In this document: positions 1 to 64,000 of the stretch, in pieces | Layout: every line of letters starts with the position of its first letter | How positions within the stretch are numbered: position 1 is the first letter of the stretch | DNA from: an uncultured Candidatus Saccharibacteria bacterium | Lineage (GTDB): Bacteria; Patescibacteriota; Minisyncoccia; Phycocordibacterales; G965230995 | DNA: 64,000 nt | Direction: 5' to 3' | NCBI GenBank assembly: GCA_965230995.1 | Contig: OZ246398.1 | Coordinates: 656,213-720,212, forward strand | The notes under the pieces: generated by a model | Databases searched by the model: none | Told to the model about the DNA's origin: nothing | The model's input: the letters and a program-made list of their open reading frames with translations, nothing else | Program-made: the position numbers and the translations under genes

Positions 1-7733: not shown

Positions 7734-8453
7734 TTATTTTTTCTTACCTTTTAGATAATATTCTAAAGTATATATCCAATCTTGTTCGCCTTCTGGTTTG
7801 ACTTTCTTTTGAGTAAGTAGCCATTCGAGATAGCCCCTATCTCTAATTGCAATATTATCAACGCTCTCTCCTCTGTATTTTCCAAATGCAAAAGTTTTTA
7901 TTAAGGTCGGCAAAGTAGATATTTCTATCATCTTTTTATACATATCTTTCTCGCCATATTTTTTTATGAATTTCTTTTTTAATTCATTGTATATTGCTTC
8001 GAGGACAATAACGTCGCTTTCGGCGTCGTGCGGATTAATTGGTCTATCAAATTTTAAATCAAAATAGTATCGTAAAAATTGTTGATTGTATTCTGGTATT
8101 TCTGCATTTTCATCCAAATGTTGCGCCAATTTCATCGTACAAATGAATTGTGGAATTTCTAGTCTCTCGGCCTTAAGAAGTGCCACATCAAAAGCAGCGT
8201 TGTGCGCAATCAAAATGTGAGTTTTCAAAATTTCTTTTAGTTCATCATAATAGCTTGAAACCTTGAACGGTTCTTTGTCCGCCACCATTTCGTTTGTTAT
8301 ATGAGTAACGCTCATTGCCTTTATTGAAATCGGCAATGGTGGTTTGAAAAATTCGGTTTTTATTACATCTCCTTTTTTATAACAAACCTGACACAAACGA
8401 TCCTTTGTTGTGTCATTGCCTGTTGCTTCTGTGTCTAAAAAAATTATATCCAT
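7734..8453 (-). CDS. DnaQ-like DEDDh 3'-5' exonuclease (DNA polymerase III epsilon-like domain plus C-terminal KYRG domain)
   Basis: FLDTEATG (Exo I) and HNAAFD (Exo II) motifs. C-terminal FGKYRGESV...YLEWLL domain. Confidence 0.7.
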   Translation of the reverse strand: MDIIFLDTEATGNDTTKDRLCQVCYKKGDVIKTEFFKPPLPISIKAMSVTHITNEMVADKEPFKVSSYYDELKEILKTHILIAHNAAFDVALLKAERLEIPQFICTMKLAQHLDENAEIPEYNQQFLRYYFDLKFDRPINPHDAESDVIVLEAIYNELKKKFIKKYGEKDMYKKMIEISTLPTLIKTFAFGKYRGESVDNIAIRDRGYLEWLLTQKKVKPEGEQDWIYTLEYYLKGKKK

Positions 8454-8525
8454 CGTGAGATTATATCAGATACTTTCACATTGTGTAATTTAAAGAAAAA
8501 CGCACTTGTGCGTTTTTCTTTAAAT

Positions 8526-8945
8526 CTATCGATACTTTTCTAATATTTTTAACTTTGCCAGTTCCCTTGCAAGCAAATCTTGGAATCTTGCGTATTCGAC
8601 TTCTGACAAATCTTCATTGTCTGAAAGTATTTTTTCTACCCTTTCTTTTGCTTTCTTTACGGTTTCTTCGTTTAATTCGCTTAGATGGTCTGCGCTATCA
8701 GCGAGCACGGTGACTCTGCTTCCAGGTTTTACTTCGAGAATACCTTTGTATATGTGCAAAATTACATTTTCGCCATCTTTTTTTACAATCACCTCCCCGC
8801 TCTCGACGAGAGATATCATACCGACGTGATTTGCGAGAACAGAAATAACACCTGTTTTTGTAGGCAAAGTTATTTCATCCACCTCATCCTCGTAAACCAA
8901 TCTTTCTGGGGTGACTATTTTAAATGTAATTTTATTTGAAGACAT
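8526..8945 (-). CDS. atpC: F0F1 ATP synthase subunit epsilon
   Basis: 139 aa. Position after atpD and characteristic beta-sandwich plus helical C-terminus sequence. Confidence 0.85.
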   Translation of the reverse strand: MSSNKITFKIVTPERLVYEDEVDEITLPTKTGVISVLANHVGMISLVESGEVIVKKDGENVILHIYKGILEVKPGSRVTVLADSADHLSELNEETVKKAKERVEKILSDNEDLSEVEYARFQDLLARELAKLKILEKYR

Positions 8946-8947
8946 AT

Positions 8948-10333
<1,386 letters not shown>

Positions 10334-11230
10334 TTAATTTGTAATACTTCCCGCTGATATCTCTGCAATCTCCTGAGTGATTCCCGCTTGTCTTGCTCTG
10401 TTGAAATTAATTGTCAGCATTTCAATTAATTTCTTTGCATTGTCAGAAGCACTTTTCATTGCCACCATTCGGCTCGAGTGTTCGCTTGCAAGCCCCTCGA
10501 GCAAGGCCTGGTAGATATAAACTTCGGTAATTCTGGGGAGAATAAAGTCCAGAACTTCTTCGTGACCCGGTTCGTAAACAAAATTTTCGAATGATTCTTT
10601 TCTCTGCTTTTTCTTTTCAATTCCAATTTCAGACATTGTTTCTTCTAAATCCTTTTGTCTAATTGGCAGAATATGTTTTGAGAGTGGAGTGTATGAAAGC
10701 GAAGAATTAAATCTTGTATAAAACAAAATTACATTTTTGTATATTCCTTTTTTAAATTCATCAACTATAAAACTATTAACAGACCACAATTCTTCTTCAG
10801 TTATAAAATCTCCAAGATCTGTAAAAGAAGCGAGTAATTCTCCAGGGAGTTTTTTCATTGTTCTCTCGACGAATTTTCCCATTGCAATATATGAGAAAGA
10901 TTCATTCTTGTGTTCCTTTACATAATTTGAAATTGCCTTTCTGATATTCGTATTATATGCACCACAAAGTCCTCTGTTGCTCGATATTCCAACCACAAGT
11001 GTCTTTTGTGAGTTTTTAGGTGTAGAAAGCAAGACATGAGAAAGCTCTCTGTGAGATGAAAGATTCGAGAGAAGCTCGTTTGCCCTGTTTATAAATTCTT
11101 TTGAATCAATAACGAGCCTTGTTGCTTTTCTCATTTTTGTTGCAGCAACCATTTCCATCGCGCGGGTAATTTTGCGGATGTTTTTTACAGAAGATATTTT
11201 TGAACGTATTGCTTTAGCCTGTAATGCCAT
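10334..11230 (-). CDS. atpG: F0F1 ATP synthase subunit gamma
   Basis: 298 aa, lies between alpha and beta. Conserved C-terminal ITQEIAEI-like helix. Confidence 0.9.
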
Positions 11231-12728
11231 ATGATTGTTTAAAAGCTTGAACGGCAGTCTTTACTTCACCTTCAATTTTTTCATCCCAACCTGTCAAAAC
11301 ATTTTTCAAAATAAAGCTTTGATTTTTTTCTACATAATCAAGAAGAGCAGAAATCCATTTTTTGACTTCTTTCACAGAAACGTCATCAAGATAACCTTCG
11401 TTCACTGCATAGATTGAAATGATTTGTTTTGCAACTGGAAGTGGAGAAAATTGTGGTTGCTTCAACAATTCTGTAAGTCTTCCTCCTCGGTCGAGCTGTT
11501 TCTTTGTTGCTTCATCTAGATCAGATGAAAATTGAGAGAACGCTTCGAGCTCTCTAAATTGTGCAAGTGAAAGCTTCATTTTTCCTGCCACTTTTTTCAT
11601 TGCTTTAATCTGAGCGCTTCCACCTACACGAGATACGGATAGACCAACGTTTATAGCAGGTCTAATTCCTTTGTAAAATAGGTTGCTTTCGAGGAAAATC
11701 TGTCCATCTGTTATTGAAATGACGTTTGTAGGAATATATGCGGACACATCTCCAGCTTGTGTTTCGATAACTGGCAAAGAAGTAATCGAACCTCCACCTG
11801 ATTCTTTGTTTCGACGACATGATCTCTCGAGGAGTCTTGAGTGAAGATAAAATACGTCTCCGGGATATGCTTCTCTACCAGGAGGTCTTCGAAGCAAAAG
11901 AGAAATTTCACGATATGAAATTGCGTGTTTTGATAGGTCGTCGTAAACAACAAGCACGTCTTTTTGTTCATCCATAAAATATTCAGCAAGTGCAGTTGCA
12001 GAATATGGAGCGATATATGACATAGCAGCTGATTCAGAAGAGCTTGCAGAGACAATAACCGTATAATCCATTGCTCCGTTCTTTTTCAATATTTCCATTA
12101 TTCTGGAAACCTTTGATCTCTTTTGTCCAATTGCAACATAAACACAAATCATGTTCTGACCTTTTTGGTTTATGATTGTATCAATTGCAAGAGCGGTTTT
12201 TCCAGTCTGCCTGTCCCCAATTATGAGCTCTCTTTGGCCTCGTCCGATTGGAATCATTCCGTCTACCGCCATAACACCTGTCTGCACAGGCTGGTTTACG
12301 GGCTCTCTTGTCATAACACCAGGAGCAACTTTTTCTACTGGATATATTTTGCTTGATTCAATTTTTTCACCTCCGTCTACAGGTCGTAGGAGCGCATCTA
12401 CTGCTCTTCCCAAAAAAGCCTCCCCGACAGGAACAGAGAGAATTCTTCCGGTCTTTTTTACGGTTACACCTTCTGTAACAAAAGTAGCACCATCGAAGAT
12501 AATACTACCAACAGTGTCTTCTTCGAGGTTTAGTGCGAGTCCATAAACAGTTCCATTTTTTGTGTAAAACGAAAGCATTTCCATAGAAGCACAATCAGAC
12601 AGCCCAGAAATTCTGGCTATTCCGTCACCAACTTCGACGACTTTTCCTGTCGTTTCAATTTCGACTTTGTGACCCGTTCCATCTATCTTTTCCTTTATTT
12701 TCTTTATTAATGCTTCTGTGTTTGACAT
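11214..12728 (-). CDS. atpA: F0F1 ATP synthase subunit alpha
   Basis: Walker A GDRQTGKT. 504 aa. Confidence 0.95.
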
Positions 12729-12737
12729 ATTTCCTGT

Positions 12738-13121
12738 TTATATTTCTTGTAATTCTTTTTTAAGATTCGCAATCCACCTCTTCAAACTACCGTCATAAAT
12801 CTTTCCGTCATACTCTGCAATAAATCCGCCAAGTAATCCTTCATCAATATCCGTTTCTACTTCATCTTTTGTTACTCCTACGAATTTCTGCACATTTTCT
12901 ATTGATGATTTGCTTGGCTCTTTTGCAAATGAGACTTTTAGTTTTGATAGATTTTTGTCTCTATCAACATAAAAACGAAGTCTTTTTTCAAGTGATGGCA
13001 ACAAATATGAAAGACCTCTATTTTCAAGTTCTGAAATCAAGGCTTCAAAAAAACTAGCAGGAAGTTTTTCCTTTTTTGAAATCTCGTATATTGATTTTGC
13101 TAATTCTTTTGAACGAATCAT
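12738..13121 (-). CDS. atpH: F0F1 ATP synthase subunit delta (short form)
   Basis: 127 aa OSCP-like protein between atpF and atpA. Confidence 0.7.
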   Translation of the reverse strand: MIRSKELAKSIYEISKKEKLPASFFEALISELENRGLSYLLPSLEKRLRFYVDRDKNLSKLKVSFAKEPSKSSIENVQKFVGVTKDEVETDIDEGLLGGFIAEYDGKIYDGSLKRWIANLKKELQEI

Positions 13122-13122
13122 A

Positions 13123-13620
13123 TTATGATGTAATCTTTTTGATTATTTTTTCGTGTTGTACAGCAGAAATTTCAGAAGATAAAACTTTTTCCAATCCTGC
13201 AATTACAAGATCGCTTGTTTTTTTCTTTAGTTCCTTTTCTGATTCAAGTTTCTTTTTTTCAATTATTTTTTCTGCATCTTTTACGACTGCCCTTGCCTCT
13301 TTTTCTGCGTCTTTTATTGCCATCTCAACTGTTTGCTTTGCTTTTTTGTATGCATTTTCGGCAATTACTCCCGCCTCCATTTTTGCTTCAGCAAGAATAC
13401 CTTTCTTCTCTTCTTCGGCCATTAGGATTGCAGTCTTTGCTTTTTGGCTTTCTTCTATGGACGAACGAATATCTTCTTTTCTTTTCTTTAGAATATCTCG
13501 AACGCGTCCAAAAATGAATTTATTGAGTAACCAGAAAATAATCAGAAAGTTTGCCAGGTTAGCCAAAGCAACCTTCCAATCAAATCCTATGTTTCCTAAA
13601 ATATCTAATAAAGTTTGCAT
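13123..13620 (-). CDS. atpF: F0F1 ATP synthase subunit b
   Basis: N-terminal TM helix followed by a long charged helix. Confidence 0.85.
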   Translation of the reverse strand: MQTLLDILGNIGFDWKVALANLANFLIIFWLLNKFIFGRVRDILKKRKEDIRSSIEESQKAKTAILMAEEEKKGILAEAKMEAGVIAENAYKKAKQTVEMAIKDAEKEARAVVKDAEKIIEKKKLESEKELKKKTSDLVIAGLEKVLSSEISAVQHEKIIKKITS

Positions 13621-13629
13621 AAAAGCCTA

Positions 13630-13845
13630 TTAGATAAGGAAGAATGCAACAAGAGCGTAAATAGCTGTTGATTCTGCCATAGCAACACCGATGATCATTT
13701 TTGTGAAAAGCTGATCTTGTATTTCAGGATTTCGTCCCATTGCTTCGAAAGCCTTTGCCATTAGGATACCTTCACCCAAAGCTGAACATCCCATAGAAAG
13801 AGTTGTTATTGCCTTTGCGAGTAATCTCATTGATTCTATTTCCAT
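13630..13845 (-). CDS. atpE: F0F1 ATP synthase subunit c
   Basis: 71-aa hairpin proteolipid with conserved acidic residue (AMAESTAIYALV). Confidence 0.9.
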   Translation of the reverse strand: MEIESMRLLAKAITTLSMGCSALGEGILMAKAFEAMGRNPEIQDQLFTKMIIGVAMAESTAIYALVAFFLI

Positions 13846-13855
13846 TGTTTTTAAA

Positions 13856-14680
13856 TTATTTAATAATTACTTTTAGTTCTTCTACTTGCTTATCTGGCTC
13901 TTCCACATTTCCGACCGAAAGCGAATAATAAGCCGTGATAAGCAAAGAAAAGACGAGGGTTTGGACCAGAGCTGAAAGAAAACCCATCGCCATCCACACT
14001 GCGGGTATGGCAAACGCCACACCACTCATAATAACTGCCGAAAGCACAATTCCTGCATACATATTTCCGAAAAGACGAAGCGAAAGCGATATTACTTTTG
14101 CAATTTCACCGACAATATCAAGTATACCTATACAGAAATCTACAACTGCAAACAGTCCGTGTGATATTCCTTTTCTAAAACCGTGATAAAGCTCTTTTAC
14201 TTTTATGTATTTACCGATGTATTTTATTATTCCGTCTGATTTTAGAGAATAGAACTGTATCAAAAGTATCATCGAAAGAGCCAATGCGAATGTTGTATTA
14301 AAATCGCTCGTTGCTGGTCTAAAGAGAGGCGCCCCGCCATACGTGATTTCGTTTAGTCCAGGAATCAGACTCGAATAATTTGAAAAGAAAATAAAAATAA
14401 ACAGAGCGCTCACCAGAGGAAATACTTTTTCTGTGAGAGCTTTACTGCCAGAAACTGAATAGATGATAGCAAAGACCCCTTCGTATGCCATTTCAATGAA
14501 ATTTTGAAATTTACCCGGAACTCCTTTTGATGCTTTTCTCAAAAATAAAGCGATAATCACGACAATAAGAACAACTAGAAATGCCATAAGTGAAGAGTTT
14601 GCAACAGGGTAGTTTCCGATCGAGAATACGGTTGTCGGACCTACATCTGGAACTTCACTGTGTATTCCTAGTTTAATCAT
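13856..14680 (-). CDS. atpB: F0F1 ATP synthase subunit a
   Basis: 274-aa polytopic membrane protein with conserved Arg-containing helix (LSLRLFGNMYAG). Confidence 0.9.
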   Translation of the reverse strand: MIKLGIHSEVPDVGPTTVFSIGNYPVANSSLMAFLVVLIVVIIALFLRKASKGVPGKFQNFIEMAYEGVFAIIYSVSGSKALTEKVFPLVSALFIFIFFSNYSSLIPGLNEITYGGAPLFRPATSDFNTTFALALSMILLIQFYSLKSDGIIKYIGKYIKVKELYHGFRKGISHGLFAVVDFCIGILDIVGEIAKVISLSLRLFGNMYAGIVLSAVIMSGVAFAIPAVWMAMGFLSALVQTLVFSLLITAYYSLSVGNVEEPDKQVEELKVIIK

Positions 14681-14687
14681 AAATTTG

Positions 14688-14948
14688 TTATTTCTTACTT
14701 TCTTCTATTTCTGCTTTCCTTGATTTTCGATATTTTAAAATGACTATTGTCCAAGATAATGCAAATGCAAGAACGAGAAATATTATTGTGTAGAGACCTT
14801 TTGATCCAAATTTTTCATCCAAAAAAGGTCCAAAAATACTTGCGACGGTAGCCGGTATTGCAAAAACAAAAGCAAGCTGAAGAGCGAGCACAACCATCCT
14901 TGATCCAATTGATTTGCTTTTGTTATCTTGCATAAGAAACACCGACAA
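14688..14948 (-). CDS. AtpZ/AtpI-like small membrane protein preceding atpB
   Basis: 86-aa 2-TM protein in the position of atpI/atpZ. Confidence 0.5.
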   Translation of the reverse strand: MSVFLMQDNKSKSIGSRMVVLALQLAFVFAIPATVASIFGPFLDEKFGSKGLYTIIFLVLAFALSWTIVILKYRKSRKAEIEESKK

Positions 14949-15004
14949 TATACATTATCCAGAAGAAAATTCCTAGTGGATAAGAATTTGACTTTATTCT
15001 GTAA

Positions 15005-16516
15005 TTATTTTTCAAAAAGCGACTCTCCTGCCATAGAAGAAGGCTTTTTTAGGCCAAATAATTCCAAAACAGTAGGAGCTACATCGCACAAACCACCATT
15101 TCTGATTTTCCTATCGGGTATATTAACAATTACAGGAACCGGGTTTGTTGTATGGGCAGTATGTTTAGCACCAGTTGTTTGGTCTATGTTTATCTCTGCA
15201 TTTCCATGATCAGCAGTAATAATCAAAGTAACACCTCTTTTTTCTGCCAGTTCTACAATTTTGCCTAATTCTAGATCGACTTCTTCTATGGCTTCTATTA
15301 TCGCCGGAACATTTGCAGTATGCCCTACCATATCTGGATTGGCATAATTCATCAAAATAAATTCTGTTCCAGATTCAATTTGCTCAATTGCCTTTTCTGT
15401 TATTTCCTTTGCTTTCATCTTTGGAGCCAAATCGTGTGTTGGAACATCTTTTCTGCTTGGAACCATTATATGAGATTCACCCTTGTGCTTTCCTTCGAAA
15501 CCTCCGTTAAAGAAATATGTGACGTGAGCATATTTTTCTGTCTCTGCAATATGAACTTGTGTAATACCTGCATTTGCTAATTCCACAGCAAGAGATGCGT
15601 CCACCCTAAGCGGAGGAAATGCAACGTCACAGTGAAAATCTGCTTCGTATTCTGTTAATGTAACAAAATATATATCAGAATCAGTAGCTTTTTGTATTAT
15701 TTTTTCTGAAAGCATTCTGGCTCTGTCTGCTCTAAAATTGAAAAAGAAGACGCCATCGTGAGCCTTTATTTTGTAGTCATCATTACTTCCATCCGAAAAC
15801 ACTACGGGTTCGATATGTTCATCGACTTTTCCTTTACCATAAAGCTGTTTTAGATATTCTGAAGGTTCGATAGTGCAAAAATCACCCTTACATTCAAACA
15901 AAGCTTTCTCTACTCTCTCAAGCCTGTCCCAATTATGGTCTCGGTCCATTGCAAAAAACCTTCCAGAGAGCGATGCAATAAAACCGATTCCGATTTCTTT
16001 AATTTTATTTTCAAGATTTTTTACATACTCTGCCCCGCTTTGTGGTGGAGTGTCCCTACCATCTGTAAAAATATGTATTGCTACTTTCTTTACTCCTGCT
16101 TTTTTTGCAGATTCAAGAAAAGCAAAAAGATGTTCCATATGACTGTGTACACCGCCCGGACTAAGCAAACCCTGAACGTGTAAAACAGAATTATTTTTCT
16201 TTACGTGTTCAAAAAGTTTTTTAAAAGATTCATTTGTATCAAATTCACCTGCTTTTATTGCATTTGCAATTCTAACCAAGTCTGTTGGAACAGGTGTTCC
16301 AGCACCTAGCGTTGTGTGCCCGACTTCACTATTTCCCATTTGGCCCTCTGGTAAACCCACAGCAAGCCCGCTTGCTTTTAGTAGCGCATGCGGATATGTA
16401 TTCCATAATCTATCAAAATTAGGTTTTTTTGATGCTGCAATTGCGTTATCCTTTGTGTCTTCTCTATATCCCCAACCGTCCAAAATAATCAGTGCTACTT
16501 GTTTTTTTGTATTCAT
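15005..16516 (-). CDS. gpmI: 2,3-bisphosphoglycerate-independent phosphoglycerate mutase
   Basis: 503 aa. Begins ALIILDGWGYRED and carries the metal-binding motifs of iPGM. Confidence 0.9.
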   Translation of the reverse strand: MNTKKQVALIILDGWGYREDTKDNAIAASKKPNFDRLWNTYPHALLKASGLAVGLPEGQMGNSEVGHTTLGAGTPVPTDLVRIANAIKAGEFDTNESFKKLFEHVKKNNSVLHVQGLLSPGGVHSHMEHLFAFLESAKKAGVKKVAIHIFTDGRDTPPQSGAEYVKNLENKIKEIGIGFIASLSGRFFAMDRDHNWDRLERVEKALFECKGDFCTIEPSEYLKQLYGKGKVDEHIEPVVFSDGSNDDYKIKAHDGVFFFNFRADRARMLSEKIIQKATDSDIYFVTLTEYEADFHCDVAFPPLRVDASLAVELANAGITQVHIAETEKYAHVTYFFNGGFEGKHKGESHIMVPSRKDVPTHDLAPKMKAKEITEKAIEQIESGTEFILMNYANPDMVGHTANVPAIIEAIEEVDLELGKIVELAEKRGVTLIITADHGNAEINIDQTTGAKHTAHTTNPVPVIVNIPDRKIRNGGLCDVAPTVLELFGLKKPSSMAGESLFEK

Positions 16517-16559
16517 ACGCGCGATTATACACTATTTTAAGGCTTTTATTCAATGAAAA

Positions 16560-16590
16560 AAGAAAAAGCCCGAACGGGCTTTTTCTTTTT
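16560..16590. terminator. bidirectional rho-independent terminator (AAAGCCCGAACGGGCTTT plus T-run)
   Basis: GC hairpin flanked by A-run and T-run between eno and gpmI. Confidence 0.7.
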
Positions 16591-16592
16591 GA

Positions 16593-17876
16593 TTACGCTT
16601 TGAAAGCTTTTTTTCCTGCAAAGGTTGCTTTTTTGCCAAGGTATTCTTCGATTCGAAGCAATTTATTGTATTTTGCAACGCGATCACTTCGAGATAGTGA
16701 TCCTGTCTTTATCTGACCTGTTCCAAGACCAACAACGACATCAGCAATAGTTGAATCTTCTGTTTCGCCTGATCTATGAGAAACGATTGATGTATAGCCA
16801 GCTTTTTTTGCCATATTTATCGCATCAATAGTTTCTGTTACTGTTCCAATTTGATTTAATTTTATCAAAATTGAATTTCCAGCCTTGATTGAAATACCTT
16901 TTGCTAGTCTTTCTGTATTTGTTACAAACAAATCATCTCCAACAATTTGGACTTTCTTTCCGAGTTTCTTTGTCATCAAAATATATCCATCCCAATCGTC
17001 TTCGTGTAGAGGGTCTTCTATTGATAGGATTGGATATTTAGATACCCAGGCTTCATACATAGATATCATTTCTTCGCTTGAGAGAACTTTGTTTTCACAA
17101 ACTAGATGATATTTTCCATCTTTGTATAATTCGCTTGCCGCAGCATCTATTGCAATTCCGATATCTTTTCCTGGAACATATCCGGCTTTTGTGATTGCTT
17201 CGATAATTAATTCAAGAGCACCTTCGTTTGAAGTAAGTGATGGTGCAAAACCACCTTCATCACCAACAGTTGTAGCAAAACCTTTTTCTTTTAGAATTTT
17301 CTTTAGAGTGTGAAATACATCTGTACCCCACATCAAGGCTTCGCTAAAAGTCTTGGCACCAGCAGGCATTATCATAAATTCTTGCAAATCTGTTGATTTG
17401 TCTGCGTGTTTTCCTCCGTTTAGGATATTCATCATTGGGACAGGAAGTCTCATTTCATAGCCAGTCTTTCCAATTTGTTTAAAATATTTTGCCAAAGGAA
17501 CTTTTTTTGATTGACTTGTTGCTTTTGCAAAAGCCAAAGAAACACCGAGAATTGCATTTGCTCCTAATTTGCCTTTGTTGTTTGTTCCATCTAATTCAAT
17601 CATTGCCATATCGATTGTTTTTTGCGTCCATTCTTTGCCTTTTATCAATTTTGAAATGACTGTATTTATATTTGAAACAGCGTTCAAAACACCTTTTCCG
17701 CCGTATCTCTTTCCACCATCTCGAAGCTCAACAGCTTCGTGACTTCCAGTTGAAGCGCCAGATGGCACAGATGCCCTACCAAAGCTTCCATCCGCAAGTG
17801 TTATTTCAACCTCGACTGTAGGATTACCTCGCGAATCCAAAATCTCTCTTCCCCATACTTTTTTTATTTTTGACAT
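16593..17876 (-). CDS. eno: enolase
   Basis: 427 aa. [13 protein letters not shown] and [13 protein letters not shown] motifs. Confidence 0.95.
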
Positions 17877-17929
17877 AATTTTTCTATTTATTGGGCTATT
17901 CTATCATAATTTTATATTGTTAAAAGTAT

Positions 17930-17985
17930 TTGATTTTTTTATAGAACTGTTGTATAGTAATAATAGGTTCGAAACAGTTCCTAAT
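17930..17985 (+). promoter_or_regulatory. promoter of island B gene (TTGATT-17-TGTATAGT) bracketed by 8-bp inverted repeat GAACTGTT / AACAGTTC; predicted transcript starts at ATAGGTTCGAAAC
   Basis: -35 at 17930-35 and extended -10 at 17951-58. The inverted repeat at 17944-51 and 17972-79 flanks the -10/TSS region. Confidence 0.5.
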
Positions 17986-18011
17986 CGGCAATCAATTTAG
18001 CGAGGTGTGTA

Positions 18012-18383
18012 ATGGACGCTGACAGACCTGGAATAGTGATCACCACCAGGGCAGACATCTCTCAGTTCGAGTTCCTGCGTCTGGTTCAGGATGGGTTGCT
18101 CAGATTCATCTGCGAACACGACGATTTAGAGGGGCAGTTCGTAGCCGTGGAGATTAATCTCTCCGACAGTAACCTGCCCGCACGTGGTGAGGGCATCGAG
18201 GCAGAAATCAAGTTCATCTTCTGCTACGACCGGATGACGAGCTTTCCGAGGTATCACCGCTTCTCAATCAACATGGGGAAGCAATTCCTTGAATCGGATA
18301 ACGTTCGCATGATCCACTCGGAGTTCCTTGACAACAGGGACAGCATCACCGTCAAGGCACGTATGGCACTTGCACAACAGTAA
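18012..18383 (+). CDS. hypothetical protein (123 aa) in GC-rich island B
   Basis: About 52% GC ORF with GAGGTG Shine-Dalgarno, own promoter and own terminator. No recognisable domain. Confidence 0.55.
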   Translation: MDADRPGIVITTRADISQFEFLRLVQDGLLRFICEHDDLEGQFVAVEINLSDSNLPARGEGIEAEIKFIFCYDRMTSFPRYHRFSINMGKQFLESDNVRMIHSEFLDNRDSITVKARMALAQQ

Positions 18384-18398
18384 CCGACACAGGAGGAT

Positions 18399-18428
18399 GG
18401 GCGCGTAAAGCTTGACGCGCCTTTTTTG
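18399..18428 (+). terminator. rho-independent terminator of island B gene (GGCGCGT-aaagcttga-CGCGCC plus TTTTTT)
   Basis: GC-rich hairpin plus T6. Confidence 0.75.
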
Positions 18429-18519
18429 ATACAAAAATCCCTATACAGCAAAGAGTTTTTATGATATATTTCTTACTCAATAGAAATATGGGCTGAAAGG
18501 TCTTTTTTAAATAGAATTT

Positions 18520-20319
18520 ATGGAAATCAGAAATATTGCAATTATCGCTCACGTTGACCACGGAAAAACAACCCTAACCGACGCGCTTTTGCGACAAAAC
18601 GGAATGGTAGAAGAGGGAGTCTCTATGGATAGCAATGATCTTGAAAGAGAGCGAGGTATTACAATCTACGCAAAAAATACATCTCTATATTACAAAGGAA
18701 CAAAGATTAACATAGTAGACACACCCGGTCACGCCGATTTTGGTTCAGAGGTAGAGCGTGTTTTGCGATCTATCGATACAGTTCTCCTCGTTGTTGATGC
18801 CCAAGAAGGACCAATGCCTCAGACAAGATTTGTTTTGAAAAAATCTCTCGAACTTGGACTCAAACCTATTGTTGTTATAAACAAAATAGACAAGCCCGCT
18901 TCTGACCCTATCAAAACACACAATTCAGTACTTGAACTATTTTTTGATCTTGGTGCTAACGAAGACCAGGTTAATTTTACAACAGTATATGCAATTGGCC
19001 GTGATGGAATTGCAAAAAGAAAATTAGAGGATGCAAATGAAAATCTCAATCCTCTTTTGGATGTTGTACTCGAAGAAGTCAAACCAAGCCTACCAGATGA
19101 AAAAGAAACTGGTATTGCACAGGTATTCAATCTTGCTTACGACAATTTTCTAGGACGTATGGCTATTTGCAGAGTCTATAAAGGCAACATAAAAATTGGT
19201 GACCCAGTGTTCGTTTTGCATCCAGGCAAAGAAAGCTACAAGGGTAAACTTACAAAAATATTTTCTTTTGAAAATATAAACCGAAAAGAAACTGATATTG
19301 CACAGAACGGAGATATTGTAATGATTGCTGGTTTACCTGAAATTTACATCGGTGACAGTATTGCAACACACGAAGGTGATTCTCCCCTTCCTTCTATTGC
19401 AGTAGACGAACCAACAATTTCTCTAAACTTTTTGGTTAACGATTCACCTTTTGCCGGACGAGAAGGAACTTATGTTACCGGTAGACAAATTCGCGACAGA
19501 CTAGAGAAAGAAATGGAAGTCAACGTTGGTTTGAAAGTGGATTTTTCAAGATCAGATTATTACACAGTCTACGGACGTGGTGAACTTCATATTGCAATCC
19601 TCCTCGAAAATATGCGAAGAGAAGGCTTCGAGGTTCAAGTATCTCAACCTCATGTTGTTTTCAAAATTGAAGACGGTATCAAAAAAGAACCTTTTGAAGA
19701 AGTAATCGTCGATGTACCTGAAGCGGTTTCTGGTGGAATAATCGAAAAATTGAACCTACGAAAAGGTTTGATGATGCATATGGAAACAGAAGGTGGACGA
19801 GTAAAAATGATTTACAATGTCCCAACAAGAGGTCTTTTGGGTTTCCGAGGACAATTCATAGTCGATACTAGAGGCGAAGGAATCCTATCTTCTAGATTTC
19901 TAGAATTCAGAGAATATGCAGGAGAAATAACTCGAACTCTCTACGGTTCAATGATATCTATGGAAAACGGAAAATGCCTCGCATTTGCTTTGGACAACCT
20001 ACAAAAAAGAGGGCTTCTATTTGTTGAACCTGGAAACCAAGTCTACGAAGGACAAGTAGTTGGTAGCGTCACAAAAGGTGATGATTTGTATGTAAACCCA
20101 ACAAAAGGAAAGCAACTTACAAATATGCGAGCTTCTGGTTCAGACGATGGAATATTCCTCGTCCCTGCATTTAAACTGGATATTGAAAGAGCAATGGAAA
20201 CAATGTCAGACGATGAATATATAGAAATCACTCCGGAATCAGTCAGACTTAGAAAAGTCTTTCTCACAAAATCAGCCCGCGACAAAGCCGGCAGGACCAC
20301 TCACAAAGCTGGAGAATAA
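18520..20319 (+). CDS. typA: translational GTPase TypA/BipA
   Basis: AHVDHGKTTL G1 motif, DTPGHADF. 599 aa with the BipA-type C-terminus. Confidence 0.9.
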   Translation: MEIRNIAIIAHVDHGKTTLTDALLRQNGMVEEGVSMDSNDLERERGITIYAKNTSLYYKGTKINIVDTPGHADFGSEVERVLRSIDTVLLVVDAQEGPMPQTRFVLKKSLELGLKPIVVINKIDKPASDPIKTHNSVLELFFDLGANEDQVNFTTVYAIGRDGIAKRKLEDANENLNPLLDVVLEEVKPSLPDEKETGIAQVFNLAYDNFLGRMAICRVYKGNIKIGDPVFVLHPGKESYKGKLTKIFSFENINRKETDIAQNGDIVMIAGLPEIYIGDSIATHEGDSPLPSIAVDEPTISLNFLVNDSPFAGREGTYVTGRQIRDRLEKEMEVNVGLKVDFSRSDYYTVYGRGELHIAILLENMRREGFEVQVSQPHVVFKIEDGIKKEPFEEVIVDVPEAVSGGIIEKLNLRKGLMMHMETEGGRVKMIYNVPTRGLLGFRGQFIVDTRGEGILSSRFLEFREYAGEITRTLYGSMISMENGKCLAFALDNLQKRGLLFVEPGNQVYEGQVVGSVTKGDDLYVNPTKGKQLTNMRASGSDDGIFLVPAFKLDIERAMETMSDDEYIEITPESVRLRKVFLTKSARDKAGRTTHKAGE

Positions 20320-20323
20320 TTTT

Positions 20324-20352
20324 AAAAAACACCCGCTCGGGTGTTTTTTAAT
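20324..20352. terminator. rho-independent terminator after typA (ACACCCGCTCGGGTGT plus T-run)
   Basis: Hairpin plus TTTTTT. Confidence 0.7.
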
Positions 20353-20579
20353 AAAGTTTACAAGATAATTATTTTTGATATATTGAAGAACAGCCAATTG
20401 AACCTTTCGTGGAGTCTGTGTTGTGGAAAGCCAAAAGAAACAAGGTTTTTTCAGTGCGAACCTGACCGAGATTCTCATCGCGACTCTGATGCTGGTGATA
20501 GCAATCACCGTTGCGTTCTCAAACCTAGTCGCACAAAAATAGGAGACCCCGCCACCCAAGAAGAGGTGGCTTGTTCGTA

Positions 20580-21308
20580 TCAACCGATTTTTGTCCTAGT
20601 TATATTTAAAGCAAAAGCTTCACTACCAATTGATTTTCCAAGATCGTTTGCATAAGCTCTAACATAAAAACCTGAGCCAACATTCAATCTCATTTTAATA
20701 ATCGGGAAAGACTCAAAATTTGTAGTACCAAAAAAATCTTTCCATCTATCCAATATTTCTTTTTGTCTAAAATCACCCGAGACAGTTGATATTTTTCTAT
20801 ATATCTCTTTCTCTAATTCGCTACTATCAATTTCCCCTATTGATAATATTTCTGCAGAATAAACAGTGACCTTGTGAGAAGGCAAAATAACGTCACTGTT
20901 TTCCCTTGCGTGATTGTGCAACTGAATTCCGTTTACTGTTTTAGAAGAATATAACGGATATTTTTGTTCTATTTCCCCAATATTTTTTTGTACAAATTTT
21001 TCAATTTTTTCTTCAAAATCTTTTTTAATATTTGCTTCATTTAGAACCAGACCAAGAGGATCAAAGGTGTCTGTGCCAATACCCAAAACAATATCAGTTT
21101 CGTATGTCTTTGGAAGAATAGTAAATTCATTTTTTCTATGTACCATTTCACCCGAAAGTATAATCATTTCACCTTGTGCCAATGGATCAAGACGCCCAGC
21201 GTAAGTCATTTTTATGTCTTTGTATTCTGGTTTTTCAGATCTAATTCTATTTATGACCTGTAGAGGAGTCTCGCCTTCTTTTTTCCAAATCCTGATTACA
21301 TTTTCCAT
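20580..21308 (-). CDS. truB: tRNA pseudouridine(55) synthase TruB (short, no PUA domain)
   Basis: AGRLDPLAQG catalytic Asp motif and KTYETDIVLGIGTDTFDPLG motif typical of TruB. Confidence 0.7.
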   Translation of the reverse strand: MENVIRIWKKEGETPLQVINRIRSEKPEYKDIKMTYAGRLDPLAQGEMIILSGEMVHRKNEFTILPKTYETDIVLGIGTDTFDPLGLVLNEANIKKDFEEKIEKFVQKNIGEIEQKYPLYSSKTVNGIQLHNHARENSDVILPSHKVTVYSAEILSIGEIDSSELEKEIYRKISTVSGDFRQKEILDRWKDFFGTTNFESFPIIKMRLNVGSGFYVRAYANDLGKSIGSEAFALNITRTKIG

Positions 21309-21382
21309 TATGCTGATTATACATAAAAAATATTTTTAATATAGAAATTTGTACTTGTTAAAAGAGCTCTATTTGATTAGAA

Positions 21383-22681
21383 TTGCTATATATGAAAAAC
21401 AAAGGCCTTTCTACAGATAGTTACAAAGGGGTGAGAGATTTTTATCCAGAAGATATGGCTATCTTAAAACACATTTTTAATGTGTGGACAAAAACCGCTG
21501 AAAGCTATGGTTTTTTGCAATATGATGCTTCTATTTTAGAATCGGCAGAACTATACAAAGCAAAATCTGGAGAAGAAATCGTAAACGAACAAACTTACAC
21601 ATTCACTGACAGAGGTGGTCGTGAAGTTACCCTGAGACCAGAAATGACTCCAACCCTTGCAAGAATGATTGCGCACAAACAAAAGGAACTTGTCTTCCCT
21701 ATCAGATGGTTTTCTATTCCAAATCTTTTTAGATACGAACAACCTCAAAAAGGTAGACTGCGAGAACACTATCAATTAAACGTTGATATGTTTGGAATAT
21801 CTGGTATCGAAGCCGAGCTTGAAATACTTTCTCTCGCAAGCAAAATAATGCTAAATTTTGGAGCAAAAGAAAGTGATTTTGTAATCCAAATAAATAATAG
21901 AAAGATTGTAAACAAAATATACAATTTGTTTGAGCTAGATGACGAGTCTTCATATAAAATATCAAAACTCATCGACAAGAAAAACAAAATACCAAAAGAA
22001 ACATTTGAAGATGCAGTTTCTGAAGTATTAAATGACAAAGCAAAGGATTTTCTCAAAACAATTTCAAATGTGGAATCGGTAATTCAAAAATTGGGAGAAA
22101 AAGACGAAGACATCGTATTGGTCAAAGAGATTATAGACGGACTTCAAAAAATAGGCATAAAGAATGTCGTATTCAATCCGCTACTTATGAGGGGTTTTGA
22201 TTATTACACTGGAATAGTATTTGAAGTCTTTGATACAAATCCTGAAAACAGACGTTCTATGTTTGGCGGTGGTAGATACGATGATTTGCTATCAATCTTT
22301 GGCAAAGAAAAAATACCGGCTTTCGGTTTTGGTATGGGAGATGTAGTATTGCGAGACTTTTTGGAAAGCAGAAATCTCTTGCCAGCAAATATTTCCAAAA
22401 CTGATTTAATGATATGCAGAGTTGACGAAACAGAAATGCATGCACTTTTAAGGATTGCCGATCAATTGAGAGAGCAAGGAATAAATGTGGTCATTTCAAA
22501 CTCAAATACAAAGGTTGGTGATCAAATTAAAAAAGCTGAAAAGATGAAAATTCCTTTCATTGTTTGTATCGGAGAAAAAGAAACTGAAAGTGGAATTTTT
22601 GAAATTAAACACCTTGAAACTGGCAAGGTTGAAAAAACAAAATTGGATGAATTTGCTTCTGTTATAAAACCTCGCAATTAA
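21383..22681 (+). CDS. hisS: histidine--tRNA ligase
   Basis: Class II aaRS motifs (RDFYPEDM, TFTDRGGREVTLRPEMT, GGGRYDDL) plus C-terminal anticodon-binding domain. True start possibly 21392. Confidence 0.9.
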   Translation: MLYMKNKGLSTDSYKGVRDFYPEDMAILKHIFNVWTKTAESYGFLQYDASILESAELYKAKSGEEIVNEQTYTFTDRGGREVTLRPEMTPTLARMIAHKQKELVFPIRWFSIPNLFRYEQPQKGRLREHYQLNVDMFGISGIEAELEILSLASKIMLNFGAKESDFVIQINNRKIVNKIYNLFELDDESSYKISKLIDKKNKIPKETFEDAVSEVLNDKAKDFLKTISNVESVIQKLGEKDEDIVLVKEIIDGLQKIGIKNVVFNPLLMRGFDYYTGIVFEVFDTNPENRRSMFGGGRYDDLLSIFGKEKIPAFGFGMGDVVLRDFLESRNLLPANISKTDLMICRVDETEMHALLRIADQLREQGINVVISNSNTKVGDQIKKAEKMKIPFIVCIGEKETESGIFEIKHLETGKVEKTKLDEFASVIKPRN

Positions 22682-22720
22682 TTTTCTTTTTATCATAATT
22701 GTGAGATAATTTCCTCTCGT

Positions 22721-23299
22721 ATGAGAAAAATAGTTTTTGACATTGAAACTTCTAATGTATTTTCCGAAGTCGGTTCTACGAATTCAGAAGATTTGGATAT
22801 ATCTGTTGTGGGTGTTTATGATTCCGAAACAGATAGTTATTACAGCTACGAAAAAGAAGAGCTCGGCAAGCTTTGGCCAATATTAGAAAAGACAGACATT
22901 ATGATTGGTTTTAATTCCGAACATTTTGATTTGCCACTTCTAAACAAATATTATCCTGGAGATTTATCAAGAATAAAAAACCTCGATATACTGAAGGAAA
23001 TCAAGGACCAATTTGGAAGAAGAATGAAATTAGATCAAATTGCAGAAGGGACTCTAGGAATAAATAAATCAGGACACGGTCTCGATGCTGTGAAATGGTG
23101 GAGAAACGGAGAAAAAGAAAAAGTTAAATCATACTGTCTAGATGACGTCCGTATCACAAAAGATGTTTATGATTTTGCTATGAAAAATAGCCTGCTCAAA
23201 TTCAAAGAAGGTGGAAAGATAATTGAAATTAAACTAGACGTTTCAAAATGGGAAAATCTCGGTGACGCTGGAGCAATGACTCACACCCTGCCTTTTTAA
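22721..23299 (+). CDS. DEDD-family 3'-5' exonuclease (RNase H-like fold)
   Basis: FDIETS (Exo I) and YCLDDV (Exo III-like) motifs. 192 aa. Confidence 0.6.
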   Translation: MRKIVFDIETSNVFSEVGSTNSEDLDISVVGVYDSETDSYYSYEKEELGKLWPILEKTDIMIGFNSEHFDLPLLNKYYPGDLSRIKNLDILKEIKDQFGRRMKLDQIAEGTLGINKSGHGLDAVKWWRNGEKEKVKSYCLDDVRITKDVYDFAMKNSLLKFKEGGKIIEIKLDVSKWENLGDAGAMTHTLPF

Positions 23300-24088
23300 T
23301 TATTCAAAGATAACAAAGGCAACCATAATTAGAAAACCGGCAACTATTCCGAGAAATTGGATGAGTGATTTTTTGACTTCAGTTATTTTATGTAATTCTG
23401 GCACAAGGTCTGAAGCGGCAATATAGATGAATGCCCCTGCTGTAAATGCATTTGCAAGAATTAAAAATCCATCAACGTCTTTTGCAAGTAACACAACAAT
23501 TACTCCAAGCAGAGAAACGAGTGCGGAACTGAAATTTAAAATTAATGCTTTTGCCCTAGAAAAACCCGAGTGAAGCAAAATAGCAAAGTCACTGATTTCT
23601 TGTGGAATTTCGTGGAATAAAACAGCAATTGTTGTTGCAATACCCAAAGGCACGCTTGTCATAAATGATGCTGTTATTACAATTCCATCAATCAAGTTAT
23701 GGATACCGTCTCCAAATATTACCATCTTGCCTATGTGTTCGCTTGATTCTGTGGCGTGTTTCTCTCCTTCTACATGACAGTCTTTGCATTCGTTTTCATC
23801 AATAGAGTGTGCATGATGCCATCTAAAGAATTTTTCCAGAACAAAGAATACGAGTACACCCAAAAAGACACTGACCGCCAAAGCCATCTCAGATTCTGCC
23901 TCTGCTAATGTATCTGGCAATATATGAACAAATACATCTCCCAAGAGCACACCCACAGACAGGCTAACCAAAAAGAAAATTATTCTATCTAGAATTTTTT
24001 TGCTTAATGATAAAAAGAAAATACCCACTAGGGATATGACACTTACCGAAAAAACAGCTATAAATGAATATAATAACTCTATTTGCAT
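23300..24088 (-). CDS. zupT: ZIP-family divalent metal transporter
   Basis: HEIPQEISDFAILL signature and His-rich loop (HHAHSIDENECKDCHVEGEKH). Confidence 0.8.
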   Translation of the reverse strand: MQIELLYSFIAVFSVSVISLVGIFFLSLSKKILDRIIFFLVSLSVGVLLGDVFVHILPDTLAEAESEMALAVSVFLGVLVFFVLEKFFRWHHAHSIDENECKDCHVEGEKHATESSEHIGKMVIFGDGIHNLIDGIVITASFMTSVPLGIATTIAVLFHEIPQEISDFAILLHSGFSRAKALILNFSSALVSLLGVIVVLLAKDVDGFLILANAFTAGAFIYIAASDLVPELHKITEVKKSLIQFLGIVAGFLIMVAFVIFE

Positions 24089-24157
24089 ATAATGGATATT
24101 CTACCAATTTTAAATTAAAATGCTATACTCATAAGTATATAAATTAAGAAAAAAGTA

Positions 24158-24946
24158 ATGCAAAATAATTCAGTTCCAATTGCAATAGTAATCGCTGGAA
24201 TCCTGGTCGCGGGATCAATATTTTATGTGAATAAAGGTGATAGCGAGGCGACAAACACAAAATCAACAGAGGCAAACACATCTTTCAAGATTGATATAAA
24301 GCAAGTATCAACAGATGATCACATACTCGGAAAACCCGACGCTTATGCAAAAATAGTTGAATATTCAGATACTGACTGTCCATATTGCAAGAACTTTCAT
24401 ACAACTATGAAGCAAGTTATGGACCAATATGGAAAGGACGGAAAAGTAGCTTGGGTATATAGGCATTTCCCTATTGATGGACTTCATCCAAACGCACGTA
24501 TGCAAGCTGAAGCAACAGAATGCGTTGCATCTATCAAAGGATCCGAATCATTCTGGACTTTCCTCGATTCAATATATTTTGCAAAAAGAACAAATGGCGG
24601 GATAGCTTCATCAGAACTATATTCACTTTCATCAAAGGCTGGAGTACCACAGTCTGATTTAAAAAAATGCGTAGACGCTGGAACATATAAAAATAAAGTA
24701 GAGGAATCAGTTGTCGAGGCCACTGTTGCTGGTGCATCGGGAACACCTTACAACGTAATTATTCTGAACGAAAAACTTTCTGACGACAAAATATTGGCAA
24801 TCAAAGAATTGAACGACAAGCTTACAGATGGCGATACTTCTTACTATGTCGTTAGAGTAGATAGTGAAAACAAAGACAAAGTAGCTATGTTTGGAGCTCT
24901 GCCATTCAATCTCGTAAAATCAATCCTAGATATAATACTCGCCTAA
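24158..24946 (+). CDS. DsbA-like thiol:disulfide oxidoreductase (thioredoxin fold, CPYC)
   Basis: N-terminal TM anchor. CPYC active site within a DsbA-like domain. Confidence 0.75.
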   Translation: MQNNSVPIAIVIAGILVAGSIFYVNKGDSEATNTKSTEANTSFKIDIKQVSTDDHILGKPDAYAKIVEYSDTDCPYCKNFHTTMKQVMDQYGKDGKVAWVYRHFPIDGLHPNARMQAEATECVASIKGSESFWTFLDSIYFAKRTNGGIASSELYSLSSKAGVPQSDLKKCVDAGTYKNKVEESVVEATVAGASGTPYNVIILNEKLSDDKILAIKELNDKLTDGDTSYYVVRVDSENKDKVAMFGALPFNLVKSILDIILA

Positions 24947-27936
24947 AGATTTTTTAGAGCGCAATATTCGCAATTCTTTTCACCGCAACCCTTTTTAAGG
25001 AAGTCTCCGGAAAGGATATCTTTTGTCATGCCAAATATTTCTTCTTTGATATGCTGGATATCCTCGTCAGTGACATTTTTTGTTTTTTGTTCAAATGCTT
25101 TTTTTTCTTCGTTTTTTTCTATAAAGTCCAAAAGGGCTTCTTGTATTTTTACGAAACCATCCCTATAGCCATCCAAAAGCAAATGATAAAAGACTATCTG
25201 CCTATCTAGACCTTCCTTTTCTTGTTTATCTTTTTGCGAATATGTTTTACCTGTTTTGTAGTCAACCAATGAAATATTACCCTCGCCAATTTTGTCCAGA
25301 TAAATTATCTTGTCTATTTTTCCTGTTAATTTTATCTTTTCATCCTGAATTTCGATTGTTTTGGTTATTTTCTGTTCAACATCAACATTAAATGACCATT
25401 TTTTATGGTATTCATCGTAATAATCAGAAATATTTTCAAGACCACGCTTTAGATATTTTTTATAATCTCTGTCGTTTAATGATGTTTCTAGCATATATCC
25501 TTTAAAGGAATCCAGGATTTCTTGTTTCTTTAAAAATACCCCTTCCTCTTTGCTTTTTTTAAAGAAATATTCAAGAGTTTTGTGTACAGCATCTCCATAA
25601 ATCATAATTGGTGAATACGGCGAAGGTATTCTGACTAGATTTTTATAGAAATATTTCAGTGGACATTTAATATAATTATTTAGTGCAGTTACACTAATAC
25701 CTCGTTCAAGAAATAGCCTTTTGATAAGATCTTTGTCAAAGTCATCTTTTTTCTTTTCATAATATGTAAGAAAAGTTTTCAAGTCACCTATAGATGTTTT
25801 TTCAAAATCAGCTGTCTCTATTCTTTTTATGCTTTGCTCTTCTATTTCATTTAAGAACTGGCTTTTTTCTAAATCCCCACCTTCCCAATCGCTCTGTGAT
25901 GATGAAATATACAAACCATTCTTTGCTCTGGTCATAGCGACATAAAAAAGTCTCCTTTCATCTTCAACACATTCTTTTACGGTATCAATTGGAAGACTGA
26001 ATCTAATGCCCCCTCTCTGTTTTTCCCAATTTTTTCTTGTGGCATTTACAATGAAAACATATTTAAATTCGAGCCCCTTACTCTTGTGAGCGGTCATAAG
26101 CCTAACCCCATCTACAATTTCTAGATCTTCGCTTTTAACTTCAATTTCGTATTTATCACAGAGATCAAACAGAGTAACAATATCTTTTATATAATAATTT
26201 TTCTTCTTTGATTTGTGTCTTTTAATTTCTTCAAAAATTTTGTCTAATTTCAGAATATTAATTATTCCGTCTTTTGATTTTGCTATATGTGAAATATATC
26301 CACAATCATTTAGGACTTTTTTAAAGAAATCTACCGCGTCGTAATTATCTGATTCTGATTTTAGAGAGATAAGTTTTTTAGAAATTGACTCATATTTTGA
26401 AGTATCTACTATGCCAATTTTTGAAAGTTTTCTAGAATCACCAAGATATGAGACGAGGTTTATGGTGTTTTTTCTCTTTTCAAATGCATATCCATTAGTA
26501 ATAGCGATAACTTCGTTTTGTGGCAAACCAAGAAATTCACACAAAAGTAGTTTTGCAAGAGATTCGTCATCCGAAAGATTTGAGACTGATTTTAGAAGCA
26601 GAATTGCAGATTGTATATGCGGATCAGACAAAACATTGTCTTTTGAATAGACAGAAAATGGAATACCAAAGGCAAGCAGAACGTGTTTTATGTCGTCTAT
26701 TAGTTTATTTTTTCTGTAAATAATTGCGATGTCATTCGGTTTTTCTCCTTTTTTTATCAATTCCAAAATTTTCTTTGCAACATAAAGTAGCTCGAACTTA
26801 TAATTTGAAAATTCTGACACTTCGACCTTTTCGCTATTTGATTTTTGCGTAGATAATTTGTGGTCTTGATATTTTTCTCCATTAAGACATATCAAACTGT
26901 GACTAGAATCTAAGATGTCTTTTGTTGATCTGTAATTTTCTTTTAGAGAGATAATTTCAACGTCTCTAAACAAATCGATTAAATGATTAAATGTCTTTTC
27001 ACTCGCCCCCTGGAATCTATATATAGACTGTTTTTCATCTCCCACCGTAAATAGATTTGGTCTGCCTTCTAGATGTGGAGCATTAGTCAAAAGCTCAATC
27101 AATTTGTTTTGTCCGTCGTTTGTGTCTTGGTGTTCATCTACGTGGACATATTGAAATTGTTCACCTAATTCGAGCCTCAGATCAGAGTTATTTTCTAGAG
27201 CATTAATTACAGACAAAACCATATCGTTAAAGTCGTAATACCTTCTTGCGGTTAGCTCTTCTTCGTATTTGTATAGAAAATCACATATTTCTTTTGCTTT
27301 GTTTACTTTGCCCTCTATCTTATCTGCTTCAGCCGGTTTAATGTCACCCGCTTTATAAACACCTGTTTTTTTCTTGTAATAAACCTCGTCCGAAGACATT
27401 AGAGAATTTCTCCAATCTAATATTCTTTTATCAAATTCCTTTGGACTTAGACCTTCTGATTTTATACTATCAATTGCATCCAATATTCTCTTTACAGAAG
27501 ATAATTCATCGTTTTTTGAAGTGATATGTTTGTATTCACTAGATTTGATTATTTTTTCTACAACATTAATCCTTTCTATGTCATCAATTGCGCTTCTGCT
27601 TGAAAAATCTTCAAAATAGAATTCAAAATTCTTTATTACGTATTCACAAAATGAATGGAAGGTAAAAATATTTAATCTATAGCTAGCATCACCAATCAAA
27701 GTAAAAAGTTTTTCTCGCATCGCTCTCACTCCAGCATTAGTAAAAGTAAGAGCCAAAATTTGTTCAGGTTTTGTGTCTGTTTTTCGCAAAATGTTAGCAA
27801 TTCGAAGAGACAGGATTGTCGTCTTGCCTGTTCCAGGGCCAGCAATTACCGCAACTGGACCTTCAATCATATCTACAGCTCGTTTTTGCTCTTTATTTAA
27901 CCTCTTATAGCTATTTGTGAATTCCTTTGTATCCAT
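24943..27936 (-). CDS. UvrD/PcrA-family helicase fused to C-terminal RecB/Cas4-like PD-(D/E)xK nuclease with Cys cluster (AddA/AddB-like single polypeptide)
   Basis: Walker A AGPGTGKTT and UvrD motifs. C-terminal ...LVDYKTGK... nuclease motif III plus terminal Cys cluster (C..CGEKNCEYC). Confidence 0.75.
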   Translation of the reverse strand: MDTKEFTNSYKRLNKEQKRAVDMIEGPVAVIAGPGTGKTTILSLRIANILRKTDTKPEQILALTFTNAGVRAMREKLFTLIGDASYRLNIFTFHSFCEYVIKNFEFYFEDFSSRSAIDDIERINVVEKIIKSSEYKHITSKNDELSSVKRILDAIDSIKSEGLSPKEFDKRILDWRNSLMSSDEVYYKKKTGVYKAGDIKPAEADKIEGKVNKAKEICDFLYKYEEELTARRYYDFNDMVLSVINALENNSDLRLELGEQFQYVHVDEHQDTNDGQNKLIELLTNAPHLEGRPNLFTVGDEKQSIYRFQGASEKTFNHLIDLFRDVEIISLKENYRSTKDILDSSHSLICLNGEKYQDHKLSTQKSNSEKVEVSEFSNYKFELLYVAKKILELIKKGEKPNDIAIIYRKNKLIDDIKHVLLAFGIPFSVYSKDNVLSDPHIQSAILLLKSVSNLSDDESLAKLLLCEFLGLPQNEVIAITNGYAFEKRKNTINLVSYLGDSRKLSKIGIVDTSKYESISKKLISLKSESDNYDAVDFFKKVLNDCGYISHIAKSKDGIINILKLDKIFEEIKRHKSKKKNYYIKDIVTLFDLCDKYEIEVKSEDLEIVDGVRLMTAHKSKGLEFKYVFIVNATRKNWEKQRGGIRFSLPIDTVKECVEDERRLFYVAMTRAKNGLYISSSQSDWEGGDLEKSQFLNEIEEQSIKRIETADFEKTSIGDLKTFLTYYEKKKDDFDKDLIKRLFLERGISVTALNNYIKCPLKYFYKNLVRIPSPYSPIMIYGDAVHKTLEYFFKKSKEEGVFLKKQEILDSFKGYMLETSLNDRDYKKYLKRGLENISDYYDEYHKKWSFNVDVEQKITKTIEIQDEKIKLTGKIDKIIYLDKIGEGNISLVDYKTGKTYSQKDKQEKEGLDRQIVFYHLLLDGYRDGFVKIQEALLDFIEKNEEKKAFEQKTKNVTDEDIQHIKEEIFGMTKDILSGDFLKKGCGEKNCEYCALKNL

Positions 27937-27977
27937 ATATATCAGTTTAAAACAAAAGTAAAAAACTACCTAATCAA

Positions 27978-28009
27978 AAACGCTTCTGCCTGGGCAGAAG
28001 CGTTTTTAA
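27978..28009. terminator. rho-independent terminator after rpoD (AAAAACGCTTCTGCC-tg-GGCAGAAGCGTTTTT)
   Basis: Perfect 13-bp hairpin flanked by A and T runs. Confidence 0.75.
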
Positions 28010-28011
28010 TA

Positions 28012-29253
28012 TTAGTAACCTCGTAGTCTATCAATCTTTTCGTGCTGTCTGATTTTTTCGTGGGCCTTTGCTTCGATTTGTCTGATTCGCTCTCTTGTAA
28101 CACCAAATTCCTTGCCGACTTCTTCTAGTGTGTGTGTTATACCATCAACCAAACCGTGTCGCATTTCGAGAATTCTTCTCTCTTTTGGAGGTAGATCATC
28201 GAGTATTTCACGCACTTGATCTGAAATAATTCTTCTTGATGTTTCCTGATCTGGAGAAAGTATTTTATCGTCAGCAACAAAGTCTCCTAGTGTACTCTTT
28301 CCATCATCACCATCGTCTCCAACAGGACTTTCAAGAGAAACTGTACTTTGATCAATTTTTTCTATTTGATAAACCTTGTCTACTTCTAGATTCATCTCGA
28401 TAGCAATTTCTTCTGGTAGAGGATCTCTGCCCAAATCTTGCGAAAGTCTTCTAACGACCTGTTTATATTTTGCAATTGTTTCAACCATATGCACCGGTAC
28501 TCTAATTGTTCGTGACTGATCTGCTAGAGCTCTTGTGATAGCCTGTCTAATCCACCAAGTTGCATAAGTAGAGAATTTGTAACCTTTTGTCCAATCGAAT
28601 TTATCTACGGCTTTAAACAAACCGAGATTTCCTTCTTGGATTAGGTCGAGCAAAGTCAAATCAGGTGATCTTCCTACATATTTTTTAGCAATAGAAACTA
28701 CCAATCTAAGGTTAGATCTTGCGAGCAAATTTTTTGCCTCTGTATCACCAGCTTCTATTCTCCTTGCAAGTTCTTTTTCTTGAGCACCAGAAATCAACGG
28801 GTACTGACCTATTTCCTTTAGATACATTTGGATTGAATCGTATGAACTATCAGCACCTTTGTTGTACTGATATTTTTTTGACATCAACCCTTCTTCTGGA
28901 TTTTCATCAAGAAGACTTCCCCCTTCTAGAATATCTATTCCAGCATCTGCTATTTTTTCGTAGAGTTCATCGAGAAAGATTATATCGTCTTCGATATGAG
29001 GAAATTCCTTGAGAATTTCATCATAGGTAATAAAGCCCCTCTCCTTTCCTTTTTGAAGAAGTTTTTTTGTCTTGTCTTCTATTTGTTTTGCTCTTTCCTT
29101 TGAAGAAAGTTTTGGTTCTTTTACTTCTGTTTTTGGTTCAGATTTTATGAAATGTTTTACGGCCTTTTTGACTTTACTTTTGTTTTTTTCTACCTTCTTT
29201 GCTGGTTTTTTACTTGAAACCTTTGTTTTTGGAGTTTTTTTCTTTTGAGGCAT
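28012..29253 (-). CDS. rpoD: RNA polymerase sigma-70 factor RpoD
   Basis: Regions 2-4 conserved (DLIQEGNLGLFKAVDKFD, TYATWWIRQAI, EEVGKEFGVTRERIRQIE). Confidence 0.95.
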   Translation of the reverse strand: MPQKKKTPKTKVSSKKPAKKVEKNKSKVKKAVKHFIKSEPKTEVKEPKLSSKERAKQIEDKTKKLLQKGKERGFITYDEILKEFPHIEDDIIFLDELYEKIADAGIDILEGGSLLDENPEEGLMSKKYQYNKGADSSYDSIQMYLKEIGQYPLISGAQEKELARRIEAGDTEAKNLLARSNLRLVVSIAKKYVGRSPDLTLLDLIQEGNLGLFKAVDKFDWTKGYKFSTYATWWIRQAITRALADQSRTIRVPVHMVETIAKYKQVVRRLSQDLGRDPLPEEIAIEMNLEVDKVYQIEKIDQSTVSLESPVGDDGDDGKSTLGDFVADDKILSPDQETSRRIISDQVREILDDLPPKERRILEMRHGLVDGITHTLEEVGKEFGVTRERIRQIEAKAHEKIRQHEKIDRLRGY

Positions 29254-29294
29254 CTTTTTGATTGTTAATTCTTATTAAAATATCCTTTTTATCT

Positions 29295-31016
29295 CTATGT
29301 TGCAAGTAAACTATGTTTTCTCTTGTTTAATTTGTCGTATTTTTCCGAAAGCTCTAATGTTTTACCTGAATCCCCTTTCTGTTCTGAAAAACGCATTTCT
29401 TGTTTAATTTTTTGTAATTCTACGTTTATATGCTCTATTTCGTAAGAACTTAGCAGAGAAGAAACTAGTTCATTTGGTTTGCCCTGTTCTTTTAAAAGAT
29501 ATTCTTCGGATTGAAATAATAATTCTTCTTCTTTACCATCAAATTTTTCAAGCAAAATCCTCAACCCTTCTTGTCCTTTTATTCTTTCAATTTCTGTTCT
29601 GATATGATTTTTTTCCAAATATGGAATTCCTCCGTTTCTCTCGGAAAGTAAAAGGGCTCCAACAATCATTCTTTCTCTCTCTTCTTTTCCAGAAAGTCTA
29701 CCGTCTTGTTTTATTTCTTCTTTTATCTCATCTTTTGTAACACTTTCTAATTTTGCACCATTTTCAAGTTCTGACCAAACCGCTGATTCAGAAAGAGAAA
29801 ATAATTCTGAAATCTTTTTTATATAATGAGCTTTTTCTATCGGGCTTGTAAGAGAAGCAACGAATGGCATTATGTCTGAAGATATTTTTTTGACTTTGTT
29901 TCTAGTATCAATTTTTTCATCAATTAATTCAGACAAAAGATAATCTATGACTGGTTTTGATCCCTTGAGAGAATTTATCCATAAATCTGGATTTTCCTTT
30001 ACCATATCTGCTGGATCTTTACTTCCAACAAGAACAAGTGCCTTTACATCAAAACCCGCTTTTAATGCAAGCAAAGCAGATCTCTTTAGTGCGCTTATTC
30101 CAGCTTTGTCGCTATCAAAAGCAAAAATTATTCTCTTTGTAATTGGTGATAATTTTGCAAGATGCGAAGTAGTAAAAGCAGTACCTGATGATGCTACAAC
30201 ATTTTTAACACCTGCCTGATGTGACATAATTACATCCATCTGGCCTTCTACTATTACAACATAGTCTAGTTTTCTAATGGCTTGCTTTGCTTTGTCCAAA
30301 CCATAAAGAATTTCTGATTTGTTGAAAATTTCTGTTTCTGGAGTATTTAGATATTTAGGTAAATTATCATCCTTTACTGTAATTCTGCCAGTAAAGGCAA
30401 CAATTCTTCCCATTGCATCTCTAATAGGAAAAGTGATTCTGCCACGAAATACGTCATAGACTTGGTCTGACCCCTCTTTTTTCTTTACTAGTCCGGCAGA
30501 AAGCATTTTTTCTTTGCTGATACCTTTGGCAGAAAGAAAATCATACAGCCCTCGCCATTCGTCTCTAGCATAGCCAATATTCCAAGCAATGATTGTTTCT
30601 TTTTTCATTCCCCTATCCAAAAGATATTTTTCTATATCTGAAGATACATTGAACAAAGAAATGTAATAATCCATTGCGAGCGACAAAACATCATAAAGAC
30701 TTTTGTCTATCTTTTTTTCTTGAGTGTATTTTTCATCTGAAAGATCTACCCCTGATCTATCCGCAAGAATTTTTAGAGCTTCTTTAAAATCAACACCTTC
30801 GTATTCTTGTATAAACGAAAATATGTCGCCTTTTGCTCCGCAACCAAAACAATAATAGGAATTTCTTTCGGCAGATACAGTAAAAGACGGCGTCCTCTCG
30901 TTATGGAAAGGACACAGTCCTTTGTGGTGAATTCCTGCTTTTTTCAAAGTCACATAAGAACTCACCACATCGACTATGTTTAATTTTTCTTTGATCTTTT
31001 CGACGGCTCGTGACAT
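29295..31016 (-). CDS. dnaG: DNA primase DnaG
   Basis: Zn-ribbon CPFHNERTPSF...CFGCG. TOPRIM domain (VIVEGQMD). Confidence 0.9.
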   Translation of the reverse strand: MSRAVEKIKEKLNIVDVVSSYVTLKKAGIHHKGLCPFHNERTPSFTVSAERNSYYCFGCGAKGDIFSFIQEYEGVDFKEALKILADRSGVDLSDEKYTQEKKIDKSLYDVLSLAMDYYISLFNVSSDIEKYLLDRGMKKETIIAWNIGYARDEWRGLYDFLSAKGISKEKMLSAGLVKKKEGSDQVYDVFRGRITFPIRDAMGRIVAFTGRITVKDDNLPKYLNTPETEIFNKSEILYGLDKAKQAIRKLDYVVIVEGQMDVIMSHQAGVKNVVASSGTAFTTSHLAKLSPITKRIIFAFDSDKAGISALKRSALLALKAGFDVKALVLVGSKDPADMVKENPDLWINSLKGSKPVIDYLLSELIDEKIDTRNKVKKISSDIMPFVASLTSPIEKAHYIKKISELFSLSESAVWSELENGAKLESVTKDEIKEEIKQDGRLSGKEERERMIVGALLLSERNGGIPYLEKNHIRTEIERIKGQEGLRILLEKFDGKEEELLFQSEEYLLKEQGKPNELVSSLLSSYEIEHINVELQKIKQEMRFSEQKGDSGKTLELSEKYDKLNKRKHSLLAT

Positions 31017-31055
31017 TTTTTGTTGAATTAACTACACGTCCTGCCTAAATTGATC

Positions 31056-34000
31056 CTAAGATATGATTTCTTCTTGATTTCTTTTTTCTGCAAGCTTTTC
31101 AGCAACCAACTTGTGTTTTGGACTTCCGACAAATCCTGTACCAGCAGGAATACTTCGTCCCAAGATTACGTTTTCCTTTAGACCAATCAATTTGTCCTCT
31201 GTACCTCTAACAGCGGCATTAATGAGCACTCTTGTTGTGTGTTGGAATGAAGCAGCAGACAGGAAGCTCTTTCGTGAGAGTGCTACTTCTGTAATACCCA
31301 TAATTACAGGTGTTGCTTCTGCAGTTTCTCCTCCCAAATCCTGTGTCTTTCTATTTTCATTTTCAAATACAGCATCCTCTACAACGTCACCTTTTGCAAA
31401 TGAAGTGTTTCCGGCTTTCTTTATCTTGAATCTAGAGAACATTTGCTTGATGATGACCTCGATATGCTTTCTTGAAACGCTTTCTCCTTGAAGTTCGTAG
31501 AGTTTGCTGATTTCGTGAATGATATATTCTGCTGTTTGATCTTTTCCTGCAAATTTGAATAGTTCTTCAAGGTCCGCAGAACCATCTGTTACAAGCTGGC
31601 CTTTCTTTACAACGTCGCCAACTTTTACCAATATTGTTCTATTAAGACTCATTGAATATTCAACTTCGCTTGCTTTTGATTTTGATTTTTTGTCACCAAC
31701 CTCTGGAACGATTGTGATAATTTTTTCCTTTGGTGTGATTTTGATATCAGTAACAGTACCATCAACATGGCTAACTACAGCTGGGTTCTTTGGCTTTCTC
31801 TTTTCAAAGATTTCTTCTACTCGGGGAAGACCGGTTGTGATGTCTCCACCAACAGATGCAGTACCTCCGGCGTGGAATGTACGCATTGTAAGCTGTGTTC
31901 CTGGTTCACCGATGGCCTGTGCAGCAACTGTACCGACGGCTTCACCAATATTTATGATTTTATTATTTCCGAGATCGTTTCCATAACATTTTACACATAC
32001 TCCGTTCATTGTCTCGCAAGTCATCGGTGATCTTACAATCACTTTCGTAACTTTTGCGTTCTCGATTTTGTCTGCATCGTATTTGTTTATGTAGTCGCCT
32101 TTTTTGAATAGAACTTCTCCACTTGGTGACACAACATCAGATGCGAGGAATCTACCTTTTATGTGTTTTGAGATTGGAACTTCGATACCTGAAAATGTCT
32201 CGTTTGTAATTACGATTCCAGACTTTGTTTTACAATCATCTTCTTTTACAATCACGTCTTGAGAAACGTCGAACAGCCTTCGGGTTAGATAACCAGCTTT
32301 AGCTGTGTTAAGAGCCGTGTCTGTAAGACCTTTTCTTGAACCGTGAGTCGTAATGAAGTATTCAATAGGTGTTAGACCCTCTTTTGAACAAGAAATGATT
32401 GGGAATTCAATTGTCTCTCCAGAAGTAGATTGGATCAAACCTTTCATTCCGGCCATCTGTGTAATCTGACTAAACGATCCCCTGGCACCAGAATAAACCA
32501 TATCGTGAACAGAACCGTTTTTGTTCAATGTATCTGGAATAAGTTTTTCAACCTTGCTCTTTGCTCCGTGCCAGATTTCTATATTTTTTCGTAATCTTTC
32601 TTCTCTTGAAAGAAGACCCATATTGAATTGTTCCATCACCTCTTCTGCCTCTTTCTTTGCAGATTCGATAACGACTTTCTTTCCTTCTGGAATTACAACA
32701 TCGTCAATTCCCCATGTTGTACCAGATTTTGTAGCATACTTGAATCCGAATGCTTTTACTTTGTCTAGAATAGCTGGAATTTGTTCGATTCCATATTTTT
32801 CGATCAAATCGTCAATCAATCCTGCCATTCGCTTTCTTTCCATCACCTCGTTTAAGTATGGATAATCAGAAGGCAAAACTGAGTTAAACAAAAGTCTACC
32901 GACTGTTGTTTCAAATAATCCACTGTTGAATTTAGAATACTTTTCAGTTTCTGTAGCGAGAACTTTTATTTTTGCTCTGAATGATACGACTCCAAAGTCA
33001 TAAGCATTAATAGCAGCGTTTGGACTTTCAAAATATTTTCCTTCACCTTTTTCTCCTGGCATTTCTTTTGTCATCCAGAAACATCCCAAAATAATATCAA
33101 GCATTTTTGCAGATACGATTGGAAGACCACTACCTGGCTTTAGGATGTTTTTATCAGCAGCCATAATTTCTTTTGCTTCAATTTGTGCCGCTGTTGATAG
33201 AGGTACGTGTACTGCCATCTGGTCACCGTCGAAGTCAGCGTTGAATGCTGTACATACAAGCGGGTGAACCTGTATAGCAGAACCTTCGATCAAGATAGGC
33301 TGGAAGGCCTGTATACCAAGTCTGTGAAGTGTTGGCGCTCGGTTCAAAAGAACATATTTGTCTTTGATAACATCTTCAAGGATTGCCCAAACTTCTGGAA
33401 TCTCATCATCAATCAGTTTGTTTGCTCCTCTTATGTTGAATGCATATTCTTTTTTAAGCAATCCAGAGATAACGAAAGGTTTGAACAATTCGAGTGCCAT
33501 ATGCTTTGGAAGACCGCACTGATGCAAATGCAAATCAGGACCGACGACGATAACAGATCGTCCAGAATAGTCGACTCGTTTTCCGAGAAGGTTTCCTCGG
33601 AGGATTCCTCTCTTACCTTTTAGGTTATCTGCAAGACTCTTTAATTGTCTTCTTGAAACTGCGCTAGTTGCTCCCTGTGAATTTGCTCCGTGTCTGATTG
33701 AGTTATCTATAAGAGCGTCCACTGCTTCTTGAAGTATTCTTTTTTCGTTTCGAAGAATAACATCTGGAGCGTGAATTTCCTTTAGTTTCTTTAATCGGTT
33801 ATTTCTGTTTATAACTCTTCGATACAAATCGTTTACGTCTGACGTTGCATATCTACCACCATCAAGCGGAACCATTGGTCTGATTGCTGGAGGAATAACT
33901 GGAATCTTTGTTAGGAACATCCACTCTGGTCTTGTGCCAGAAGCAATCATTGACTTAACAAGTGAAAGTCTTTTGTTTAACTTTGGAATTTCTGCCGTTG

Positions 34001-34733
34001 AAGCTTTTTCGATTTCTTCACCAATTTGCTTTTCAAGCTTTGCAAGATCGATATTTCTGAACAAATCGTAAATGGCTTCTGCTCCGATGGCAGCTTCAAA
34101 TAAAGTTCCGTATTTGATTGAATAGTTGTGGTATTCGACTTCGTCAATTACTCTACCTCTCTGTATTCCTTCAATTTCTCTTTTTGTATCAAGAAATCTC
34201 TGCTTCAAGGCATCCTTTTCGGCATCATCCTTGGCTTGCTTTATTTTATTCTTGAATTCATTGTCTAGATCTTTTAGAATCTGTGTTCTCTCGTCTTCTG
34301 ATACATTGTTTATCAAGTATCCAGCAAAGTAGATTACTTTTTCAAGATCACCTGTGTTTATACCAGTGATAAGTCCGATTCTAGATGGCATTGATCTAAG
34401 GAACCAAATATGAGAAACAGGTGTAGCAAGTTCGATGTGTCCCATTCTTTCTCTTCGAACGATTGCTCTCGTTAGTTCCACCCCACATTTTTCACAAACA
34501 ATTCCCTTGTATCTTATTCCTCGATATTTTCCACAATAACACTCAAAGTCTTTTTCAGGACCGAATATTTTTTCGTCGAAAAGACCGCTCTTTTCGCTTC
34601 TTTGTGTACGATAGTTGATTGTCTCGGCTTTTGTAACTTCACCAAATGACCATTCTTTGATTCGGTCAGGTGATGCGAGGCGAAGTGACAATGTGTCGAA
34701 ATCAGGAGCGTCTTTTTGATATGGCTTGTTCAT
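31056..34733 (-). CDS. rpoC: DNA-directed RNA polymerase subunit beta'
   Basis: 1225 aa. NADFDGD catalytic motif. Zn-binding CxxC motifs. Confidence 0.95.
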
Positions 34734-34765
34734 AATTTTATTTTTAGTTTGATTTATAAATTTGA

Positions 34766-37700
34766 TTATTCTGTCATATCAGCTTCTTCTCCTGTTTCGA
34801 CCTTTTTCTCTAGTTTTACATCAAGTGCGAGTCCGCGTAAGTTGTAAAGGAATACATTGAACGATGCTGGCAAGTTCTGGTGCCTGATTGGCTCGCCTTT
34901 CACAATAGAATCAAAGGCAGCAGATCTTCCGACAATGTCGTCAGATTTGATCGTCAAAACTTCTCTTAGGTTGTGTGCAACACCGTGTCCCAAAAGTGCC
35001 CAGACTTCCATTTCTCCGAATCTCTGTCCTCCACCTTGTGCTCTACCTCCGAGAGGTTGCTGTGTAATGAGAGAGTAAGGACCAATTGATCGCATATGTA
35101 TTTTATCCTCAACCATGTGGTGCAATTTGAGAATATACATATATCCAACGGCAATGTTTTGTTCGAATGCTTCTCCGGTTCGTCCGTCGTATAATTTCAT
35201 TTTTCCGTCTGTCGAGAATCCTGCCTTGACCAATTCGTCTTTTATTTCTTTGTCTGTTGCTCCGGCAAATGCAGGGACGATTGCTTGGTATCCAAGAGTA
35301 TTAGCAGCAAGACCCAAGTGAAGCTCGAGAATCTGACCCAAGTTCATTCGGCTTGGAACTCCAAGCGGTGTCAAAATTAGATCGACAGGTGTTCCGTCTT
35401 CCATATATGGCATATCTTCCTCTGGAAGGATTCGAGAGATAACACCCTTGTTTCCGTGTCGTCCTGCCAATTTGTCACCAACAGAAATATGTCTGATTTG
35501 CGCAACCTCGATGTGGATTCTTTTAATGATTCCAGATTCGAGTTTGTCTCCTCTCTCTCTAGAAAATACTTGAACGTTTATGATTCGCCCTCTCTTTCCG
35601 TTTTCCATTCTCTTTGATGTATCTTTTACATCTCGAGCTTTTTCACCAAACAGTGACCTGAGAAGTCTTTCTTCTGGAGTAAGTTGTGTCTCTCCCTTTG
35701 GTGTAATTTTTCCAACCAAAATATCTCCTGGTCTTACTTCGGCTCCGATTCTAATGATTCCATCTTCACCAAGATTTTTTAGTTTTCCTTCACCAACGTT
35801 TGGAATATCACAAGTTGTAACCTCTGGTCCCAATTTTGTATCTCTGACGTTGATTATGAATTCTTCAATGTGAATACTTGAGAAAGTATTTTTCTTTACC
35901 AATCTTTCAGAAACAATAATCGCGTCTTCATAGTTTGAACCAGACCAAGACATAAATGCAACGAGGATATTTTGTCCCAATGCAAGCTGTCCGTTATCTG
36001 ACGAAGTAGTATCGGCCATTACCTGACCCTTTTTGACTTTTTGTCCAACCTCGACTATTGGTCTCTGGTGGAATGCAGTAAAGTTGTTTGTTCTTGAAAA
36101 ACTTACAAGTTTGTATGTTCTTGTTTTTCCTTTTGAATCTTTTACGATTATGTGTTTTGCATCTACTGCTTCGACTATTCCGTCAATATCAGAGATTATA
36201 AGTCTTCCTGTATTTCTAACAGCTTTTTCTTCGATTCCTGTTGCAACTAGAGGGGCATCAGCAACAAGACAAGGTGTTGCTTGCTTTTGCATGTTAGAAC
36301 CCATCAATGCTCGGTTTGCATCGTCATGATTTAGAAACGGAATCATGTTTGTTGCAATTGAGAATGGCTGACTTGTTGAAACGTCAATATAATCCACTTC
36401 TCCTTTTTCAACCAAAACTGGCTTTCCGTTTACACGAACCTCTACTTTTTCATCCATAATATGACCTTTACTGTCATATTTTGTTTGTGCGTGAGCAATC
36501 TTAAAGTTCTCTTCTTCGGCTGCGTTTAGGTAAACGACTTCTCCTGTAATTTTTCCGTTCTTTACTTTTACATAAGGAGCCTCGATCATTCCGAAGTCAT
36601 TTATTCGAGCATAAACTGACAGTCTCAAGATAAGTCCAATGTTTGGACCTTCTGGTGTGTGGATAGGACAAAGTCTTCCGTAGTGTGAAGGGTGAACGTC
36701 TCGAACTTCGATTCCAGCTCTTGATCTATTTAGACCACCTGGTCCCAAAGCAGAAAGTGTTCGCAAATGTTCTATCTCGGAAAGAGTGTTTTCCTGTTGC
36801 ATGAACTGAGACAACTGGTTTGTCGTAAAGAATTCTTTGATTCTAGCCTGGAGAGGTTTAACTGAAATAAAGTTCACAGGAAGTGAAGAATCGGTGTCGA
36901 TAGTAGACATTCGGTTCTGAACATTTCTCCTTATCTGTGCCATACCAACTCTGATTTTTTGCTGAAGAGTTTCTCCGACATATCTAACACGTCTTGATCC
37001 AAGGTGATCAATATCATCTGGTTCTGCGTGCGGGGTTGTGTTTAGTTCTGTAATTTTGTTGATGATAATCAAAAGATCATCAAGATCTATAATTCTTTTT
37101 TCTGTAGCTTTGTCTGTAAATGGCAATCCAAATCTTTTGTTGAATCTGAATCGTCCTACTTTTGAAAGGTCATATCTATCTGCACCAAAGATAGATTTGA
37201 AAAATTCTCTTGCGTTTTCTGGAGTGGCCAAATCTCCGTCTCGCAATTTTTTGTGAATCTCAACATAAGCATCGTCGGGATTTTTTGATGTTTCTTTTGT
37301 GAGAGTTTTTTCTATATAAGAGACAGTGTTAGGATTTCCCTTGAAGAATTTTAGCATTTCTTCTCTTGTTTCTAGTCCAAAAGCATAAAGCAGAGTAGAC
37401 AGAGGAAATTTTCGCTTTCGGTCGATTCGAACATAGATAACTCCATCGCTATCTGATTCGATTTCAACCCAAGCTCCTCTAGAAGGAATTATTTTTGCTC
37501 CAAAATAATTTCGTCCTTTTATTTCTTGAGCGGTGAAAAATACACCATATGATCTTGCGAGCTGTGGAACGATTACTCTTTCAATTCCAGAAATAACAAA
37601 AGTTCCGTGATTTGTCATAAGAGGAAAATCTGTCATAAAGATTTCCTGCTCCTTTTCTGAGCCTGTAGTAAAGTTCTTTAATTTTACTCTCGCTTTGAGA

Positions 37701-37975
37701 GGCGCCTCGTAGGAAAGTTTATTTTCCTTTGCAAAAAATTCGTCGTATTTTGGCTGACCTAATTCAAAACCAGTAAAATCGAGCTGAAATTTCTTCTCGG
37801 AATAGTCTCTGATAGAAGAAAATTCCTTGAAAACTTCGGCTAGACCTTCTCGAACAAGCCAGTCGTATGACACGAGCTGTGCTTCTGCAAAGTCCGGCAG
37901 ATCTGTAAAGGCTTCTTTGTAGGCGCTGAAAAATTTCTTTTCGCGCTTACCGATTGACGTGGTGCTGTCTTTCAT
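34766..37975 (-). CDS. rpoB: DNA-directed RNA polymerase subunit beta
   Basis: 1069 aa. Conserved rifampicin-cluster and catalytic regions. Confidence 0.95.
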   Translation of the reverse strand: MKDSTTSIGKREKKFFSAYKEAFTDLPDFAEAQLVSYDWLVREGLAEVFKEFSSIRDYSEKKFQLDFTGFELGQPKYDEFFAKENKLSYEAPLKARVKLKNFTTGSEKEQEIFMTDFPLMTNHGTFVISGIERVIVPQLARSYGVFFTAQEIKGRNYFGAKIIPSRGAWVEIESDSDGVIYVRIDRKRKFPLSTLLYAFGLETREEMLKFFKGNPNTVSYIEKTLTKETSKNPDDAYVEIHKKLRDGDLATPENAREFFKSIFGADRYDLSKVGRFRFNKRFGLPFTDKATEKRIIDLDDLLIIINKITELNTTPHAEPDDIDHLGSRRVRYVGETLQQKIRVGMAQIRRNVQNRMSTIDTDSSLPVNFISVKPLQARIKEFFTTNQLSQFMQQENTLSEIEHLRTLSALGPGGLNRSRAGIEVRDVHPSHYGRLCPIHTPEGPNIGLILRLSVYARINDFGMIEAPYVKVKNGKITGEVVYLNAAEEENFKIAHAQTKYDSKGHIMDEKVEVRVNGKPVLVEKGEVDYIDVSTSQPFSIATNMIPFLNHDDANRALMGSNMQKQATPCLVADAPLVATGIEEKAVRNTGRLIISDIDGIVEAVDAKHIIVKDSKGKTRTYKLVSFSRTNNFTAFHQRPIVEVGQKVKKGQVMADTTSSDNGQLALGQNILVAFMSWSGSNYEDAIIVSERLVKKNTFSSIHIEEFIINVRDTKLGPEVTTCDIPNVGEGKLKNLGEDGIIRIGAEVRPGDILVGKITPKGETQLTPEERLLRSLFGEKARDVKDTSKRMENGKRGRIINVQVFSRERGDKLESGIIKRIHIEVAQIRHISVGDKLAGRHGNKGVISRILPEEDMPYMEDGTPVDLILTPLGVPSRMNLGQILELHLGLAANTLGYQAIVPAFAGATDKEIKDELVKAGFSTDGKMKLYDGRTGEAFEQNIAVGYMYILKLHHMVEDKIHMRSIGPYSLITQQPLGGRAQGGGQRFGEMEVWALLGHGVAHNLREVLTIKSDDIVGRSAAFDSIVKGEPIRHQNLPASFNVFLYNLRGLALDVKLEKKVETGEEADMTE

Positions 37976-38240
37976 AAACTATTTCTATTAATAATTACTA
38001 CTAAAATTCCCGTCTTGGAAAATTAATAAAAACACAAAAGCACCCTTTTTAGAGGTGTCGTCCTTTAGCTGTTTTTATAAAAAATATTTTCGCAAGATTT
38101 TTCAGGGACGTCGCATTGGCCGATGCAACGATACTTGTTAAATCCCGACAAAACATCATAACGCAATCAAGAATGTCGTTGTCGTCAAGTATACACAAAT
38201 CTACCCCCGAGTCAATAGAATAATTTCTTAATTAAAGGCT

Positions 38241-38912
38241 TTACTTGCCTGAAAGAGGTTTTTTGCTCTTTTTACTACGCCATTTCTCTATTTCGGCGTG
38301 ATTTCCAGACAAAAGCACCTCTGGAACGGTATATTTTTTCTTTTTGAAAACAAAGGATTCTGGTCTTGTATATACATCATTTGAAGCATTTCTCCCCTCT
38401 TCAACAGAATCGAAATTGCCCAATATTCCTGGTATCCTCCTTGCAATAGTATCCACAATTATCATCGATGGCAGTTCACCACCTGTCAGTACAAAAGGTC
38501 CGACTGAGATTTCATCTGGATTAAATACTTCTTTCACTCTGGCATCTATACCCTCGTATCTACCAGAAATTATAACCACATCAGAAAAATCACTGGCAAC
38601 CTTGTCTGCATATTCATTTGAAAACTGATTTCCTTGCGGAGTCAAAAAAATCATTTTAACTTTTTTCTTTTTTCCAATTGCTTTTGCAATTGCCTTTATT
38701 ACTGGCAATGCCCTGATAACCATTCCCGGACCTCCGCCGTATGGTTTGTCATCTACTCTGATTTTTTTGTTTTTCTCAAAGTCCTTAGGGTCGTAGAATT
38801 TTACAGATATTTTTTTATCATCGATAGCGCGCTTTAAAATGGAATGTTCAATATATCCAGAAATAGATTCTGGAAAAAGTGTCACTATATGGAAATTGAC
38901 CTTTTTTGACAT
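38241..38912 (-). CDS. trmD: tRNA (guanine37-N1)-methyltransferase TrmD
   Basis: SPOUT-fold motifs (YGGGPGMV..., ISGRYEGIDARV). Confidence 0.9.
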   Translation of the reverse strand: MSKKVNFHIVTLFPESISGYIEHSILKRAIDDKKISVKFYDPKDFEKNKKIRVDDKPYGGGPGMVIRALPVIKAIAKAIGKKKKVKMIFLTPQGNQFSNEYADKVASDFSDVVIISGRYEGIDARVKEVFNPDEISVGPFVLTGGELPSMIIVDTIARRIPGILGNFDSVEEGRNASNDVYTRPESFVFKKKKYTVPEVLLSGNHAEIEKWRSKKSKKPLSGK

Positions 38913-38934
38913 ATTGCAAGTTTAAACCAAAACA

Positions 38935-38956
38935 AAAACCGCGCAAGCGGTTTTTG
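38935..38956. terminator. rho-independent terminator (AAAAACCGCG-CAA-GCGGTTTTTG)
   Basis: Near-identical (1 mismatch) to the hairpin at 6011..6033. Confidence 0.75.
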
Positions 38957-38964
38957 TTTTTTAT

Positions 38965-39366
38965 TTAGATTTTAAGATCCTCCATTGCCTCGTCAACGCT
39001 TTTCATTGCAGGTGATGAAGTTGGGACGTTTCCTGCTGTAGCTCTTATGCTTCCAGCTGGTTCGTTGATTTTTAGGTTAACTCTGGCATTGTTTTTCATT
39101 CCAACAACTCTAAGAAGAGTTCTGATTGCCTTTGCTGTATTACCTGATCTTCCGATTACTTTTCCCATATCTTCTGGGTTTACATCGAGAGAAAGCAATA
39201 CCCCCATTTCATCTACAGTTCTGTTAATTTTCACATCTGCGGGTTTGTCGACAAGTGCCTTTACAACAAATTCTAGAAACTGTGCGTCTGACTCCATATA
39301 TTCTGTTTTTATTACTAATTTATGACAGTTTTTCTGTCCTTTGTATATTCTATCAGCTACGGGCAA
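38965..39366 (-). CDS. khpA: KH-domain RNA-binding protein KhpA (YlqC-like)
   Basis: KH motif VIGRSGNTAKAIRTLL. Likely true start at MESDAQ (about 39297). Sits in the rpsP-khpA-trmD cluster. Confidence 0.75.
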   Translation of the reverse strand: MPVADRIYKGQKNCHKLVIKTEYMESDAQFLEFVVKALVDKPADVKINRTVDEMGVLLSLDVNPEDMGKVIGRSGNTAKAIRTLLRVVGMKNNARVNLKINEPAGSIRATAGNVPTSSPAMKSVDEAMEDLKI

Positions 39367-39415
39367 AGAGTCAACAAAAAGCGACCTGTTTGTAGGTCGC
39401 TTTTTGTTTTTGATT

Positions 39416-39892
39416 TTATTGTGGGTTTTCTGCTTTCTTTGCTTCTTCTCTTGCCTTTTCAGCTGCTTCAGCCTCGGCTTTTGCTTTTTCTTCTGCTTCA
39501 GCTTTTGCCTTTGCTTCTACCGCTGCCTTCTCGGCTTCTTCTCTGGCTTTCTTTTCTGCTTCAGCTTTCTCGGCTTCTTCTTTTGCTTTGATAGCTTCAA
39601 GATCTACGATTGGAGATTTCTTTGGGAGAACGTTTTTCTTTTTTCCCTTTACGATTCCTGCGTTTACAAAAAGGTTATAAACAGAGTCAGAAACTTGAGC
39701 GCCGTTTTTCATCCAGTGAAGGACTCTTTCTTGATTGATTTCTGGTTTATCAAATCTTGGATTATATGAGCCCAAAACCTCGTTTGGTTTTCCGCTTCGT
39801 GCAGCATCTTTTGAGTCAGTAACAACAAGACGAAATGTTGATTCGTGCTTTCGACCTGTTTTCTGTAATCGAATTTTTAACATGACAGACAT
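39416..39892 (-). CDS. rpsP: 30S ribosomal protein S16 with Ala/Glu/Lys-rich low-complexity C-terminal extension
   Basis: N-terminal MLKIRLQKTGRKHESTFRLVV is canonical S16. The C-terminal roughly 70 aa is EAEKAEAEKKAREEAEKAAVEAKAKAEAEEKAKAEAEAAEKAREEAKKAE. Confidence 0.85.
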   Translation of the reverse strand: MSVMLKIRLQKTGRKHESTFRLVVTDSKDAARSGKPNEVLGSYNPRFDKPEINQERVLHWMKNGAQVSDSVYNLFVNAGIVKGKKKNVLPKKSPIVDLEAIKAKEEAEKAEAEKKAREEAEKAAVEAKAKAEAEEKAKAEAEAAEKAREEAKKAENPQ

Positions 39893-39992
39893 ACTAACAG
39901 ATGCTTTGAATCAGGTCAATACCATTTTGTATAACAAACTGCCAACCGTCAGATATTCAAAAAACCTAGATTTTGTGATATAGTATTTTTCA

Positions 39993-41996
39993 ATGTTTAA
40001 AAAACAAAGCAAAAAAGATAGCTCCGGTTCCCCCAAAAAGCATTTTCATAGAAAAAACGGCAAAAAACCACGAGATTTAAAGGAAAATGCCAAAACACAA
40101 ACTGGAATAATCAGAACAAATAGGAAAAAAACCGGCTACGTTGATAGAGACGGAGATTTGCCGAGCATCTACTTTCCAGAAGGAAATCTGCTCACAGCCT
40201 TTGACGGAGACGAGATTTCATATGAATTAACTGGAAAAAAAGATAGAAAGAATGACCTCCCCGTTGGTAGAGTTAGGCAAGTTATTTCAAAATTAAAGAA
40301 AAGAATTGTTGGAACTATTGTTTTCGAAAATGGATCTTTTTTTGTAAAACCAGATGATCCAAAAATATATCAAAATATACTTTTAAATGATCAGAATCTA
40401 GAAATCGGACAAAAGGCATTTGTTGAATTCGATTGGAAAAAATATAGCGAAGGACCAAGAGGAAAAATAATAGAACTGCTCGGGAAAGCAAAAGACAATA
40501 ATGCCGAGATGAGATCTATTGCTTTGGAAAAAGGTTTCGATACTTCGTTCTCTCCTATCGTAGAGGCAGAAGCTGAAATGAAGAGAAAAACTGGTTCAAA
40601 GATTTCAAAAGAAGAATTCGAAACAAGAAAAGATTTTAGAGAGACCCTGACTTTTACTATCGATCCTATCGACGCAAAAGATTTTGACGACGCAATTTCC
40701 TTCATAGAATTAGGAAATGGTAATTTTGAAATTGGAGTACATATTGCCGATGTGTCACATTTCGTAAAACCAAGAACTGAATTAGATAAAGAAGCACAGA
40801 AAAGACAATTTTCTGTTTATTTGGTGGACAGAACAATACCAATGCTACCCGAAGCGCTATCAAATGATTTGTGTAGTCTCAATCCCAACGAAGAAAAAAG
40901 AGCTTTTTCTGCAGTTTTTGAAATGGACAAGCGAGGAAAAATACACAAAGAATGGTTTGGAAAAACAGTAATAAAATCTCACAAACGCTTTTCATACGAA
41001 GAAGCTCAGAGCACAATAGAGGATAACTCTCGACATTTTCACAAAGAATTGTCTGTTCTAAACAATATTGCAAAAGAATTACGAATCCAAAAAGAAAAAG
41101 ATGGAGCAATTGATTTCGAAGCACCTGAAGTAAAATTTGTTTTGGATGAAAATGGAAAGCCAATTTCTGTCATAAAGAAAGAGAGAAAAGACGCACACAA
41201 AATGATTGAAGAATATATGCTTCTTGCAAACAGACAGGTTGCAAAATTTATTTCAAATAAAATAAAAAAAGAACACAAAGACAAAGCCTTCCTCTACCGT
41301 GTTCACGACGCACCAAAATCAGAGAGAATAAGCGACCTATCTATTTTCCTCAAAGCTCTTGGATACGAGCTCGAAGCAAAAGACGGCATAGTTTCAAATA
41401 TCCAAATACAAAAATTGATGAAGCAAATATCGGGCACGCCCGAAGAGCTTTTAATTAAAACAGCGGTTCTACGTTCAATGTCAAAAGCCGTTTATACAAC
41501 AAAAAATGTTGGACACTTTGGTTTGGGTTTTGAATTCTATACTCATTTTACCTCACCTATTAGACGTTACCCTGATTTATTGGTCCATAGATTGCTCGAA
41601 GAAACTCTTGCAAATGGTCACATAAGAGAAAGAGATTTTGATTTTCTAAAAAGAATTGGAGAAATGGCAACAGAAAAAGAAATATCTGCCGCTGAAGCAG
41701 AGCGTGCTTCGATAAAATACAAACAGGTTGAATATATGCAAAACTTCGTAGGAAAAACTTTCAACGCCACAATATCAGGTGTTACCGAATGGGGAATTTT
41801 TGTCGAAGAAACAGAAACGAGATCTGAAGGAATGATTAGAATGAAAGATTTAGGAGAAGACTATTTTGAGCTCGATGAAAAATCATATTGTGTCGTTGGC
41901 AGAAAAACAAAAAAGAAATACCGCCTCGGCGATAAGGTATCAGTAAAATTAGTTAATGCAGATCTAGATAATAGAACGCTGGATTTTTCTCTATAA
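39993..41996 (+). CDS. rnr: ribonuclease R (RNB-family 3'-5' exoribonuclease with C-terminal S1 domain)
   Basis: RNB catalytic motifs (IDPIDAKDFDDAIS, HFGLG...YTHFTSPIRRYPDL) and an S1 domain at the C-terminus. Confidence 0.85.
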   Translation: MFKKQSKKDSSGSPKKHFHRKNGKKPRDLKENAKTQTGIIRTNRKKTGYVDRDGDLPSIYFPEGNLLTAFDGDEISYELTGKKDRKNDLPVGRVRQVISKLKKRIVGTIVFENGSFFVKPDDPKIYQNILLNDQNLEIGQKAFVEFDWKKYSEGPRGKIIELLGKAKDNNAEMRSIALEKGFDTSFSPIVEAEAEMKRKTGSKISKEEFETRKDFRETLTFTIDPIDAKDFDDAISFIELGNGNFEIGVHIADVSHFVKPRTELDKEAQKRQFSVYLVDRTIPMLPEALSNDLCSLNPNEEKRAFSAVFEMDKRGKIHKEWFGKTVIKSHKRFSYEEAQSTIEDNSRHFHKELSVLNNIAKELRIQKEKDGAIDFEAPEVKFVLDENGKPISVIKKERKDAHKMIEEYMLLANRQVAKFISNKIKKEHKDKAFLYRVHDAPKSERISDLSIFLKALGYELEAKDGIVSNIQIQKLMKQISGTPEELLIKTAVLRSMSKAVYTTKNVGHFGLGFEFYTHFTSPIRRYPDLLVHRLLEETLANGHIRERDFDFLKRIGEMATEKEISAAEAERASIKYKQVEYMQNFVGKTFNATISGVTEWGIFVEETETRSEGMIRMKDLGEDYFELDEKSYCVVGRKTKKKYRLGDKVSVKLVNADLDNRTLDFSL

Positions 41997-41997
41997 C

Positions 41998-42500
41998 ACC
42001 GATTAAAAACAGAAAAGCCCGACACGATAATCAGACTAATCTGTTCCGTGTACGGACTTGTGCTACTTCTCCTGACTGCTGGAACGGGTCGCACGACCGA
42101 AATCTGTGGCGAAAAGCTCCTTGATATACTTTTCGTGTTTCATCCAGAATTCGATATTCCGTTCGAGCTCGGTACGAACTCGGCTGGGCGCAAGCATACC
42201 CCGCAAGACAACTGCCCGATTGAGACACTCGTCGTAGTTGAGGAACTTTTGCCCCTCATCACGCGCCGAGAACCTCATCTCTACTTTGCCCTTCTTCTTC
42301 AACATAATCCTCGCAATGCCACACTTTTTGCTGAATTGCGACAGGACTTGAGAGAAGATCGCGTTGTTCAGAGCAAGAGCAACCTCGTCTCGAGCGCTGC
42401 GGCATGACTTTCGAGTCATGTGAACCCCCAAAAAATCTAAGAACTGAGAATCGAAGTTTCGAACCTATTTATAAATGATAATCAAAAAAATATTTACAGC
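41998..42500. other. GC-rich island C (single-gene foreign-composition cassette between convergent rnr and smc)
   Basis: About 55% GC. Own promoter, leader motif ATAGGTTCGAAAC and terminator-like hairpin. Confidence 0.65.
42063..42419 (-). CDS. hypothetical protein (about 118 aa) in GC-rich island C
   Basis: ATG at 42419 (the ORF track's extra 4 codons start at a TTG). GGGGG Shine-Dalgarno upstream. The plus-strand 119-aa ORF is judged a shadow ORF. Confidence 0.5.
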   Translation of the reverse strand: MTRKSCRSARDEVALALNNAIFSQVLSQFSKKCGIARIMLKKKGKVEMRFSARDEGQKFLNYDECLNRAVVLRGMLAPSRVRTELERNIEFWMKHEKYIKELFATDFGRATRSSSQEK

Positions 42501-42503
42501 AAG

Positions 42504-44786
42504 TTATTTTGCAACCTTGACTGCTTCGTCAAAAGCAATAGAAAGCAATTTTGAAACCCCACCGGAATTCATTGTGACACCGTAAATAACGCCAGCTCTA
42601 GACATTGTTTCCCTATTGTGGGTAATCAAAATAAGCTGAGAATAATCAGAAAGATTCTGTATCATATCTCCGTATTTTCTAGAATTAGCTTCGTCCAGTG
42701 CTGCGTCTGTTTCGTCCAATATAATAAATGGCGGAGGGTTTACTTGTGACATAGCAAACAGAAGCGCAATAGATGTTAGGGCTCTTTCCCCACCAGAGAG
42801 CATCATAAGACTCTTTATCTTTTTTCTAGGGAGAGAAACAGATATTTCAACTCCTTCTTCTTGTTCGCCTTCTTCGCTGTCTTCTGTCTCAAGGGCCACT
42901 TCGTCTTCTTCGGTCTTTTTTTGTTTTCTCTTTTCTTGCTTTACTACTGACAAACCAGCATTTCCACCACCAAACATAACAGAAAAGAATTTTCCGAATT
43001 CTGTATTTATTTTCTTTATTCCCTCTTTAAATTCTGCTTCTATCCTTGTCTCAAGATCTATAATTAATTCTCGCAAAGCTTCACTACTCTTGTACAAATC
43101 TTCTAGTTCTTTTAGCAAGAACTGATCACGGGCAGTTACGCTTTCATATTCTTTTAGAACGTCATCGCTATTTCCAGCACCCGCATCTTCGAGTCTGATT
43201 TTCAATCGCTCTAGTTTTTTTCTTCTTTCATATTGATTTTGTCTGTCCTCAAGATGGATTACGGTTGAATCCAAAAGTTGTCCATTCTGGTCTTTAATTT
43301 GAGTTGTCTCAAAGTTCTTTATACCAAGTCCAACAAGAACAACAGCTTCTCTGACTTCACCTTCAAAGGCTTCTTTGTCTACAGAAAATCTATTTTGTCT
43401 GATTGCCAGTTCTGAAAGCACATTTTCTACTTGGCTCAAATCAGCTTTAATCTGAAAGACAGCCCTTTCTGCATCTCTATTAGAATCCTTTTCAGCCTCA
43501 ATTTCGTTTTTAATTTTTTCTAATTCACCAGAAAGTTTTGTTTCTTCATTCATTATCTGTGAGAGAGCGTCTTCTTTTGACTTCTTTTCTGTCATTCTGT
43601 TTTTTATCTCTGCTTCAAAACCGGCAATATGAGAATTATCTGCATCACTTTTTTGTTCAGAAAGAAATTCTGAGAAAATTATTCGGATTTGTTTGATATA
43701 TGAAAGTAGCTTGGATGGGTCAGTTTCTCCATCACTTTCTTTGGTTAAATTTTCTATTTGTCTGTACACAGAAAATACAGATGACAGCCTAATCATTTTT
43801 TGATCATCTGATTCAAGTTTTTTCTTTTCAACCGATATCAACCTTTCAAGAGAAGAGACCTCTCCTTCTACACGGCCAATCTCTCTTAGAAGTTCATTTT
43901 TTCTACTTCTTGTTTCTGTAATTTTGCTATCAATATCTATAAAAAGTTTGCTTTTTTCGTCTTCCTTTTTGGTGTCTTCTAGAATTTTTTTGGCTTTAGA
44001 TAAAGATTCTTCCAGTTCTTTTTTTCTATTCAAAGGTTGCGAAAATAATCTTTTTATTTCTTCATTTTCAAAATCAAGATAAACTTTTTCTCTTTTTAAA
44101 TATTCATTATACAAATCGGTAAGCTCGAGCTTCATCGACATTGCTTGTTCTATTTTTTCGACTTGTTTTTTGAGAAATTTTATATGAGGAGCGATTTCTC
44201 TTCGCATCAATTCTATTTCTTTGACGTTTTCTTCGGTCTTCTCGAGTTTTTTGATGCTTTCGTTTTTCTTGTACTGAAAAGTCTTTAGACCCAGGGCGTC
44301 CTCGATAATCATCTTTCTCTCTTTTGGGTTACTGCTCAGTATCCTATCAGCCTCACCCTGAGAAATAATATGATGACCGCTCTGTCCAATATGCGCACTA
44401 GATAGTAATTCCAAAACATCTTTTAATCTTACAGCGCTACCATTTATGAAATATTCGTTAGAACCATCTCGGAAAACAATTCTTTCTATCACCACCTCAT
44501 CCATATCAATAGGAAGGAGTCTTTTTGTATTATCAAATGTAACTTTTACAGAAGCCCTGTTTGCTCGCCCACCATCGCCACCACCGTTAAAAATTAGATC
44601 TTCACCCCTTTTTCCTCGCATTGATTTTATGGATTGCTCACCTAGCACAAAACGAAAGGCTTCGGCAATGTTGCTTTTACCTGAACCATTGGGGCCAACA
44701 ATACCTGCTATTGGACTAGAAAACTCCAAGACACATTTTTGTCCAAAGGATTTAAATCCGGCAAGTTCTAACTGCTTTAAATACAT
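42504..44786 (-). CDS. smc: chromosome partition protein SMC (short, about 760 aa)
   Basis: N-terminal Walker A GPNGSGKSN. C-terminal ABC signature LSGGERALTSIALLFA and Walker B ILDETDAALD. Coiled-coil between them is shorter than typical. Confidence 0.8.
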   Translation of the reverse strand: MYLKQLELAGFKSFGQKCVLEFSSPIAGIVGPNGSGKSNIAEAFRFVLGEQSIKSMRGKRGEDLIFNGGGDGGRANRASVKVTFDNTKRLLPIDMDEVVIERIVFRDGSNEYFINGSAVRLKDVLELLSSAHIGQSGHHIISQGEADRILSSNPKERKMIIEDALGLKTFQYKKNESIKKLEKTEENVKEIELMRREIAPHIKFLKKQVEKIEQAMSMKLELTDLYNEYLKREKVYLDFENEEIKRLFSQPLNRKKELEESLSKAKKILEDTKKEDEKSKLFIDIDSKITETRSRKNELLREIGRVEGEVSSLERLISVEKKKLESDDQKMIRLSSVFSVYRQIENLTKESDGETDPSKLLSYIKQIRIIFSEFLSEQKSDADNSHIAGFEAEIKNRMTEKKSKEDALSQIMNEETKLSGELEKIKNEIEAEKDSNRDAERAVFQIKADLSQVENVLSELAIRQNRFSVDKEAFEGEVREAVVLVGLGIKNFETTQIKDQNGQLLDSTVIHLEDRQNQYERRKKLERLKIRLEDAGAGNSDDVLKEYESVTARDQFLLKELEDLYKSSEALRELIIDLETRIEAEFKEGIKKINTEFGKFFSVMFGGGNAGLSVVKQEKRKQKKTEEDEVALETEDSEEGEQEEGVEISVSLPRKKIKSLMMLSGGERALTSIALLFAMSQVNPPPFIILDETDAALDEANSRKYGDMIQNLSDYSQLILITHNRETMSRAGVIYGVTMNSGGVSKLLSIAFDEAVKVAK

Positions 44787-44828
44787 TATCTTTGATTATA
44801 CGACAAAAACCTGTGTTAAAAAAGCAGA

Positions 44829-45518
44829 CTATATCCACCCTTTTTCACTGAGAGCATTTCTCGCTGCCATTTGCTCGGCGTCCTGTTTTGATCTGCCCTC
44901 GCCTTTTGCCACAAGTTCTTTTCCTAGATATACACCGACTTCAAATCTTTTGTCGTGATCCGGACCAGATTCTTTTAGTGTTTTATACAATGGAGTAATA
45001 GAAACCTCGTCCTGAGATTTTTCTTGGAATTTGCTCTTTGCATCTATCCACGAACCCATCTTTAAAACATCATCAATTTTTGGAGTAACGTGAGACAAAA
45101 TAAATTTCTTTGCTTCATCATATCCCGCCCCGAGATATATTGCCCCAATTATTGCTTCGATTGTATTTGCAAGAATATATTGTCTTGCTCTACCTGTATC
45201 TTTTGATTCTCCGTGTGATAGCAAAAGATAATCATTTACAGAAAGAGCCTCTGCTACTTCGGCAAGAGTCGTAGCATTTACCAAGGCAGACCTATAGGCC
45301 GTCATATCACCTTCGGTCTTGTCCGCATAAGTATTAAACAAGAAATCTGTAACGACTAGCTCGAGCACAGCATCTCCTAAAAATTCGAGTCTTTCGTTAT
45401 GAGCCAAACCCAAATCTCTATTTTCGTTTATATATGATCTGTGAGTGAAGGCTTGTTTTATTAAACCGACGTCTTTGGTCTGCACCCCCGCTTTTTCTAG
45501 AAAAGTTTTGTAATTCAT
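44829..45518 (-). CDS. rnc: ribonuclease III
   Basis: RNase III signature ERLEFLGDAVLE plus C-terminal dsRBD. Confidence 0.9.
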   Translation of the reverse strand: MNYKTFLEKAGVQTKDVGLIKQAFTHRSYINENRDLGLAHNERLEFLGDAVLELVVTDFLFNTYADKTEGDMTAYRSALVNATTLAEVAEALSVNDYLLLSHGESKDTGRARQYILANTIEAIIGAIYLGAGYDEAKKFILSHVTPKIDDVLKMGSWIDAKSKFQEKSQDEVSITPLYKTLKESGPDHDKRFEVGVYLGKELVAKGEGRSKQDAEQMAARNALSEKGWI

Positions 45519-45601
45519 CTTTTTACTTCAGAAAGAGAAATCGACAATAAAGAAAACTTGATTGATGGTTTCTTCTTCTGATTAATTGTTAATCTTCTAA
45601 A

Positions 45602-46498
45602 CTATTTATTTGATGCCAATATTTTTATTGATTTTGTTATTAATGGCAAAATATCATCATAAAAATTAAGGTCTGTAATATCCTCGACATCAAACCATTT
45701 TGCATCGTCGAGACCACCTGTTTTTTCAAGAGATATTTCTTTGAAATCAGTTTTTGCAAGGAAATAATTGACTCTCTTTCTGATTTTTCCAATCTCTGGG
45801 TCATATGCAATGTATTCGTTTACTCCCAAATCAGCGATTATTTCTATATCAAGACCGATTTCTTCTTTGATTTTCTTCTTTGTTCCTTCTTTTATATCAA
45901 GACCTTGTTCTAATTTACCTTTTGACAATGTCCAATGACCAAACACATCGTGAACCAGAGCAACAAGAATCTTGCCTTCTTTTTCGCAATAGACAACTGC
46001 CCCACCCAAATCCAAAATCGGCGCTTCGCTATCAGGAATATTCTTTATCTTTTTTTTTGGTTTGTCGTCTTTACCCGGTTCGCCCATTTCTTTGTAGACG
46101 GCACCGAGGACACCGTTGACGAATTTTCCGCTAGTGTCCCCACCAAATGATTTTGCAAGTTCAATTGCTTCGTTTATAGCAACCTTTGGTGGAACTTCGC
46201 CTCTATCAGAAAACAAGAGCTCAAAGAGTCCAATCCTCAAAATATTTCTATCTACGGTTGATATCTTTTCAAGTGGCCAGTCTGGAGCCGCCTTTGATAT
46301 GACAACATCTAATTCTTTTTTTCTTTTTATAACACCATCGAGGAGAGAATCCATAAATGATTCGTCAGCAAGCCCTTGAGAAAATTCTTCTTTGTTTCGT
46401 ATAAATGCTTTCATAGCATAATCAACACTCTCATTTCGAAAGTCTTGTTCGAATAGAGTCTGAAGAACTATTTGTCTTGAAAGGTGCCTATTTGCCAT
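45602..46498 (-). CDS. nusB: NusB-domain / NUDIX-hydrolase fusion protein
   Basis: N-terminal about 140 aa NusB-like (RHLSRQIVLQTLFE...). C-terminal half carries Nudix box GHWTLSKGKLEQGLDIKEGTKKKIKEEIGL. Confidence 0.7.
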   Translation of the reverse strand: MANRHLSRQIVLQTLFEQDFRNESVDYAMKAFIRNKEEFSQGLADESFMDSLLDGVIKRKKELDVVISKAAPDWPLEKISTVDRNILRIGLFELLFSDRGEVPPKVAINEAIELAKSFGGDTSGKFVNGVLGAVYKEMGEPGKDDKPKKKIKNIPDSEAPILDLGGAVVYCEKEGKILVALVHDVFGHWTLSKGKLEQGLDIKEGTKKKIKEEIGLDIEIIADLGVNEYIAYDPEIGKIRKRVNYFLAKTDFKEISLEKTGGLDDAKWFDVEDITDLNFYDDILPLITKSIKILASNK

Positions 46499-46560
46499 TT
46501 ATATTATTGTAACAAACTTGTAAGCAAAAAGACAATGCTCCGTGCATTGTCTTTTTGACA

Positions 46561-46776
46561 TTACTTCTTTTCTTGTGATTTTTTAACTTTCTTTTCGAGA
46601 TCTTTTTCGACATTCAAAACTGCTTTTCCTTTGTAAGTTCCGCAGTTTAAACATACTCGATGATTCTCTTTTGCGGTACCGCATTTTTCGCAGACAGAAG
46701 AAACTGTCTTGTCGATCGCATGATGTGATCGTCTATTTGCGGTGTGCGCTCTTGTGTGTCGCATTCGTACTGTCAT
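46561..46776 (-). CDS. rpmF: 50S ribosomal protein L32 (extended C-terminus)
   Basis: N-terminal [17 protein letters not shown] and CxxC...CxxC zinc-ribbon pattern. Confidence 0.7.
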
Positions 46777-46834
46777 AACGGAATAGTATAATACAAGCTT
46801 TTTAAAAAAGCAAGTTTAATTTTATAGATATTTA

Positions 46835-47581
46835 TTAGGCCTGGATTTTTGAAAATAGGTAGCTACCGAGGCTCAAAAATACTAGATTAATTAGAAGCAA
46901 AACAACAATATCTGTTGTTAATCCTATATGTGAAGTATTGGTCAGTAACCCCCTAAAGGCATCGATACCGTAGGTAAGAGGATCTATTCTAGATAAAATA
47001 GCGAGAACTTTTGGTATACCCTCGAGAGGAAACAGAGCTCCCGACAGAAAGAAAATCGGCATGACCAAAAAGTTCATAATGATTTGAAAGCCTTGCATAT
47101 CAGTTAGCTTTGATGCAATTGCCGTACCGAGTGCCGTAAATGCACACGCCACCAAAAACATTACAAAAACTAGCGGTATAACATTCCACCAAGAATCTGG
47201 CCTAAAACCGATAAATAGAGAAAGTATAAAAACCAAAATTCCCTGCATCACAGCAACCGTTGCCCCACCCAGAGTTCTACCCAACATAATATTAAATCTC
47301 GATATAGGTGCGACGAGTGTTTCCTTTAAAAATCCAAACTGTCTATCCCAAATTAATTCAATTCCAGAAAATATCGCCATAAAGAGTATTGTCATTCCGA
47401 TAATTCCTGGAGCAAGAAAATCAATATAATTTCCACCACCCGCTTTTGAATAAACAGGTCCAAAACCGTAACCCAGAGCAACTAAATACAAAACCGGCTG
47501 GCCAAGAGAACCAATAATTCTTGCCCTAGAACGAAACGACCTTTTTATTTGTCTCAACCAAAGAATATATATTGTTTTCAT
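46835..47581 (-). CDS. ABC-2 type transporter permease
   Basis: 248 aa with 6 TM segments. Adjacent to the ATPase gene. Confidence 0.75.
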   Translation of the reverse strand: MKTIYILWLRQIKRSFRSRARIIGSLGQPVLYLVALGYGFGPVYSKAGGGNYIDFLAPGIIGMTILFMAIFSGIELIWDRQFGFLKETLVAPISRFNIMLGRTLGGATVAVMQGILVFILSLFIGFRPDSWWNVIPLVFVMFLVACAFTALGTAIASKLTDMQGFQIIMNFLVMPIFFLSGALFPLEGIPKVLAILSRIDPLTYGIDAFRGLLTNTSHIGLTTDIVVLLLINLVFLSLGSYLFSKIQA

Positions 47582-47582
47582 A

Positions 47583-48374
47583 TTATCTTCTGTTCATTTT
47601 TCTCCTCATTCTCATAACATCGAGCGAACTTGCTTCTTCTTCTCTAATAGTTGTACCTGTTAGGGCCAAAAATGCCTCTTCGAGATTATTTGTTTTTGTC
47701 TGTGTTTTTAATTGTTCTGACGTACCCGAAGCAATTATTTTTCCGTGGTCAATAATAGCTATTCTTTGAGCAATCTTTTCTGCTTCTTCCATATAATGAG
47801 TAGTAAAAAATATTGTTGTTCCCTCTTCTTGGTTTAATTTTTTTAGATACTCCCACATATGATTTCTCGTTTGTGGGTCGAGACCTATTGTAGGTTCATC
47901 AAGAAAAAATATTTTTGGATGATGCAGTAGACCGCGAGCAATTTCGAGTCGCCTCTTCATACCACCAGAAAATTCCTTTACAAAGCTGTCCTTTCTGTCC
48001 CAAAGATCAACAAACCGAAGCAATTCTTCCATTCGTGTTCTTCGAACTTTTTTTGGTATATCGTACAAAACTCCATGAAATTCAAGATTCTCCCATGCGG
48101 TGAGCTCATCGTCGGTACTCGGATCCTGAAAAACAATACCGAAAGAACGCCTGGCTTCATCAGGATTTGAAACCGGGTCAAAATCATTTAATCTCAGAGT
48201 TCCAGAGGTTGGATCAAGTAGTGTTGTGAGCATCTTTATTGTTGTGGATTTTCCTGCACCGTTCGGTCCAAGAAAAGCAAAAATCTCTCCTTTTTTTACG
48301 TCGAAAGAAATATCATTTACTGCAGTAAAGTCCTTGAATTTCTTTACTAAATTTTTTACCTCAATACTATTCAT
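47583..48374 (-). CDS. ABC transporter ATP-binding protein
   Basis: Walker A GPNGAGKST, signature SGGMKRR, Walker B FFLDEP. Confidence 0.9.
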   Translation of the reverse strand: MNSIEVKNLVKKFKDFTAVNDISFDVKKGEIFAFLGPNGAGKSTTIKMLTTLLDPTSGTLRLNDFDPVSNPDEARRSFGIVFQDPSTDDELTAWENLEFHGVLYDIPKKVRRTRMEELLRFVDLWDRKDSFVKEFSGGMKRRLEIARGLLHHPKIFFLDEPTIGLDPQTRNHMWEYLKKLNQEEGTTIFFTTHYMEEAEKIAQRIAIIDHGKIIASGTSEQLKTQTKTNNLEEAFLALTGTTIREEEASSLDVMRMRRKMNRR

Positions 48375-48418
48375 AATTCTCGGTATTCTATCACAAAAAT
48401 TTTAAATAAACAAAAAGC

Positions 48419-48449
48419 GTCCGGTTTCGGGGGTGGAACCCGAAACCGG
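48419..48449 (-). terminator. rho-independent terminator of island D gene (TCCGGTTTCGGG-ggtggaa-CCCGAAACCGGA)
   Basis: 12-bp perfect stem. T-run on the minus strand (CGCTTTTTGTTTATTT). Confidence 0.7.
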
Positions 48450-48465
48450 ACGCGAGGACGGACGC

Positions 48466-48882
48466 TCACTTGCTGGCAAGAAGCCAGAGAGCGATGAACC
48501 CGGCGAGAATTCCTGCGACCTTGCGGACCGTGAGTTCACCACTCATCACCATGTGGTAGACTGCCGGAACGGCAAACTGTACCACAAGCATGATGAGGAA
48601 GTACTTCCCGATTTCCGCTTGACTCGCCTTGGCACAGATGGTGTTAAGTGCCAGGACGCCAATCGCCCCGATGAGTCCTGCCAGCAACGCGATGAGGAAC
48701 GATCCTTTATCGTGTGCGACAGTCTGACCAAAGAGGGGTAGCGTAAACCCTACAACAAACGCAATTGTCATCGCCCACAACCACGAGGCGAACGGGCCCG
48801 AAAGCCCAGAGCGACTCATCACTAAGGGCCAGGCTGCGAAAGACAGACCAGTCACAACAGCGAGGATGTAGTACCGCATCAA
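48466..48882 (-). CDS. small 4-TM membrane protein (SMR/DMT-like architecture) in GC-rich island D
   Basis: 138 aa with four hydrophobic helices. AGGAG Shine-Dalgarno. Confidence 0.55.
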   Translation of the reverse strand: MMRYYILAVVTGLSFAAWPLVMSRSGLSGPFASWLWAMTIAFVVGFTLPLFGQTVAHDKGSFLIALLAGLIGAIGVLALNTICAKASQAEIGKYFLIMLVVQFAVPAVYHMVMSGELTVRKVAGILAGFIALWLLASK

Positions 48883-49032
48883 ATTCTCCTGGTTCGTTGT
48901 TCACAAAGTCCAATTCGTCTTAAATGATAACATATTGTATATAAAACGTCAATATATAAAGGAAATATGCACACACATTTAGCACTTTTTAGTAGGATTA
49001 GTTATTAATTAAAAATAACAATATTTTGTTTA

Positions 49033-49644
49033 TTACATTTTTATCCAAGTTTTTCTATGGATATCAGATATTCCGTGTTTTTTTATCGCTTCAATATGCT
49101 TTTTTGTCCCATAGCCTTTATGAATATGAAAGTCATATTGTGGATATTTTTTTGATATCTTTATCATATATCTATCTCTAGTGACTTTTGCCATCACTGA
49201 TGCCATACCAATTACAGGAATTAAACTGTCCCCTTTTATAATTGTCTTTTGTTTTGTAAATTCTTTAGGGGCGTACAGTGAACCGTCGAGAAAAACCTCG
49301 ACATCTTTGCAATCTCTTTCAATTTTTTGCAAAATCTTTTTCAGAGATTTTGAGAGTCCATATTTTATTGCAAAAGAAATTCCTTTTTTATCAATTACCT
49401 TTTCACTAACCAAAGAAACTTCAAAAAAACATTTTTGTTCTTTTGCAAATTCATACATATCCAAAAAAATTTCTTCTCTTTTCTTTACGGTAAGTTTTTT
49501 TGAGTCATTTGCATCTTTTAGGACTTTCTTTGTAAATCTTTTTTCTAGAGCAAATACAGAAACAGAAACTGGTCCAGCAAGAGGGCCTCTACCTGCTTCA
49601 TCAATTCCTATTATGTATTTTGACTGCTTTTTCTGCATACACAT
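49033..49644 (-). CDS. rnhB: ribonuclease HII
   Basis: IIGIDEAGRGPLAGPV active-site motif. Confidence 0.9.
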   Translation of the reverse strand: MCMQKKQSKYIIGIDEAGRGPLAGPVSVSVFALEKRFTKKVLKDANDSKKLTVKKREEIFLDMYEFAKEQKCFFEVSLVSEKVIDKKGISFAIKYGLSKSLKKILQKIERDCKDVEVFLDGSLYAPKEFTKQKTIIKGDSLIPVIGMASVMAKVTRDRYMIKISKKYPQYDFHIHKGYGTKKHIEAIKKHGISDIHRKTWIKM

Positions 49645-49700
49645 AGTATACCTAAAAATGTCTAGAATACGCCCGCTTTGCTTTTTGGTATAATGTTATT

Positions 49701-52700
49701 ATGTCTAAATTCGTCCATCTGCATTTACACAGCCACTACAGTCTGCTCAATGCTTTGCCGAAAGTAAAAGAAATAGTAAAAGCCTGTGTTGCAAACAATA
49801 TGAAAGCCGTTGCAATTACTGACAACGGAAATATGCATGGTGCGATCGATTTCTACAAAAAATGTACCGAAGCAGGTATCAAACCAATTATTGGAGTTGA
49901 TTTTTATCTTGCATCCAGAACACTTCACGACAAACAACCCGGCATTGATACTGAAAGATACAGATTGGTTTTGCTTGCAAAAGACATCACTGGATATCGA
50001 AATTTAATCAAACTTTCCACAACAGGCTATGTTGAAGGTTTTTATTACAAACCTCGAATAGACAAAGAAATTCTCACAAAACACACAGAAGGGTTGATTT
50101 GTATATCACCTTCTTTTAGTGGAGATATTTCAAAAGCATTAAGACACGATGATACAAAAAAGGCCGAAGATCTCGTCTCCTATTACAAAAATCTTTTTGG
50201 AGAAGATTTTTATATCGAAATCACACATCATCCTGAAATAATGGGACACGAAGAACATATGGAAAAGTTGATTGATTTTTCCAAAAAATTAAATGTCCCA
50301 ATTGTGGGTGCTCACGATGTCTATTACATAAATCCCGAAGATCATTCCGCAAGAGAGACACTCATTACTGTTGGAACAGGATCTATTTCTTCTGGAAACA
50401 TTGGTGATGGTGGAGAAGAAGATTTTTCTTTTATTTCTTCAAAAAAGGCCGAGGAGCTTTTTAAAAACACACCAGAAGCAATAGAAAATATTGAAAAAAT
50501 TGTAAATAAATGCAACCTCACTTTGGAACTCGGAAAATGGACATTTCCAAAATACCCAATAAACGAAGGAGAAAGTTACGATGATATCCTTAGAGAGAAG
50601 GCTTACGAGGGAATAAAAAAAAGAGGCTTAAAAGAAACACCGGAACTAACGACGCGAGTAGACTACGAACTTTCTGTTATCAAACAAAAAGGATATTCTT
50701 CATATTTTTTGATTGTGTCAGACCTGCTCAAACATGCAAAAGATGCTGGAATCGTGAGCACAACTAGAGGATCTGCTGCTGGATCAATGGTTTCGTATCT
50801 AACATATATTACAACAGTGAACCCAATGGAATATAAACTTCCATTTGAAAGATTCCTAAACCCCGAAAGACCGTCCGCCCCCGATATCGATATGGATATC
50901 GCCGACGACAAGAGAGACGATATGATAAATTACGCCAAGCAAAAATATGGCGAAGACAAAGTCGCACAGATTGGAACTTTTGGAACAATGATGGCACGAG
51001 GATCTGTGAGAGACGTTGCGAGAGCTTTAGGCTTTTCATATAACGAAGGTGACAGAATTGCAAAACTTATTCCAATGGGTTCGCAAGGTTTTCCTATGAC
51101 AATCAGCAGGGCGATAGAAATGGAACCAGAACTCAAGGAAATATACGAAAAAGAAACAGAAGCAAAAGAGATAATCGATATGGCAAAAAAAATTGAGGGT
51201 TGCGCCCGTCACATTTCTGTTCACGCAGCTGGTGTGGTTATTGCCCCTTCCCCCCTTACTGACTATACCCCACTACTACTTGATCCAAAGGGCGGTAAAC
51301 TCATCACTCAATTCAATATGCACGCCGTCGAAGACGCCGGTTTGGTAAAATTCGACTTTCTTGGAATTAAAAACCTCGCCATTCTTTCTGATGCAATAAA
51401 AAGAGTAAAGAAAATTGCAGGAGAAATCGTAGACCTCGACACAATTCCTCTAAACGATATAAAGACTTTTGAAATGCTTGCTCGCGGAGAGACAATTGGA
51501 GTATTTCAATTATCTGGTACAGGTATGACAAAATACCTAAAGGACCTAAAACCAACAAACATACACGATATAAACGCTATGGTGGCACTCTATCGTCCAG
51601 GTCCGATGGAATCTATTCCTGAATATATCAAGAGAAAATACAACAAACACTTGATTGAATATCTCGATCCTAGGATGAAGGATATTCTCGATCAATCTTT
51701 TGGTGTTATCACATACCAGGACGACGTTATGATGATTGCAATCAAACTGGGAGGATATTCCTGGCTCGAAGCCGACAAATTGCGAAAGGCTATGGGTAAA
51801 AAAATACCCGAGGAAATGGAGGCACAAAAGAAAAAACTTCACGAAGGACTCCTCAAAAATGGAATGTCTGAAAGCAAAGCAAAAGAATTATGGGCGCTTA
51901 TTGAACCTTTTGCTGCTTACGGTTTTAACAAAGCTCACGCTGCAAGTTACGGAAAGGTTGCCTATCAAACTGCATATATGAAGGCAAATTACCCTGCTAT
52001 ATATATGTCTGCTGTCCTCACAGCTGACTCTGGTGATACAGAAAAAATTGCCGAAATAATTGGTGAATGTAAACATCTAAAAATTCCAGTTCTTCCGCCG
52101 GATATAAACGAAAGCTACGAACCATTTTCTGTGGTAACAAAAGACCCCAACAAAGAGGGCGATGTTGATAAAATTAGATTCGGTTTGGTAACTGTAAAAA
52201 ACTTTGGTGAACACATTGCTCATATAATTGTCGAAGAAAGAAAAGTAAACGGCAAATTTTTATCAATGCAAGATTTTCTCGAAAGAATTAAAGACAGAAA
52301 TCTAAACAAAAAGTCTCTAGAAGCCTTAATCAAAGTCGGAGCATTTGATTCTTTTGGCGAAAGAGGAATGTTACTAGCAAACCTCGAAAATCTTTTGGCT
52401 TACAACAAAGAAAATAACAAAAGAGAAACCGACCAAGACTCTATTTTTGGATTAATGCAAGACACCTCTACTGTTCCAGGTCTAAAATTACAAAACTTTC
52501 CACCCGTATCAGAATCGATTAGATTGTCTTGGGAAAAAGAATTGCTTGGTTTGTATATTTCAGGCCACCCATTAAACGCTCACGCAAATACACTGCGAGC
52601 AAAACCAAACATAAAATACCTTAAACAATTTTCAAAAGAAAATGATGTAGTAAAGGTTGCAGGTATCGCCGAAGAAGTCAAAGAAATCTTTACTAAAAAA

Positions 52701-52901
52701 GGTGACAAAATGGCGTTTTTGAGACTGGCAGACAAAAGCGACAGTATAGAATGTGTAATGTTTCCGAGAACGCTCGTACAATACGGAGCGGTGTTATCAA
52801 AAGCAGTTACAATTGCCATTAAAGGTAAATTTTCAAAAAGAAACGACTCTCCAAGCATTATTATAGAGGCCATAAAGGCCATGGACGAAAAACCGTCCTA
52901 A
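49701..52901 (+). CDS. dnaE: DNA polymerase III subunit alpha
   Basis: N-terminal PHP domain (FVHLHLHSHYSLL), polymerase core and OB domain. 1066 aa. Confidence 0.95.
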   Translation: MSKFVHLHLHSHYSLLNALPKVKEIVKACVANNMKAVAITDNGNMHGAIDFYKKCTEAGIKPIIGVDFYLASRTLHDKQPGIDTERYRLVLLAKDITGYRNLIKLSTTGYVEGFYYKPRIDKEILTKHTEGLICISPSFSGDISKALRHDDTKKAEDLVSYYKNLFGEDFYIEITHHPEIMGHEEHMEKLIDFSKKLNVPIVGAHDVYYINPEDHSARETLITVGTGSISSGNIGDGGEEDFSFISSKKAEELFKNTPEAIENIEKIVNKCNLTLELGKWTFPKYPINEGESYDDILREKAYEGIKKRGLKETPELTTRVDYELSVIKQKGYSSYFLIVSDLLKHAKDAGIVSTTRGSAAGSMVSYLTYITTVNPMEYKLPFERFLNPERPSAPDIDMDIADDKRDDMINYAKQKYGEDKVAQIGTFGTMMARGSVRDVARALGFSYNEGDRIAKLIPMGSQGFPMTISRAIEMEPELKEIYEKETEAKEIIDMAKKIEGCARHISVHAAGVVIAPSPLTDYTPLLLDPKGGKLITQFNMHAVEDAGLVKFDFLGIKNLAILSDAIKRVKKIAGEIVDLDTIPLNDIKTFEMLARGETIGVFQLSGTGMTKYLKDLKPTNIHDINAMVALYRPGPMESIPEYIKRKYNKHLIEYLDPRMKDILDQSFGVITYQDDVMMIAIKLGGYSWLEADKLRKAMGKKIPEEMEAQKKKLHEGLLKNGMSESKAKELWALIEPFAAYGFNKAHAASYGKVAYQTAYMKANYPAIYMSAVLTADSGDTEKIAEIIGECKHLKIPVLPPDINESYEPFSVVTKDPNKEGDVDKIRFGLVTVKNFGEHIAHIIVEERKVNGKFLSMQDFLERIKDRNLNKKSLEALIKVGAFDSFGERGMLLANLENLLAYNKENNKRETDQDSIFGLMQDTSTVPGLKLQNFPPVSESIRLSWEKELLGLYISGHPLNAHANTLRAKPNIKYLKQFSKENDVVKVAGIAEEVKEIFTKKGDKMAFLRLADKSDSIECVMFPRTLVQYGAVLSKAVTIAIKGKFSKRNDSPSIIIEAIKAMDEKPS

Positions 52902-52924
52902 AGAGGGTTTGTTTAATAAAACCT

Positions 52925-53105
52925 TGCATAACAATAGAGAATACATATAATTAAAGTATACGAGATTGTTGTGGCTACCAACCACAATTCCACAATCGGA
53001 ATCGAAAGACTAATCGTTACAAAACAAGAACAAAGTTGGGTGGAACCGCGATTTGACTCGCCCCGACAAAAATGAATTTTTCATTTTTGTCGGGGCGATT
53101 TAATT
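52925..53105 (+). promoter_or_regulatory. T-box riboswitch leader upstream of thrS (AGAGA box, putative ACC specifier loop, T-box GGGTGGAACCGCG, terminator hairpin)
   Basis: AGAGA at 52935-39. Hairpin TTGTGG-CTACCAA-CCACAA with ACC at 52977-79. AGTTGGGTGGAACCGCG at 53033-50. 17-bp terminator hairpin at 53058-53098 plus TTT. Confidence 0.7.
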
Positions 53106-53125
53106 TTTAATTTAATTTATAAAAT

Positions 53126-54883
53126 ATGAAAAAAGAAAACGATGAAAAATTAGAGAACTTGAGGCACTCCCTCGCCCACCTGCTTGCAAGTGCAGTACTA
53201 AAAAAATATCCGGATACCAAAAATACAATTGGGCCTGCTATTGATAATGGTTTCTATTATGACTTTGATTTTAAAACCCCAATTTCAGACAAAGATCTAA
53301 AGGATATTGAAAAGGAAATGAAGAAGACTCTGAACAAATGGACAGAATTTACCCACAAAGAGGTTTCAGAAAAAGAGGCAAAAGAATTTTTCAAAGATAA
53401 TCCATACAAAATAGAGCTCATTGATGAAATCGTCGCAAAGGGTGAAAAAATAACACTATACACCTGCGGTGATTTTACTGATCTCTGTCGAGGTGGTCAT
53501 TTAGAAAATCCAAAATCAGAAATAAATACAGACGCTTTCAAATTGGATAAAATTGCCGGAGCATATTGGAAAGGTGACGAAGAAAACAAGATGCTCACAA
53601 GAATTTACGGAATTGCATTTGAAAAACCAGGAGAACTAGAAACTTTTCTAAAGAACCGAGAAGAAGCTCTTAAAAGAGACCACAGAAAACTTGGAAAAGA
53701 AATGAGTATTTTTGCTTATGACGATGATGTTGGTCCTGGTCTTCCCCTTTGGCTTCCAAACGGTGGCGCGATTATAGAAGCCCTAGAGTCTCTTGCAAAG
53801 GAAATGGAATTTCGTGGCGGATATAAACGCGTAAAAAGCCCCCATCTTGCAAAAGAAAATTTGTACCTAACAAGCGGGCATCTGCCATACTACAAAGAAA
53901 GTATGTATCCTCCTATGGAATATGAGGGTGGAAAATATTATCTAAAGGCGATGAACTGCCCTCATCATCACAAAATTTACGCTACAGAAAAGAAAAGCTA
54001 CAAGGATTTGCCTTTGAGACTCGCAGAATATGGTACTTGTTATCGTCACGAAAAATCAGGAGAGCTTTTTGGCCTTATGCGAGTTCGCTCAATGCAAATG
54101 AACGATGCACATATATATTGCACCGAAGAGCAATTCTTTGAAGAATTCAAATCGGTAATTGAAATGTATCTCGCCTATTTCAAAATATTTGGAATTGAAA
54201 AATATATGATGAGACTTTCCAAACATTCAAAAGAAGGTTTGGGTAAAAAATACATTAATTCACCAGAATTATGGGTAAAGACAGAAGATATGGTGAGAAA
54301 ATGTTTAGTTGATTTGAATGTTCCGTTTTTTGAAGCCGAGGATGAAGCTGCATTTTACGGACCAAAAATAGACGTTCAGGTTTGGAGCGTTATCGGTCGT
54401 GAATTTACCTTAGCAACCAATCAGGTGGACTTTGCAGTTCCAGAAAGATTCAAACTGACATACACGGACAAAGATGGAAAAGAAAAAACACCACTCTGTA
54501 TTCACAGAGCGCCTCTTTCAACGCACGAAAGATTGATTGGATTTTTGATTGAACATTATGGTGGTAATTTTCCAGTTTGGCTTTCCCCTGTTCAAATAAA
54601 AGTAATACCAGTGAGCGATTCTCATATCGAGATAGCAAAGAAATTCGCAAAGAATTTAACACTTGCCGGAATTAGAAATGATGTTGATACAGGAAATGAT
54701 TCATTTGGAAAGAAGGTCCGAAATGCAAAAACAGAAAGAGTTCCATTGTTTGCAATAATCGGTGACAAAGACATCGAGTCTGGAACTATCACTCTAGAAT
54801 CAAGAGACAAAGGCAAAATTGGCTCTCTCAAAGAATCCGAGATTATAGAAATGATTACAAAAGATATAAAGGAATATAAATAA
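53126..54883 (+). CDS. thrS: threonine--tRNA ligase (lacking N-terminal TGS domain)
   Basis: Class II motifs, the zinc-binding site of ThrRS (CPHHH) and a C-terminal anticodon-binding domain. Confidence 0.9.
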   Translation: MKKENDEKLENLRHSLAHLLASAVLKKYPDTKNTIGPAIDNGFYYDFDFKTPISDKDLKDIEKEMKKTLNKWTEFTHKEVSEKEAKEFFKDNPYKIELIDEIVAKGEKITLYTCGDFTDLCRGGHLENPKSEINTDAFKLDKIAGAYWKGDEENKMLTRIYGIAFEKPGELETFLKNREEALKRDHRKLGKEMSIFAYDDDVGPGLPLWLPNGGAIIEALESLAKEMEFRGGYKRVKSPHLAKENLYLTSGHLPYYKESMYPPMEYEGGKYYLKAMNCPHHHKIYATEKKSYKDLPLRLAEYGTCYRHEKSGELFGLMRVRSMQMNDAHIYCTEEQFFEEFKSVIEMYLAYFKIFGIEKYMMRLSKHSKEGLGKKYINSPELWVKTEDMVRKCLVDLNVPFFEAEDEAAFYGPKIDVQVWSVIGREFTLATNQVDFAVPERFKLTYTDKDGKEKTPLCIHRAPLSTHERLIGFLIEHYGGNFPVWLSPVQIKVIPVSDSHIEIAKKFAKNLTLAGIRNDVDTGNDSFGKKVRNAKTERVPLFAIIGDKDIESGTITLESRDKGKIGSLKESEIIEMITKDIKEYK

Positions 54884-54892
54884 CCAAAACAA

Positions 54893-54921
54893 AAAGCCCC
54901 GCGCGTAGCGCGGGGCTTTTT
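54893..54921. terminator. bidirectional rho-independent terminator (AAAAGCCCCGCGC-gta-GCGCGGGGCTTTT)
   Basis: 13-bp GC stem with flanking A and T runs between thrS and gyrB. Confidence 0.8.
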
Positions 54922-54924
54922 GTT

Positions 54925-57018
54925 TTAAATATCCAATCTCGCCTCTTTTGCATTTGACTGTATAAATGTTTTTCTGGCTGGAACGTCTGTACCCATCAAA
55001 ACATCGAATATCTTGTCTGCAGAAACGGCATCTTCAACGGTAACCAATTTTAACACCCTAGCCTTTGGATCCATTGTTGTCTCCCATAATTCTTCAGCGT
55101 TCATTTCTCCGAGACCTTTGTATCTTTGTACTCTGACTTTTGAAGCTTTCTTTTGGACTGCCTCTTCGTTTTCTTCTTCACCCTCAGCATCTTCTGATTC
55201 AACCACCATTTCTTCTTTGCCTACTAGTTTGTTTTTTTCTTCATCAGAATACGCATAAGAGATTGCTTTACCCTTTTGGATTTTATATAAAGGTGGCTGA
55301 GCAATATAAATATATCCAGCATCGATAAGTGGTCTAAAATAACGGTAGAATAATGTCAAAAGCAATGTCCTAATGTGTGCACCGTCAACGTCGGCATCGG
55401 TTGCTATGATGACTTTGTGGTATCGCAATTTTTCAATTTCGAATGTATCACCAATTGCAGTTCCAAGAGCTACCACAAGATTTCTAATTTGTTCTGATCC
55501 GAGCATTCTATCCAATCTAGCTCTTTCAATGTTTAGAATCTTACCTCGCAAAGGCAGAATTGCCTGCGTTCTCCTGTCTCGTCCCATCTTTGCAGTACCA
55601 CCAGCAGAGTCTCCCTCTACAATAAACAATTCTGATTCGTTGGCGCTCTTTGTCTGACAATCAGCAAGCTTTCCAGGCAATGTCATACCGTCCAAGGCCC
55701 CTTTTCGAAGCACGGAATCTTTTGCTGCTTTTGCTGCTTTTCTAGCCTTTAGGGCAAGAAGAGATTTGTTGATTATATTTTTTGCATCATCTGGGTGCTC
55801 TTCGAGATATTCGGCAAAAGCCTCACCAAATATCGTTGTCACCATTCCTTGCGCTTCCATAGAACCGAGCTTTGCTTTTGTTTGACCTTCGAATTGAATC
55901 TCTCGCAATTTAACAGAAATAGCACACGTTAGACCTTCGAGCACATCGTCTCCGGTAAAGTTCTCGTCTTTTTCTTTTAGAATGTTGTTCTTTCTACCAT
56001 ATGCATTGAGAGTTCTCGTAAGAGTTGTTTTGAAACCTGTTACGTGAGTACCGCCCTCTCCGTTATAAATATTGTTTGCAAAAGGCAAGATTCTCGAAGA
56101 AATATCATCAACATATTGTAAAGACACTTCTACGCTTTCATATTCGTTTACTGGTTTTTCAACGTAAAAAATATTTTTATGTACTGGTTTAAATATCTGG
56201 TTGTAGAATTTTACAAGAGAAACTAGACCTCCTTCGAAATAGAAAGACATTGAAGGAACATCGAGTCCCAAGTCCTTGAGATAAAATTCACCCTCAATAT
56301 CGAGATCTCCCTCGTATTCTCTGGCGTCAATTACTGTAATTCGAAGACCTTTGACCAAATATGCTTGCTGTCTCAAATGAGAAACAATTCTCTTCCATTC
56401 AAATTTTACTTCTTTAAATATTTCTATGTCTGGTTTAAAAGACACAACTGTTCCGTGTTTGTCTGATTTGCCAATCTTTTTAACAAGAGCCTTTCTCTTT
56501 CCTTGAGAATATTCCTGCATATGAATATTACCCTCGCTGTGGACTTCGACTTTACAGAAAACAGATAGTGCGTTTACAACTGAAGCACCCACACCGTGAA
56601 GACCTCCGGAGACTTTGTAACCCTCACCGCCAAATTTTCCTCCGGCATGGAGAGTTGTCATAATTGTCTCGAGAGCAGATACGCCAGTTTTTTTATGTAT
56701 TCCAACAGGAATACCACGACCGTTATCTACTACTCTAATTATATCACCAGGAAGTATTGCAACTTCGATTTCATTTGCATGACCGTTCATCGCCTCGTCT
56801 CTCGAGTTGTCGAATATTTCCCAAATCAAATGATGAAGACCATCTGGTCCTGTTGTACCAATATACATTCCAGGCCTTTTTCGTACCGGTTCAAGTCCTT
56901 CGAGGACTGTGATATCGTCTGCCCCATACGAGCCCTTTGGTTTTTTTTCCTCTTTATCTTTAGCCATTTTTTGTGAATTTAATGGGATAATTATAGCAAA
57001 TTTTAGAGTATTCCGCAA
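54925..57018 (-). CDS. gyrB: type IIA topoisomerase ATPase subunit (DNA gyrase subunit B)
   Basis: GHKL ATPase motifs (LHHLIWEIFDNSRDE, GLHGVGASVVNA), TOPRIM EGDSAGG, C-terminal GyrB tail. Likely true start at MAKDKEE (about 56967). Confidence 0.85.
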   Translation of the reverse strand: MRNTLKFAIIIPLNSQKMAKDKEEKKPKGSYGADDITVLEGLEPVRKRPGMYIGTTGPDGLHHLIWEIFDNSRDEAMNGHANEIEVAILPGDIIRVVDNGRGIPVGIHKKTGVSALETIMTTLHAGGKFGGEGYKVSGGLHGVGASVVNALSVFCKVEVHSEGNIHMQEYSQGKRKALVKKIGKSDKHGTVVSFKPDIEIFKEVKFEWKRIVSHLRQQAYLVKGLRITVIDAREYEGDLDIEGEFYLKDLGLDVPSMSFYFEGGLVSLVKFYNQIFKPVHKNIFYVEKPVNEYESVEVSLQYVDDISSRILPFANNIYNGEGGTHVTGFKTTLTRTLNAYGRKNNILKEKDENFTGDDVLEGLTCAISVKLREIQFEGQTKAKLGSMEAQGMVTTIFGEAFAEYLEEHPDDAKNIINKSLLALKARKAAKAAKDSVLRKGALDGMTLPGKLADCQTKSANESELFIVEGDSAGGTAKMGRDRRTQAILPLRGKILNIERARLDRMLGSEQIRNLVVALGTAIGDTFEIEKLRYHKVIIATDADVDGAHIRTLLLTLFYRYFRPLIDAGYIYIAQPPLYKIQKGKAISYAYSDEEKNKLVGKEEMVVESEDAEGEEENEEAVQKKASKVRVQRYKGLGEMNAEELWETTMDPKARVLKLVTVEDAVSADKIFDVLMGTDVPARKTFIQSNAKEARLDI

Positions 57019-57044
57019 AAGAACTTTTCCACTTTTTAAGCTAT

Positions 57045-57598
57045 GAAAGGCTTTACATTATTGACTGATGTGGTACAATAGAGAACCAGAAGCAAGGCTA
57101 CATGCTCACTCGGGTATGGTCTTGTTTAGAAAATTCTTTTTTTGAGAGGGCTACAAAATGGCCAAAAAAAAATCAGAGCCACTGGCAGTACAGAGGATGA
57201 AAACCTTCGTAGGAAGGTTTCCCGTCCTGGTCTCAAGCCGTGAAAAGCTCTCGGAGCTTCGGGTCCTCCAGTTGGTACGCCAGTCCTTGCTGGCCCCCGG
57301 CAATGACACCGTCGACACCAGGACCATCGACGAACTGGTGGAGGAGGGTTTGTCCGTAGATGCCGCGTACAGGTCACTTTTGTACCCGACCGGTACGGGC
57401 TACGAAGTGGACGAGAAGCTGTTCAACAATTTCTACACCATCTACGGTGCGTTGAAGTTGATGAAGCGGCGCCCAGACATGTGTACCACCAGAACCTTCA
57501 GTGTGAAGAAGGTGGTAGCCTGAAGCATGGTCTAGCCACCCATGCAGGAGTAAGCCGCGCAATCCCCCGGGAAAGTGCGGCTTCAACGTTTATACTAG
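57045..57598. other. GC-rich island E (single-gene foreign-composition cassette between gyrB and pheT)
   Basis: About 55% GC. Promoter TTTACA-16-TGgTACAAT. Confidence 0.6.
57158..57523 (+). CDS. hypothetical protein (121 aa) in GC-rich island E
   Basis: ORF with GAGAGG Shine-Dalgarno. Minus-strand ORFs here are judged shadow ORFs. No recognisable domain. Confidence 0.5.
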   Translation: MAKKKSEPLAVQRMKTFVGRFPVLVSSREKLSELRVLQLVRQSLLAPGNDTVDTRTIDELVEEGLSVDAAYRSLLYPTGTGYEVDEKLFNNFYTIYGALKLMKRRPDMCTTRTFSVKKVVA

Positions 57599-57599
57599 A

Positions 57600-59519
57600 T
57601 TATCTAACCACCCAGCCTTTTTCAGAAAAAGCTTTGCTTATTGCCTCCATAATTGGATTTACTTCTTCGACAGTGAGAGTCCTTTCAAATGATTGGAATA
57701 TCAATCTAAAAGCAATAGATTTTTTCTTTTGTCCGTCTATTTCTTTTTCAAAGACATCAAAGAGATATTTTTTAATACAGAGCTCATCAACATTTTCAGA
57801 GATTACTTTTTCTACATCTTGTGGGTTGATTTCCATCGGGACAAAAACAGCAATGTCTCTGGATACAAATGGATATGCGGAAAACTTTTGGAATTTTTTA
57901 TCACCAGGCAAAGACTTGAAACCGAGATCAGAAATGGAATCCTTTTCTGGAAGATTTTTTATTACATCACTAAGATTAGCTTCCCAAATATAACCGAATT
58001 CACCCTTTGTTATTTCACCATCTAATTTTATGCCGAGACCGCTTTCAATTTTTGAAACAGTATCTTTCAATATATTCTCGGGTAATACTCCTTTTTTCTT
58101 TTTAATAATATTTATTCCAATTGCGAGGTGTGTTTCTTCACCATTTTTTGTAAACACCTCACCGATTTCAAACAATTTTATACTTTCCAAAGAGAGCAAA
58201 TCTGAATTTCTACTATTTAGGGTCAAGGATTCTGCAAGTTTTTTTGAAAGCTTTTCTCGCAATGCAGATTTATCGCTCGCTAAGGGATACGCAATTTCAA
58301 AATGACCTTTGTCCACCAAAGAATACAGAAGCGTTTCGCTATATCCATCGAGAGAAAGAATATTTTTTATTTTTTCTGAATAATAGAATATTTTATTTGG
58401 TGAAATTTTGTATGATAGTGGCTCCAAATTTTTTGAAGATATTTTGTCGTATCCTATTACCCTACCGATTTCATCTGCAATATCTTCTTCTATTTTTAAA
58501 TCAAGTCTTTCAAATGGCGGAATAATTTCAATCAATTCACCATTTTGTTTGACTTCGCAACCCATTTTTTGCATTGATTCCTCGATAAAACCAGCCTTTA
58601 GGTCTACTCCTAGAATTGCTTCTATGTTTTCTTTTTTGACATCTATCTTCCATTTTTTAGCTTTTTCTGGATATATATCGCTTTGCGCTCCAAAGTTAGC
58701 GTTTGGTATTGATTCTTTAATCAAAACACAAATCTCTCGCATTGCTTCCCCTGCGAGCTCCTCACTAATTTCATTTTCAAATCTTTTTGAAGAATCGTTT
58801 CTGAGATTGTATTTTGTTGAAGTTCTTCTTACGATAGACGGCTTAAAATTAGCAGATTCAATTACAATATTTTTTGTTGCATTTGTTACCTCAGCTCTTT
58901 TACCACCTTTTACACCAGCAATTGCAAGCGGTCCTGTATTGTCGGCTATTACCAAATCTTTTTCACTCAAAATGACCTTTTCGCCAGTTAGCAAAATAAT
59001 CTCCTCACCTTCTTTTGCGTTTCTCACAAAAATACCGCCGTCAATTTTATCCGCATCAAAAATATGCATTGGCTGACCGACATCGAACATAACAAAATTC
59101 GCGACATCAACGAGAAAATTAATACTTTTTTGTCCGATTGCTTCTAGATTATTTTTTATCCAATCTGGTGTTTTGGTTTCTGTAATATTCGTAACTTCTC
59201 TTGCAATATATCTTCGGCAAAGGTTTTTATCATTTATTTCAACCTTGAATTTTGGTGGCACACTTGATGAAATTTCTGTAAATGTCGGTTCTTTAATTTG
59301 TAGTCCAGTCAAAACCATTATTTCTCTTGCAACGCCTCTGTGGCACAAAAGATAGTGTGCCCTATCTGGCAAAACTTTTCCTTCTATGACTAAGTCATTA
59401 TTTTTTTCTTCGATTCCTTCTACTTCGAATAGATGATTAGTAAAAATCTCTTCCAATTTTTTCGCGTCTGGAATTTTGGTTTGGAAATATGAACTTAGCC
59501 AATTATGAGAAACTTTCAT
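57600..59519 (-). CDS. pheT: phenylalanine--tRNA ligase beta subunit (short form)
   Basis: B3/B4 and B5 domains plus C-terminal FDX-ACB-like region. 639 aa. Follows pheS. Confidence 0.85.
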   Translation of the reverse strand: MKVSHNWLSSYFQTKIPDAKKLEEIFTNHLFEVEGIEEKNNDLVIEGKVLPDRAHYLLCHRGVAREIMVLTGLQIKEPTFTEISSSVPPKFKVEINDKNLCRRYIAREVTNITETKTPDWIKNNLEAIGQKSINFLVDVANFVMFDVGQPMHIFDADKIDGGIFVRNAKEGEEIILLTGEKVILSEKDLVIADNTGPLAIAGVKGGKRAEVTNATKNIVIESANFKPSIVRRTSTKYNLRNDSSKRFENEISEELAGEAMREICVLIKESIPNANFGAQSDIYPEKAKKWKIDVKKENIEAILGVDLKAGFIEESMQKMGCEVKQNGELIEIIPPFERLDLKIEEDIADEIGRVIGYDKISSKNLEPLSYKISPNKIFYYSEKIKNILSLDGYSETLLYSLVDKGHFEIAYPLASDKSALREKLSKKLAESLTLNSRNSDLLSLESIKLFEIGEVFTKNGEETHLAIGINIIKKKKGVLPENILKDTVSKIESGLGIKLDGEITKGEFGYIWEANLSDVIKNLPEKDSISDLGFKSLPGDKKFQKFSAYPFVSRDIAVFVPMEINPQDVEKVISENVDELCIKKYLFDVFEKEIDGQKKKSIAFRLIFQSFERTLTVEEVNPIMEAISKAFSEKGWVVR

Positions 59520-59523
59520 AAAA

Positions 59524-60252
59524 TTAGAATTGATTTATTAAACGAAGATCACCGGTGTACAAATGCCTAATGTCATCTATCCCGTACCTAAGCATTATCA
59601 GTCTGTCTATACCACCACCAAAAGCAAAACCTTTCCATTCTTTTGGATCGATACCAACAGAATTAAATACGCAAGGATGAACTATTCCGGCACCAAAAAT
59701 TTCAAGCCAACGATTTTTCCACCATACGTCCACCTCAAAACCTGGTTCAACAAAAGAAAAGAAACTTGGTCTGAATCTTATTTTTGCATCTGGACCAATG
59801 AATTCTTTAAAAAAGTATTCTAGCGTACCCTTCAGTTCCGTAATAGAAACTTTTTTATTGACATAAAGACATTCTATCTGAAAGAACTGAGCTTCGTGAG
59901 TCATGTCTGTGGCTTCATTTCTAAAAACTTTTCCTGGAGCAATGATTTTAAATGGCTTGATATCATTTTTTATACTTTCAAGAAATCTAACCTGTACAGA
60001 TGAGGTGTGAGTTCGTAAAACTTTTCTCGGCTCTCCCGGTTTTGTCTTGACCCAAAATGTATCCTGCATATCTCTGGCCGGGTGATCTTCTGGTGTTCCT
60101 AGAGCGTCAAAGTTGTAGAATTCTGTCTCAAGCTCTGGTCCGAACTGAGCTGAAAAGCCAATTTTATCGAAAATAGCTGATATATCACGAACGGCTTGAG
60201 TAATAATATGCAAATGTCCACTTTTTTCTCCTTCTTCTTTTAAGATGTCCAT
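59524..60252 (-). CDS. pheS: phenylalanine--tRNA ligase alpha subunit (catalytic core only)
   Basis: Class II motifs 2 and 3 (FRPSFFSFVEPG, GFAFGGGIDRLIMLRYGIDDIR). Confidence 0.9.
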   Translation of the reverse strand: MDILKEEGEKSGHLHIITQAVRDISAIFDKIGFSAQFGPELETEFYNFDALGTPEDHPARDMQDTFWVKTKPGEPRKVLRTHTSSVQVRFLESIKNDIKPFKIIAPGKVFRNEATDMTHEAQFFQIECLYVNKKVSITELKGTLEYFFKEFIGPDAKIRFRPSFFSFVEPGFEVDVWWKNRWLEIFGAGIVHPCVFNSVGIDPKEWKGFAFGGGIDRLIMLRYGIDDIRHLYTGDLRLINQF

Positions 60253-60287
60253 ATTTCGATTATATATGAGATTTTTATAGATTCAAA

Positions 60288-61130
60288 CTAGAAAATAAGC
60301 TTTTTAATTTCTTCTCCGTTTTTTATGTATATTGTATCCCTATCTTCGACAAAGAATTTTATGTTTTTCCCGAAATAGAGAGGAAACCATTGAATGCTTT
60401 GCTCCGAGTCAATTGCAAGACCATAAAGCCCATCATTTTTTAGGACCAAGAAAACATCATCTCGATAAGGGAAAAAATCAAAATCAATTACATTACTTCC
60501 AAGTAATGGCACGACAATCTTTTTGCTACATTCTAGAAAACCACAAAAATAATATGGGGAAGAACTTTCCTTACCGTTCCAAACGATAATAATATTATTG
60601 TTCCATATTTCGGCTACCATATCTTTATATGCTTTTGCTATTTTTCCTTTTTCAATATGGTTTATAGAAGAAAATCTTTTCTCAATGTCATTGTATTCCT
60701 TATTCTCATATCCAACTCCTGCCCCACTTCCTCCGCTTTGTAGAAATTTTGGTATGTCTTCTGTATTTGTTTTTTCTTCAATAATGAAAGGATAGACTTC
60801 TGTTACATATTCTGGATAGACCTCAATTTTGGTTTCCCAAGGAAAAAATCCTTGCTTTTCTGTTCTGACAGAATATTTCCCTGGTTGTATGCTCTGGAAA
60901 AAATATGTCTTTTGAAAGAAATTAGATTCTCTCTTTTTTTCATTGTTAATATATATAGAAACATTAGGTTCATTTACCCTAACAGTAATTCCACCAGTTC
61001 TGGTAATAAAACGCATATTTTCAAAACGGTAACCAATTGAATACAAGACGAGCAACGGTGCTCCGATTACAAAAATAATCGTAAGAGTAATCAAGTATAT
61101 TTGTCTTTTTCGTTTTGAAAGTGTTTCCAT
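60288..61130 (-). CDS. membrane-anchored PEGA-domain protein
   Basis: N-terminal TM helix. PEGA-like motif (PGKYSVRTEKQGFFPWETKIEV). Confidence 0.5.
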   Translation of the reverse strand: METLSKRKRQIYLITLTIIFVIGAPLLVLYSIGYRFENMRFITRTGGITVRVNEPNVSIYINNEKKRESNFFQKTYFFQSIQPGKYSVRTEKQGFFPWETKIEVYPEYVTEVYPFIIEEKTNTEDIPKFLQSGGSGAGVGYENKEYNDIEKRFSSINHIEKGKIAKAYKDMVAEIWNNNIIIVWNGKESSSPYYFCGFLECSKKIVVPLLGSNVIDFDFFPYRDDVFLVLKNDGLYGLAIDSEQSIQWFPLYFGKNIKFFVEDRDTIYIKNGEEIKKLIF

Positions 61131-61131
61131 A

Positions 61132-62661
61132 TTATCTATGTTTAGGCGTTACCCAGAATCCCATATATTTTCCAAAAAGAAGCCTAGTCTGTGCATCAAG
61201 TCCTGGTATTGCTCCGAATATTGTAATTGTAATAGGAACAAAGACCCATTGCAAAATCATAAATATCCAATCTTTTGCTTTTATGTTTTTGGGTGCCGGT
61301 GGCAGAAGCGTGATTGAAATATATGCCGAAAGGATTAGACCAATCATCGAAAGGTTCATAAGATTTCTCGTAATTATTGGTAGATTATATGACAACATTT
61401 TCGAAGAAAAATCTGCCCCACCAACAACAAGAGGTAACCATCCTAAGATAAATATAATTAGAGGGTTTGTGGCAAGTGACCAAAAACCTTCGAGCTGAAC
61501 TAAAAACATCCTGATTTTAGTAAACAAAGGTATTTTTTTATTTTTAACAAAACCCATAGCAATATATGGAATATTTTCTGAACCCCAAGCCCATCTTCGG
61601 TGTTGCTTGTAAATGTTTTTCATTGTCTTCCAAAATGACGGAGCAAGGTTGGCATCCATAGACACAGGATATGCTATCGGCACGACTTTGTAGTCACCAT
61701 CGTTTGCTAAAAACAAATTCCAGAAGATTCTAGAGTCTTCTGATACCATATTTTTTTGCCAATAGCCTATTTCGTAAAGAGATTTAAAACTTACGGAATG
61801 AGAAGAAAATGTTGCCAATTTTTCCGGTCGTTCCTGTTGTATCATCTGCCAAAATGTACTAGTCGTTGCCATCACACGAGAAATTGCTGGAGCATTCCAT
61901 ATATTATTATTATAGAGAGGAACCGGTTGGAAAGATGATTTGTGCGGATTGTCAGAAGTCAAAAAATTCCAAGTCAAACAAAGAAAATATTGTTTATAAG
62001 CAACCGTATCAATATCAAAAGCTGAAACGATTACGTCTTCATAGGGAATATTTTCTACATCGAGGATTTTTGTTTTTACCTCGTTTGCAGAAAATGAAAT
62101 GTTTGATCCTTTCCCCGGCATTTCACCAGCCACGTCTTTTGGGTGTGTCGTCAGTAGTAATTTTGAAAACGCAGTTCCAAATTCAACGTATGCTTTTTTG
62201 GCAATCAACCTTGCTTCTTCTCCGGCTCTTTCTTCTCCAGCCAGAACCACAATCATCCTGTCTTTTCTGTATTCTGTATTCAAAAGCGCCTCTAAGCTTC
62301 CTTTTACGACGTCATAACCTTCGTTATAAAAAGGCAAAATCACGACATGCCAGATATGGTCGTATTTAAAAGAAGATAACTTTGCATTCCAATCTACTTT
62401 TAGGTTGTGCCTCAGCCTCCTCCAGTTATATCTAAGGTGCATAGACATATATACAGTTTTGAGCAACCAGTAGACGTCAAAAACTATTATAAATATCGCT
62501 GCATAGAACGGTGCAAAAAACGACAAAAATATTATCAAAATAATTGTCCCCCAAGACAACAAACCAGGCAACATTTCGAATATTCTGTATAAAATCCTGT
62601 CAGATCCATACAAATCAGAAGCCCTGCCAACTGAAAAATATTTGGTATTCTTAAAATCCAT
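61132..62661 (-). CDS. processive family-2 glycosyltransferase (cellulose/chitin-synthase-like, QxxRW)
   Basis: Polytopic membrane protein with D,D,D35QxxRW-type signature (QHRRWAWG). Confidence 0.7.
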   Translation of the reverse strand: MDFKNTKYFSVGRASDLYGSDRILYRIFEMLPGLLSWGTIILIIFLSFFAPFYAAIFIIVFDVYWLLKTVYMSMHLRYNWRRLRHNLKVDWNAKLSSFKYDHIWHVVILPFYNEGYDVVKGSLEALLNTEYRKDRMIVVLAGEERAGEEARLIAKKAYVEFGTAFSKLLLTTHPKDVAGEMPGKGSNISFSANEVKTKILDVENIPYEDVIVSAFDIDTVAYKQYFLCLTWNFLTSDNPHKSSFQPVPLYNNNIWNAPAISRVMATTSTFWQMIQQERPEKLATFSSHSVSFKSLYEIGYWQKNMVSEDSRIFWNLFLANDGDYKVVPIAYPVSMDANLAPSFWKTMKNIYKQHRRWAWGSENIPYIAMGFVKNKKIPLFTKIRMFLVQLEGFWSLATNPLIIFILGWLPLVVGGADFSSKMLSYNLPIITRNLMNLSMIGLILSAYISITLLPPAPKNIKAKDWIFMILQWVFVPITITIFGAIPGLDAQTRLLFGKYMGFWVTPKHR

Positions 62662-62698
62662 TGTTCACCAATATACCATATTTATCGCCATTTTTCAA

Positions 62699-63985
62699 TT
62701 AAATTTGATCGCGTCTTGCTTTTATTCTTTTAAAATGGTCTACGAGCATTCTAAATTTTATAAGCATGACTTCGTCAGCTTTTTCTCTGTCAAATCTTTT
62801 CGTTACTCCAAATTCCGATTCATATGAATATTCCTCGATATTTCTAAGCCCCATCCCCAATGCTGTTAATTGCAACTCATAAAAGTCAAAAATATCTCTC
62901 TTTGCTTTTGTAAAAAAATCGATATCTGGTTCGTATGTTCCACGCAAAACTAAATTAACCTCTGGAAATATTTTTTTGAGATTACTAAATCTTTTCTGCC
63001 TTACTCCTTCTACGTCTTTTTTCCACTGTACTTTATCTATTTCAGTTTCTTCTGACCTCAGTCTATCTCTCTCTTTTTTCAATTCATTACCATAAACCGA
63101 GGCAACAGGGGCAACTTCGTTCAACCTTTCCATGGCTTTGTATAAATCTATATTGGACTTTTTTATTTTATTTTCTGGATCAAATTTTCTTGGCAACACT
63201 GCTGTGACATACCTTTTATCTAATACACCCTTAATACCCACTTCATCACTGTGAGTTCTAAGGAAGGCAATCTGAGAAATTGGTATATCCATAACAATTA
63301 ATCCCCCTGTTCCGTAACCAGAAGCTACATACATATCAAGTGAGGCAGAAATATAAGGTGATATACCATGCTCAGCCCAACCACCATTATGTTCTGTTTG
63401 TCTGTCCTTTATTTCTGATCTTACACTAAAACCACTCAAGACTCTGTCCTCGATTTTTTTCAGATCCACATCGAGATGATCTGCTTCGTGAGGCAGAAGA
63501 CTCGGACGAACCTTATTGTAATATGCCAACAAATTTTCATATGTTGGATTATTTGCTAGATTATCTATCTCTAGCTTAACACCTTCGAGTATTTTTGGAG
63601 TTTTTGTCCCACTTTCTGTTCTCATAGCATACGGAATTTGTTCTAAAACAGAAGCGTCCATGTGATTAATTCCTCGATATATTCTAACCATTTTTTCTGG
63701 CGACCTCTCATTCTTATTAAAGATAATTATCTCAGGGAACTGACCGCCATCTTCAACACTAACAACCCTTGTTTTTAAACCCTCTTTTAAAAATGCATCT
63801 GATAATTCTTTAGCCGTCCAATATTCTTCTCTTGGTTGTGATATTTGTGTCTCAAAAGAATGATTATCCTGTTGTTTATCTTTAGGTTTTTCTTGATCCT
63901 TACCTGCTTTGACAGTTTCTGCATACTCAGGATATCTCTCAAGCAATATTCTTTCCGCCCTTTGAGGAACCGAATTTTTTCCCAT
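62699..63985 (-). CDS. hypothetical protein (428 aa)
   Basis: Long ORF with background composition. No recognisable motif. Its 5' region approaches the window edge. Confidence 0.5.
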   Translation of the reverse strand: MGKNSVPQRAERILLERYPEYAETVKAGKDQEKPKDKQQDNHSFETQISQPREEYWTAKELSDAFLKEGLKTRVVSVEDGGQFPEIIIFNKNERSPEKMVRIYRGINHMDASVLEQIPYAMRTESGTKTPKILEGVKLEIDNLANNPTYENLLAYYNKVRPSLLPHEADHLDVDLKKIEDRVLSGFSVRSEIKDRQTEHNGGWAEHGISPYISASLDMYVASGYGTGGLIVMDIPISQIAFLRTHSDEVGIKGVLDKRYVTAVLPRKFDPENKIKKSNIDLYKAMERLNEVAPVASVYGNELKKERDRLRSEETEIDKVQWKKDVEGVRQKRFSNLKKIFPEVNLVLRGTYEPDIDFFTKAKRDIFDFYELQLTALGMGLRNIEEYSYESEFGVTKRFDREKADEVMLIKFRMLVDHFKRIKARRDQI

Positions 63986-64000
63986 ACCATCAAAATCAAA

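What the first reader, a model, noticed from the sequence alone, without database searches (positions are those of the whole stretch)
17930..18430. GC-rich island B: single 123-aa gene cassette with operator-like inverted repeat over its promoter
A 0.5-kb cassette at about 52% GC lies between divergent eno and typA. It consists of promoter TTGATT-17-TGTATAGT, a 35-nt leader, a 123-aa ORF of unknown function and a strong GC hairpin plus T6 terminator. An 8-bp inverted repeat GAACTGTT/AACAGTTC brackets the -10/TSS. The predicted 5' end of the transcript is ATAGGTTCGAAAC, a motif shared with island C. Together these suggest an autonomous, possibly repressor-controlled, horizontally acquired gene.
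Basis: partly seen in the sequence, partly recalled or inferred. Interest (0 to 1): 0.75.

Follow-up and report, generated by a model that had tools for sequence, protein, structure and literature searches.

The report
Fast-diverging GC-rich orphan gene cassette
Between two housekeeping genes of a tiny AT-rich Patescibacteria (CPR) genome sits a real, self-contained 123-aa gene of unknown function; its coding part is unusually GC-rich and differs far more between close relatives than its conserved promoter, terminator and neighbours do.

Summary
ORF 18012..18383 has 52% GC and GC3 0.69, against 0.37 and 0.24-0.28 for its neighbours. It lies between divergent eno and typA and has a sigma-70-like promoter, a GAGG ribosome-binding site and a hairpin/T6 terminator. 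It is a protein gene: GC3>GC1>GC2, dN/dS is 0.27-0.52 across four orthologous loci, and there is no Rfam hit.

It is one of five such GC-rich orphan genes in the window. The other ~52 ORFs have GC3 of 0.20-0.34.

In three close relatives the eno/typA flanks are 90-98% identical. The stretch from the leader (immediately after GGTTCGAAAC) to just before the terminator is only 32-45% identical in the most divergent pair. Cassette dS is 0.9-1.8 against 0.24-0.35 in the flanks. The alleles are therefore older than the strains and mosaic, so the gene is a long-term resident, not a recent import.

GGTTCGAAAC lies 7-10 nt after the -10 box. It is conserved at this locus (three of four loci) and at island C (both loci), and 0 of 2000 shuffles reach the shared word. 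The 8-bp "operator" inverted repeat fits chance (13% of shuffles) and is not conserved.

The family has four known members. No Pfam, PHROG, PADLOC, NCBIfam, PDB, phage or plasmid relative was found. AlphaFold confidence is low.

Best reading: a lineage-restricted accessory gene under diversifying selection. Why it stays GC-rich is unexplained.

The parts
17877..17929 (.). Conserved intergenic block shared with divergent eno; probably holds the eno promoter on the minus strand
   Evidence: Aligned and largely identical in window, L019, L021 and L041. Assigning it to the eno promoter is inference from the sequence (TGATAGAAT on the minus strand).
17930..17958 (+). Sigma-70-type promoter of the cassette: -35 TTGATT (17930-17935), 17-nt spacer, -10 TATAGT (17953-17958)
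   Evidence: Consensus scan. The -10 box and surrounding TGTTGTATAGTA are conserved in all four orthologous loci, except TATGGT in L021. A primary sigma-70 gene is present at 28015-29253. No transcription start has been mapped.
17966..17975 (+). GGTTCGAAAC motif at or near the predicted transcription start; it marks the left edge of the hyper-divergent segment
   Evidence: Exact in window, L021 and L041/L058; GACTCGAAAC in L019. The same 10-mer lies at island C in the window (42456-42465, -) and in its orthologue L053. The shared 14-mer was reached by 0 of 2000 shuffles.
17944..17980 (.). 8-bp inverted repeat GAACTGTT (17944-17951) / AACAGTTC (17973-17980) proposed as an operator
   Evidence: Present, but 13% of shuffled promoters have one, and only 5-6 of 8 pairs remain in the orthologous loci. 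Most likely not a functional unit.
18002..18007 (+). Ribosome-binding site GAGGTG; the GAGG core ends 6 nt before the ATG
   Evidence: Read from the sequence. TAGCGAGGT is conserved in window and L019, and as TAGTGAGGT in L021; L041 has AGGA instead.
18012..18383 (+). 123-aa protein-coding ORF: an orphan family with a predicted small cytoplasmic alpha+beta fold
   Evidence: GC1/GC2/GC3 = 0.53/0.34/0.69. dN/dS is 0.27-0.52 against three orthologues. Eleven columns are invariant, mostly hydrophobic core. Only P0002 was found among 1.84 billion representatives. No Pfam, PHROGs, PADLOC, NCBIfam or PDB hit. AF2 pLDDT is 49-54, topology b-a-b-b-b-a-a.
18399..18428 (+). Intrinsic terminator: hairpin GGGCGCG-TAAAGCTTGA-CGCGCC followed by T6
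   Evidence: -14.2 kcal/mol, z -3.1. The orthologous loci keep a hairpin with loop AAGCWTGA but different, complementary stems (GGGGCGC/GCGCCCC in L058; GGTGCACGC/GCGTGCACC in L019 and L021), followed by the conserved TTTTTGATA.
42063..42465 (-). Sister cassette C: motif 42456-42465 and 118-aa ORF 42419..42063, between smc and rnr
   Evidence: The orthologue downstream of smc in L053 has GTATAGTATTATAGGCTGGTTCGAAAC and a divergent ORF start. Its protein is unrelated to B.
6560..7645 (+). Sister cassette A: 361-aa GC-rich orphan with an N-terminal signal-peptide-like segment
   Evidence: GC3 0.78. Only itself found in the 5.8-billion-protein search. Own promoter-like region and 3' hairpins seen in the sequence.
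48466..48879 (-). Sister cassette D: 137-aa GC-rich membrane protein with a strong terminator
   Evidence: GC3 0.65. Hairpin -31.2 kcal/mol, z -6.5. Only sub-threshold DUF5904/PycTM hits.
57158..57523 (+). Sister cassette E: 121-aa GC-rich orphan
   Evidence: GC3 0.73. Hairpin -26.9 kcal/mol. Unrelated to B.

Best explanation
Island B is a real, self-contained protein gene: its own sigma-70-type promoter, a roughly 46-nt leader, a GAGG ribosome-binding site, a 123-aa ORF and an intrinsic terminator. It belongs to a clade of AT-rich, small-genome Patescibacteria (CPR).

It encodes a lineage-restricted orphan protein, probably a small cytoplasmic alpha+beta protein with no conserved catalytic motif.

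The locus behaves as a fixed scaffold carrying very old, highly divergent and partly mosaic alleles. The scaffold is the eno/typA flanks, the promoter, the GGTTCGAAAC start-site motif and the terminator. Alleles are most likely exchanged between strains by homologous recombination in the conserved flanks and kept diverse by diversifying (frequency-dependent) selection.

The motif GGTTCGAAAC lies at about +1 to +10. It is shared with the unrelated cassette C and most likely acts as a common cis-regulatory or start-site element. The flanking 8-bp inverted repeat is incidental.

Shown: coding, autonomy of the unit, allele hyper-divergence, motif conservation and a GC-rich composition in all alleles.

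Inferred: recombination as the exchange route, diversifying selection, a binding or conflict-type role for the protein, and a regulatory role for the motif. The reason for the persistent GC-richness is not explained.
For: Coding:
- GC3>GC1>GC2 in all four alleles.
- dN/dS is 0.27-0.52.
- The hydrophobic core is conserved, an RBS is present, and Rfam finds nothing even at E<=1.

Autonomy:
- The promoter and a terminator with covarying stems are conserved across window, L019, L021 and L041/L058.

Host:
- typA and smc relatives are Patescibacteria/Paceibacterota MAGs.
- The window's gene set is housekeeping, with no integrase, transposase or reverse transcriptase among the long ORFs read or scanned.

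Hyper-divergence:
- L021 vs L041 flanks are 90-98% identical, while the cassette is 32-45% identical with sharp edges.
- dS is 0.29-0.35 for eno and 0.24 for typA, against 0.87-1.77 for the cassette.
- L019 vs L021 is mosaic: about 80% identity in the 5' half, about 50% in the 3' half, then a near-identical terminator.

Restricted family:
- Only itself in the 5.8-billion-protein search, plus one hit among 1.84 billion representatives.
- Two more members were found only by synteny.

Motif.

The class is general in this clade:
- Five GC3-rich orphans in the window, with no genes of intermediate GC3.
- Extra GC-rich cassettes at other intergenic sites in L021 and L058.
Against: - No transcription start, transcript or protein has been observed. 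The promoter is a 9/12 consensus match only.
- dS in the cassette is at or near saturation and composition-biased, so the size of the excess over the flanks is rough.
- Only four alleles are available, so neither diversifying selection nor recombination breakpoints could be tested formally.
- Long residence in a genome with GC3 near 0.25 should have eroded a foreign GC3 of 0.5-0.7. This explanation does not say why it has not.
Confidence: 0.6

Rival explanations
1. One reading: a recently acquired, moron-like foreign gene whose promoter is controlled by a repressor bound to the GAACTGTT-N21-AACAGTTC inverted repeat.
For: - Composition is foreign-like, with its own promoter and terminator.
- The gene is absent from the eno-typA gap of more distant relatives L003, L004, L016 and L042.
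- One GC-richer cassette in a relative (L021, 5281..6054) is an ordinary YfbR-like enzyme, consistent with gene import.
Against: - Orthologous but 16-38% identical alleles occupy the same scaffold in L019, L021 and L041/L058, with saturated dS. Acquisition therefore predates these lineages.
- No donor homologue was found among 1.84 billion representatives, phages, plasmids or viral contigs.
- The inverted repeat fits chance (13% of shuffles) and is not conserved.
Confidence: 0.12
2. Locally targeted diversification: a mutational or conversion process confined to the transcription unit. Candidates are transcription-coupled hypermutation or GC-biased gene conversion at a recombination hotspot. 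Such a process would both speed up divergence and keep the unit GC-rich.
For: - Divergence begins at the predicted start site and ends before the terminator.
- Both dS and dN are raised relative to the flanks.
- All alleles and all sister cassettes stay GC3-rich, with no intermediates.
- Leaders are also somewhat GC-richer (0.37-0.46) than host intergenic DNA (0.32).
Against: - The L019/L021 mosaic has a roughly 50%-identical 3' ORF half followed by a near-identical 3' UTR and terminator. This fits swapped segments, not uniform mutation across the transcript.
- Third positions show no strong strand asymmetry, and the transition spectrum is like that of eno.
- No reverse transcriptase, template repeat or deaminase-like gene was seen in the window.
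- GC-biased conversion of this strength is not known in bacteria (own knowledge).
Confidence: 0.1
3. Site-specific cassette exchange: GGTTCGAAAC is the core of an attachment site where cassettes are swapped by a recombinase, like an integron but dispersed around the chromosome.
For: - The motif sits exactly at the left edge of variability. It is shared by the two unrelated cassettes B and C and conserved across species.
- It is a near-palindrome around TTCGAA.
- Neighbouring cassettes in relatives share 44-48-nt 3' hairpin modules.
Against: - The same protein family always occupies the same site: B at eno-typA, C at smc-rnr. Free cassette shuffling predicts otherwise.
- There is no copy or inverse of the motif at the right ends.
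- No integrase or recombinase was found among the window ORFs.
- Cassettes A, D and E, and those in L021 and L058, lack the motif.
Confidence: 0.06
4. Not a gene: a chance ORF in GC-rich DNA, a structured non-coding RNA, or an assembly chimera.
For: GC-rich DNA has few stop codons. Antisense ORFs of 40-69 aa also occur in the island.
Against: - Codon-position periodicity, dN/dS below 1, indels in multiples of three, and an RBS.
- No Rfam match, and the leader folds no better than shuffles, z = -0.08.
- Identical junctions appear in independent assemblies (one NCBI contig and two Logan runs), and orthologous junctions appear in JGI and ENA assemblies.
Confidence: 0.02

Closest known systems
Morons of lambdoid prophages (autonomous promoter-gene-terminator units with deviant base composition, inserted between conserved genes; own knowledge: Juhala et al. 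2000, Hendrix et al. 2000)
   Same: A single ORF with its own promoter and intrinsic terminator, wedged between two conserved genes. Base composition differs sharply from the flanks. The cargo is usually of unknown or accessory function.
   Different: - The flanks here are chromosomal housekeeping genes of a CPR bacterium, not phage genes, and no phage genes or phage relatives were found.
- The unit is an old, vertically retained locus with divergent alleles rather than a sporadic insertion.
Hypervariable or balanced-polymorphism loci exchanged by homologous recombination in conserved flanks (for example surface-antigen, restriction-specificity and immunity loci of naturally transformable bacteria; own knowledge)
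   Same: Near-identical flanks enclose alleles that are far older than the strains. Alleles are mosaic and the boundaries are sharp. dN/dS is below 1 but relaxed.
   Different: - The product is a small cytoplasmic orphan protein with no known partner.
- All alleles keep a composition very different from the genome, which is not typical of such loci.
Integron gene cassettes
   Same: Small single-ORF units of unknown function with conserved boundary elements. Neighbouring cassettes in relatives share 3' hairpin modules.
   Different: - Each unit has its own promoter.
- There is no intI-like integrase, and no attC-like site shared by the right ends.
- Cassettes are dispersed rather than arrayed, and the family at each site is constant.
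Diversity-generating retroelement (DGR) targets, which are common in CPR genomes
   Same: A localised, extreme sequence diversity in one gene of a CPR genome.
   Different: - The whole ORF and leader vary, not just a C-terminal variable region.
- No template repeat exists in the window, and no reverse transcriptase was seen.
- Substitutions are not adenine-specific.
HPF/RaiA (S30EA) ribosome hibernation factors
   Same: The predicted secondary-structure order b-a-b-b-b-a matches. HPF, pY and YfiA chains recur among weak fold hits.

Membership tests
Moron-like autonomous accessory gene | Own promoter upstream of a single ORF | tested here: inconclusive
   TTGATT-17-TATAGT is a 9/12 match and no commoner than in shuffles. 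It is conserved in four orthologous loci. No transcription start data.
Moron-like autonomous accessory gene | Own intrinsic terminator | tested here: met
   Hairpin plus T6, -14.2 kcal/mol, z -3.1. The stems covary among the orthologous loci.
Moron-like autonomous accessory gene | Base composition unlike the flanking genes | tested here: met
   GC 0.52 vs 0.37; GC3 0.69 vs 0.24-0.28; z = 4.4.
Moron-like autonomous accessory gene | Inserted between genes of a (pro)phage | tested here: not met
   The flanks are eno and typA. The window is housekeeping throughout. No PHROG, phage or viral-contig match.
Integron gene cassette | attC recombination site at the 3' end, and an intI integrase with attI nearby | tested here: not met
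   No integrase among the window ORFs read or scanned. The 3' ends of A-E share no element. The cassette has its own promoter.
DGR variable-region target | Template repeat about 90% identical to the variable region, a nearby reverse transcriptase, and adenine-specific differences | tested here: not met
   No second copy of any part of the island in 64 kb. No reverse transcriptase seen. The substitution spectrum is transition-dominated, as in eno. The rest of the 743-kb genome was not available.
Toxin-antitoxin or immunity pair | An adjacent partner gene in the same operon | tested here: not met
   A single ORF lies between promoter and terminator. The other ORFs in the island are antisense, 40-69 aa, and lack support. 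No PADLOC hit.
Repressor-controlled promoter (palindromic operator) | An inverted repeat overlapping the promoter that exceeds chance and is conserved | tested here: not met
   An 8-bp inverted repeat occurs in 13% of shuffled promoters. Only 5-6 of 8 pairs are kept in L019, L021 and L041.
Structured non-coding RNA | Match to a known family, or a fold more stable than shuffles | tested here: not met
   Rfam gathering and E<=1 scans found nothing. Leader z = -0.08. The coding signals are strong.
HPF/RaiA (S30EA) family | Sequence match to PF02482 or a confident structural superposition | tested here: not met

The most novel reading that the evidence does not exclude
The GC-rich cassettes are a distinct, actively maintained gene class of this Patescibacteria clade, making up about 9% of the genes in this window. 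The class would be marked by its own codon usage and, for some members, a shared start-site motif (GGTTCGAAAC). A dedicated process would keep it both GC-rich and hyper-diverse. Candidates are GC-biased conversion or targeted diversification tied to the transcription unit, motif-directed cassette exchange, or tuning of these genes for expression in, or against, a GC-richer host cell.
Probability: 0.12. Interest if true: 0.8.

Novelty: new variant of a known kind. Interest (0 to 1): 0.5.

Why it matters
CPR/Patescibacteria are ultra-small episymbionts. Most of their accessory genes are uncharacterised, and how they interact with hosts and phages is largely unknown.

This locus shows that a streamlined genome of about 743 kb keeps single-gene slots between core genes, on fixed promoter/terminator scaffolds. 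These slots hold very old, very divergent alleles of orphan proteins. That pattern usually marks genes engaged in conflict or recognition.

Two points would interest specialists if they hold genome-wide:
- Gene composition is strictly bimodal (GC3 about 0.25 or about 0.7, with nothing between), and this persists across anciently diverged alleles. That contradicts simple amelioration of foreign DNA.
- A 10-nt start-site motif is shared by unrelated cassettes, which hints at a small regulon or a common module.

Both points can be tested directly with existing metagenomes and metatranscriptomes.

Tried and rejected
- **Structured RNA.** I first suspected one, because GC-rich islands in AT-rich genomes often are. 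Rfam gathering and E<=1 scans and ARAGORN found nothing in the island, and the coding signals are strong.
- **Exact DNA-pattern scan.** A scan of metagenome contigs for the conserved promoter (TATTGTTAAAAGT-N19-23-TGTATAGTAAT) returned nothing. The typA-based scan was what retrieved close relatives.
- **Relatedness of cassette proteins.** Profile comparison showed that the B, C and E proteins are unrelated.
- **Eno look-up.** I tried to find other contigs carrying the relatives' exact eno proteins, to catch more alleles.
- **Terminator covariation.** RNAalifold on the four terminators failed because MAFFT misaligned the stems. Two of my single-sequence folds (L019, L021) used coordinates that cut off the 5' arm. 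For these two, the hairpins are read directly from the sequence.
- **Other motif readings.** I considered a tRNA T-arm remnant or att site, a CRISPR-repeat-like 5' handle, an ECF-sigma promoter and an archaeal TATA box. I rejected all four from the sequence: no flanking stems, no repeat array, the upstream GAAC is not conserved, and the TATA-like run is not conserved.
- **Literature.** Searches found general reports of horizontal transfer in Patescibacteria and a hypervariable repeat gene in a Gracilibacterium, but no description of this pattern.
Full report
**What is in the sequence**

The window averages 37% GC. The stretch 17954-18467 rises to 49-55% GC. It contains one long ORF, 18012..18383 (+), 123 aa. 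This ORF lies between enolase (16593..17876, -) and typA/bipA (18520..20319, +), which are transcribed divergently.

The ORF has 51.9% GC. Windows of 372 nt outside the five GC-rich islands have mean 36.5%, sd 3.5% and never exceed 47%, giving z = 4.4.

The surrounding signals are as follows.
- Promoter: upstream are TTGATT (17930-17935), a 17-nt spacer and TATAGT (17953-17958). This is a 9/12 consensus match that is not rarer than chance on its own.
- Ribosome-binding site: GAGGTG, with the GAGG core ending 6 nt before the ATG.
- Terminator: downstream is the hairpin GGGCGCG...CGCGCC followed by T6 (18399-18428; -14.2 kcal/mol, z -3.1).
- Inverted repeat: GAACTGTT / AACAGTTC (17944-17951 / 17973-17980) is present.
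- Shared 13-mer: ATAGGTTCGAAAC occurs exactly twice in the window, at 17963 (+) and 42456 (-).

The one small correction is that the leader would be about 46-49 nt, not 35.

**Gene or not**

It is a protein gene.
- GC by codon position is 0.53/0.34/0.69, the pattern of real genes from GC-richer genomes. eno, typA, gpmI, truB, hisS and pheT have GC3 of 0.23-0.28.
- Rfam finds nothing here at the gathering threshold or at E<=1.
- The leader folds no better than shuffles.
- Orthologues exist (see below), with dN/dS of 0.27-0.52 and in-frame indels.

**The island is not unique**

The window holds five such units:

| Unit | Coordinates | Product | GC3 |
|---|---|---|---|
| A | 6560..7645 (+) | 361 aa, signal-peptide-like N-terminus | 0.78 |
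| B | 18012..18383 (+) | 123 aa (this finding) | 0.69 |
| C | 42419..42063 (-) | 118 aa | 0.64 |
| D | 48879..48466 (-) | 137 aa, membrane protein | 0.65 |
| E | 57158..57523 (+) | 121 aa | 0.73 |

Each is a single ORF with a promoter-like region, an RBS and a strong 3' hairpin. All the other roughly 52 long ORFs have GC3 of 0.20-0.34, and nothing lies in between.

The other genes are core functions: ATP synthase, rpoB/C, rpoD, dnaG, dnaE, smc, rnr, rnc, gyrB, thrS, pheST and others. No integrase, transposase or reverse transcriptase appeared among the ORFs I read or scanned.

The cassette proteins are not related to one another. None hits Pfam, PHROGs, PADLOC or NCBIfam above noise. Their codon usage is far from the host's: Lys AAG 0.67 vs 0.19, and Ile ATC 0.64 vs 0.17. 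Their leaders are mildly GC-richer (0.37-0.46) than host intergenic DNA (mean 0.32).

**Host**

typA and smc relatives are Patescibacteria (Paceibacterota, 'Saccharibacteria'-labelled and Parcubacteria MAGs). The best genome match has 72% typA identity. The B protein lies on an NCBI contig of 742,714 bp and on contigs from two Logan runs, with identical junctions. This rules out a chimera.

**Relatives of the protein**

The word-indexed search of 5.8 billion proteins found only the protein itself. An exhaustive phmmer search against 1.84 billion representatives added one protein, P0002 (129 aa, 37% identity, E 1.4e-7).

P0002 lies at the same locus: eno N-terminus, the same promoter, ORF, hairpin/T-run (L019, L020).

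A typA-based metagenome scan recovered two more close relatives. Both come from the same JGI sample as L019.
- L021: typA 91% and eno 84% amino-acid identity to the window. It carries a 124-aa allele.
- L041/L058: typA 90% and eno 84%. It carries a 132-aa allele that is only 16% identical to B, yet alignable: VVKVE..., FTFFYNPLTGEP.

More distant relatives keep the divergent eno/typA arrangement but have AT-rich small membrane ORFs in the gap instead (L003, L004, L016, L042). L022 has a different upstream context. No match was found in phages, plasmids or viral contigs.

**The key comparative result**

Between L021 and L041, eno is about 93% and typA about 97% identical at the DNA level, and the promoter is 87-97% identical. 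From just after GGTTCGAAAC to just before the terminator, identity drops to 32-45%. It then returns to 83-100%.

Among the three close relatives, synonymous divergence is 0.29-0.35 in eno and 0.24 in typA, but 0.87-1.77 in the cassette. Even fully neutral evolution at the flank rate could not produce about 20% amino-acid identity. The alleles are therefore older than the strains that carry them.

L019 vs L021 is mosaic: about 80% identity in the leader and 5' half, about 50% in the 3' half, then a nearly identical terminator. This fits exchange of allele segments by recombination better than uniform hypermutation of the transcript.

The terminators are homologous. They share the loop AAGCWTGA and the trailing TTTTTGATA but have different, complementary stems.

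All four alleles remain GC3-rich (0.50-0.69) in genomes whose flanking genes have GC3 of 0.24-0.30.

**The motif and the inverted repeat**

GGTTCGAAAC lies 7 nt after the -10 box in the window, L021 and L041. It reads GACTCGAAAC in L019. It is the last conserved element before the divergent segment.

The same 10-mer precedes island C, 9 nt after a TATCAT -10 box. It also precedes the island C orthologue downstream of smc in L053, where the promoter reads GTATAGTATTATAGGCTGGTTCGAAAC. That closely resembles B's GTATAGTAATAATAGGTTCGAAAC.

Among the five cassettes' 70-nt upstream regions, the 14-nt word shared by B and C was never reached in 2000 shuffles (maximum 13). The motif is absent from A, D and E and from the extra cassettes in relatives.

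By contrast, a perfect 8-bp inverted repeat arises in 13% of shuffled promoters. It is kept at only 5-6 of 8 pairs in the orthologous loci, and in L041 its right arm lies in unalignable sequence. I therefore regard the 'operator' as unsupported. The start-site motif is a real element shared by B and C, but its function is unknown.

**The wider pattern in the clade**

- L021 has two further GC-richer genes (GC3 0.62 and 0.49) between typA and truB. The window and L058 have only about 260 bp there.
- L058 has two further GC-richer genes (GC3 0.64 and 0.47) next to gpmI.
- Neighbouring cassettes share 44-48-nt 3' hairpin modules.
- One of the L021 genes is a YfbR-like HD 5'-deoxynucleotidase (Pfam E 1e-9). 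At least part of this class therefore consists of ordinary imported genes.
- The smc-rnr gap is also variable in more distant relatives.

**Protein**

AlphaFold2 with two- and three-sequence alignments gave low confidence (pLDDT 49 and 53.5). Both models show the order b-a-b-b-b-a(-a).

The invariant columns are mostly hydrophobic core. There is no conserved catalytic constellation: the EHD triplet is missing in L041. This fits a binding protein with a fast-evolving surface.

**Interpretation**

The best-supported account is as follows. Island B is an autonomous, lineage-restricted accessory gene held on a fixed scaffold between two core genes. Its alleles are ancient, highly divergent and mosaic. 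They are most simply explained by homologous exchange in the conserved flanks under diversifying selection.

The composition is foreign-like, so the original gene was probably imported. That import predates the split of the lineages sampled here.

Two things remain unexplained:
- why all alleles and all sister cassettes stay GC-rich, with no intermediates, in a genome whose GC3 is about 0.25;
- what the protein does.

I assign about 0.6 to the core account. Within it, I assign roughly 0.25-0.3 to a conflict or recognition role (immunity or inhibitor-like).

The rivals are less likely but not excluded with four alleles and one 64-kb window. They are a recent moron with an operator, transcript-confined diversification or GC-biased conversion, and motif-directed cassette exchange.

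**Novelty and score**

Atypical-composition accessory genes, moron-like units and hypervariable loci are all known kinds. New here is the combination:
- a CPR genome;
- dispersed single-gene slots between core genes;
- conserved promoter/terminator scaffolds;
- persistent GC-rich composition across anciently diverged alleles;
- a start-site motif shared by unrelated cassettes.

I found no description of this pattern in the literature I searched. I rate it a new variant of a known kind, with interest 0.5.

Noticed in passing
window 4727-5113 (minus strand): The group I intron (4779-5071, Rfam 65 bits) interrupts a tRNA gene in the anticodon-loop region. The 5' half is TCCGCGATAGCTCAGCTGGTAGAGCGGTCGCCTGTAAAC. 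The 3' half is ...GCGATTGGTCGTAGGTTCGAGCCCTACTCGCGGAGCCA. The anticodon is probably GTA (Tyr). ARAGORN reported no tRNA anywhere in the window.
   Followed up: partly
window ~4515-4530 (minus strand): A second copy of the tRNA 3' end (CCCTACTCGCGGAGCC) lies about 200 nt downstream of the intron-containing tRNA. It could be an att-like direct repeat or a tRNA remnant.
   Followed up: no
window ~4635-4660 (minus strand); L022 2130-2230: The element TGTTTGATTTATCAAACAAGAAGTGC occurs once in the window. It occurs three times in tandem upstream of typA in the relative L022. It appears to be a small repeated element shared between lineages.
   Followed up: no
window 6560-7645, 42063-42419, 48466-48879, 57158-57523: Four further GC-rich single-gene orphan cassettes (A, C, D, E) have GC3 of 0.64-0.78. 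Each has its own promoter-like region and strong 3' hairpin. A has a signal-peptide-like N-terminus and D is a multi-pass membrane protein. C and D share the -10 region TTATCATTTA.
   Followed up: partly
window ~20398-20520 (+): A small transmembrane-peptide ORF (...KKQGFFSANLTEILIATLMLVIAITVAFSNLVAQK) lies between typA and truB in a local GC bump (0.48). A homologous peptide is encoded in L021. The 104-aa ORF listed there (20341..20655) is probably spurious.
   Followed up: partly
window ~18490-18510; L021 ~2147-2166; L041 ~2103-2122; L022 ~2358-2378: A small hairpin plus T-run (GGGCTGAAAGGTCTTTTTT) is conserved immediately upstream of the typA start codon in all relatives examined. It may be a leader or attenuator element.
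   Followed up: no
L021 1975-2075; L041 1925-2025; L019 885-931: A long inverted-repeat element of about 120 nt (AGAGAGAATACCTCCTGAGGCAATACTTTTGCC ... GGCAAGTATTGA.GAG.GAGCGTATTCTCTCT) sits between the B terminator and the typA promoter in the three close relatives. It is absent from the window.
   Followed up: no
L021 4088-6054; L058 327-1304: Relatives carry additional GC-richer cassettes at other intergenic sites. In L021 these are a 286-aa orphan and a YfbR-like HD 5'-deoxynucleotidase between typA and truB. In L058 they are 145-aa and 137-aa orphans next to gpmI. Neighbours share 44-48-nt 3' hairpin modules.
   Followed up: partly
window 5110-5330 (minus strand): The short ORF next to the intron-containing tRNA reads like a small GIY-YIG-type nuclease (…KIYIGQTADIDLRMLQHRNK…). 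This is judged by eye only.
   Followed up: no
L056 4314-4820: In a more distant relative, the site downstream of smc holds an IS200/IS605-type (Y1) transposase-like ORF preceded by a long perfect palindrome. This is judged by eye only.
   Followed up: no

Follow-up and report, generated by a model that had tools for sequence, protein, structure and literature searches.

A foreign-looking single-gene unit in the rnr/smc gap of a Paceibacteria genome shares a 14-nucleotide motif at the predicted transcription start with a second, unrelated unit

Compact accessory genes are known from several systems. Integron cassettes carry an attC site at the 3' end, are arrayed beside intI and attI, and usually lack a promoter. 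Morons are stretches of extra DNA between syntenic genes that deviate in GC content and carry their own promoter and terminator (PMC3594210). The transfer of individual genes has been documented in Patescibacteria, where transfers are reported to take place mostly among Patescibacteria (PMC12455944).

The unit described here, island C, is one of five GC-rich islands (A to E) in a 64-kb stretch of DNA, referred to as the window, from a member of the Paceibacteria (CPR) with a GC content of approximately 36%. The window carries housekeeping genes, and those in the neighborhood of island C are trmD, rpsP, rnr, smc, rnc, nusB, rpmF, and dnaE. The rnr gene (positions 39993 to 41996, plus strand) converges with smc (42504 to 44786, minus strand), and the 507-nt intergenic gap (41997 to 42503) is filled entirely by island C, which consists, on the minus strand, of a promoter-like site, a leader, an open reading frame (ORF), and a terminator. 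An ORF cassette between these two convergent genes was what the initial annotation had described. A Logan contig of run SRR14271374 matches positions 33216 to 51996 at 100% identity, and further portions of the window were found identically in the Logan assemblies of SRR14271365 and SRR14271366; identity across independent assemblies of three runs identifies the stretch as natural genome sequence and not an assembly chimera.

The GC content of the block had been given as about 55%, which proved too high: it is 0.50 over positions 42001 to 42400 and 0.513 for the ORF, and 0.56 to 0.62 is reached only in some 50-nt windows. The claim of a nonhost composition nevertheless held, as the island has a GC content of 0.51 and a third-position GC content (GC3) of 0.64, versus 0.35 to 0.36 and 0.27 to 0.28, respectively, in rnr and smc, and its synonymous codon usage anticorrelates with that of host genes. 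The GC1, GC2, and GC3 values of the ORF are 0.50, 0.39, and 0.64, and those of the host genes rnr, smc, eno, and typA are 0.46 to 0.55, 0.31 to 0.39, and 0.24 to 0.28. The excess is thus restricted to codon position 3, with host-like values at the other two positions, indicating a genuine coding sequence whose codon usage is foreign.

In the direction of transcription of the minus strand, island C opens with a weak sigma-70-like promoter (42475 to 42502) composed of TTGCTG (42502 to 42497), a 16-nt spacer, and TATCAT (42480 to 42475), and its -35 hexamer begins 1 nt past the smc stop codon. The site is present as originally described, but the -35 hexamer matches the consensus at three of six positions and the two hexamers together at 8 of 12, below the threshold of the consensus scanner, which did not flag it. 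The 14-mer AATAGGTTCGAAAC follows (42456 to 42469), and then the remaining 36 nt of the 5' leader (42420 to 42455; 39% GC), in which an SD-like GGGGG run (42429 to 42425) lies 5 nt before the ATG. The ORF (42063 to 42419, minus strand), recognized as a coding sequence by the codon model and GC periodicity, encodes a basic orphan protein of 118 amino acids (pI 10.0). Its ATG (42419 to 42417) is the likely start codon that had been named, and the four extra codons mentioned with it correspond to a 122-amino-acid version in the ORF list that begins at TTG 42431. A perfect 7-bp hairpin, CATGACT-CGAA-AGTCATG (42403 to 42420), surrounds the start codon, is present in the MFE folds, and may, according to these models, structurally occlude the codon.

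The unit closes with an intrinsic terminator oriented for the minus strand (42005 to 42057), a hairpin at 42057 to 42017 followed by a T-run. No other terminator comes before it on the way from smc: a terminator scan detected none between smc and the island C ORF. The lack of a terminator at that position, together with the weakness of the island's own promoter, makes read-through from smc likely.

A 119-amino-acid ORF on the opposite strand (42048 to 42407, plus strand) was judged not to be the gene. It occupies the mirror frame, so GC phase alone cannot decide between the strands. A codon model that had been trained on islands A, B, D, and E gave +25.8 bits to the minus frame and -10.6 bits to the plus-strand ORF. 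Per codon, the minus frame scored 0.22, inside the leave-one-out range of true frames (0.07 to 0.30), and the score of the plus-strand ORF fell in the antisense range. The promoter-like site, the SD-like run, and the terminator all point along the minus strand, and none of these three kinds of signal was found for the plus-strand ORF in its own orientation. The minus strand is therefore supported as the coding strand by the codon model, by the orientation of the signals, by the uninterrupted path from smc into the ORF, with no terminator on the way, and by the parallel with the four other islands; because the island C protein has no homolog, homolog conservation does not enter into this assignment. 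The initial annotation had raised the possibility that the plus-strand ORF is the conserved one, and both the codon model and the signal orientation favor the minus frame that it preferred.

In AT-rich genomes, structured RNAs classically show up as GC-rich islands, and island C might accordingly be a structured noncoding RNA gene instead of a protein gene. Its minus-strand transcript folds better than shuffled sequences (z = -3.1, 0 of 100; z = -1.0 for the plus strand), and the ORF is skipped by gene callers and lacks homologs. Part of the fold energy, however, is supplied by the terminator and the start-codon hairpin, and the ORF has a codon-like three-base GC periodicity (chi-square p = 8e-4), a positive codon-model score consistent with those of its four sister ORFs, and the SD-like run at its 5-nt distance from the ATG. 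In searches of Rfam 15, island C had no match at the gathering score or at E values up to 10, positions 41900 to 42600 gave nothing below E = 1.5, and the loci of nine relatives gave no match. A noncoding RNA gene is highly improbable on this evidence, and we conclude that island C is a minus-strand protein gene. Elsewhere in the window, the sole Rfam 15 match is a group I intron at positions 4779 to 5071.

The 118-amino-acid product had no meaningful match in Pfam, PHROGs, NCBIfam, or PADLOC and no match among PDB sequences. No homolog was found in a word-indexed search of 5.8 billion protein clusters, in DNA-level back-translated searches of IMG/VR and the JGI metagenomes, or in tblastn comparisons with phage and plasmid records. 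Exhaustive searching with phmmer across 1.84 billion representatives returned nothing, not even island C itself, because the public gene calls omit the ORF; an exact-sequence look-up likewise found neither the 118- nor the 122-amino-acid product on record. The absence of island C from public gene calls illustrates that such genes can escape annotation pipelines whose training is based on host codon usage. A nucleoid-associated or other DNA-binding fold had been suggested for the product; the basic pI of 10.0 is the one property in keeping with this suggestion, and the fold search yielded no assignment. For the island B protein, the predicted structure had a pLDDT of 40 and was unusable.

The position of island C was compared with the corresponding locus in related genomes. 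The closest relatives by Rnr sequence, drawn from 185,000 GTDB species genomes and the JGI metagenomes, were only 54 to 55% identical and were all Parcubacteria-type MAGs, and exact-sequence queries with Rnr, L32, and other proteins returned the same strain only, with no closer relative carrying an empty or ancestral site. The rnr and smc genes are convergent in 121 of the 159 relatives with a complete rnr 3' end. Among these 121, the gap between them ranges from 3 to 5,539 nt, with 21 genomes at 150 nt or less, 52 between 150 and 1,200 nt, and 48 above 1,200 nt, so that the 507-nt gap seen here contains extra DNA relative to those 21 genomes. The cargo of the gap is mutually unrelated among relatives and often GC-rich; it includes an AraC-type HTH gene (L021), uncharacterized ORFs of 224 to 255 amino acids (L004 and L039), and a family of approximately 75 amino acids that is GC-rich in all four genomes that carry it (L012, L031, L035, and L058). 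No relative of the island C occupant was present at any other locus examined. The varying gap length and the unrelated cargo identify the rnr/smc junction as a variable accessory-gene slot across the lineage. Islands of this kind mark where streamlined genomes tolerate new genes, the convergent ends of rnr and smc being one such place.

All five islands of the window contain one ORF each, placed behind an AT-rich promoter-like site and a leader of approximately 40% GC. The island A unit (6405 to 7645, plus strand) has the promoter TTGACA-18-TATTAT (11 of 12 in the scanner), a leader of approximately 125 nt, and an ORF (6560 to 7645) encoding an orphan protein of 361 amino acids with a signal peptide (GC3 0.78). 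The island B unit (17930 to 18428, plus strand) comprises the promoter TTGATT-17-TATAGT (17930 to 17958; 9 of 12), the 14-mer (17962 to 17975), a 36-nt leader, an ORF for a 123-amino-acid protein (18012 to 18383; GC3 0.69), and a terminator (18399 to 18422) plus a T-run. The island D unit (48417 to 48952, minus strand) has the promoter TTGACG-17-TATCAT (10 of 12), an ORF (48466 to 48882) for a 138-amino-acid membrane protein (GC3 0.65), and a 15-bp terminator. In the island E unit (57052 to 57523, plus strand), the promoter TTTACA-16-TACAAT (10 of 12) precedes an ORF for 121 amino acids (57158 to 57523; GC3 0.73). A terminator after the ORF was detected by the scanner in only three of the five islands (B, C, and D). 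Together, the five foreign-looking single-gene units occupy approximately 5% of the 64-kb stretch, despite the tiny, streamlined genomes of CPR bacteria.

The island proteins have no meaningful match in Pfam, NCBIfam, PHROGs, or PADLOC. Islands A, B, and C had no homolog except themselves in the 5.8 billion protein clusters and no relatives among 160 Paceibacteria loci; of the four islands whose proteins were searched against public protein sets, these three have no relative among approximately 15 billion public proteins. Island D has distant homologs in three Paceibacteria loci, and its family is represented by GC-rich members in three genomes, this window among them (GC3 0.56 to 0.65), and by one member with a host-like GC3 of 0.37. 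The proteins of islands B and C, which had been described as unrelated, are indeed so on comparison, that of island C being basic (pI 10.0) and that of island B acidic (pI 5.0). The synonymous codon usage of island C has a correlation of 0.53 with the other islands and of -0.24 with host genes; the mutual likeness of the islands in codon usage is no greater than their likeness to GC-rich ORFs of other Paceibacteria.

The GC3-rich ORFs could also be long-resident native genes that keep GC-rich codons and are not recent imports. The 75-amino-acid family found downstream of rnr is GC-rich at the same position in four diverged genomes, and GC-rich members of family D recur in three genomes, as would be expected of such genes. 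This reading is nonetheless improbable, given that islands A, B, and C have no relatives in the Paceibacteria loci or in global protein sets, that the content of the slot differs among relatives, and that no mechanism is known to keep GC3 high in isolated genes of an AT-rich genome. The preferred reading, that island C is a foreign coding cassette on the minus strand, is considered probable. With no donor or homolog for islands A, B, and C among up to 15 billion proteins, it is their composition that points to a horizontal origin.

Known types of mobile DNA were considered for the islands. At the flanks of islands A to E, the longest repeats measure 5 to 11 nt, and direct repeats occur at the level seen in shuffled sequences. 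A transposon, insertion sequence, or MITE was rejected in the absence of terminal inverted repeats, a target-site duplication, or a nearby transposase domain, and a tRNA-targeted genomic island was rejected because the window has no tRNA or tmRNA gene and the islands have no flanking repeats. An integron cassette was rejected as well, as the 3' end is a hairpin and T-run terminator, the units are scattered, and no integrase domain is present among the called genes within approximately 9 kb.

A 13-mer shared by the leaders of islands B and C had been pointed out, and ATAGGTTCGAAAC is present both in island C (42468 to 42456, minus strand), 36 nt before the ATG, and upstream of island B (17963 to 17975, plus strand), ahead of its ORF. 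The identity extends beyond 13 nt, to the exact 14-mer AATAGGTTCGAAAC, and islands B and C both have it 36 nt before the ATG, which corrects the 35 nt that had been given for island B. The 14-mer begins 3 nt (island B) or 5 nt (island C) past the -10 hexamer, which places the predicted transcription start inside it, and its core, GgTTCGAAaC, is an imperfect 10-bp palindrome. There are exactly two copies in the 77 kb scanned of this genome of approximately 0.74 Mb, with none in the approximately 13 kb beyond the window. Copies with one or two mismatches are absent from the window, which contains eight with three mismatches, equal to the chance expectation. Islands A, D, and E lack the 14-mer, and no copy with up to one mismatch is present in 160 relatives (1.5 Mb). 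As far as these counts reach, the motif is not frequent, contrary to the concern raised about the 13-mer. The island leaders of other genomes have only 8- to 11-mers in common, and among the matches listed (at least 120) for IMG/VR viral contigs there were random-looking single matches with no common context.

Repeats of this length are in themselves unremarkable within 64 kb: dozens of 12- to 14-nt repeats are listed for the window, 13-mers are shared by 3 of 903 pairs among 43 host upstream regions, and the motif was picked out post hoc, all of which could be taken to mean that the two identical 14-mers arose by coincidence. Yet no pair of host upstream regions shares 14 nt, and in shuffles of the 80-nt upstream regions of the five islands, 14 nt were shared in 0 of 2,000 and 13 nt in 2 of 2,000. 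The three host 13-mer pairs are A/T-rich words at unequal offsets, unlike the 14-mer, which contains 5 G/C despite its AT-rich surroundings. Both of its copies lie in the leaders of one rare gene class, and their identical offset from the ATG adds roughly another 1/60 to the improbability. The shared 14-mer is real and not a product of chance, coincidence being a very improbable account of it.

Outside the 14-mer, the upstream regions of islands B and C do not resemble each other. Alignment of the two, which had been proposed as a check, showed that the flanks on either side of the motif score no better than shuffled sequences (194 of 500 and 291 of 500 shuffles scored at or above the observed value). 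With regard to a leader RNA motif, one of the roles originally suggested, nothing indicated a conserved leader RNA structure: the leader folds have z values of -0.2 to -0.9, the predicted hairpins of islands B and C are dissimilar, and Rfam gave no match.

A regulatory role for the 14-mer is tentatively proposed, at somewhat below an even chance. Two exact copies without degenerate variants are equally compatible with a relic of a common vehicle or with recent common descent. In that case, the cassettes would have come from one donor replicon or vehicle, such as a phage or plasmid with a conserved gene-start or junction sequence, or a short patch would have been copied between the leaders. The lack of any copy at one or two mismatches, the equal spacing to the ATG, and the position of the 14-mer at a switch in composition, from an AT-rich promoter (approximately 20 to 30% GC) to a leader of approximately 40% GC, would all fit such a relic. 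However, the nonaligning flanks would limit the copied or inherited stretch to 14 nt, the at least 120 viral-contig matches listed include none with the same context, and no common donor stands out by codon usage. A relic is accordingly possible but rather unlikely. On the related claim that islands B and C come from a common source genome, the data point neither way: the islands of the window are no more alike in codon usage than they are to GC-rich ORFs of other Paceibacteria.

The 14-mer could also be a present or former recombination or insertion site of a dedicated mobilization system, as the initial annotation had suggested. In two of the five islands, it lies at the apparent upstream edge of foreign DNA, and the rnr/smc slot is variable in relatives. 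Against this, each island has a single copy with none at the opposite boundary, islands A, D, and E have none, and flanking direct and inverted repeats do not exceed the level in shuffled sequences. No integrase or transposase domain occurs among the called genes in the approximately 9 kb on either side of island C or within 3 kb of island B, and inspection revealed no integron core site GTTRRRY. A recombination site thus seems very doubtful. Other identities considered for the 14-mer were rejected as well. Its likeness to a tRNA T-arm (GGTTCGAAxC) is a likeness only, in a window that has no tRNA or tmRNA gene, and comparison by eye with a LexA/Cheo box, an integron core site, dif, a CRISPR repeat handle, and a phage RNA polymerase promoter gave partial matches only.

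In the explanation that we favor, island C would be a self-contained single-gene transcription unit, horizontally acquired, that fills the gap between the convergent 3' ends of rnr and smc. Transcription of the minus strand would proceed by read-through from smc, from the island's own weak promoter, or from both, and would stop at the hairpin and T-run that also serves smc; judging from these sequence signals, island C is probably expressed. The 14-mer at the predicted transcript starts of islands B and C would be a cis-regulatory element that couples their expression. It might serve as a short operator recognized by a dimeric DNA-binding protein, an option raised by the imperfect palindrome in its core, or as a 5'-terminal mRNA tag. 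Taken as a whole, this reading of a horizontally acquired, moron-like unit in a variable slot with a shared regulatory 14-mer has an about equal chance of being right or wrong. The presence of the 14-mer at two predicted starts offers a testable handle on the coregulation of accessory genes in an uncultivated CPR bacterium.

A more far-reaching proposal would be that Paceibacteria capture foreign genes as transcript-sized modules, with the 14-mer as a junction or loading signature and the rnr/smc gap as a preferred landing site. The composition switches approximately at the predicted transcription start in all five islands, and the terminators of islands B, C, and D directly follow the ORF. 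Such a transcript-sized pattern may fit the insertion of mRNA-derived cDNA, or a dedicated system that captures cassettes and places genes behind AT-rich promoters already in place. This proposal is highly speculative and its probability very low; were the 14-mer to turn out to signal capture or loading, this would indicate that genes are acquired by a route not described so far.

Compared with described systems, the islands resemble integron gene cassettes in being compact single-ORF accessory units. They differ in lacking attC, an integrase or attI, and an array; they are scattered, each comes with its own promoter-like site, and core sites do not flank them. The likeness to a phage moron, such as gene 15 of HK97, extends over more features: island C is extra DNA of deviant GC content that separates two genes lying side by side in relatives, it carries a single gene behind a promoter-like site, the terminators of islands B, C, and D come directly after the ORF, and moron cargo, too, is often without an assigned function. 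Island C differs from a moron in its location in a bacterial chromosome, between rnr and smc and not in a phage or prophage, and in its weak promoter (8 of 12) with likely read-through from smc. In addition, the island proteins have no PHROG family match, and a 14-mer common to two islands is not a described feature of morons.

The 14-mer itself is comparable to short palindromic operators that lie over a transcription start. It overlaps the predicted +1, contains the imperfect 10-bp dyad GgTTCGAAaC, and is common to two otherwise unrelated promoters. It departs from such operators in being present at two sites only, without degenerate variants, and in that the conserved distance runs from the 14-mer to the ATG and not to the -10 hexamer.

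The islands share with the transferred genes and small islands reported in Patescibacteria (PMC12455944) the character of compositionally deviant accessory genes in streamlined CPR genomes. Family D, with homologs in other Paceibacteria, fits this description. The transfers in that study were inferred from homologs and donors, whereas islands A, B, and C have no homolog, and the units described here are defined by their transcript-sized boundaries and their GC3.

In a Logan contig identical to part of the window, the gap between the 3' ends of rnr and smc, in which the GC-rich single-gene unit island C lies, is wholly empty in public gene calls (L001, positions 8782 to 9288). Neither version of the island C product (118 aa, or 122 aa from a TTG; window positions 42063 to 42419, minus strand) is on public record. 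Gene callers evidently miss this open reading frame, the codon usage of which is unlike that of the host. A perfect 7-bp hairpin, CATGACT-CGAA-AGTCATG, is located at 42403 to 42420 on the minus strand, with the island C start codon contained in its 5' arm; in island B, a second such unit, the predicted fold pairs codons 5 to 8 with the SD region. Initiation of translation may be occluded in these two islands.

The promoter-leader-ORF layout of island C is repeated in the GC3-rich single-gene units A, B, D, and E (6560 to 7645, 18012 to 18383, 48466 to 48882, and 57158 to 57523), among which A and B are strict orphans and D has distant homologues in the Paceibacteria. The leader of island E includes a terminator-like hairpin with a T-rich tail (57101 to 57128, plus strand) between promoter and start codon, which may act as an attenuator. 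Islands C and D have in common the 10-mer TTATCATTTA (42471 to 42480 and 48921 to 48930, both minus strand), which takes in the -10 hexamer TATCAT and is found at a different distance from the start codon in each.

A two-mismatch variant of the exact 14-mer found upstream of islands B and C, AATAAGTTCGAAAA, is the same in two distant relatives, at 11180 to 11193 on the plus strand of L031 and at 8370 to 8383 on the reverse-complement strand of L042 (about 5526 to 5539 in plus coordinates). Both copies are in AT-rich intergenic DNA, that in L031 coming after the terminator of a GC-rich ORF, and these occurrences are probably due to chance.

Other repeats in the window include two palindromic terminator hairpins of 32 nt that are near-identical (91%; ACAAAAACCGCG(T/C)AAGCGGTTTTTGT) and separated by about 33 kb (6009 to 6040 and 38932 to 38963), and a 30-nt direct repeat (4504 to 4533 and 4721 to 4750). 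Ribosomal protein S16 (39416 to 39892, minus strand) has a long C-terminal extension, rich in Lys, Ala, and Glu, that is encoded by imperfect tandem repeats (39438 to 39581). A group I intron (4779 to 5071, minus strand; Rfam RF00028, 65 bits, match to the full-length model) is directly downstream of a GIY-YIG ORF (5107 to 5400, minus strand), probably a homing endonuclease; the window yielded neither tRNA nor rRNA.

Among relatives, the gap between rnr and smc varies in cargo. Directly 3' of rnr, four related genomes carry a family of small ORFs that share the motif (S/A/K)PGDxVxQ and are about 75 aa long, all on the plus strand (L012, 2344 to 2568; L031, 7970 to 8215; L035, 8134 to 8352; L058, 8156 to 8377). 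A Pfam search with this family returned no match, and its GC content is 0.56 to 0.59 in all four, compared with 0.38 to 0.44 for the genomes. In one further relative, the slot is occupied by a GC-rich gene encoding a 116-aa AraC-type helix-turn-helix protein (L021, 7939 to 8289, minus strand; Pfam HTH_18, E = 2e-13).

Follow-up and report, generated by a model that had tools for sequence, protein, structure and literature searches.

An apparently intact, almost certainly horizontally acquired gene for a putative divergent single-domain EamA transporter in a Patescibacterial genome

Classical EamA transporters are 10-helix proteins such as YddG and RhtA. DMT/SLC35 transporters consist of two inverted five-helix repeats and are proposed to work by alternating access via the cavity between the repeats; their fold has been suggested to derive from a homodimer of five-helix subunits with dual topology (PMC9574504). 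Half transporters with five helices are described in the DUF606/YdcZ family, where dual-topology homodimers, heterodimer pairs and fusions all occur (Lolkema et al. 2008, summarised in PMC3962082). A near-zero K+R bias in the product of a singleton gene is the signature of dual topology, as in EmrE, SugE, CrcB and the homodimeric DUF606 members (PMC3962082). As regards gene transfer in Patescibacteria, most of the individual transfers detected are within the phylum (PMC12455944).

In this study we analysed a 64-kb stretch of DNA (hereafter the window), in which a short GC-rich block, island D, appears to carry an intact, horizontally acquired gene for a divergent single-domain EamA transporter. 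The window has a mean GC content of 37.1% and a high density of housekeeping genes, among them those for enolase, typA, RNase R, smc, rnc, nusB-Nudix, rpmF, rnhB, dnaE, thrS, gyrB and pheT. Island D is flanked on one side by the gene of an ABC ATPase (PF00005), accompanied by an ABC-2 permease, and on the other by that of RNase HII (PF01351), i.e. it lies between the ATPase gene and rnhB, where the original prediction had placed it.

The GC-rich block extends over about 500 bp (48417..48915, minus strand) with a GC content of about 0.56 according to the 40-nt and 300-nt profiles, and it begins at about the position where transcription is predicted to start and ends with the terminator hairpin. 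In 300-nt windows GC is 0.55-0.56 over 48400-48899, against 0.371 for the whole window. In 40-nt steps one edge, near 48417-48420, is a rise from 0.25 to 0.68, and the other, near 48900-48915, is a drop from 0.50 to 0.28. The open reading frame of island D has a GC content of 0.554, about 7 standard deviations (z ~7) from the 46 host reading frames (mean 0.363, sd 0.027, range 0.307-0.421). The anomaly in composition is thus confirmed, and its boundaries are sharp. A block of foreign composition had been predicted at about 57% GC, and a composition anomaly close to that value was indeed found, with its excess at synonymous sites.

The promoter scan identified a -35 box, TTGACG (48947..48952, minus strand), in AT-rich DNA and an extended -10 box, TGT-TATCAT, with a TGn extension (48924..48932, minus strand; hexamer TATCAT at 48929-48924). 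The two boxes have 10 of 12 consensus matches and a 17-nt spacer between them, exactly the promoter that had been proposed. Since promoter-like sites in the stretch (2, versus 1.5 expected from shuffles) do not exceed chance, this promoter is plausible by its position and quality and not by statistics. Transcription is predicted to start near 48917, which would leave a 5' UTR of about 38 nt. It was also observed that the promoter is located in host-like AT-rich DNA and may not have come in together with the gene.

A Shine-Dalgarno sequence, AGGAG (48886..48890, minus strand), was read in the sequence 6 nt 5' of the ATG at 48879, as anticipated. From this ATG the coding sequence of a half-size membrane protein of the DMT type, with a single EamA domain and five predicted TM helices, runs through 137 amino acids to the stop codon (48466..48879, minus strand), on the evidence of the ORF list, the public gene calls, the homologues and the AlphaFold model. 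The self-contained gene for a small protein that had been proposed is present, with a corrected length: the 138-aa reading begins at a TTG only 3 nt past the Shine-Dalgarno sequence, and the public gene calls give 137 aa. The GC content by codon position in this frame (0.57/0.44/0.65) is of the coding type, and the 137-aa frame is a real coding gene.

The gene is followed by an intrinsic terminator (48404..48453, minus strand), recognized by the terminator scan, the inverted repeat and the RNA fold, and composed of a stem with a 7-nt loop and then UUUUUGUUUAUUU. The G+C-rich stem has 15 perfect base pairs (48453-48439 / 48431-48417) and a T-tract after it, and none of 200 shuffles was as stable as its fold of -32.6 kcal/mol (z = -5.9). 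A perfect hairpin terminator beyond chance is thus present as predicted, with a stem of 15 rather than 12 bp. As far as these signals can be read from the DNA, the block is a complete, self-contained minus-strand transcription unit from promoter to terminator. Transcription would start from the gene's own sigma-70-type promoter, and the strong intrinsic terminator would stop it just upstream of the ABC-2 operon.

The surroundings of this unit are conserved in the relatives, which keep the order smc-rnc-nusB-(rpmF)-rnhB-dnaE-thrS-gyrB without the island D gene and also without the ABC-2 pair between rpmF and rnhB. A search with the family HMM found no family member in about 160 dnaE neighbourhoods of relatives. 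Comparative genomics at this site, which had been recommended as a check, therefore gave an absence: nusB, rnhB and dnaE are retained without the gene, and no host-typical transporter stands in the syntenic position. The nearest DnaE proteins have at most 66% identity among genomes and 64% among metagenomes and belong to Paceibacteria/Parcubacteria-type MAGs, which points to a host that is a small-genome Patescibacterium of a poorly sampled group of the Paceibacteria/Parcubacteria type. Since only such distant relatives (DnaE of 66% identity or less) are available for comparison, the absence at the site means that the wider group did not inherit the gene from its ancestor, but it does not tell when the gene was gained. 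An independent Logan short-read assembly shows the same arrangement as the NCBI contig of 742,714 bp, the longest public contig with the island D protein. Each contig with the same ABC ATPase (6/6) has the same neighbours, and none of the recorded versions of the locus lacks the island. An assembly chimera was rejected, the junctions being the same in the independent assemblies and in all recorded contigs. The island D gene would be an acquisition at a spot (rpmF...rnhB) that varies within a housekeeping array conserved elsewhere.

Relatives of the protein were sought by an exhaustive HMMER scan of 1.84 billion cluster representatives (clusters at 50% identity), and 232 homologous representatives were recovered at E <= 1e-3, 88 of them at E <= 1e-10. 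This overturned the impression of an orfan given by a word-index protein search, which had matched the query alone. The homologues are nearly all 132-140 aa long (about 135), align end to end and have 30-45% identity; E values from 1e-21 to 1e-10 were obtained for full-length alignments of the window protein with its family, and the closest homologue found in the scan is 44% identical to it. A few library members reach 155-188 aa, and in these the alignment runs through a single domain. In an alignment of 80 sequences the near-invariant residues of the family are G11, F14, W17, P18, S24, L26, G74, Q101, G123, A127, L133 and L134, all of which are retained by the window protein; N79 and P105 join the conserved set in a tighter family alignment.

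AlphaFold (AlphaFold2 with the 80-sequence alignment) gave a confident model (pLDDT 93.4, pTM 0.79) with five helices, at residues 2-23, 28-49, 60-84, 87-113 and 118-135, and the hydropathy profile agrees with it. The four-helix topology of the original prediction was not borne out by this model. In Pfam, 36 of the 80 aligned members matched EamA (PF00892) at E <= 0.1, with a best value of 1.1e-9, and these matches span profile positions from about 3 to 134 of 135. The gathering score of 28.2 bits was exceeded by three of the ten members tested (34.0, 32.5 and 29.8 bits). The window protein itself had no match at threshold in Pfam/NCBIfam, where its best hit was DUF5904 (E = 0.008, 16.6 bits), and in Pfam no EamA match even at E <= 10; because of this lack of a direct threshold match its assignment to EamA is transitive, via the relatives. 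No NCBIfam model covers the family, no relative was found among the PDB sequences either by single-protein search or by the family profile, and the window protein had no significant family match in PHROGs or PADLOC.

Based on these profile matches, the family can be regarded as a divergent single-EamA-domain branch that corresponds to half of the usual 10-helix DMT transporter. The search against SMR, EamA and DUF families that had been suggested thus led to EamA through the relatives, with a weak DUF5904 hit and no SMR match, and from the SMR/DMT-like architecture that had been proposed the DMT part stands and the SMR part falls. An EmrE-like SMR protein was rejected as a candidate, given the five helices, the lack of a conserved acidic residue in the helices and the lack of an SMR match in Pfam/NCBIfam.

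Across 80 members of the family the K+R bias has a mean of 0.04 and a standard deviation of 1.27 (about 1.3), with a range from -3 to +3, and the window protein has +1. The family HMM detected no second family copy in the 64-kb window; the homologues at L082-L085 are likewise single, and neither paired nor fused versions of the family were seen in the homologue contexts examined. Since the bias is about zero and the gene is a singleton in the window, we propose an antiparallel homodimer; the near-zero bias across the family suggests, by analogy, dual topology and a homodimer in which the ten helices of the DMT fold are restored. The two 137-aa subunits would insert into the membrane in opposite orientations and pair as an antiparallel homodimer, recreating the inverted-repeat DMT fold, and the dimer would move a small solute by alternating access, as secondary transporters do. 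As no conserved membrane-embedded carboxylate is present in the family, a facilitator or exchanger is more likely, judged from the sequences, than a proton antiporter of the EmrE kind. Helices 1, 3 and 4 carry the polar and aromatic residues that are conserved (W17/P18, N79 and Q101/P105/Y108, respectively), and these would correspond to the cavity-lining helices of the YddG structure.

The genomic contexts of the homologues offer no clue to the substrate, because the genes beside them differ in every case: def, a Mg-chelatase-like gene with type IV pilus genes, smc, UDG, and in the window rnhB with ABC-2. The homologues in L082-L085 stand alone among housekeeping genes in Patescibacteria-like contexts, and the L084 locus shares smc-RNase R-S16-KhpA synteny with the window. 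The composition of the family genes varies. Two of them are native and AT-rich (L083, GC 0.29 in surroundings of 0.32; L085, 0.285 in 0.30), and one is native to a GC-rich contig (L167, 0.578 in 0.58), its protein being 40% identical to that of the window. The L084 gene is a clear outlier (GC 0.484 and GC3 0.54; surroundings 0.40, with GC3 of 0.33-0.34 in smc and RNase R). L168 is a weaker outlier (0.42 versus 0.33) with only about 300 bp of flank, and L082 a weak one (0.46, locus mean 0.35) in a heterogeneous locus with genes of 0.26-0.46. This pattern of composition, together with the prevalence of within-phylum transfers (PMC12455944), points to a GC-rich Patescibacterium as donor, probably one of about 55-58% GC. 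On the compositional and comparative evidence the island D gene was almost certainly acquired horizontally. As a whole, we consider it likely that the gene of island D is functional and reached its variable spot by horizontal transfer, that it has its own promoter and terminator, and that it encodes an EamA half-transporter acting as a dual-topology homodimer.

Island D is not the only GC-rich unit of the window. Four others were recognized: island A (6425-7645, plus strand; GC 0.53, GC3 0.75), island B (18012-18383, plus strand; 0.52 and 0.69), island C (42063-42431, minus strand; 0.51 and 0.64; listed as a 122-aa ORF, with a likely ATG start at 42419) and island E (57158-57523, plus strand; 0.54 and 0.73). 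In each of these four, AT-rich DNA contains a promoter-like site and the 3' end forms a stable hairpin, and all five islands have a GC content of 0.51-0.56 and a common island-type codon bias. The GC-rich stretch of each island starts near the predicted transcription start, and the islands lie where conserved housekeeping genes adjoin each other. Islands A, B, C and E had no match in Pfam, PHROG or PADLOC, and no homology was found among the GC-rich island proteins of the window and the relatives; island C is not homologous even to the L084 gene at the same junction. Islands B and C share a 13-mer behind their -10 boxes, but its count was not above chance with up to 2 mismatches. By the same criterion, outlier-GC3 reading frames number 5 in 64 kb here and 11 in 1.9 Mb of relatives, and the density of GC-rich units is about 1 per 13 kb in the window versus about 1 per 170 kb in relatives; the whole genome has about 743 kb. 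Unrelated GC-rich genes are located at like junctions in relatives: rnhB/dnaE in L039, L040 and L048, thrS/gyrB in L039 and smc/RNase R in L084.

The simplest reading of these observations is that an AT-rich genome which takes up environmental DNA mostly gains GC-richer genes, and that few junctions tolerate insertion. A more specific interpretation, which we put forward tentatively and judge to be rather unlikely, is that island D is one case of a systematic process in which genes without promoters are captured again and again from a single GC-rich partner. The partner would be a host organism or a co-resident Patescibacterium; a few permissive 'landing pads' between conserved housekeeping genes would receive its genes, and AT-rich promoter-like DNA of the recipient would switch the captured genes on.

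The same islands have to be considered if the gene is regarded, as the original prediction had found plausible, as cargo of a promiscuous cassette, here taken as a discrete mobile element of integron type, MITE-like, or a small transposon. The compact self-contained unit with its sharp composition edges, the four other single-gene GC-rich units of the window with their common codon bias, and the unrelated GC-rich genes at the same kinds of junction in relatives would all fit such an element, as would a perfect 11-nt inverted repeat that brackets the unit (48405-48415 / 49024-49034). This 11-mer, however, is A/T-only, resembles the usual terminator T-tract of the host and has no counterpart at the other four islands. 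Direct repeats or target duplications were not found around island D, nor was any integrase, transposase or other recombinase in its flanks, where the genes are housekeeping ones. The search for attC-like sites or shared flanking repeats was negative, and the five islands have no conserved end motif in common. Plasmids and phages gave no match by tblastn or blastn, and the viral contigs contained no family relatives when searched with the tighter alignment. With neither shared flanking repeats nor an adjoining recombinase, the term cassette could not be upheld, and we find this explanation improbable.

Less probable again is a native, vertically inherited gene, whose high GC content would arise from an Ala/Gly/Leu/Val-rich membrane protein or from selection on the transcript. 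The family is present in Patescibacteria-like genomes and is thus typical of the host phylum, the promoter region is host-like and AT-rich, and the amino acid composition alone indeed lifts the expected GC: when the codon preferences of the host are applied to the island D protein, 0.43 (0.431) is obtained. The observed value, however, is 0.557, and the excess is found at synonymous sites, where the gene has a GC3 of 0.65 versus 0.23-0.32 in host genes. The adjoining ABC permease of the host, which is also a membrane protein, has a GC content of 0.38 and a GC3 of just 0.32. With the pooled codon usage of the other window islands as the 'island-like' reference, the synonymous-codon log-likelihood ratio of island D is +0.32 per codon toward island-like usage, while all 35 host genes (35/35) fall between -0.40 and -0.70. 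Furthermore, the AT-rich members in L083 and L085 indicate that the family has no intrinsic GC requirement, and the gene is absent from the approximately 160 syntenic neighbourhoods. Vertical inheritance can be considered largely refuted by the codon analysis.

A very small chance is left for a holin-like protein or a membrane-disrupting effector of abortive infection or defence, two options that the original prediction had also raised. The protein is a small polytopic membrane protein, and the sole PADLOC match was PycTM (E = 0.03, 12.6 bits). This match is below a meaningful threshold and covers hydrophobic helices only, no cyclase, sensor, lysis or phage gene adjoins the unit (the neighbours are rnhB and the ABC-2 pair), and the PHROG matches had E values of 0.4 or worse, with no relatives in the viral and phage collections searched. 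Moreover, the family matches EamA over its full length, and its homologues are alone among housekeeping genes; neither the holin nor the defence option was sustained. A structured non-coding RNA with a by-product reading frame (stops being few in GC-rich DNA), or an assembly chimera or contaminant, is refuted for practical purposes, for although structured RNAs classically stand out as GC-rich islands when the genome is AT-rich, and several overlapping ORFs of 46-102 aa are also present in the block, no Rfam match was found there, GC1/GC2/GC3 are coding-like in the 137-aa frame, 232 homologous protein clusters and a confident fold prediction exist, and the junctions are identical in independent assemblies.

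The horizontally acquired half-transporter gene is, taken alone, an ordinary finding, namely a member, apparently gained by transfer, of an uncharacterised and divergent branch within the very large EamA/DMT superfamily. It represents a clean, well-delimited single-gene acquisition in an ultra-small Patescibacteria genome; organisms of this kind depend on imported metabolites, and their transporter repertoires are poorly understood. The family, with at least 232 clusters at 50% identity, a length of about 135 aa and a balanced charge, may exemplify in living organisms the dual-topology stage with five helices that is proposed for the ancestor of DMT/SLC35, and it could be of use as a minimal model system. 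More unusual is the presence of several other foreign single-gene inserts in the same genome, at a density that hints at a recurrent route of gene capture.

Compared with the known systems, the putative transporter of island D resembles EamA/DMT (PF00892), with which it has in common the five helices per domain and the end-to-end profile match of its relatives; it differs in that one EamA domain of 137 aa is present here, whereas the classical proteins have two fused domains. The SMR proteins (EmrE, Gdx/SugE), which have an essential membrane-embedded Glu in helix 1, consist of four helices in about 105-110 aa, in contrast to the five helices and 137 aa found here. The DUF606/YdcZ proteins are similar in their five-helix unit, singleton gene, near-zero K+R bias and expected antiparallel homodimer, but they form another sequence family: the members studied here match EamA, and DUF606 was not among the matched families. 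Finally, island D resembles the transferred genes described in Patescibacteria (PMC12455944) in that one membrane-transport gene, whose relatives are mainly found in Patescibacteria-like genomes, was added to a streamlined genome, and it differs from them in that it was recognized by its sharp composition edge and its complete promoter-to-terminator unit.

Besides island D, the GC-rich block with the single gene of a 137-aa EamA-domain membrane protein, the window harbors other GC-rich single-gene units, namely islands A (6425-7645, + strand), B (18012-18383, +), C (42063-42419, -) and E (57158-57523, +). Their GC content is 0.51-0.54 and their GC3 value 0.64-0.75, they have an island-type codon bias in common, and each of them is accompanied by a promoter-like site lying in AT-rich DNA and by a stable hairpin at its 3' side. 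No matches to these four islands were obtained in Pfam, PHROG or PADLOC. The product of island A is a protein with a signal peptide, for which the word-index search yielded no homologue. Island C is omitted from the gene calls of Logan, an independent short-read assembly. Islands B and C carry the exact 13-mer ATAGGTTCGAAAC (17963-17975, +, and 42456-42468, -, respectively) directly downstream of the -10 box, at an equivalent position near the predicted transcription start; allowing up to 2 mismatches, its count in the window was no higher than chance. Elsewhere in the window a group I intron (4779-5071, -; Rfam RF00028, 65 bits) is directly adjoined by a GIY-YIG endonuclease ORF (5107-5400, -; PF01541, E = 1e-11), and the region 5400-6425 contained neither a long ORF nor a further Rfam match.

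The whole island D unit is bracketed by a perfect 11-nt inverted repeat (AATAAACAAAA at 48405-48415 and TTTTGTTTATT at 49024-49034). This is probably a matter of chance, since the repeat consists of A and T only, resembles the T-tracts of host terminators and was not seen in the surroundings of islands A, B, C and E. The adjoining ABC-2 transporter pair, an ATPase and a permease (46835-48374, -), has host-like composition and is lacking at the rpmF-rnhB position in the relatives, therefore this interval seems to be a variable spot which has accepted genes more than once. A candidate promoter of the ABC operon (TTGTTT-17-TGATAGAAT, within 48375-48416, -) was read by eye; according to this reading it overlaps the T-tract of the island D terminator and would leave a leader of just about 5-8 nt ahead of the ATPase ATG, in which no obvious Shine-Dalgarno sequence was recognized.

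This genome encodes NusB and a NUDIX hydrolase domain as a single fused protein (45602-46498, -; PF01029 + PF00293), and the relatives may also carry this fusion, as suggested by tblastn matches at the same position covering most of its length. Small GC-rich genes (GC 0.48-0.57 versus 0.38-0.45 of the genomes), unrelated ones, were found in the relatives' loci L039 (5190-5756 and 11635-12144), L040 (5363-5959 and 1352-2065), L048 (5290-5874), L084 (936-1286 and 3780-4127) and L111 (three ORFs). They occupy housekeeping junctions like those in the window: rnhB|dnaE (L039, L040, L048), thrS|gyrB (L039) and smc|RNase R (L084), the L084 gene at the last having no homology to island C, which lies at the same junction. 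Since unrelated small GC-rich genes stand at the same kinds of junction in the relatives, these results suggest that such junctions are permissive insertion sites, used recurrently.

Follow-up and report, generated by a model that had tools for sequence, protein, structure and literature searches.

A reduced, terminator-type T-box with a predicted miniaturised decoding module upstream of thrS in a Patescibacteria genome

Is the short leader in front of thrS in this genome a conventional T-box with an unusual tRNA partner, as a preliminary description proposed, or is it the architecture of the leader that departs from known systems? The gene that the leader would control is thrS (53126-54883, + strand, 585 aa), within the 64-kb stretch of DNA that we analysed (the window). 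Its product carries the Pfam domains tRNA_SAD, tRNA-synt_2b and HGTP_anticodon, in agreement with the original identification of this open reading frame as ThrS, and its homologs bear the name threonine--tRNA ligase. The nearest of them carry the taxon names Candidatus Paceibacterota, Patescibacteria group or Taylorbacteria, which assigns the window to a CPR bacterium (Patescibacteria, Paceibacterota). Upstream of thrS, dnaE ends at 52901; gyrB and pheT lie downstream on the opposite strand.

The leader contains a T-box core region, AGTTGGGTGGAACCGCG, at 53035-53051 on the + strand, which is the conserved antiterminator 5′ strand that had been described. An exact search of the window for the core GGGTGGNACCGCG gave this single site, and 100 dinucleotide shuffles gave none. 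The antiterminator (53035-53067, + strand; GGG-UGGAACC-GCGA...UCGC-CCC) comprises a 6-bp helix A1 (53035-53040 paired with 53062-53067), a 4-bp helix A2 (53048-53051 paired with 53058-53061, loop 53052-53057) and, between them, the 7-nt bulge UGGAACC (53041-53047), whose variable N position is A, as previously read. This element aligns with the Rfam T-box model in a permissive local scan, and constrained folding yields the same structure as the Rfam alignment. An intrinsic terminator was called by the scanner at 53058-53108 (+ strand) and consists of a 19-bp hairpin (53058-53098) followed by the U-rich tail TTTAATTTTT; the earlier report of a terminator hairpin plus U-run thus stands, but not its stem length of 17 bp. 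The 5′ strand of the terminator overlaps the 3′ strand of the antiterminator, making the two helices mutually exclusive, and the U-run ends 18 nt before the ATG of thrS.

One detail of the antiterminator concerns the A2 pair beside the bulge, 53048/53061, which is G-C in the window and G-U in the Rfam consensus (CGUCCC). The A2 pair next to the bulge has been described in a review as the steric sensor of aminoacylation (PMC7583486). A C at the same position is also found in several Chloroflexota leaders, and the G-C pair may be ordinary variation.

Comparison with the closest relative, L163 (ThrS 83% identical, leader 93% identical, same dnaE-thrS synteny), bears directly on the switch. Relative to the window, L163 carries three coordinated substitutions, G53038>A, C53064>U and G53092>A. 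One of these nucleotides, C53064, has two alternative partners, G53038 in A1 and G53092 in the terminator; in L163 the A1 pair G53038-C53064 becomes A-U and the terminator pair C53064-G53092 becomes U-A. Because the three changes are coordinated, antiterminator and terminator are both preserved, and the substitutions are direct comparative evidence for the predicted switch.

Upstream of the switch, the picture of a leader with all the hallmarks of a T-box breaks down. An RF00230 covariance-model search, which had been suggested as a check, gave no match to the leader at the gathering score of 93; a permissive local scan reached 23.8 bits (E = 0.003), with only the antiterminator credible and Stem I forced into the dnaE coding sequence. 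The threshold was reached by none of the eight distinct family members tested, whereas canonical Chloroflexota thrS leaders score 94-111 bits on the same model. There is no long Stem I: the K-turn, the internal Specifier Loop with its S-turn, the AG bulge (AGVGA) and the distal loop are all absent, and the predicted transcript offers nothing 5′ of helix P1 (see below) from which a Stem I platform could be built. No Stem II is recognisable, and neither a CCGUUA F-box nor a IIA/B pseudoknot pairing is conserved among the lineages. Stem III is absent, as judged by folding, from the window, L163 and L029, in which the 23 nt separating P1 from the UGGA bulge (53018-53040 in the window) fold with ~0 kcal/mol. 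In place of Stem III the window has an A/C-rich single-stranded linker of 17 nt, UACAAAACAAGAACAAA (53018-53034, + strand), in which only the purine flanks remain, joined as AAGAAC.AAA. Where the window has this linker, six other members form a Stem III with folding energies of -8 to -22 kcal/mol, flanked by GAGUG...AAA.

The beginning of the transcript accounts for another presumed hallmark. A sigma-70-like promoter (52924-52951, + strand) consists of TTGCAT at 52924-52929, a 16-nt spacer and TATAAT at 52946-52951; the promoter scanner was silent on this site because its -35 hexamer matches at only three of six positions. The two hexamers are identical in the window and L163, as against 9/16 identity in the spacer and ~95% in the remaining leader, and they are the only blocks conserved between these loci upstream of 52952. 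In L029, L008 and L022, promoter-like sites called by the scanner end 7-10 nt 5′ of P1, and by eye a -10-like hexamer lies 6-11 nt 5′ of P1 in eight of nine members. Transcription is predicted to start at ~52958, about 2 nt before P1. The letters previously taken for an AGAGA box do exist, at 52935-52939, but since they fall in the unconserved spacer between the conserved promoter hexamers, they are probably not transcribed.

These observations also bear on the possibility that the leader is a canonical class I T-box after all, transcribed from further upstream or by read-through from dnaE, with AGAGA as the AG bulge of Stem I and ACC in the Specifier Loop. Such an arrangement is suggested by the minimum free energy fold of the single sequence, in which 52927-52935 pair with 52965-52973 and AGAGA sits in an internal loop just before ACC. 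We rejected this helix because L163 disrupts three of its nine pairs without compensating for them and does not conserve AGAGA. Given, in addition, that conservation upstream of 52952 is confined to the promoter hexamers, that promoter-like sites abut P1 in three relatives, that RF00230 places Stem I in dnaE and that the window, at 23.8 bits, and the other members tested stay below the threshold that canonical Chloroflexota leaders exceed, we consider a canonical class I T-box very improbable.

To place the leader in a family, we assembled ~170 thrS loci, drawn from species-representative genomes and metagenomes or reached through exact-protein look-ups. The loci fall into two groups, one low-GC and Patescibacteria-like (ThrS 61-83% identical) and one from Chloroflexota, mostly Anaerolineae (56-61%). 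Scans with a regular expression, with R1, a covariance model of three leaders, and with a looser motif identified nine distinct Patescibacteria lineages with a common design: the window (= L001, L002), L163, L022, L029 (= L096), L008, L010, L005, L019 and L007 (= L088). The first core expression, [AG]GNTGG..., had missed members with a CGG/CCG A1 helix, which were recovered by R1 and the looser expression. The common order is P1 (NNAGA/UCUNN), a 5-nt junction J1, the hairpin H1, a variable hairpin H2 and a junction J3 ending in CYAAUC, followed by Stem III or a bare linker, the bulge UGGAACC and a terminator with a U-run. Terminators with U-runs are visible by eye in all nine lineages; the terminator scanner picked up three of them (window, L029 and L008) and passed over that of L022.

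We propose that the first ~60 nt of the RNA form a three-way junction of P1, H1 and H2. In P1, ACGA (52960-52963) pairs with UCGU (53014-53017), both on the + strand, and the helix covaries over the nine lineages (ACGA/UCGU, AUAGA/UCUAU, UUAGA/UCUAA, ACAGA/UCUGU, UCAGA/UCUGA and UCUCG/CGAGA). H1, the specifier hairpin (52969-52987, + strand), has a 6-bp stem, UUGUGG/CCACAA, and a 7-nt loop, CUACCAA (52975-52981), and is identical in the window and L163. Its terminal loop contains the Thr specifier ACC (52977-52979), followed by A52980, a purine after the codon. The earlier suggestion of a specifier hairpin displaying ACC therefore holds as to the loop display, but this loop is a terminal one of 7 nt and not the internal Specifier Loop that a long Stem I would have. 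Across the family the H1 loop reads CUACCAA, UUACCAA, CCACCAA or CUACCAC, with an 8-nt loop in L005; the pattern YYACCAM, like the bulge UGGAACC, is invariant over the nine lineages. A 7-nt loop of the form Y-Y-ACC-A-M on a 6-bp stem is anticodon-loop-like, from which we infer that the specifier would be pre-stacked like an anticodon and decoded by a loop-loop interaction.

The remaining parts of the junction are more variable. J1, GAUUG (52964-52968, + strand), is conserved as GAUUG, AAUUG or AGUCG. H2 (52988-53001, + strand) has the form UUCC [ACAAUC] GGAA, with the stem kept and the loop free to vary between the window and L163; the other seven lineages have a hairpin of unrelated sequence at this place, weak in L019. 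The purine-rich J3, UCGAAAGACUAA (53002-53013, + strand), holds the start of the CYAAUC motif (53010-53015), which is found in eight of nine lineages. [quoted passage not shown]

Three other pairings were tried and rejected. J1 could pair in the window with UAAUC at 53011-53015, but P1 drawn as GAUUG/YAAUC fits only four to five lineages and is impossible in L008 and L010, and it is the overlapping NNAGA/UCUNN that covaries instead. An outer stem GAUUGU/ACAAUC around the ACC hairpin fails because ACAAUC corresponds to the unconserved H2 loop in L163. A IIA-like hairpin, CGA/UCG, with an F-box-like AAUCGUUA is not kept in L029 or other members. Separately, L007 (= L088) carries an extra structured insert of ~70 nt between P1 and Stem III (L007:131-200). 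The insert holds a second CCCAAUCUAG motif, like J3 and the 3′ strand of P1, and may be a partial duplication.

The comparative support for the module was evaluated in two ways. In alignment A4 (46 columns, nine lineages), fixed-length elements were anchored on the loop and AAUC, and the registers of P1 and H2 were set by hand. Proposed partners are paired in 97.7% of cells, as against 31-44% when they are slid by 1-3 columns, and all 15 pairs changed on both sides; none of 500 shuffles matched these values. Because hand-set registers, especially that of H2, enter this result, RNAalifold was also run on the natural sequences of the nine lineages as aligned by MAFFT without guidance. It found H1 alone, with the ACC loop at its apex, six of six pairs compensatory and none broken; in the MAFFT alignment the variable H2/J3 region is out of register. 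We therefore place less trust in P1 and H2 than in H1.

Two hairpins adjacent to each other 5′ of thrS, one with an anticodon-loop-like loop of 7 nt, could also call to mind the operator of E. coli thrS, in which case H1 and H2 would mimic the anticodon arms of tRNA-Thr and bind the synthetase for autoregulation. ThrRS needs G35 and U36 as identity elements. What the H1 loop presents, however, is the codon for Thr, ACC, and no anticodon for it (NGU); the H2 loop is unconserved, and more than 120 nt, a T-box bulge and a terminator among them, separate the hairpins from the start codon. We give almost no credence to an operator of this type.

A different concern is decay. The 5′ hairpins might no longer read tRNA, leaving the 3′ switch as an attenuator that is constitutive or otherwise controlled, for example by a protein or NTP levels. 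The leader lacks elements reported to be essential (IDTM and Stem III), most related thrS genes have no leader at all, and CPR genomes are reductive, all of which would suit such a relic. Against it, ACC, the loop size and the trailing A are invariant in nine lineages, whereas the H1 stem changes everywhere with compensation, and UGGA is invariant and matches U73 of tRNA-Thr. Because ACC and UGGA are invariant and the H1 stem is compensatory, this pattern points to selection on both tRNA contact sites and not to decay, and we regard a relic as unlikely.

The match to U73 also bears on how the bulge should be read. The preliminary description had predicted from UGGA that tRNA-Thr carries U73, which it considered an unusual discriminator. 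All four tRNA-Thr genes found by ARAGORN in Patescibacteria loci (L019, L022, L029 and L164) have U73, bearing out the prediction in relatives; all four are UGU isoacceptors. In L019, L022 and L029 the tRNA-Thr gene and a UGGA thrS T-box share one contig, and L164 is from a relative whose ThrS is 81% identical. At thrS T-box loci the bulge has N = A in all 13 of the Patescibacteria-like cases and in 75 of the 80 Chloroflexota-like ones, and in 68 of these 80 Chloroflexota-like leaders ACC lies in an internal loop of the canonical kind, GAA(A)ACC. Since U73 is the norm in the lineage and N = A prevails in both groups, there is nothing unusual about the discriminator or the bulge; UGGA follows the known covariation with what is, going by these gene sequences, the normal discriminator for the lineage. 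The GGU isoacceptor, the best partner for ACC, is not among the four tRNA-Thr genes of the relatives. No tRNA-Thr gene lies within the 64-kb window, and no tRNA in the 10 kb beyond the window start.

The window does contain a tRNA gene missed by ARAGORN. At 4730-5115 (- strand) a group I intron (Rfam RF00028, 65.2 bits, 4779-5071) interrupts a tRNA with 5′ half TCCGCGATAGCTCAGCTGGTAGAGCGGTCGCCTGT and 3′ half TAAGCGATTGGTCGTAGGTTCGAGCCCTACTCGCGGAGCCA. Splicing placed by eye after U and G gives the anticodon loop CU-GUU-AA; if these splice sites are right, the gene would be tRNA-Asn(GUU) with G73 and an encoded CCA. A 97-aa GIY-YIG open reading frame (5107-5400, - strand) lies immediately upstream. 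Directly 3′ of the tRNA, a stretch of ~190 nt (~4515-4700, - strand) has complementary ends, GGCTCCGCGAG...CTCGCGGAGCC, and a motif like CR-I of RNase P RNA, GAGAGGAAGGTCTGGGCG; Rfam gave no match to it at E <= 0.01. It may be a reduced RNase P RNA.

How does the leader compare with known T-boxes? Class I T-boxes (RF00230; Bacillus thrS and tyrS, and Chloroflexota thrS at L047, L049, L065, L078 and L082) resemble it in the UGGNACC bulge between A1 and A2, the competing intrinsic terminator, a specifier that matches the regulated synthetase (ACC = Thr, then A) and a bulge N complementary to the tRNA discriminator; the Chloroflexota thrS T-boxes share the gene, the specifier and UGGA as well. 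They differ in their long Stem I (K-turn, Specifier Loop S-turn, AG bulge and tRNA-elbow distal loop), which the window leader lacks, in Stem II, the IIA/B pseudoknot and the CCGUUA F-box, which are not recognisable in it, and in Stem III, which is absent from the window lineage, while the window leader presents its specifier at the tip of a hairpin, in a 7-nt loop, as part of a three-way junction. Its sensing part spans ~107 nt versus ~220 nt in class I, and the RF00230 score is 24 bits versus 94-111 for the class I leaders of Chloroflexota.

Actinobacterial ileS T-boxes with an ultrashort Stem I (class II), compared here by their descriptions in reviews, are alike in having a truncated Stem I without an elbow platform and in keeping the contacts to the anticodon and 3′-NCCA (PMC7583486, PMC12990946). 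Their output, in contrast, is translational, through sequestration of the Shine-Dalgarno sequence, whereas the window leader has a terminator and U-run; the window hairpin does not cover the ribosome-binding region, so an output of the sequestering kind is not found here. [quoted passage not shown] T-boxes of the glyQS type likewise have a short single-stranded linker between decoding domain and discriminator, do without Stem II and are transcriptional, but they keep the full long Stem I with its elbow platform and Stem III, both absent from the window. What sets the Patescibacteria family apart is thus that an ultrashort decoding hairpin is coupled to a terminator, and that Stem III is also missing from three of its lineages.

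This combination runs against published generalisations. Transcriptional T-boxes are held to need the long Stem I platform for fast tRNA capture, Stem III to be indispensable for sensing the tRNA 3′ end, and intermediate or ultrashort Stem I to be a feature of the translational actinobacterial ileS T-boxes (PMC7583486); a 2026 review and TBDB agree with this source on Stem I length. One argument against a functional T-box here is that the leader, whose function is a prediction, lacks the parts reported as essential, the IDTM Stem I platform and Stem III (PMC7583486).

Overall, the leader is a reduced, terminator-type thrS T-box with a Thr specifier ACC, an antiterminator/terminator switch and UGGA. 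We conclude that it is probably a T-box-derived, tRNA-Thr-sensing transcription attenuator of thrS with a miniaturised decoding module. Its function, including tRNA binding and the discrimination of charged from uncharged tRNA, is predicted from sequence. Transcription would start at the leader's own promoter, and the nascent RNA would fold into the P1/H1/H2 junction, in which H1 presents ACC as C-U-ACC-A-A. The anticodon of tRNA-Thr would pair with ACC in a presumed codon-anticodon loop-loop contact. If the tRNA is uncharged, its 3′-UCCA would pair with UGGA and stabilise the antiterminator, allowing A1 and A2, with 6 and 4 bp, to win over the much stronger 19-bp terminator, and RNA polymerase would read into thrS. 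With charged tRNA the terminator would form, and transcription would stop at the U-run before the start codon.

The leader is unevenly distributed among related loci. Motif and model scans found nothing comparable in ~30 more Patescibacteria-like thrS loci, and at the ThrS homologs P0003, P0005, P0007, P0008, P0009 and P0010 a T-box is absent or the upstream DNA is too short. A T-box is missing from about three quarters of related thrS loci; the leader is therefore dispensable in the lineage. In a rough neighbour-joining tree of ThrS, carriers scatter among non-carriers, which suggests that the thrS T-box is ancestral and was repeatedly lost, with transfer as an alternative. Proposals exist that link Chloroflexota and CPR, and the occurrence of canonical kin in Chloroflexota and reduced leaders in CPR fits with them.

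Several further observations on these loci deserve mention. The nearest non-CPR kin of the Patescibacteria ThrS are from Anaerolineae, at 56-61% identity, and in a crude neighbour-joining tree, with support unassessed, some Chloroflexota ThrS nest among those of Patescibacteria; this nesting could reflect common ancestry or a joint transfer of thrS and its T-box. In most Anaerolineae loci a tRNA-Val gene lies directly 5′ of the thrS T-box (for example, L047:7069-7142, L049:1553-1626 and L065:2134-2207), and tRNA-Val makes up 58 of the 76 tRNAs found in all loci together. In L029 the T-box precedes an extra small open reading frame ahead of thrS (L029:9612-9995) that encodes a protein with a MazG-like pyrophosphohydrolase domain (Pfam PF03819, E = 2.6e-6), and in L019 a 101-aa open reading frame with no Pfam match lies between T-box and thrS (L019:1136-1441).

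The interest of this locus lies in its reduced architecture, not in its bulge. No paper on a T-box in CPR, Patescibacteria or Parcubacteria was found among open-access papers and preprints, and a prior description elsewhere is possible. Because the Rfam model misses every family member tested, T-box regulation in Patescibacteria has probably been overlooked. We tentatively suggest, with slightly more doubt than belief, that the CPR leaders are a third architectural class of T-box: the smallest natural ones, acting co-transcriptionally and decoding through a mimic of an anticodon stem-loop, which would sit in a three-way junction and kiss the tRNA anticodon without elbow contact. In the window lineage this class, proposed just as tentatively, would also do without Stem III. 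A terminator-type T-box lacking both the Stem I platform and Stem III would test both generalisations about these parts, and a sensing domain of ~107 nt would be a compact scaffold for engineering. If the third class is real, parts deemed indispensable in transcriptional T-boxes would be dispensable in nature and, considered together with the Chloroflexota thrS T-boxes that share its specifier and UGGA, the T-box lineage would extend into Patescibacteria.

Follow-up and report, generated by a model that had tools for sequence, protein, structure and literature searches.

The gap between gyrB and pheT holds a complete one-gene transcription unit (57045-57598, here island E), running from an extended -10 promoter to a putative hairpin terminator, within the 64,000-nt stretch of DNA that was analysed (the window). 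New here is the comparative result: distant relatives have nothing in the slot, and sister species fill it with other, unrelated ORFs rich in GC, in one case between the same expression signals. With middling confidence, we read island E as a transcriptionally autonomous, horizontally supplied, moron-like accessory gene, in which a conserved expression shell would have had its ORF body swapped. The features are located in Table 1.

Table 1. Features of island E and its flanks, the other four GC-rich islands of the window, and the ORFs found in the same slot of the three nearest relatives.
Feature	Coordinates	Strand	Description and basis
gyrB	54925..56967	-	Left flank; ORF list; 91% amino acid identity to L041 gyrB (tblastn); Pfam gyrase domains on orthologs
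gyrB promoter	56990..57018	-	TTGCGG-17-TATAAT, read from sequence; divergent from cassette; kept in L041 and L039
Cassette promoter (predicted)	57052..57079	+	TTTACA (57052-57057), 16-nt spacer, TACAAT (57074-57079), TG at 57071-57072; consensus scan
Leader hairpin	57090..57127	+	MFE and centroid folds; followed by U-rich tract (57125-57143)
Shine-Dalgarno-like GAGAGGG	57144..57150	+	Read from sequence; 7-8 nt upstream of ATG
ORF E	57158..57523	+	121 aa; ORF list; orphan; 13.7 kDa, pI 9.6, no transmembrane segment, predicted all-helical
First ~13 codons of ORF E	57158..57196	+	Alignable with L041 at nucleotide level (pairwise alignment)
ORF E body (putatively swapped part)	57197..57520	+	Without detectable relationship to sister-species slot ORFs
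GC-rich hairpin (putative terminator)	57552..57583	+	Inverted repeat I2; in convergent gap ahead of pheT stop
pheT	57600..59519	-	Right flank; ORF list; Pfam B3_4/B5/FDX-ACB domains
Island A	6425..7730	+	361-aa protein with signal peptide, start 6560; GC3 0.78; own promoter and terminators; strict orphan
Island B	17940..18425	+	123-aa ORF (18012-18383); GC3 0.69; between enolase and typA
Island C	42000..42470	-	119-aa ORF (42063-42422); GC3 0.64; between RNase R and SMC
Island D	48405..48945	-	137-aa hydrophobic, probably membrane-spanning protein (48466-48879); GC3 0.65; between ABC ATPase and RNase HII
L041 slot ORF			122 aa; GC3 0.70
L043 slot ORF			122 aa; GC3 0.76
L039 slot ORF			85 aa; GC3 0.61

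Island E measures 0.55 kb. A reading made from the sequence alone had described a block at about 55% GC between the two genes, and the GC content of 57100-57599 is indeed 0.53-0.56 in 300-nt windows, compared with 0.371 for the whole window; the ORF alone stands at 0.544. The boundaries in composition are sharp. The host has a tiny, AT-rich genome of the Paceibacteria type (Patescibacteria/CPR).

The promoter proposed from the letters, TTTACA-16-TGgTACAAT, is present at the position given in Table 1, with 10 of 12 consensus matches plus the TG. Sites as good occur by chance with a mean of 0.9 in shuffles, about one being expected per 800-nt stretch; its support is therefore the conservation in the sister species, L041 keeping both hexamers and the TG, and not the match itself. 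A transcript start predicted near 57081-57086 would leave a leader of about 72-78 nt before the ATG at 57158, close to the 80 nt estimated earlier. Within this leader, 57101-57118 plus GTCTTGTTTA is terminator-like by consensus scan, and the leader of L041 forms an equivalent hairpin with wobble-to-Watson-Crick changes on the 5′ arm. The element may act as a terminator- or attenuator-like structure, or as a 5′ stabiliser. The hairpin at the other end of the unit has a fold z of -2.9, is followed by a weak U-tract (CAACGTTTAT) and was not called by the consensus terminator scan; it is kept in L041, where the stem-closing base pair has changed from A-T to G-C. On the left flank, the start of gyrB is likely the ATG at 56967, the listed ORF running on to a TTG at 57018.

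ORF E is coding and its composition is clearly non-host. GC at the three codon positions is 0.51/0.39/0.73, and the difference between GC3 and GC2 (0.336) lies 5.3 SD off 5000 base shuffles; it is this codon-position composition that identifies the ORF as coding. GC3 is 8.6 SD above the host mean of 0.29 ± 0.05 (51 host ORFs; gyrB 0.31, pheT 0.26), which bears out the foreign composition suspected at first sight, and GC1 and GC2 are just 0.7-1.3 SD above host ORFs. The codons CGG, CGC, CCC, GGG, CTG and TCG are frequent in the islands and almost missing from gyrB, pheT, rpoB, rpoC and thrS. Shadow ORFs of 83 and 70 aa lie on the opposite strand, as already noticed from the sequence.

The 121-aa protein has no recognisable domain, again as first described: Pfam, PHROGs, PADLOC and NCBIfam gave no match, and a search for anti-phage defence or toxin-antitoxin proteins (PADLOC, Pfam and NCBIfam, E-value up to 1) returned just a non-significant SpxA (E-value 0.14). 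Zero homologs were found in 5.8 billion clusters or by HMMER on 1.84 billion representatives. Searches of the PDB by sequence, of phages and plasmids by tblastn, and of IMG/VR were empty, and neither E nor the 361-aa protein of island A had a donor or homolog in ~15 billion proteins or IMG/VR. The sequence-only reading had taken an ORF conserved nowhere as evidence against itself. The literal outcome is just that, E being without homologs, but the rule is too strict because codon-position composition shows that the ORF is coding, and it is non-host. The AF2 single-sequence model has a pLDDT of 60, which renders meaningless the best Foldseek E-value against the PDB (1.3, no fold match). Residues 53-76 (TIDELVEEGLSVDAAYRSLL) resemble a helix-turn-helix by eye only, and no model backs the resemblance. 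Our guess would be a strain-specific interaction factor (towards phage, host or competitor), possibly nucleic-acid-binding.

The order rnhB-dnaE-thrS-gyrB-pheT-pheS is conserved over 80 metagenomic relatives. The gyrB-pheT gap spans 106-197 bp in L051, L068, L082 and L088, against 632 bp here; the slot is ancestrally empty, with the two genes directly adjacent in distant relatives. The three nearest relatives (L041, L043 and L039) carry another ORF in the same slot and orientation, with a GC3 above the 0.25-0.33 of their own hosts, and these ORFs are unlike E and unlike one another. Such unrelated GC-rich genes in sister species identify a real gene-turnover hot spot. Promoters, leaders and terminators also differ in L043 and L039, so replacement of the whole cassette happens at the slot. 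No phage genes were found among the annotated neighbours (gyrB, thrS, dnaE, pheT, pheS and a glycosyltransferase), no tRNA lies beside island E, and the only repeat in a repeat scan is 12 nt long, at chance level. A PheT scan of GTDB species representatives gave no close relative (best match 37%), and a literature search on GC-rich islands or orphans in Patescibacteria, and on the run accessions, returned nothing specific.

The comparison with the closest relative, L041 (GyrB 91-92% identical), separates a conserved shell from a different body. Both 57010-57146 (E-value 1e-13 to 1e-23) and 57529-57594 (1e-4 to 1e-6) align with L041 at ~70%. The L041 sequence that conserves the shell comes from an unrelated ENA sample. 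The first ~13 codons of E, with a GC3 of 0.46 as against 0.77 in the rest of the ORF, are alignable with L041 and are therefore part of the shell. For the body of E, blastn against L041 finds nothing; Smith-Waterman comparison of the slot ORFs with shuffles gives z of -1.0 to 0.5, identity of the bodies in register is 0.26-0.30 (null 0.28 ± 0.024), and six-frame comparison and hydropathy-profile correlation are at the null level. Four-fold sites of gyrB, pheS and pheT, on the other hand, retain an identity to L041 of 0.41-0.48 where 0.32-0.34 is expected at random, which means that the bodies are more diverged than neutral DNA. A GC3 drifting neutrally over that divergence would be expected near 0.38, and that of E has not so decayed.

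Island E had been counted as the fifth of its kind in 64 kb, and a scan for segments of at least 250 nt with GC above the window mean + 0.12 yields exactly five: 6481-7730, 17971-18450, 42041-42430, 48371-48930 and 57141-57650. Each holds one ORF (GC3 0.64-0.78) and its own promoter, and spacing is 6-24 kb. All-against-all blastn of the flanks and repeat scans showed no sequence, leader, terminator or repeat element common to the five; nor was there a common backbone, attC-like site or terminal repeat among them, an integrase, transposase, att-like repeat or common recombination site at them, or a second copy of any island sequence in the window, and the annotated neighbouring genes include no reverse transcriptase. 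No homologs were found for the island A protein, and IMG/VR gave nothing for the C and D proteins; the single 36-residue IMG/VR match of the island B protein is regarded as noise. The islands searched are known from this genome alone: homology searches say so for A and E, and B, D and E each form a singleton cluster. The earlier idea of a co-occurring set of five proteins was not borne out, as the islands have no common elements and the proteins searched are restricted to this genome, which makes a phylogenetic profile uninformative. Overall, the earlier interpretation is partly supported. GC1/GC2 of the islands is 0.52/0.38, short of the ~0.60 and 0.42-0.51 that this class shows at a GC3 of 0.69; most of the GC excess lies at silent sites, contrary to what a GC-rich import undergoing amelioration would show.

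We propose that the gyrB-pheT gap acts as a gene-turnover hot spot in which an expression shell, comprising the extended -10 promoter, the hairpin leader, the ribosome-binding site and first ~13 A-rich codons, and the terminator hairpin common with the convergent pheT, may have become fixed in the lineage that this genome shares with its closest relative and been maintained by selection. The body inside the shell would have been exchanged after the two species split. As to acquisition, we infer that the likely route is DNA uptake followed by recombination within the shell and the flanking core genes, the incoming sequence probably stemming from a GC-richer, unsampled gene pool. Patescibacteria loci with a core GC3 of 0.71-0.79 exist and are conceivable donors; codon usage is uninformative as to the donor, RSCU correlating equally with GC-rich Patescibacteria and GC-rich Bacteroidales. 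The present body is predicted to specify, from host-rare codons, a basic, soluble, helical protein. Several observations count against horizontal supply. It is odd that neither E nor A has a homolog or donor if the source lineage has been sampled; slot ORF lengths of 121, 122 and 122 aa would be more expected from change in place than from independent captures; and the silent-site GC excess, the five islands without mobility genes or recombination sites, and a codon usage blind to the donor all speak against import.

A native, vertically inherited and lineage-specific gene could account for these lengths if it altered in place faster than neutral DNA while a locus-specific force kept its silent sites GC-rich. 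That force might be targeted hypermutation, GC-biased gene conversion where the locus is hyper-recombining, or selection acting on mRNA properties or in favour of rare codons that end in G or C. E and L041 have the shell in common, first ~13 codons included, around ORFs of 121 and 122 aa, and the ORF of L043 likewise has 122 aa; the GC excess sits at third positions, with GC1 and GC2 close to host, and all island proteins searched lack an external homolog. Yet ordinary drift or positive selection is insufficient for a body diverged beyond the four-fold sites of its neighbours, so that this explanation needs a dedicated mutator. The window contains no template repeat or silent copy, and the annotated neighbouring genes no reverse transcriptase. 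Other native fast-evolving genes are not GC-rich (a 280-aa hypothetical protein, 66% identical to its L041 ortholog, has a GC3 of 0.26), effects of gene conversion on bacterial GC3 are reportedly small, and the entire cassette has been replaced in L043 and L039. We consider change in place unlikely, though deserving of attention. A more speculative possibility, to which we give little weight, is a programmed renewal of small genes in this Patescibacteria clade, in which a process favouring GC would either exchange whole ORF bodies inside fixed shells between housekeeping genes or rewrite them at a pace beyond neutral drift.

Three further explanations fare worse. Recent birth of ORF E, without protein ancestry, from a GC-rich non-coding insert, where long ORFs are frequent by chance, would suit a strict orphan with a low-confidence structure prediction in DNA that also yields shadow ORFs of 70-83 aa on its other strand; it seems very improbable given GC3 > GC1 > GC2 at 5.3 SD off shuffles, a pattern recurring in five islands and three relatives, and given that islands A and D have a signal peptide and long hydrophobic stretches that probably span the membrane, as evolved proteins do. 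It would also leave the source of the insert to be explained. GC-rich islands of AT-rich genomes are often RNA genes, and, compared with dinucleotide shuffles, folding of the complete 519-nt transcript is better by 4.55 SD. A structured non-coding RNA with an incidental ORF is nevertheless highly improbable: no Rfam family matches, either at the gathering threshold or with E-values up to 1, folding of the ORF alone (z -2.1, codon and synonymous shuffles) lies among host ORF controls (+0.9 to -3.3), three-base periodicity is strong and the Shine-Dalgarno site well spaced, the interior is unconserved with L041, and the two end hairpins account for the fold signal. On the Rfam and folding-shuffle results, this candidate was rejected. 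Finally, a foreign GC-rich fragment stitched into an AT-rich contig, by chimeric assembly or contamination, might be suspected from the sharp edges and from the metagenomic origin of the genome. Independent Logan assemblies of the runs SRR14271365 and SRR14271366 and the 742,714-bp NCBI contig, however, carry identical sequence, so island E is real DNA and not an assembly artefact; strain variation was looked for between the Logan assemblies and none was found (100% identical). The junctions fall exactly at the promoter and terminator positions, the shell recurs in the unrelated sample, and the same pattern appears in three relatives from other samples. We regard such a chimera as scarcely credible.

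The moron-like gene that we favour has its nearest counterpart in phage genomes. A moron reportedly consists of one gene equipped with a sigma-70 promoter and a factor-independent terminator of its own; it deviates in base composition and is said to be inserted where related phages have two genes side by side. E is likewise one gene with a predicted near-consensus sigma-70-type promoter and a stem-loop, has a composition sharply unlike its neighbours, and is inserted between genes directly adjacent in related genomes, with occupants that vary among relatives. Unlike a moron, it is flanked by essential housekeeping genes of a bacterial chromosome and does not lie in a prophage, has no PHROG match, and its putative terminator is without a good U-tract. 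It also deviates towards higher GC, the usual case for acquired genes and orphans being a composition richer in AT than that of the host, and in one species pair the regulatory shell is common and the gene body is not. Some accessory loci are hypervariable, lie between conserved core genes and are exchanged when DNA that has been taken up recombines homologously, an example being the capsule locus that pneumococci have between dexB and aliA. The E slot resembles such loci in its fixed chromosomal position, in conserved flanks usable as recombination arms and in unrelated content among close relatives, but it covers just ~0.3-0.5 kb with one small gene, and the exchange boundaries lie inside its own shell and first codons.

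Other systems are more distant. Like integron gene cassettes, the islands are single small ORFs, often orphans, of heterogeneous composition and function; unlike them, they have no common attC-like element and are scattered rather than arrayed, and while integron cassettes are mostly promoterless and sit beside intI/attI, each island has its own predicted promoter and terminator and no integrase is found among the annotated neighbours. Diversity-generating retroelements (DGRs) are common in CPR bacteria. As in their targets, E is a locally hypervariable coding sequence in a conserved context, in a lineage rich in DGRs, but its variation extends over ~320 nt of body instead of a short C-terminal variable region, with neither a template repeat in the 64-kb window nor a reverse transcriptase among the annotated neighbours. 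A classical genomic island (>10 kb, with tRNA, integrase and direct repeats) differs from E in its size and in having an adjacent tRNA. Finally, E is homolog-less, short and atypical in composition, as ORFans are; orphans are reportedly AT-richer than their genome in general, whereas the GC3 of the islands is ~40 points higher and they are complete expression units.

CPR/Patescibacteria genomes are tiny, and their accessory genes are mostly unannotated. Of the ORFs in the 64 kb of core genome analysed here, about 9% are orphans that form self-contained units and use codons otherwise avoided by the host, and one slot can be traced across species: empty far off, differently filled nearby, and once with the shell kept around another body. 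The GC excess at silent sites is a clue to the donor or else the mark of an unusual evolutionary force acting locally. Were programmed renewal true, the clade would possess an undescribed diversity-generating system that makes lineage-unique, homolog-less proteins. If what is seen at this slot is general, it would point to a pool of GC-rich proteins missing from present databases and would offer a testable picture of gene gain, by small plug-in units at fixed intergenic sites.

The window is AT-rich (37.1% GC) and dense in housekeeping genes, with rpoB/rpoC-sized ORFs, dnaE, thrS, gyrB, pheST, enolase, typA, RNase R and SMC; its PheT and DnaE homologs point to a Paceibacteria-type member of the Patescibacteria (CPR) as host. 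The same DNA lies in a 742,714-bp NCBI contig and in independent Logan assemblies of SRR14271365 and SRR14271366, whose copies are 100% identical. The sequence-only reading had seen a GC-rich block recurring five times, and an objective scan for stretches of at least 250 nt with GC above the window mean plus 0.12 returns exactly five islands (A to E, at about 6.5-7.7, 18.0-18.45, 42.0-42.4, 48.4-48.9 and 57.1-57.65 kb), with none in the 10 kb flanking the window on the left. Compared with host ORFs (GC3 0.29 ± 0.05; n = 51, each of at least 70 aa), the five island ORFs are raised by 6.9-8.9 SD at GC3, but by only 0.5-1.9 SD at GC1 and 0-2.4 SD at GC2. Five large host genes make almost no use of the codons CGG, CGC, CCC, GGG, CTG, TCG and ACC, which the islands use often.

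Island E, the cassette between gyrB and pheT, reaches a GC of 0.53-0.56 within 57100-57599. The gyrB start (56967, minus) and the pheT stop (57600, minus) delimit a slot of 632 bp, and its earlier description proved real and apt in anatomy, GC and ORF. A single match to the cassette promoter is unremarkable, with 0.9 expected by chance in this AT-rich stretch; the promoter is credible because it is conserved in L041, the locus of the closest relative, and not because of the match itself. The leader hairpin and U-tract may serve as an attenuator or 5′ stabiliser.

Features of the island E cassette, in window coordinates
Feature	Position	Strand	Remark
gyrB promoter, TTGCGG-17-TATAAT	56990-57018	minus	divergent from cassette
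Cassette promoter, TTTACA-16-TGgTACAAT	57052-57079	plus	consensus scan
Leader (~75 nt) with stable hairpin, then U-rich tract	57090-57127 (hairpin)	plus	terminator-like in consensus scan
GAGAGGG	7-8 nt 5′ of ATG	plus	
121-aa ORF E	57158-57523	plus	
GC-rich hairpin, weak U-tract only	57552-57583	plus	16 nt from convergent pheT stop

A 12-nt direct repeat flanks the putative terminator hairpin, with TCTAGCCACCCA at 57531-57542 just past the E stop and TCTAACCACCCA at 57603-57614 in the pheT 3′ end; L041 shows a degenerate version of it. Chance alone would yield about 0.5 pairs of this kind, so the repeat may mean nothing; it could also be an insertion trace. The 41-bp convergent thrS/gyrB gap (54884-54924, 56% GC) presumably holds a shared hairpin terminator like that of the cassette.

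E encodes a protein, in codons unlike those of its host. Its GC1/2/3 is 0.51/0.39/0.73, GC3 minus GC2 lies 5.3 SD from base shuffles, and the shadow ORFs on the opposite strand mirror the codon-position pattern. The protein (13.7 kDa, pI 9.6) has no hydrophobic segment and is predicted, at low confidence (pLDDT 60), to be helical. We rejected a known RNA, since the island has no Rfam match even at E up to 1 and the fold of the ORF alone (z −2.1 against codon-preserving and synonymous shuffles) lies inside the spread of host ORF controls (+0.9 to −3.3); the terminal hairpins account for the better-than-shuffle fold of the whole transcript (z −4.55).

The sequence-only reading recognised no domain in this ORF, and Pfam, PHROG, PADLOC and NCBIfam indeed hold no family for it. 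A search of 5.8 billion clusters and a complete HMMER pass through 1.84 billion representatives matched E to itself only; the PDB offers no sequence or fold match, and phage, plasmid and IMG/VR collections yield nothing. The 361-aa protein of island A is equally isolated, with no homolog found, and B, D and E are singleton clusters. Comparison of the five islands revealed no common protein similarity, leader, terminator or repeat. The phylogenetic profile of co-occurrence that had been proposed is therefore uninformative, and nothing points to a single system made up of the five.

Other details of the islands deserve mention. The proteins of E and B, both of ~120 aa, align by Smith-Waterman 3.6 SD above shuffles (1% of which reach the score), which is marginal given the 15 pairs tested. 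A 36-residue match at 37% identity between island B and the viral IMG/VR contig L127 (878-991) has an E-value of 1e-4 relative to only three candidate stretches and is probably noise. Islands B (17980-17995) and C (42445-42460) have in common the 13-nt string ATAGGTTCGAAAC, immediately 3′ of the -10 box, where each transcript is predicted to begin; the similarity stops there and may be chance. The island A protein carries a signal peptide, and that of island D has long hydrophobic, probably membrane-spanning stretches. The leader of island A (6440-6475) is attenuator-like, as is that of island E, with a short hairpin and then a T-run (AAGACGCTAACCCGTCTTTTAATTTT), and an in-frame ATG at 6440 leads gene callers to lengthen the protein to 401-406 aa, upstream of the signal-peptide start at 6560. 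Also in the window, a tRNA gene (4735-5112, minus) has its anticodon loop split by a group I intron (Rfam, 4779-5071); ARAGORN calls no tRNA in the intact window but does call one after in-silico splicing, and immediately upstream lies a GIY-YIG ORF (5107-5400, minus), likely a homing endonuclease.

The history of the slot can be followed in relatives. Among 80 metagenomic loci recovered with DnaE (54-64% identity), the order rnhB-dnaE-thrS-gyrB-pheT-pheS is old and widely conserved. Where gyrB lies next to pheT in these distant relatives, often no more than 106-197 bp separate the two (L051, L068, L082, L088), so the slot was originally empty. A PheT search led to the three nearest relatives (61-64% identity; GyrB 81-92%), all of which carry a small ORF in the slot, oriented as E and with GC3 well above the host 0.25-0.33 (L041, 122 aa, 0.70; L043, 122 aa, 0.76; L039/L040, 85 aa, 0.61). 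These ORFs resemble neither E nor each other (BLASTP E 1.3 or nothing; Smith-Waterman z −1.0 to 1.7; no six-frame match or hydropathy correlation), and the promoters, leaders and terminators of L043 and L039 differ from those of the E cassette; whole cassettes have therefore been repeatedly gained or replaced here. The class often carries small accessory ORFs between core genes, but inserted gaps clearly GC-richer than their own core genes are few (3/74: L041, L072, L075). GC3-outlier genes number 0, 0, 0 and 1 among 15-19 genes each in four more distant low-GC relatives, versus 5/56 in the window, so this density of cassettes characterises this genome and its nearest kin.

Genomic GC is itself very labile within this class; core GC3 spans 0.15 to 0.79 among loci L045-L124 with rnhB-dnaE-thrS-gyrB-pheT synteny. 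In the more distant relative L042 (PheT 54%, 32% GC), a 1.3-kb island at 50% GC (15481-16780) carries ORFs of 63 aa and 256 aa (GC3 0.65, hydrophobic N-terminus), each after a TTGACA-type promoter, so the phenomenon is not limited to this genome. In L039, a 710-bp insert (7019-7718) separates gyrB from thrS, where the window has a gap of 41 bp; the insert is not GC-rich, holds short ORFs only and marks another variable slot in the same syntenic block.

The comparison with L041 (GyrB 91-92%, PheS 84-85%, a 280-aa hypothetical protein 66%) separates a conserved shell from an unrelated body. Identity is ~70% both over 57010-57146, with the two promoters, leader hairpin and U-tract (E 1e-13 to 1e-23), and over the putative terminator at 57529-57594 (E 1e-4 to 1e-6); it continues through about the first 13 codons and restarts a few bases past the stop. 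The two genomes have -35, TG and -10 elements of the same type and preserve both hairpins, with wobble-to-Watson-Crick or A-T to G-C changes, and among 127 loci the shell motifs occur in this genome and L041 only. GC3 of E is 0.46 in the first 13 codons and 0.77 in the remainder. Four-fold degenerate sites of gyrB, pheS and pheT are 0.41-0.48 identical, where composition alone predicts 0.32-0.34, so roughly 18% of neutral sites are unchanged. Neutral descent without indels would thus leave the bodies ~0.41 identical, versus 0.26-0.30 in any register (null 0.28 ± 0.024), and a neutral GC3 of ~0.78 should have dropped to ~0.38 over the same time (genome equilibrium 0.29), whereas the two bodies have stayed at 0.70-0.77. 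This excludes ordinary vertical divergence of the body: either another body took its place once the lineages had split, or it has been changing faster than neutral sites in a regime that favours GC.

We prefer replacement, at about an even chance: the cassette would be moron-like, a foreign gene that carries its own expression signals and is lodged between core genes. The slot turns over repeatedly; the regulatory shell would be maintained by selection in one lineage, and shell, gyrB and pheT would supply homology for exchange of the body, presumably after competence-mediated uptake. GC-rich Patescibacteria are conceivable donors, and members with core GC3 of 0.71-0.79 occur in samples of the same kind. 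According to published work, the transfers detected into Patescibacteria derive mostly from other Patescibacteria (PMC12455944).

Replacement fits poorly with the lack of any donor or homolog for the island proteins searched (A and E), with three slot ORFs equal in length within one residue, and with the absence of mobility genes and recombination sites at the five islands. Moreover, island GC1/GC2 (0.52/0.38) is below that of relatives at comparable GC3 (about 0.60 and 0.42-0.51), and most of the GC excess falls at silent sites, the opposite of what an ameliorating import would show. The same observations leave room for a resident mechanism, be it targeted rewriting, biased gene conversion or selection for GC-ending rare codons. 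We consider this rather unlikely, and its strongest form, a programmed gene-renewal system, more doubtful still, as other fast-evolving native genes are AT-rich, no reverse transcriptase is among the annotated neighbours and no template copy lies in the window, and whole-cassette replacement demonstrably happens at this slot.

Island E works like a phage moron but sits in the chromosome, and it falls outside any known protein, RNA, integron, DGR or classical-island family. Its protein is possibly nucleic-acid-binding, judging from its basic charge and from a stretch that resembles a helix-turn-helix but is confirmed by no model, and our guess is a strain-specific interaction factor. What makes the finding interesting is less the E protein itself than the comparison of slots and the unexplained GC excess at silent sites.
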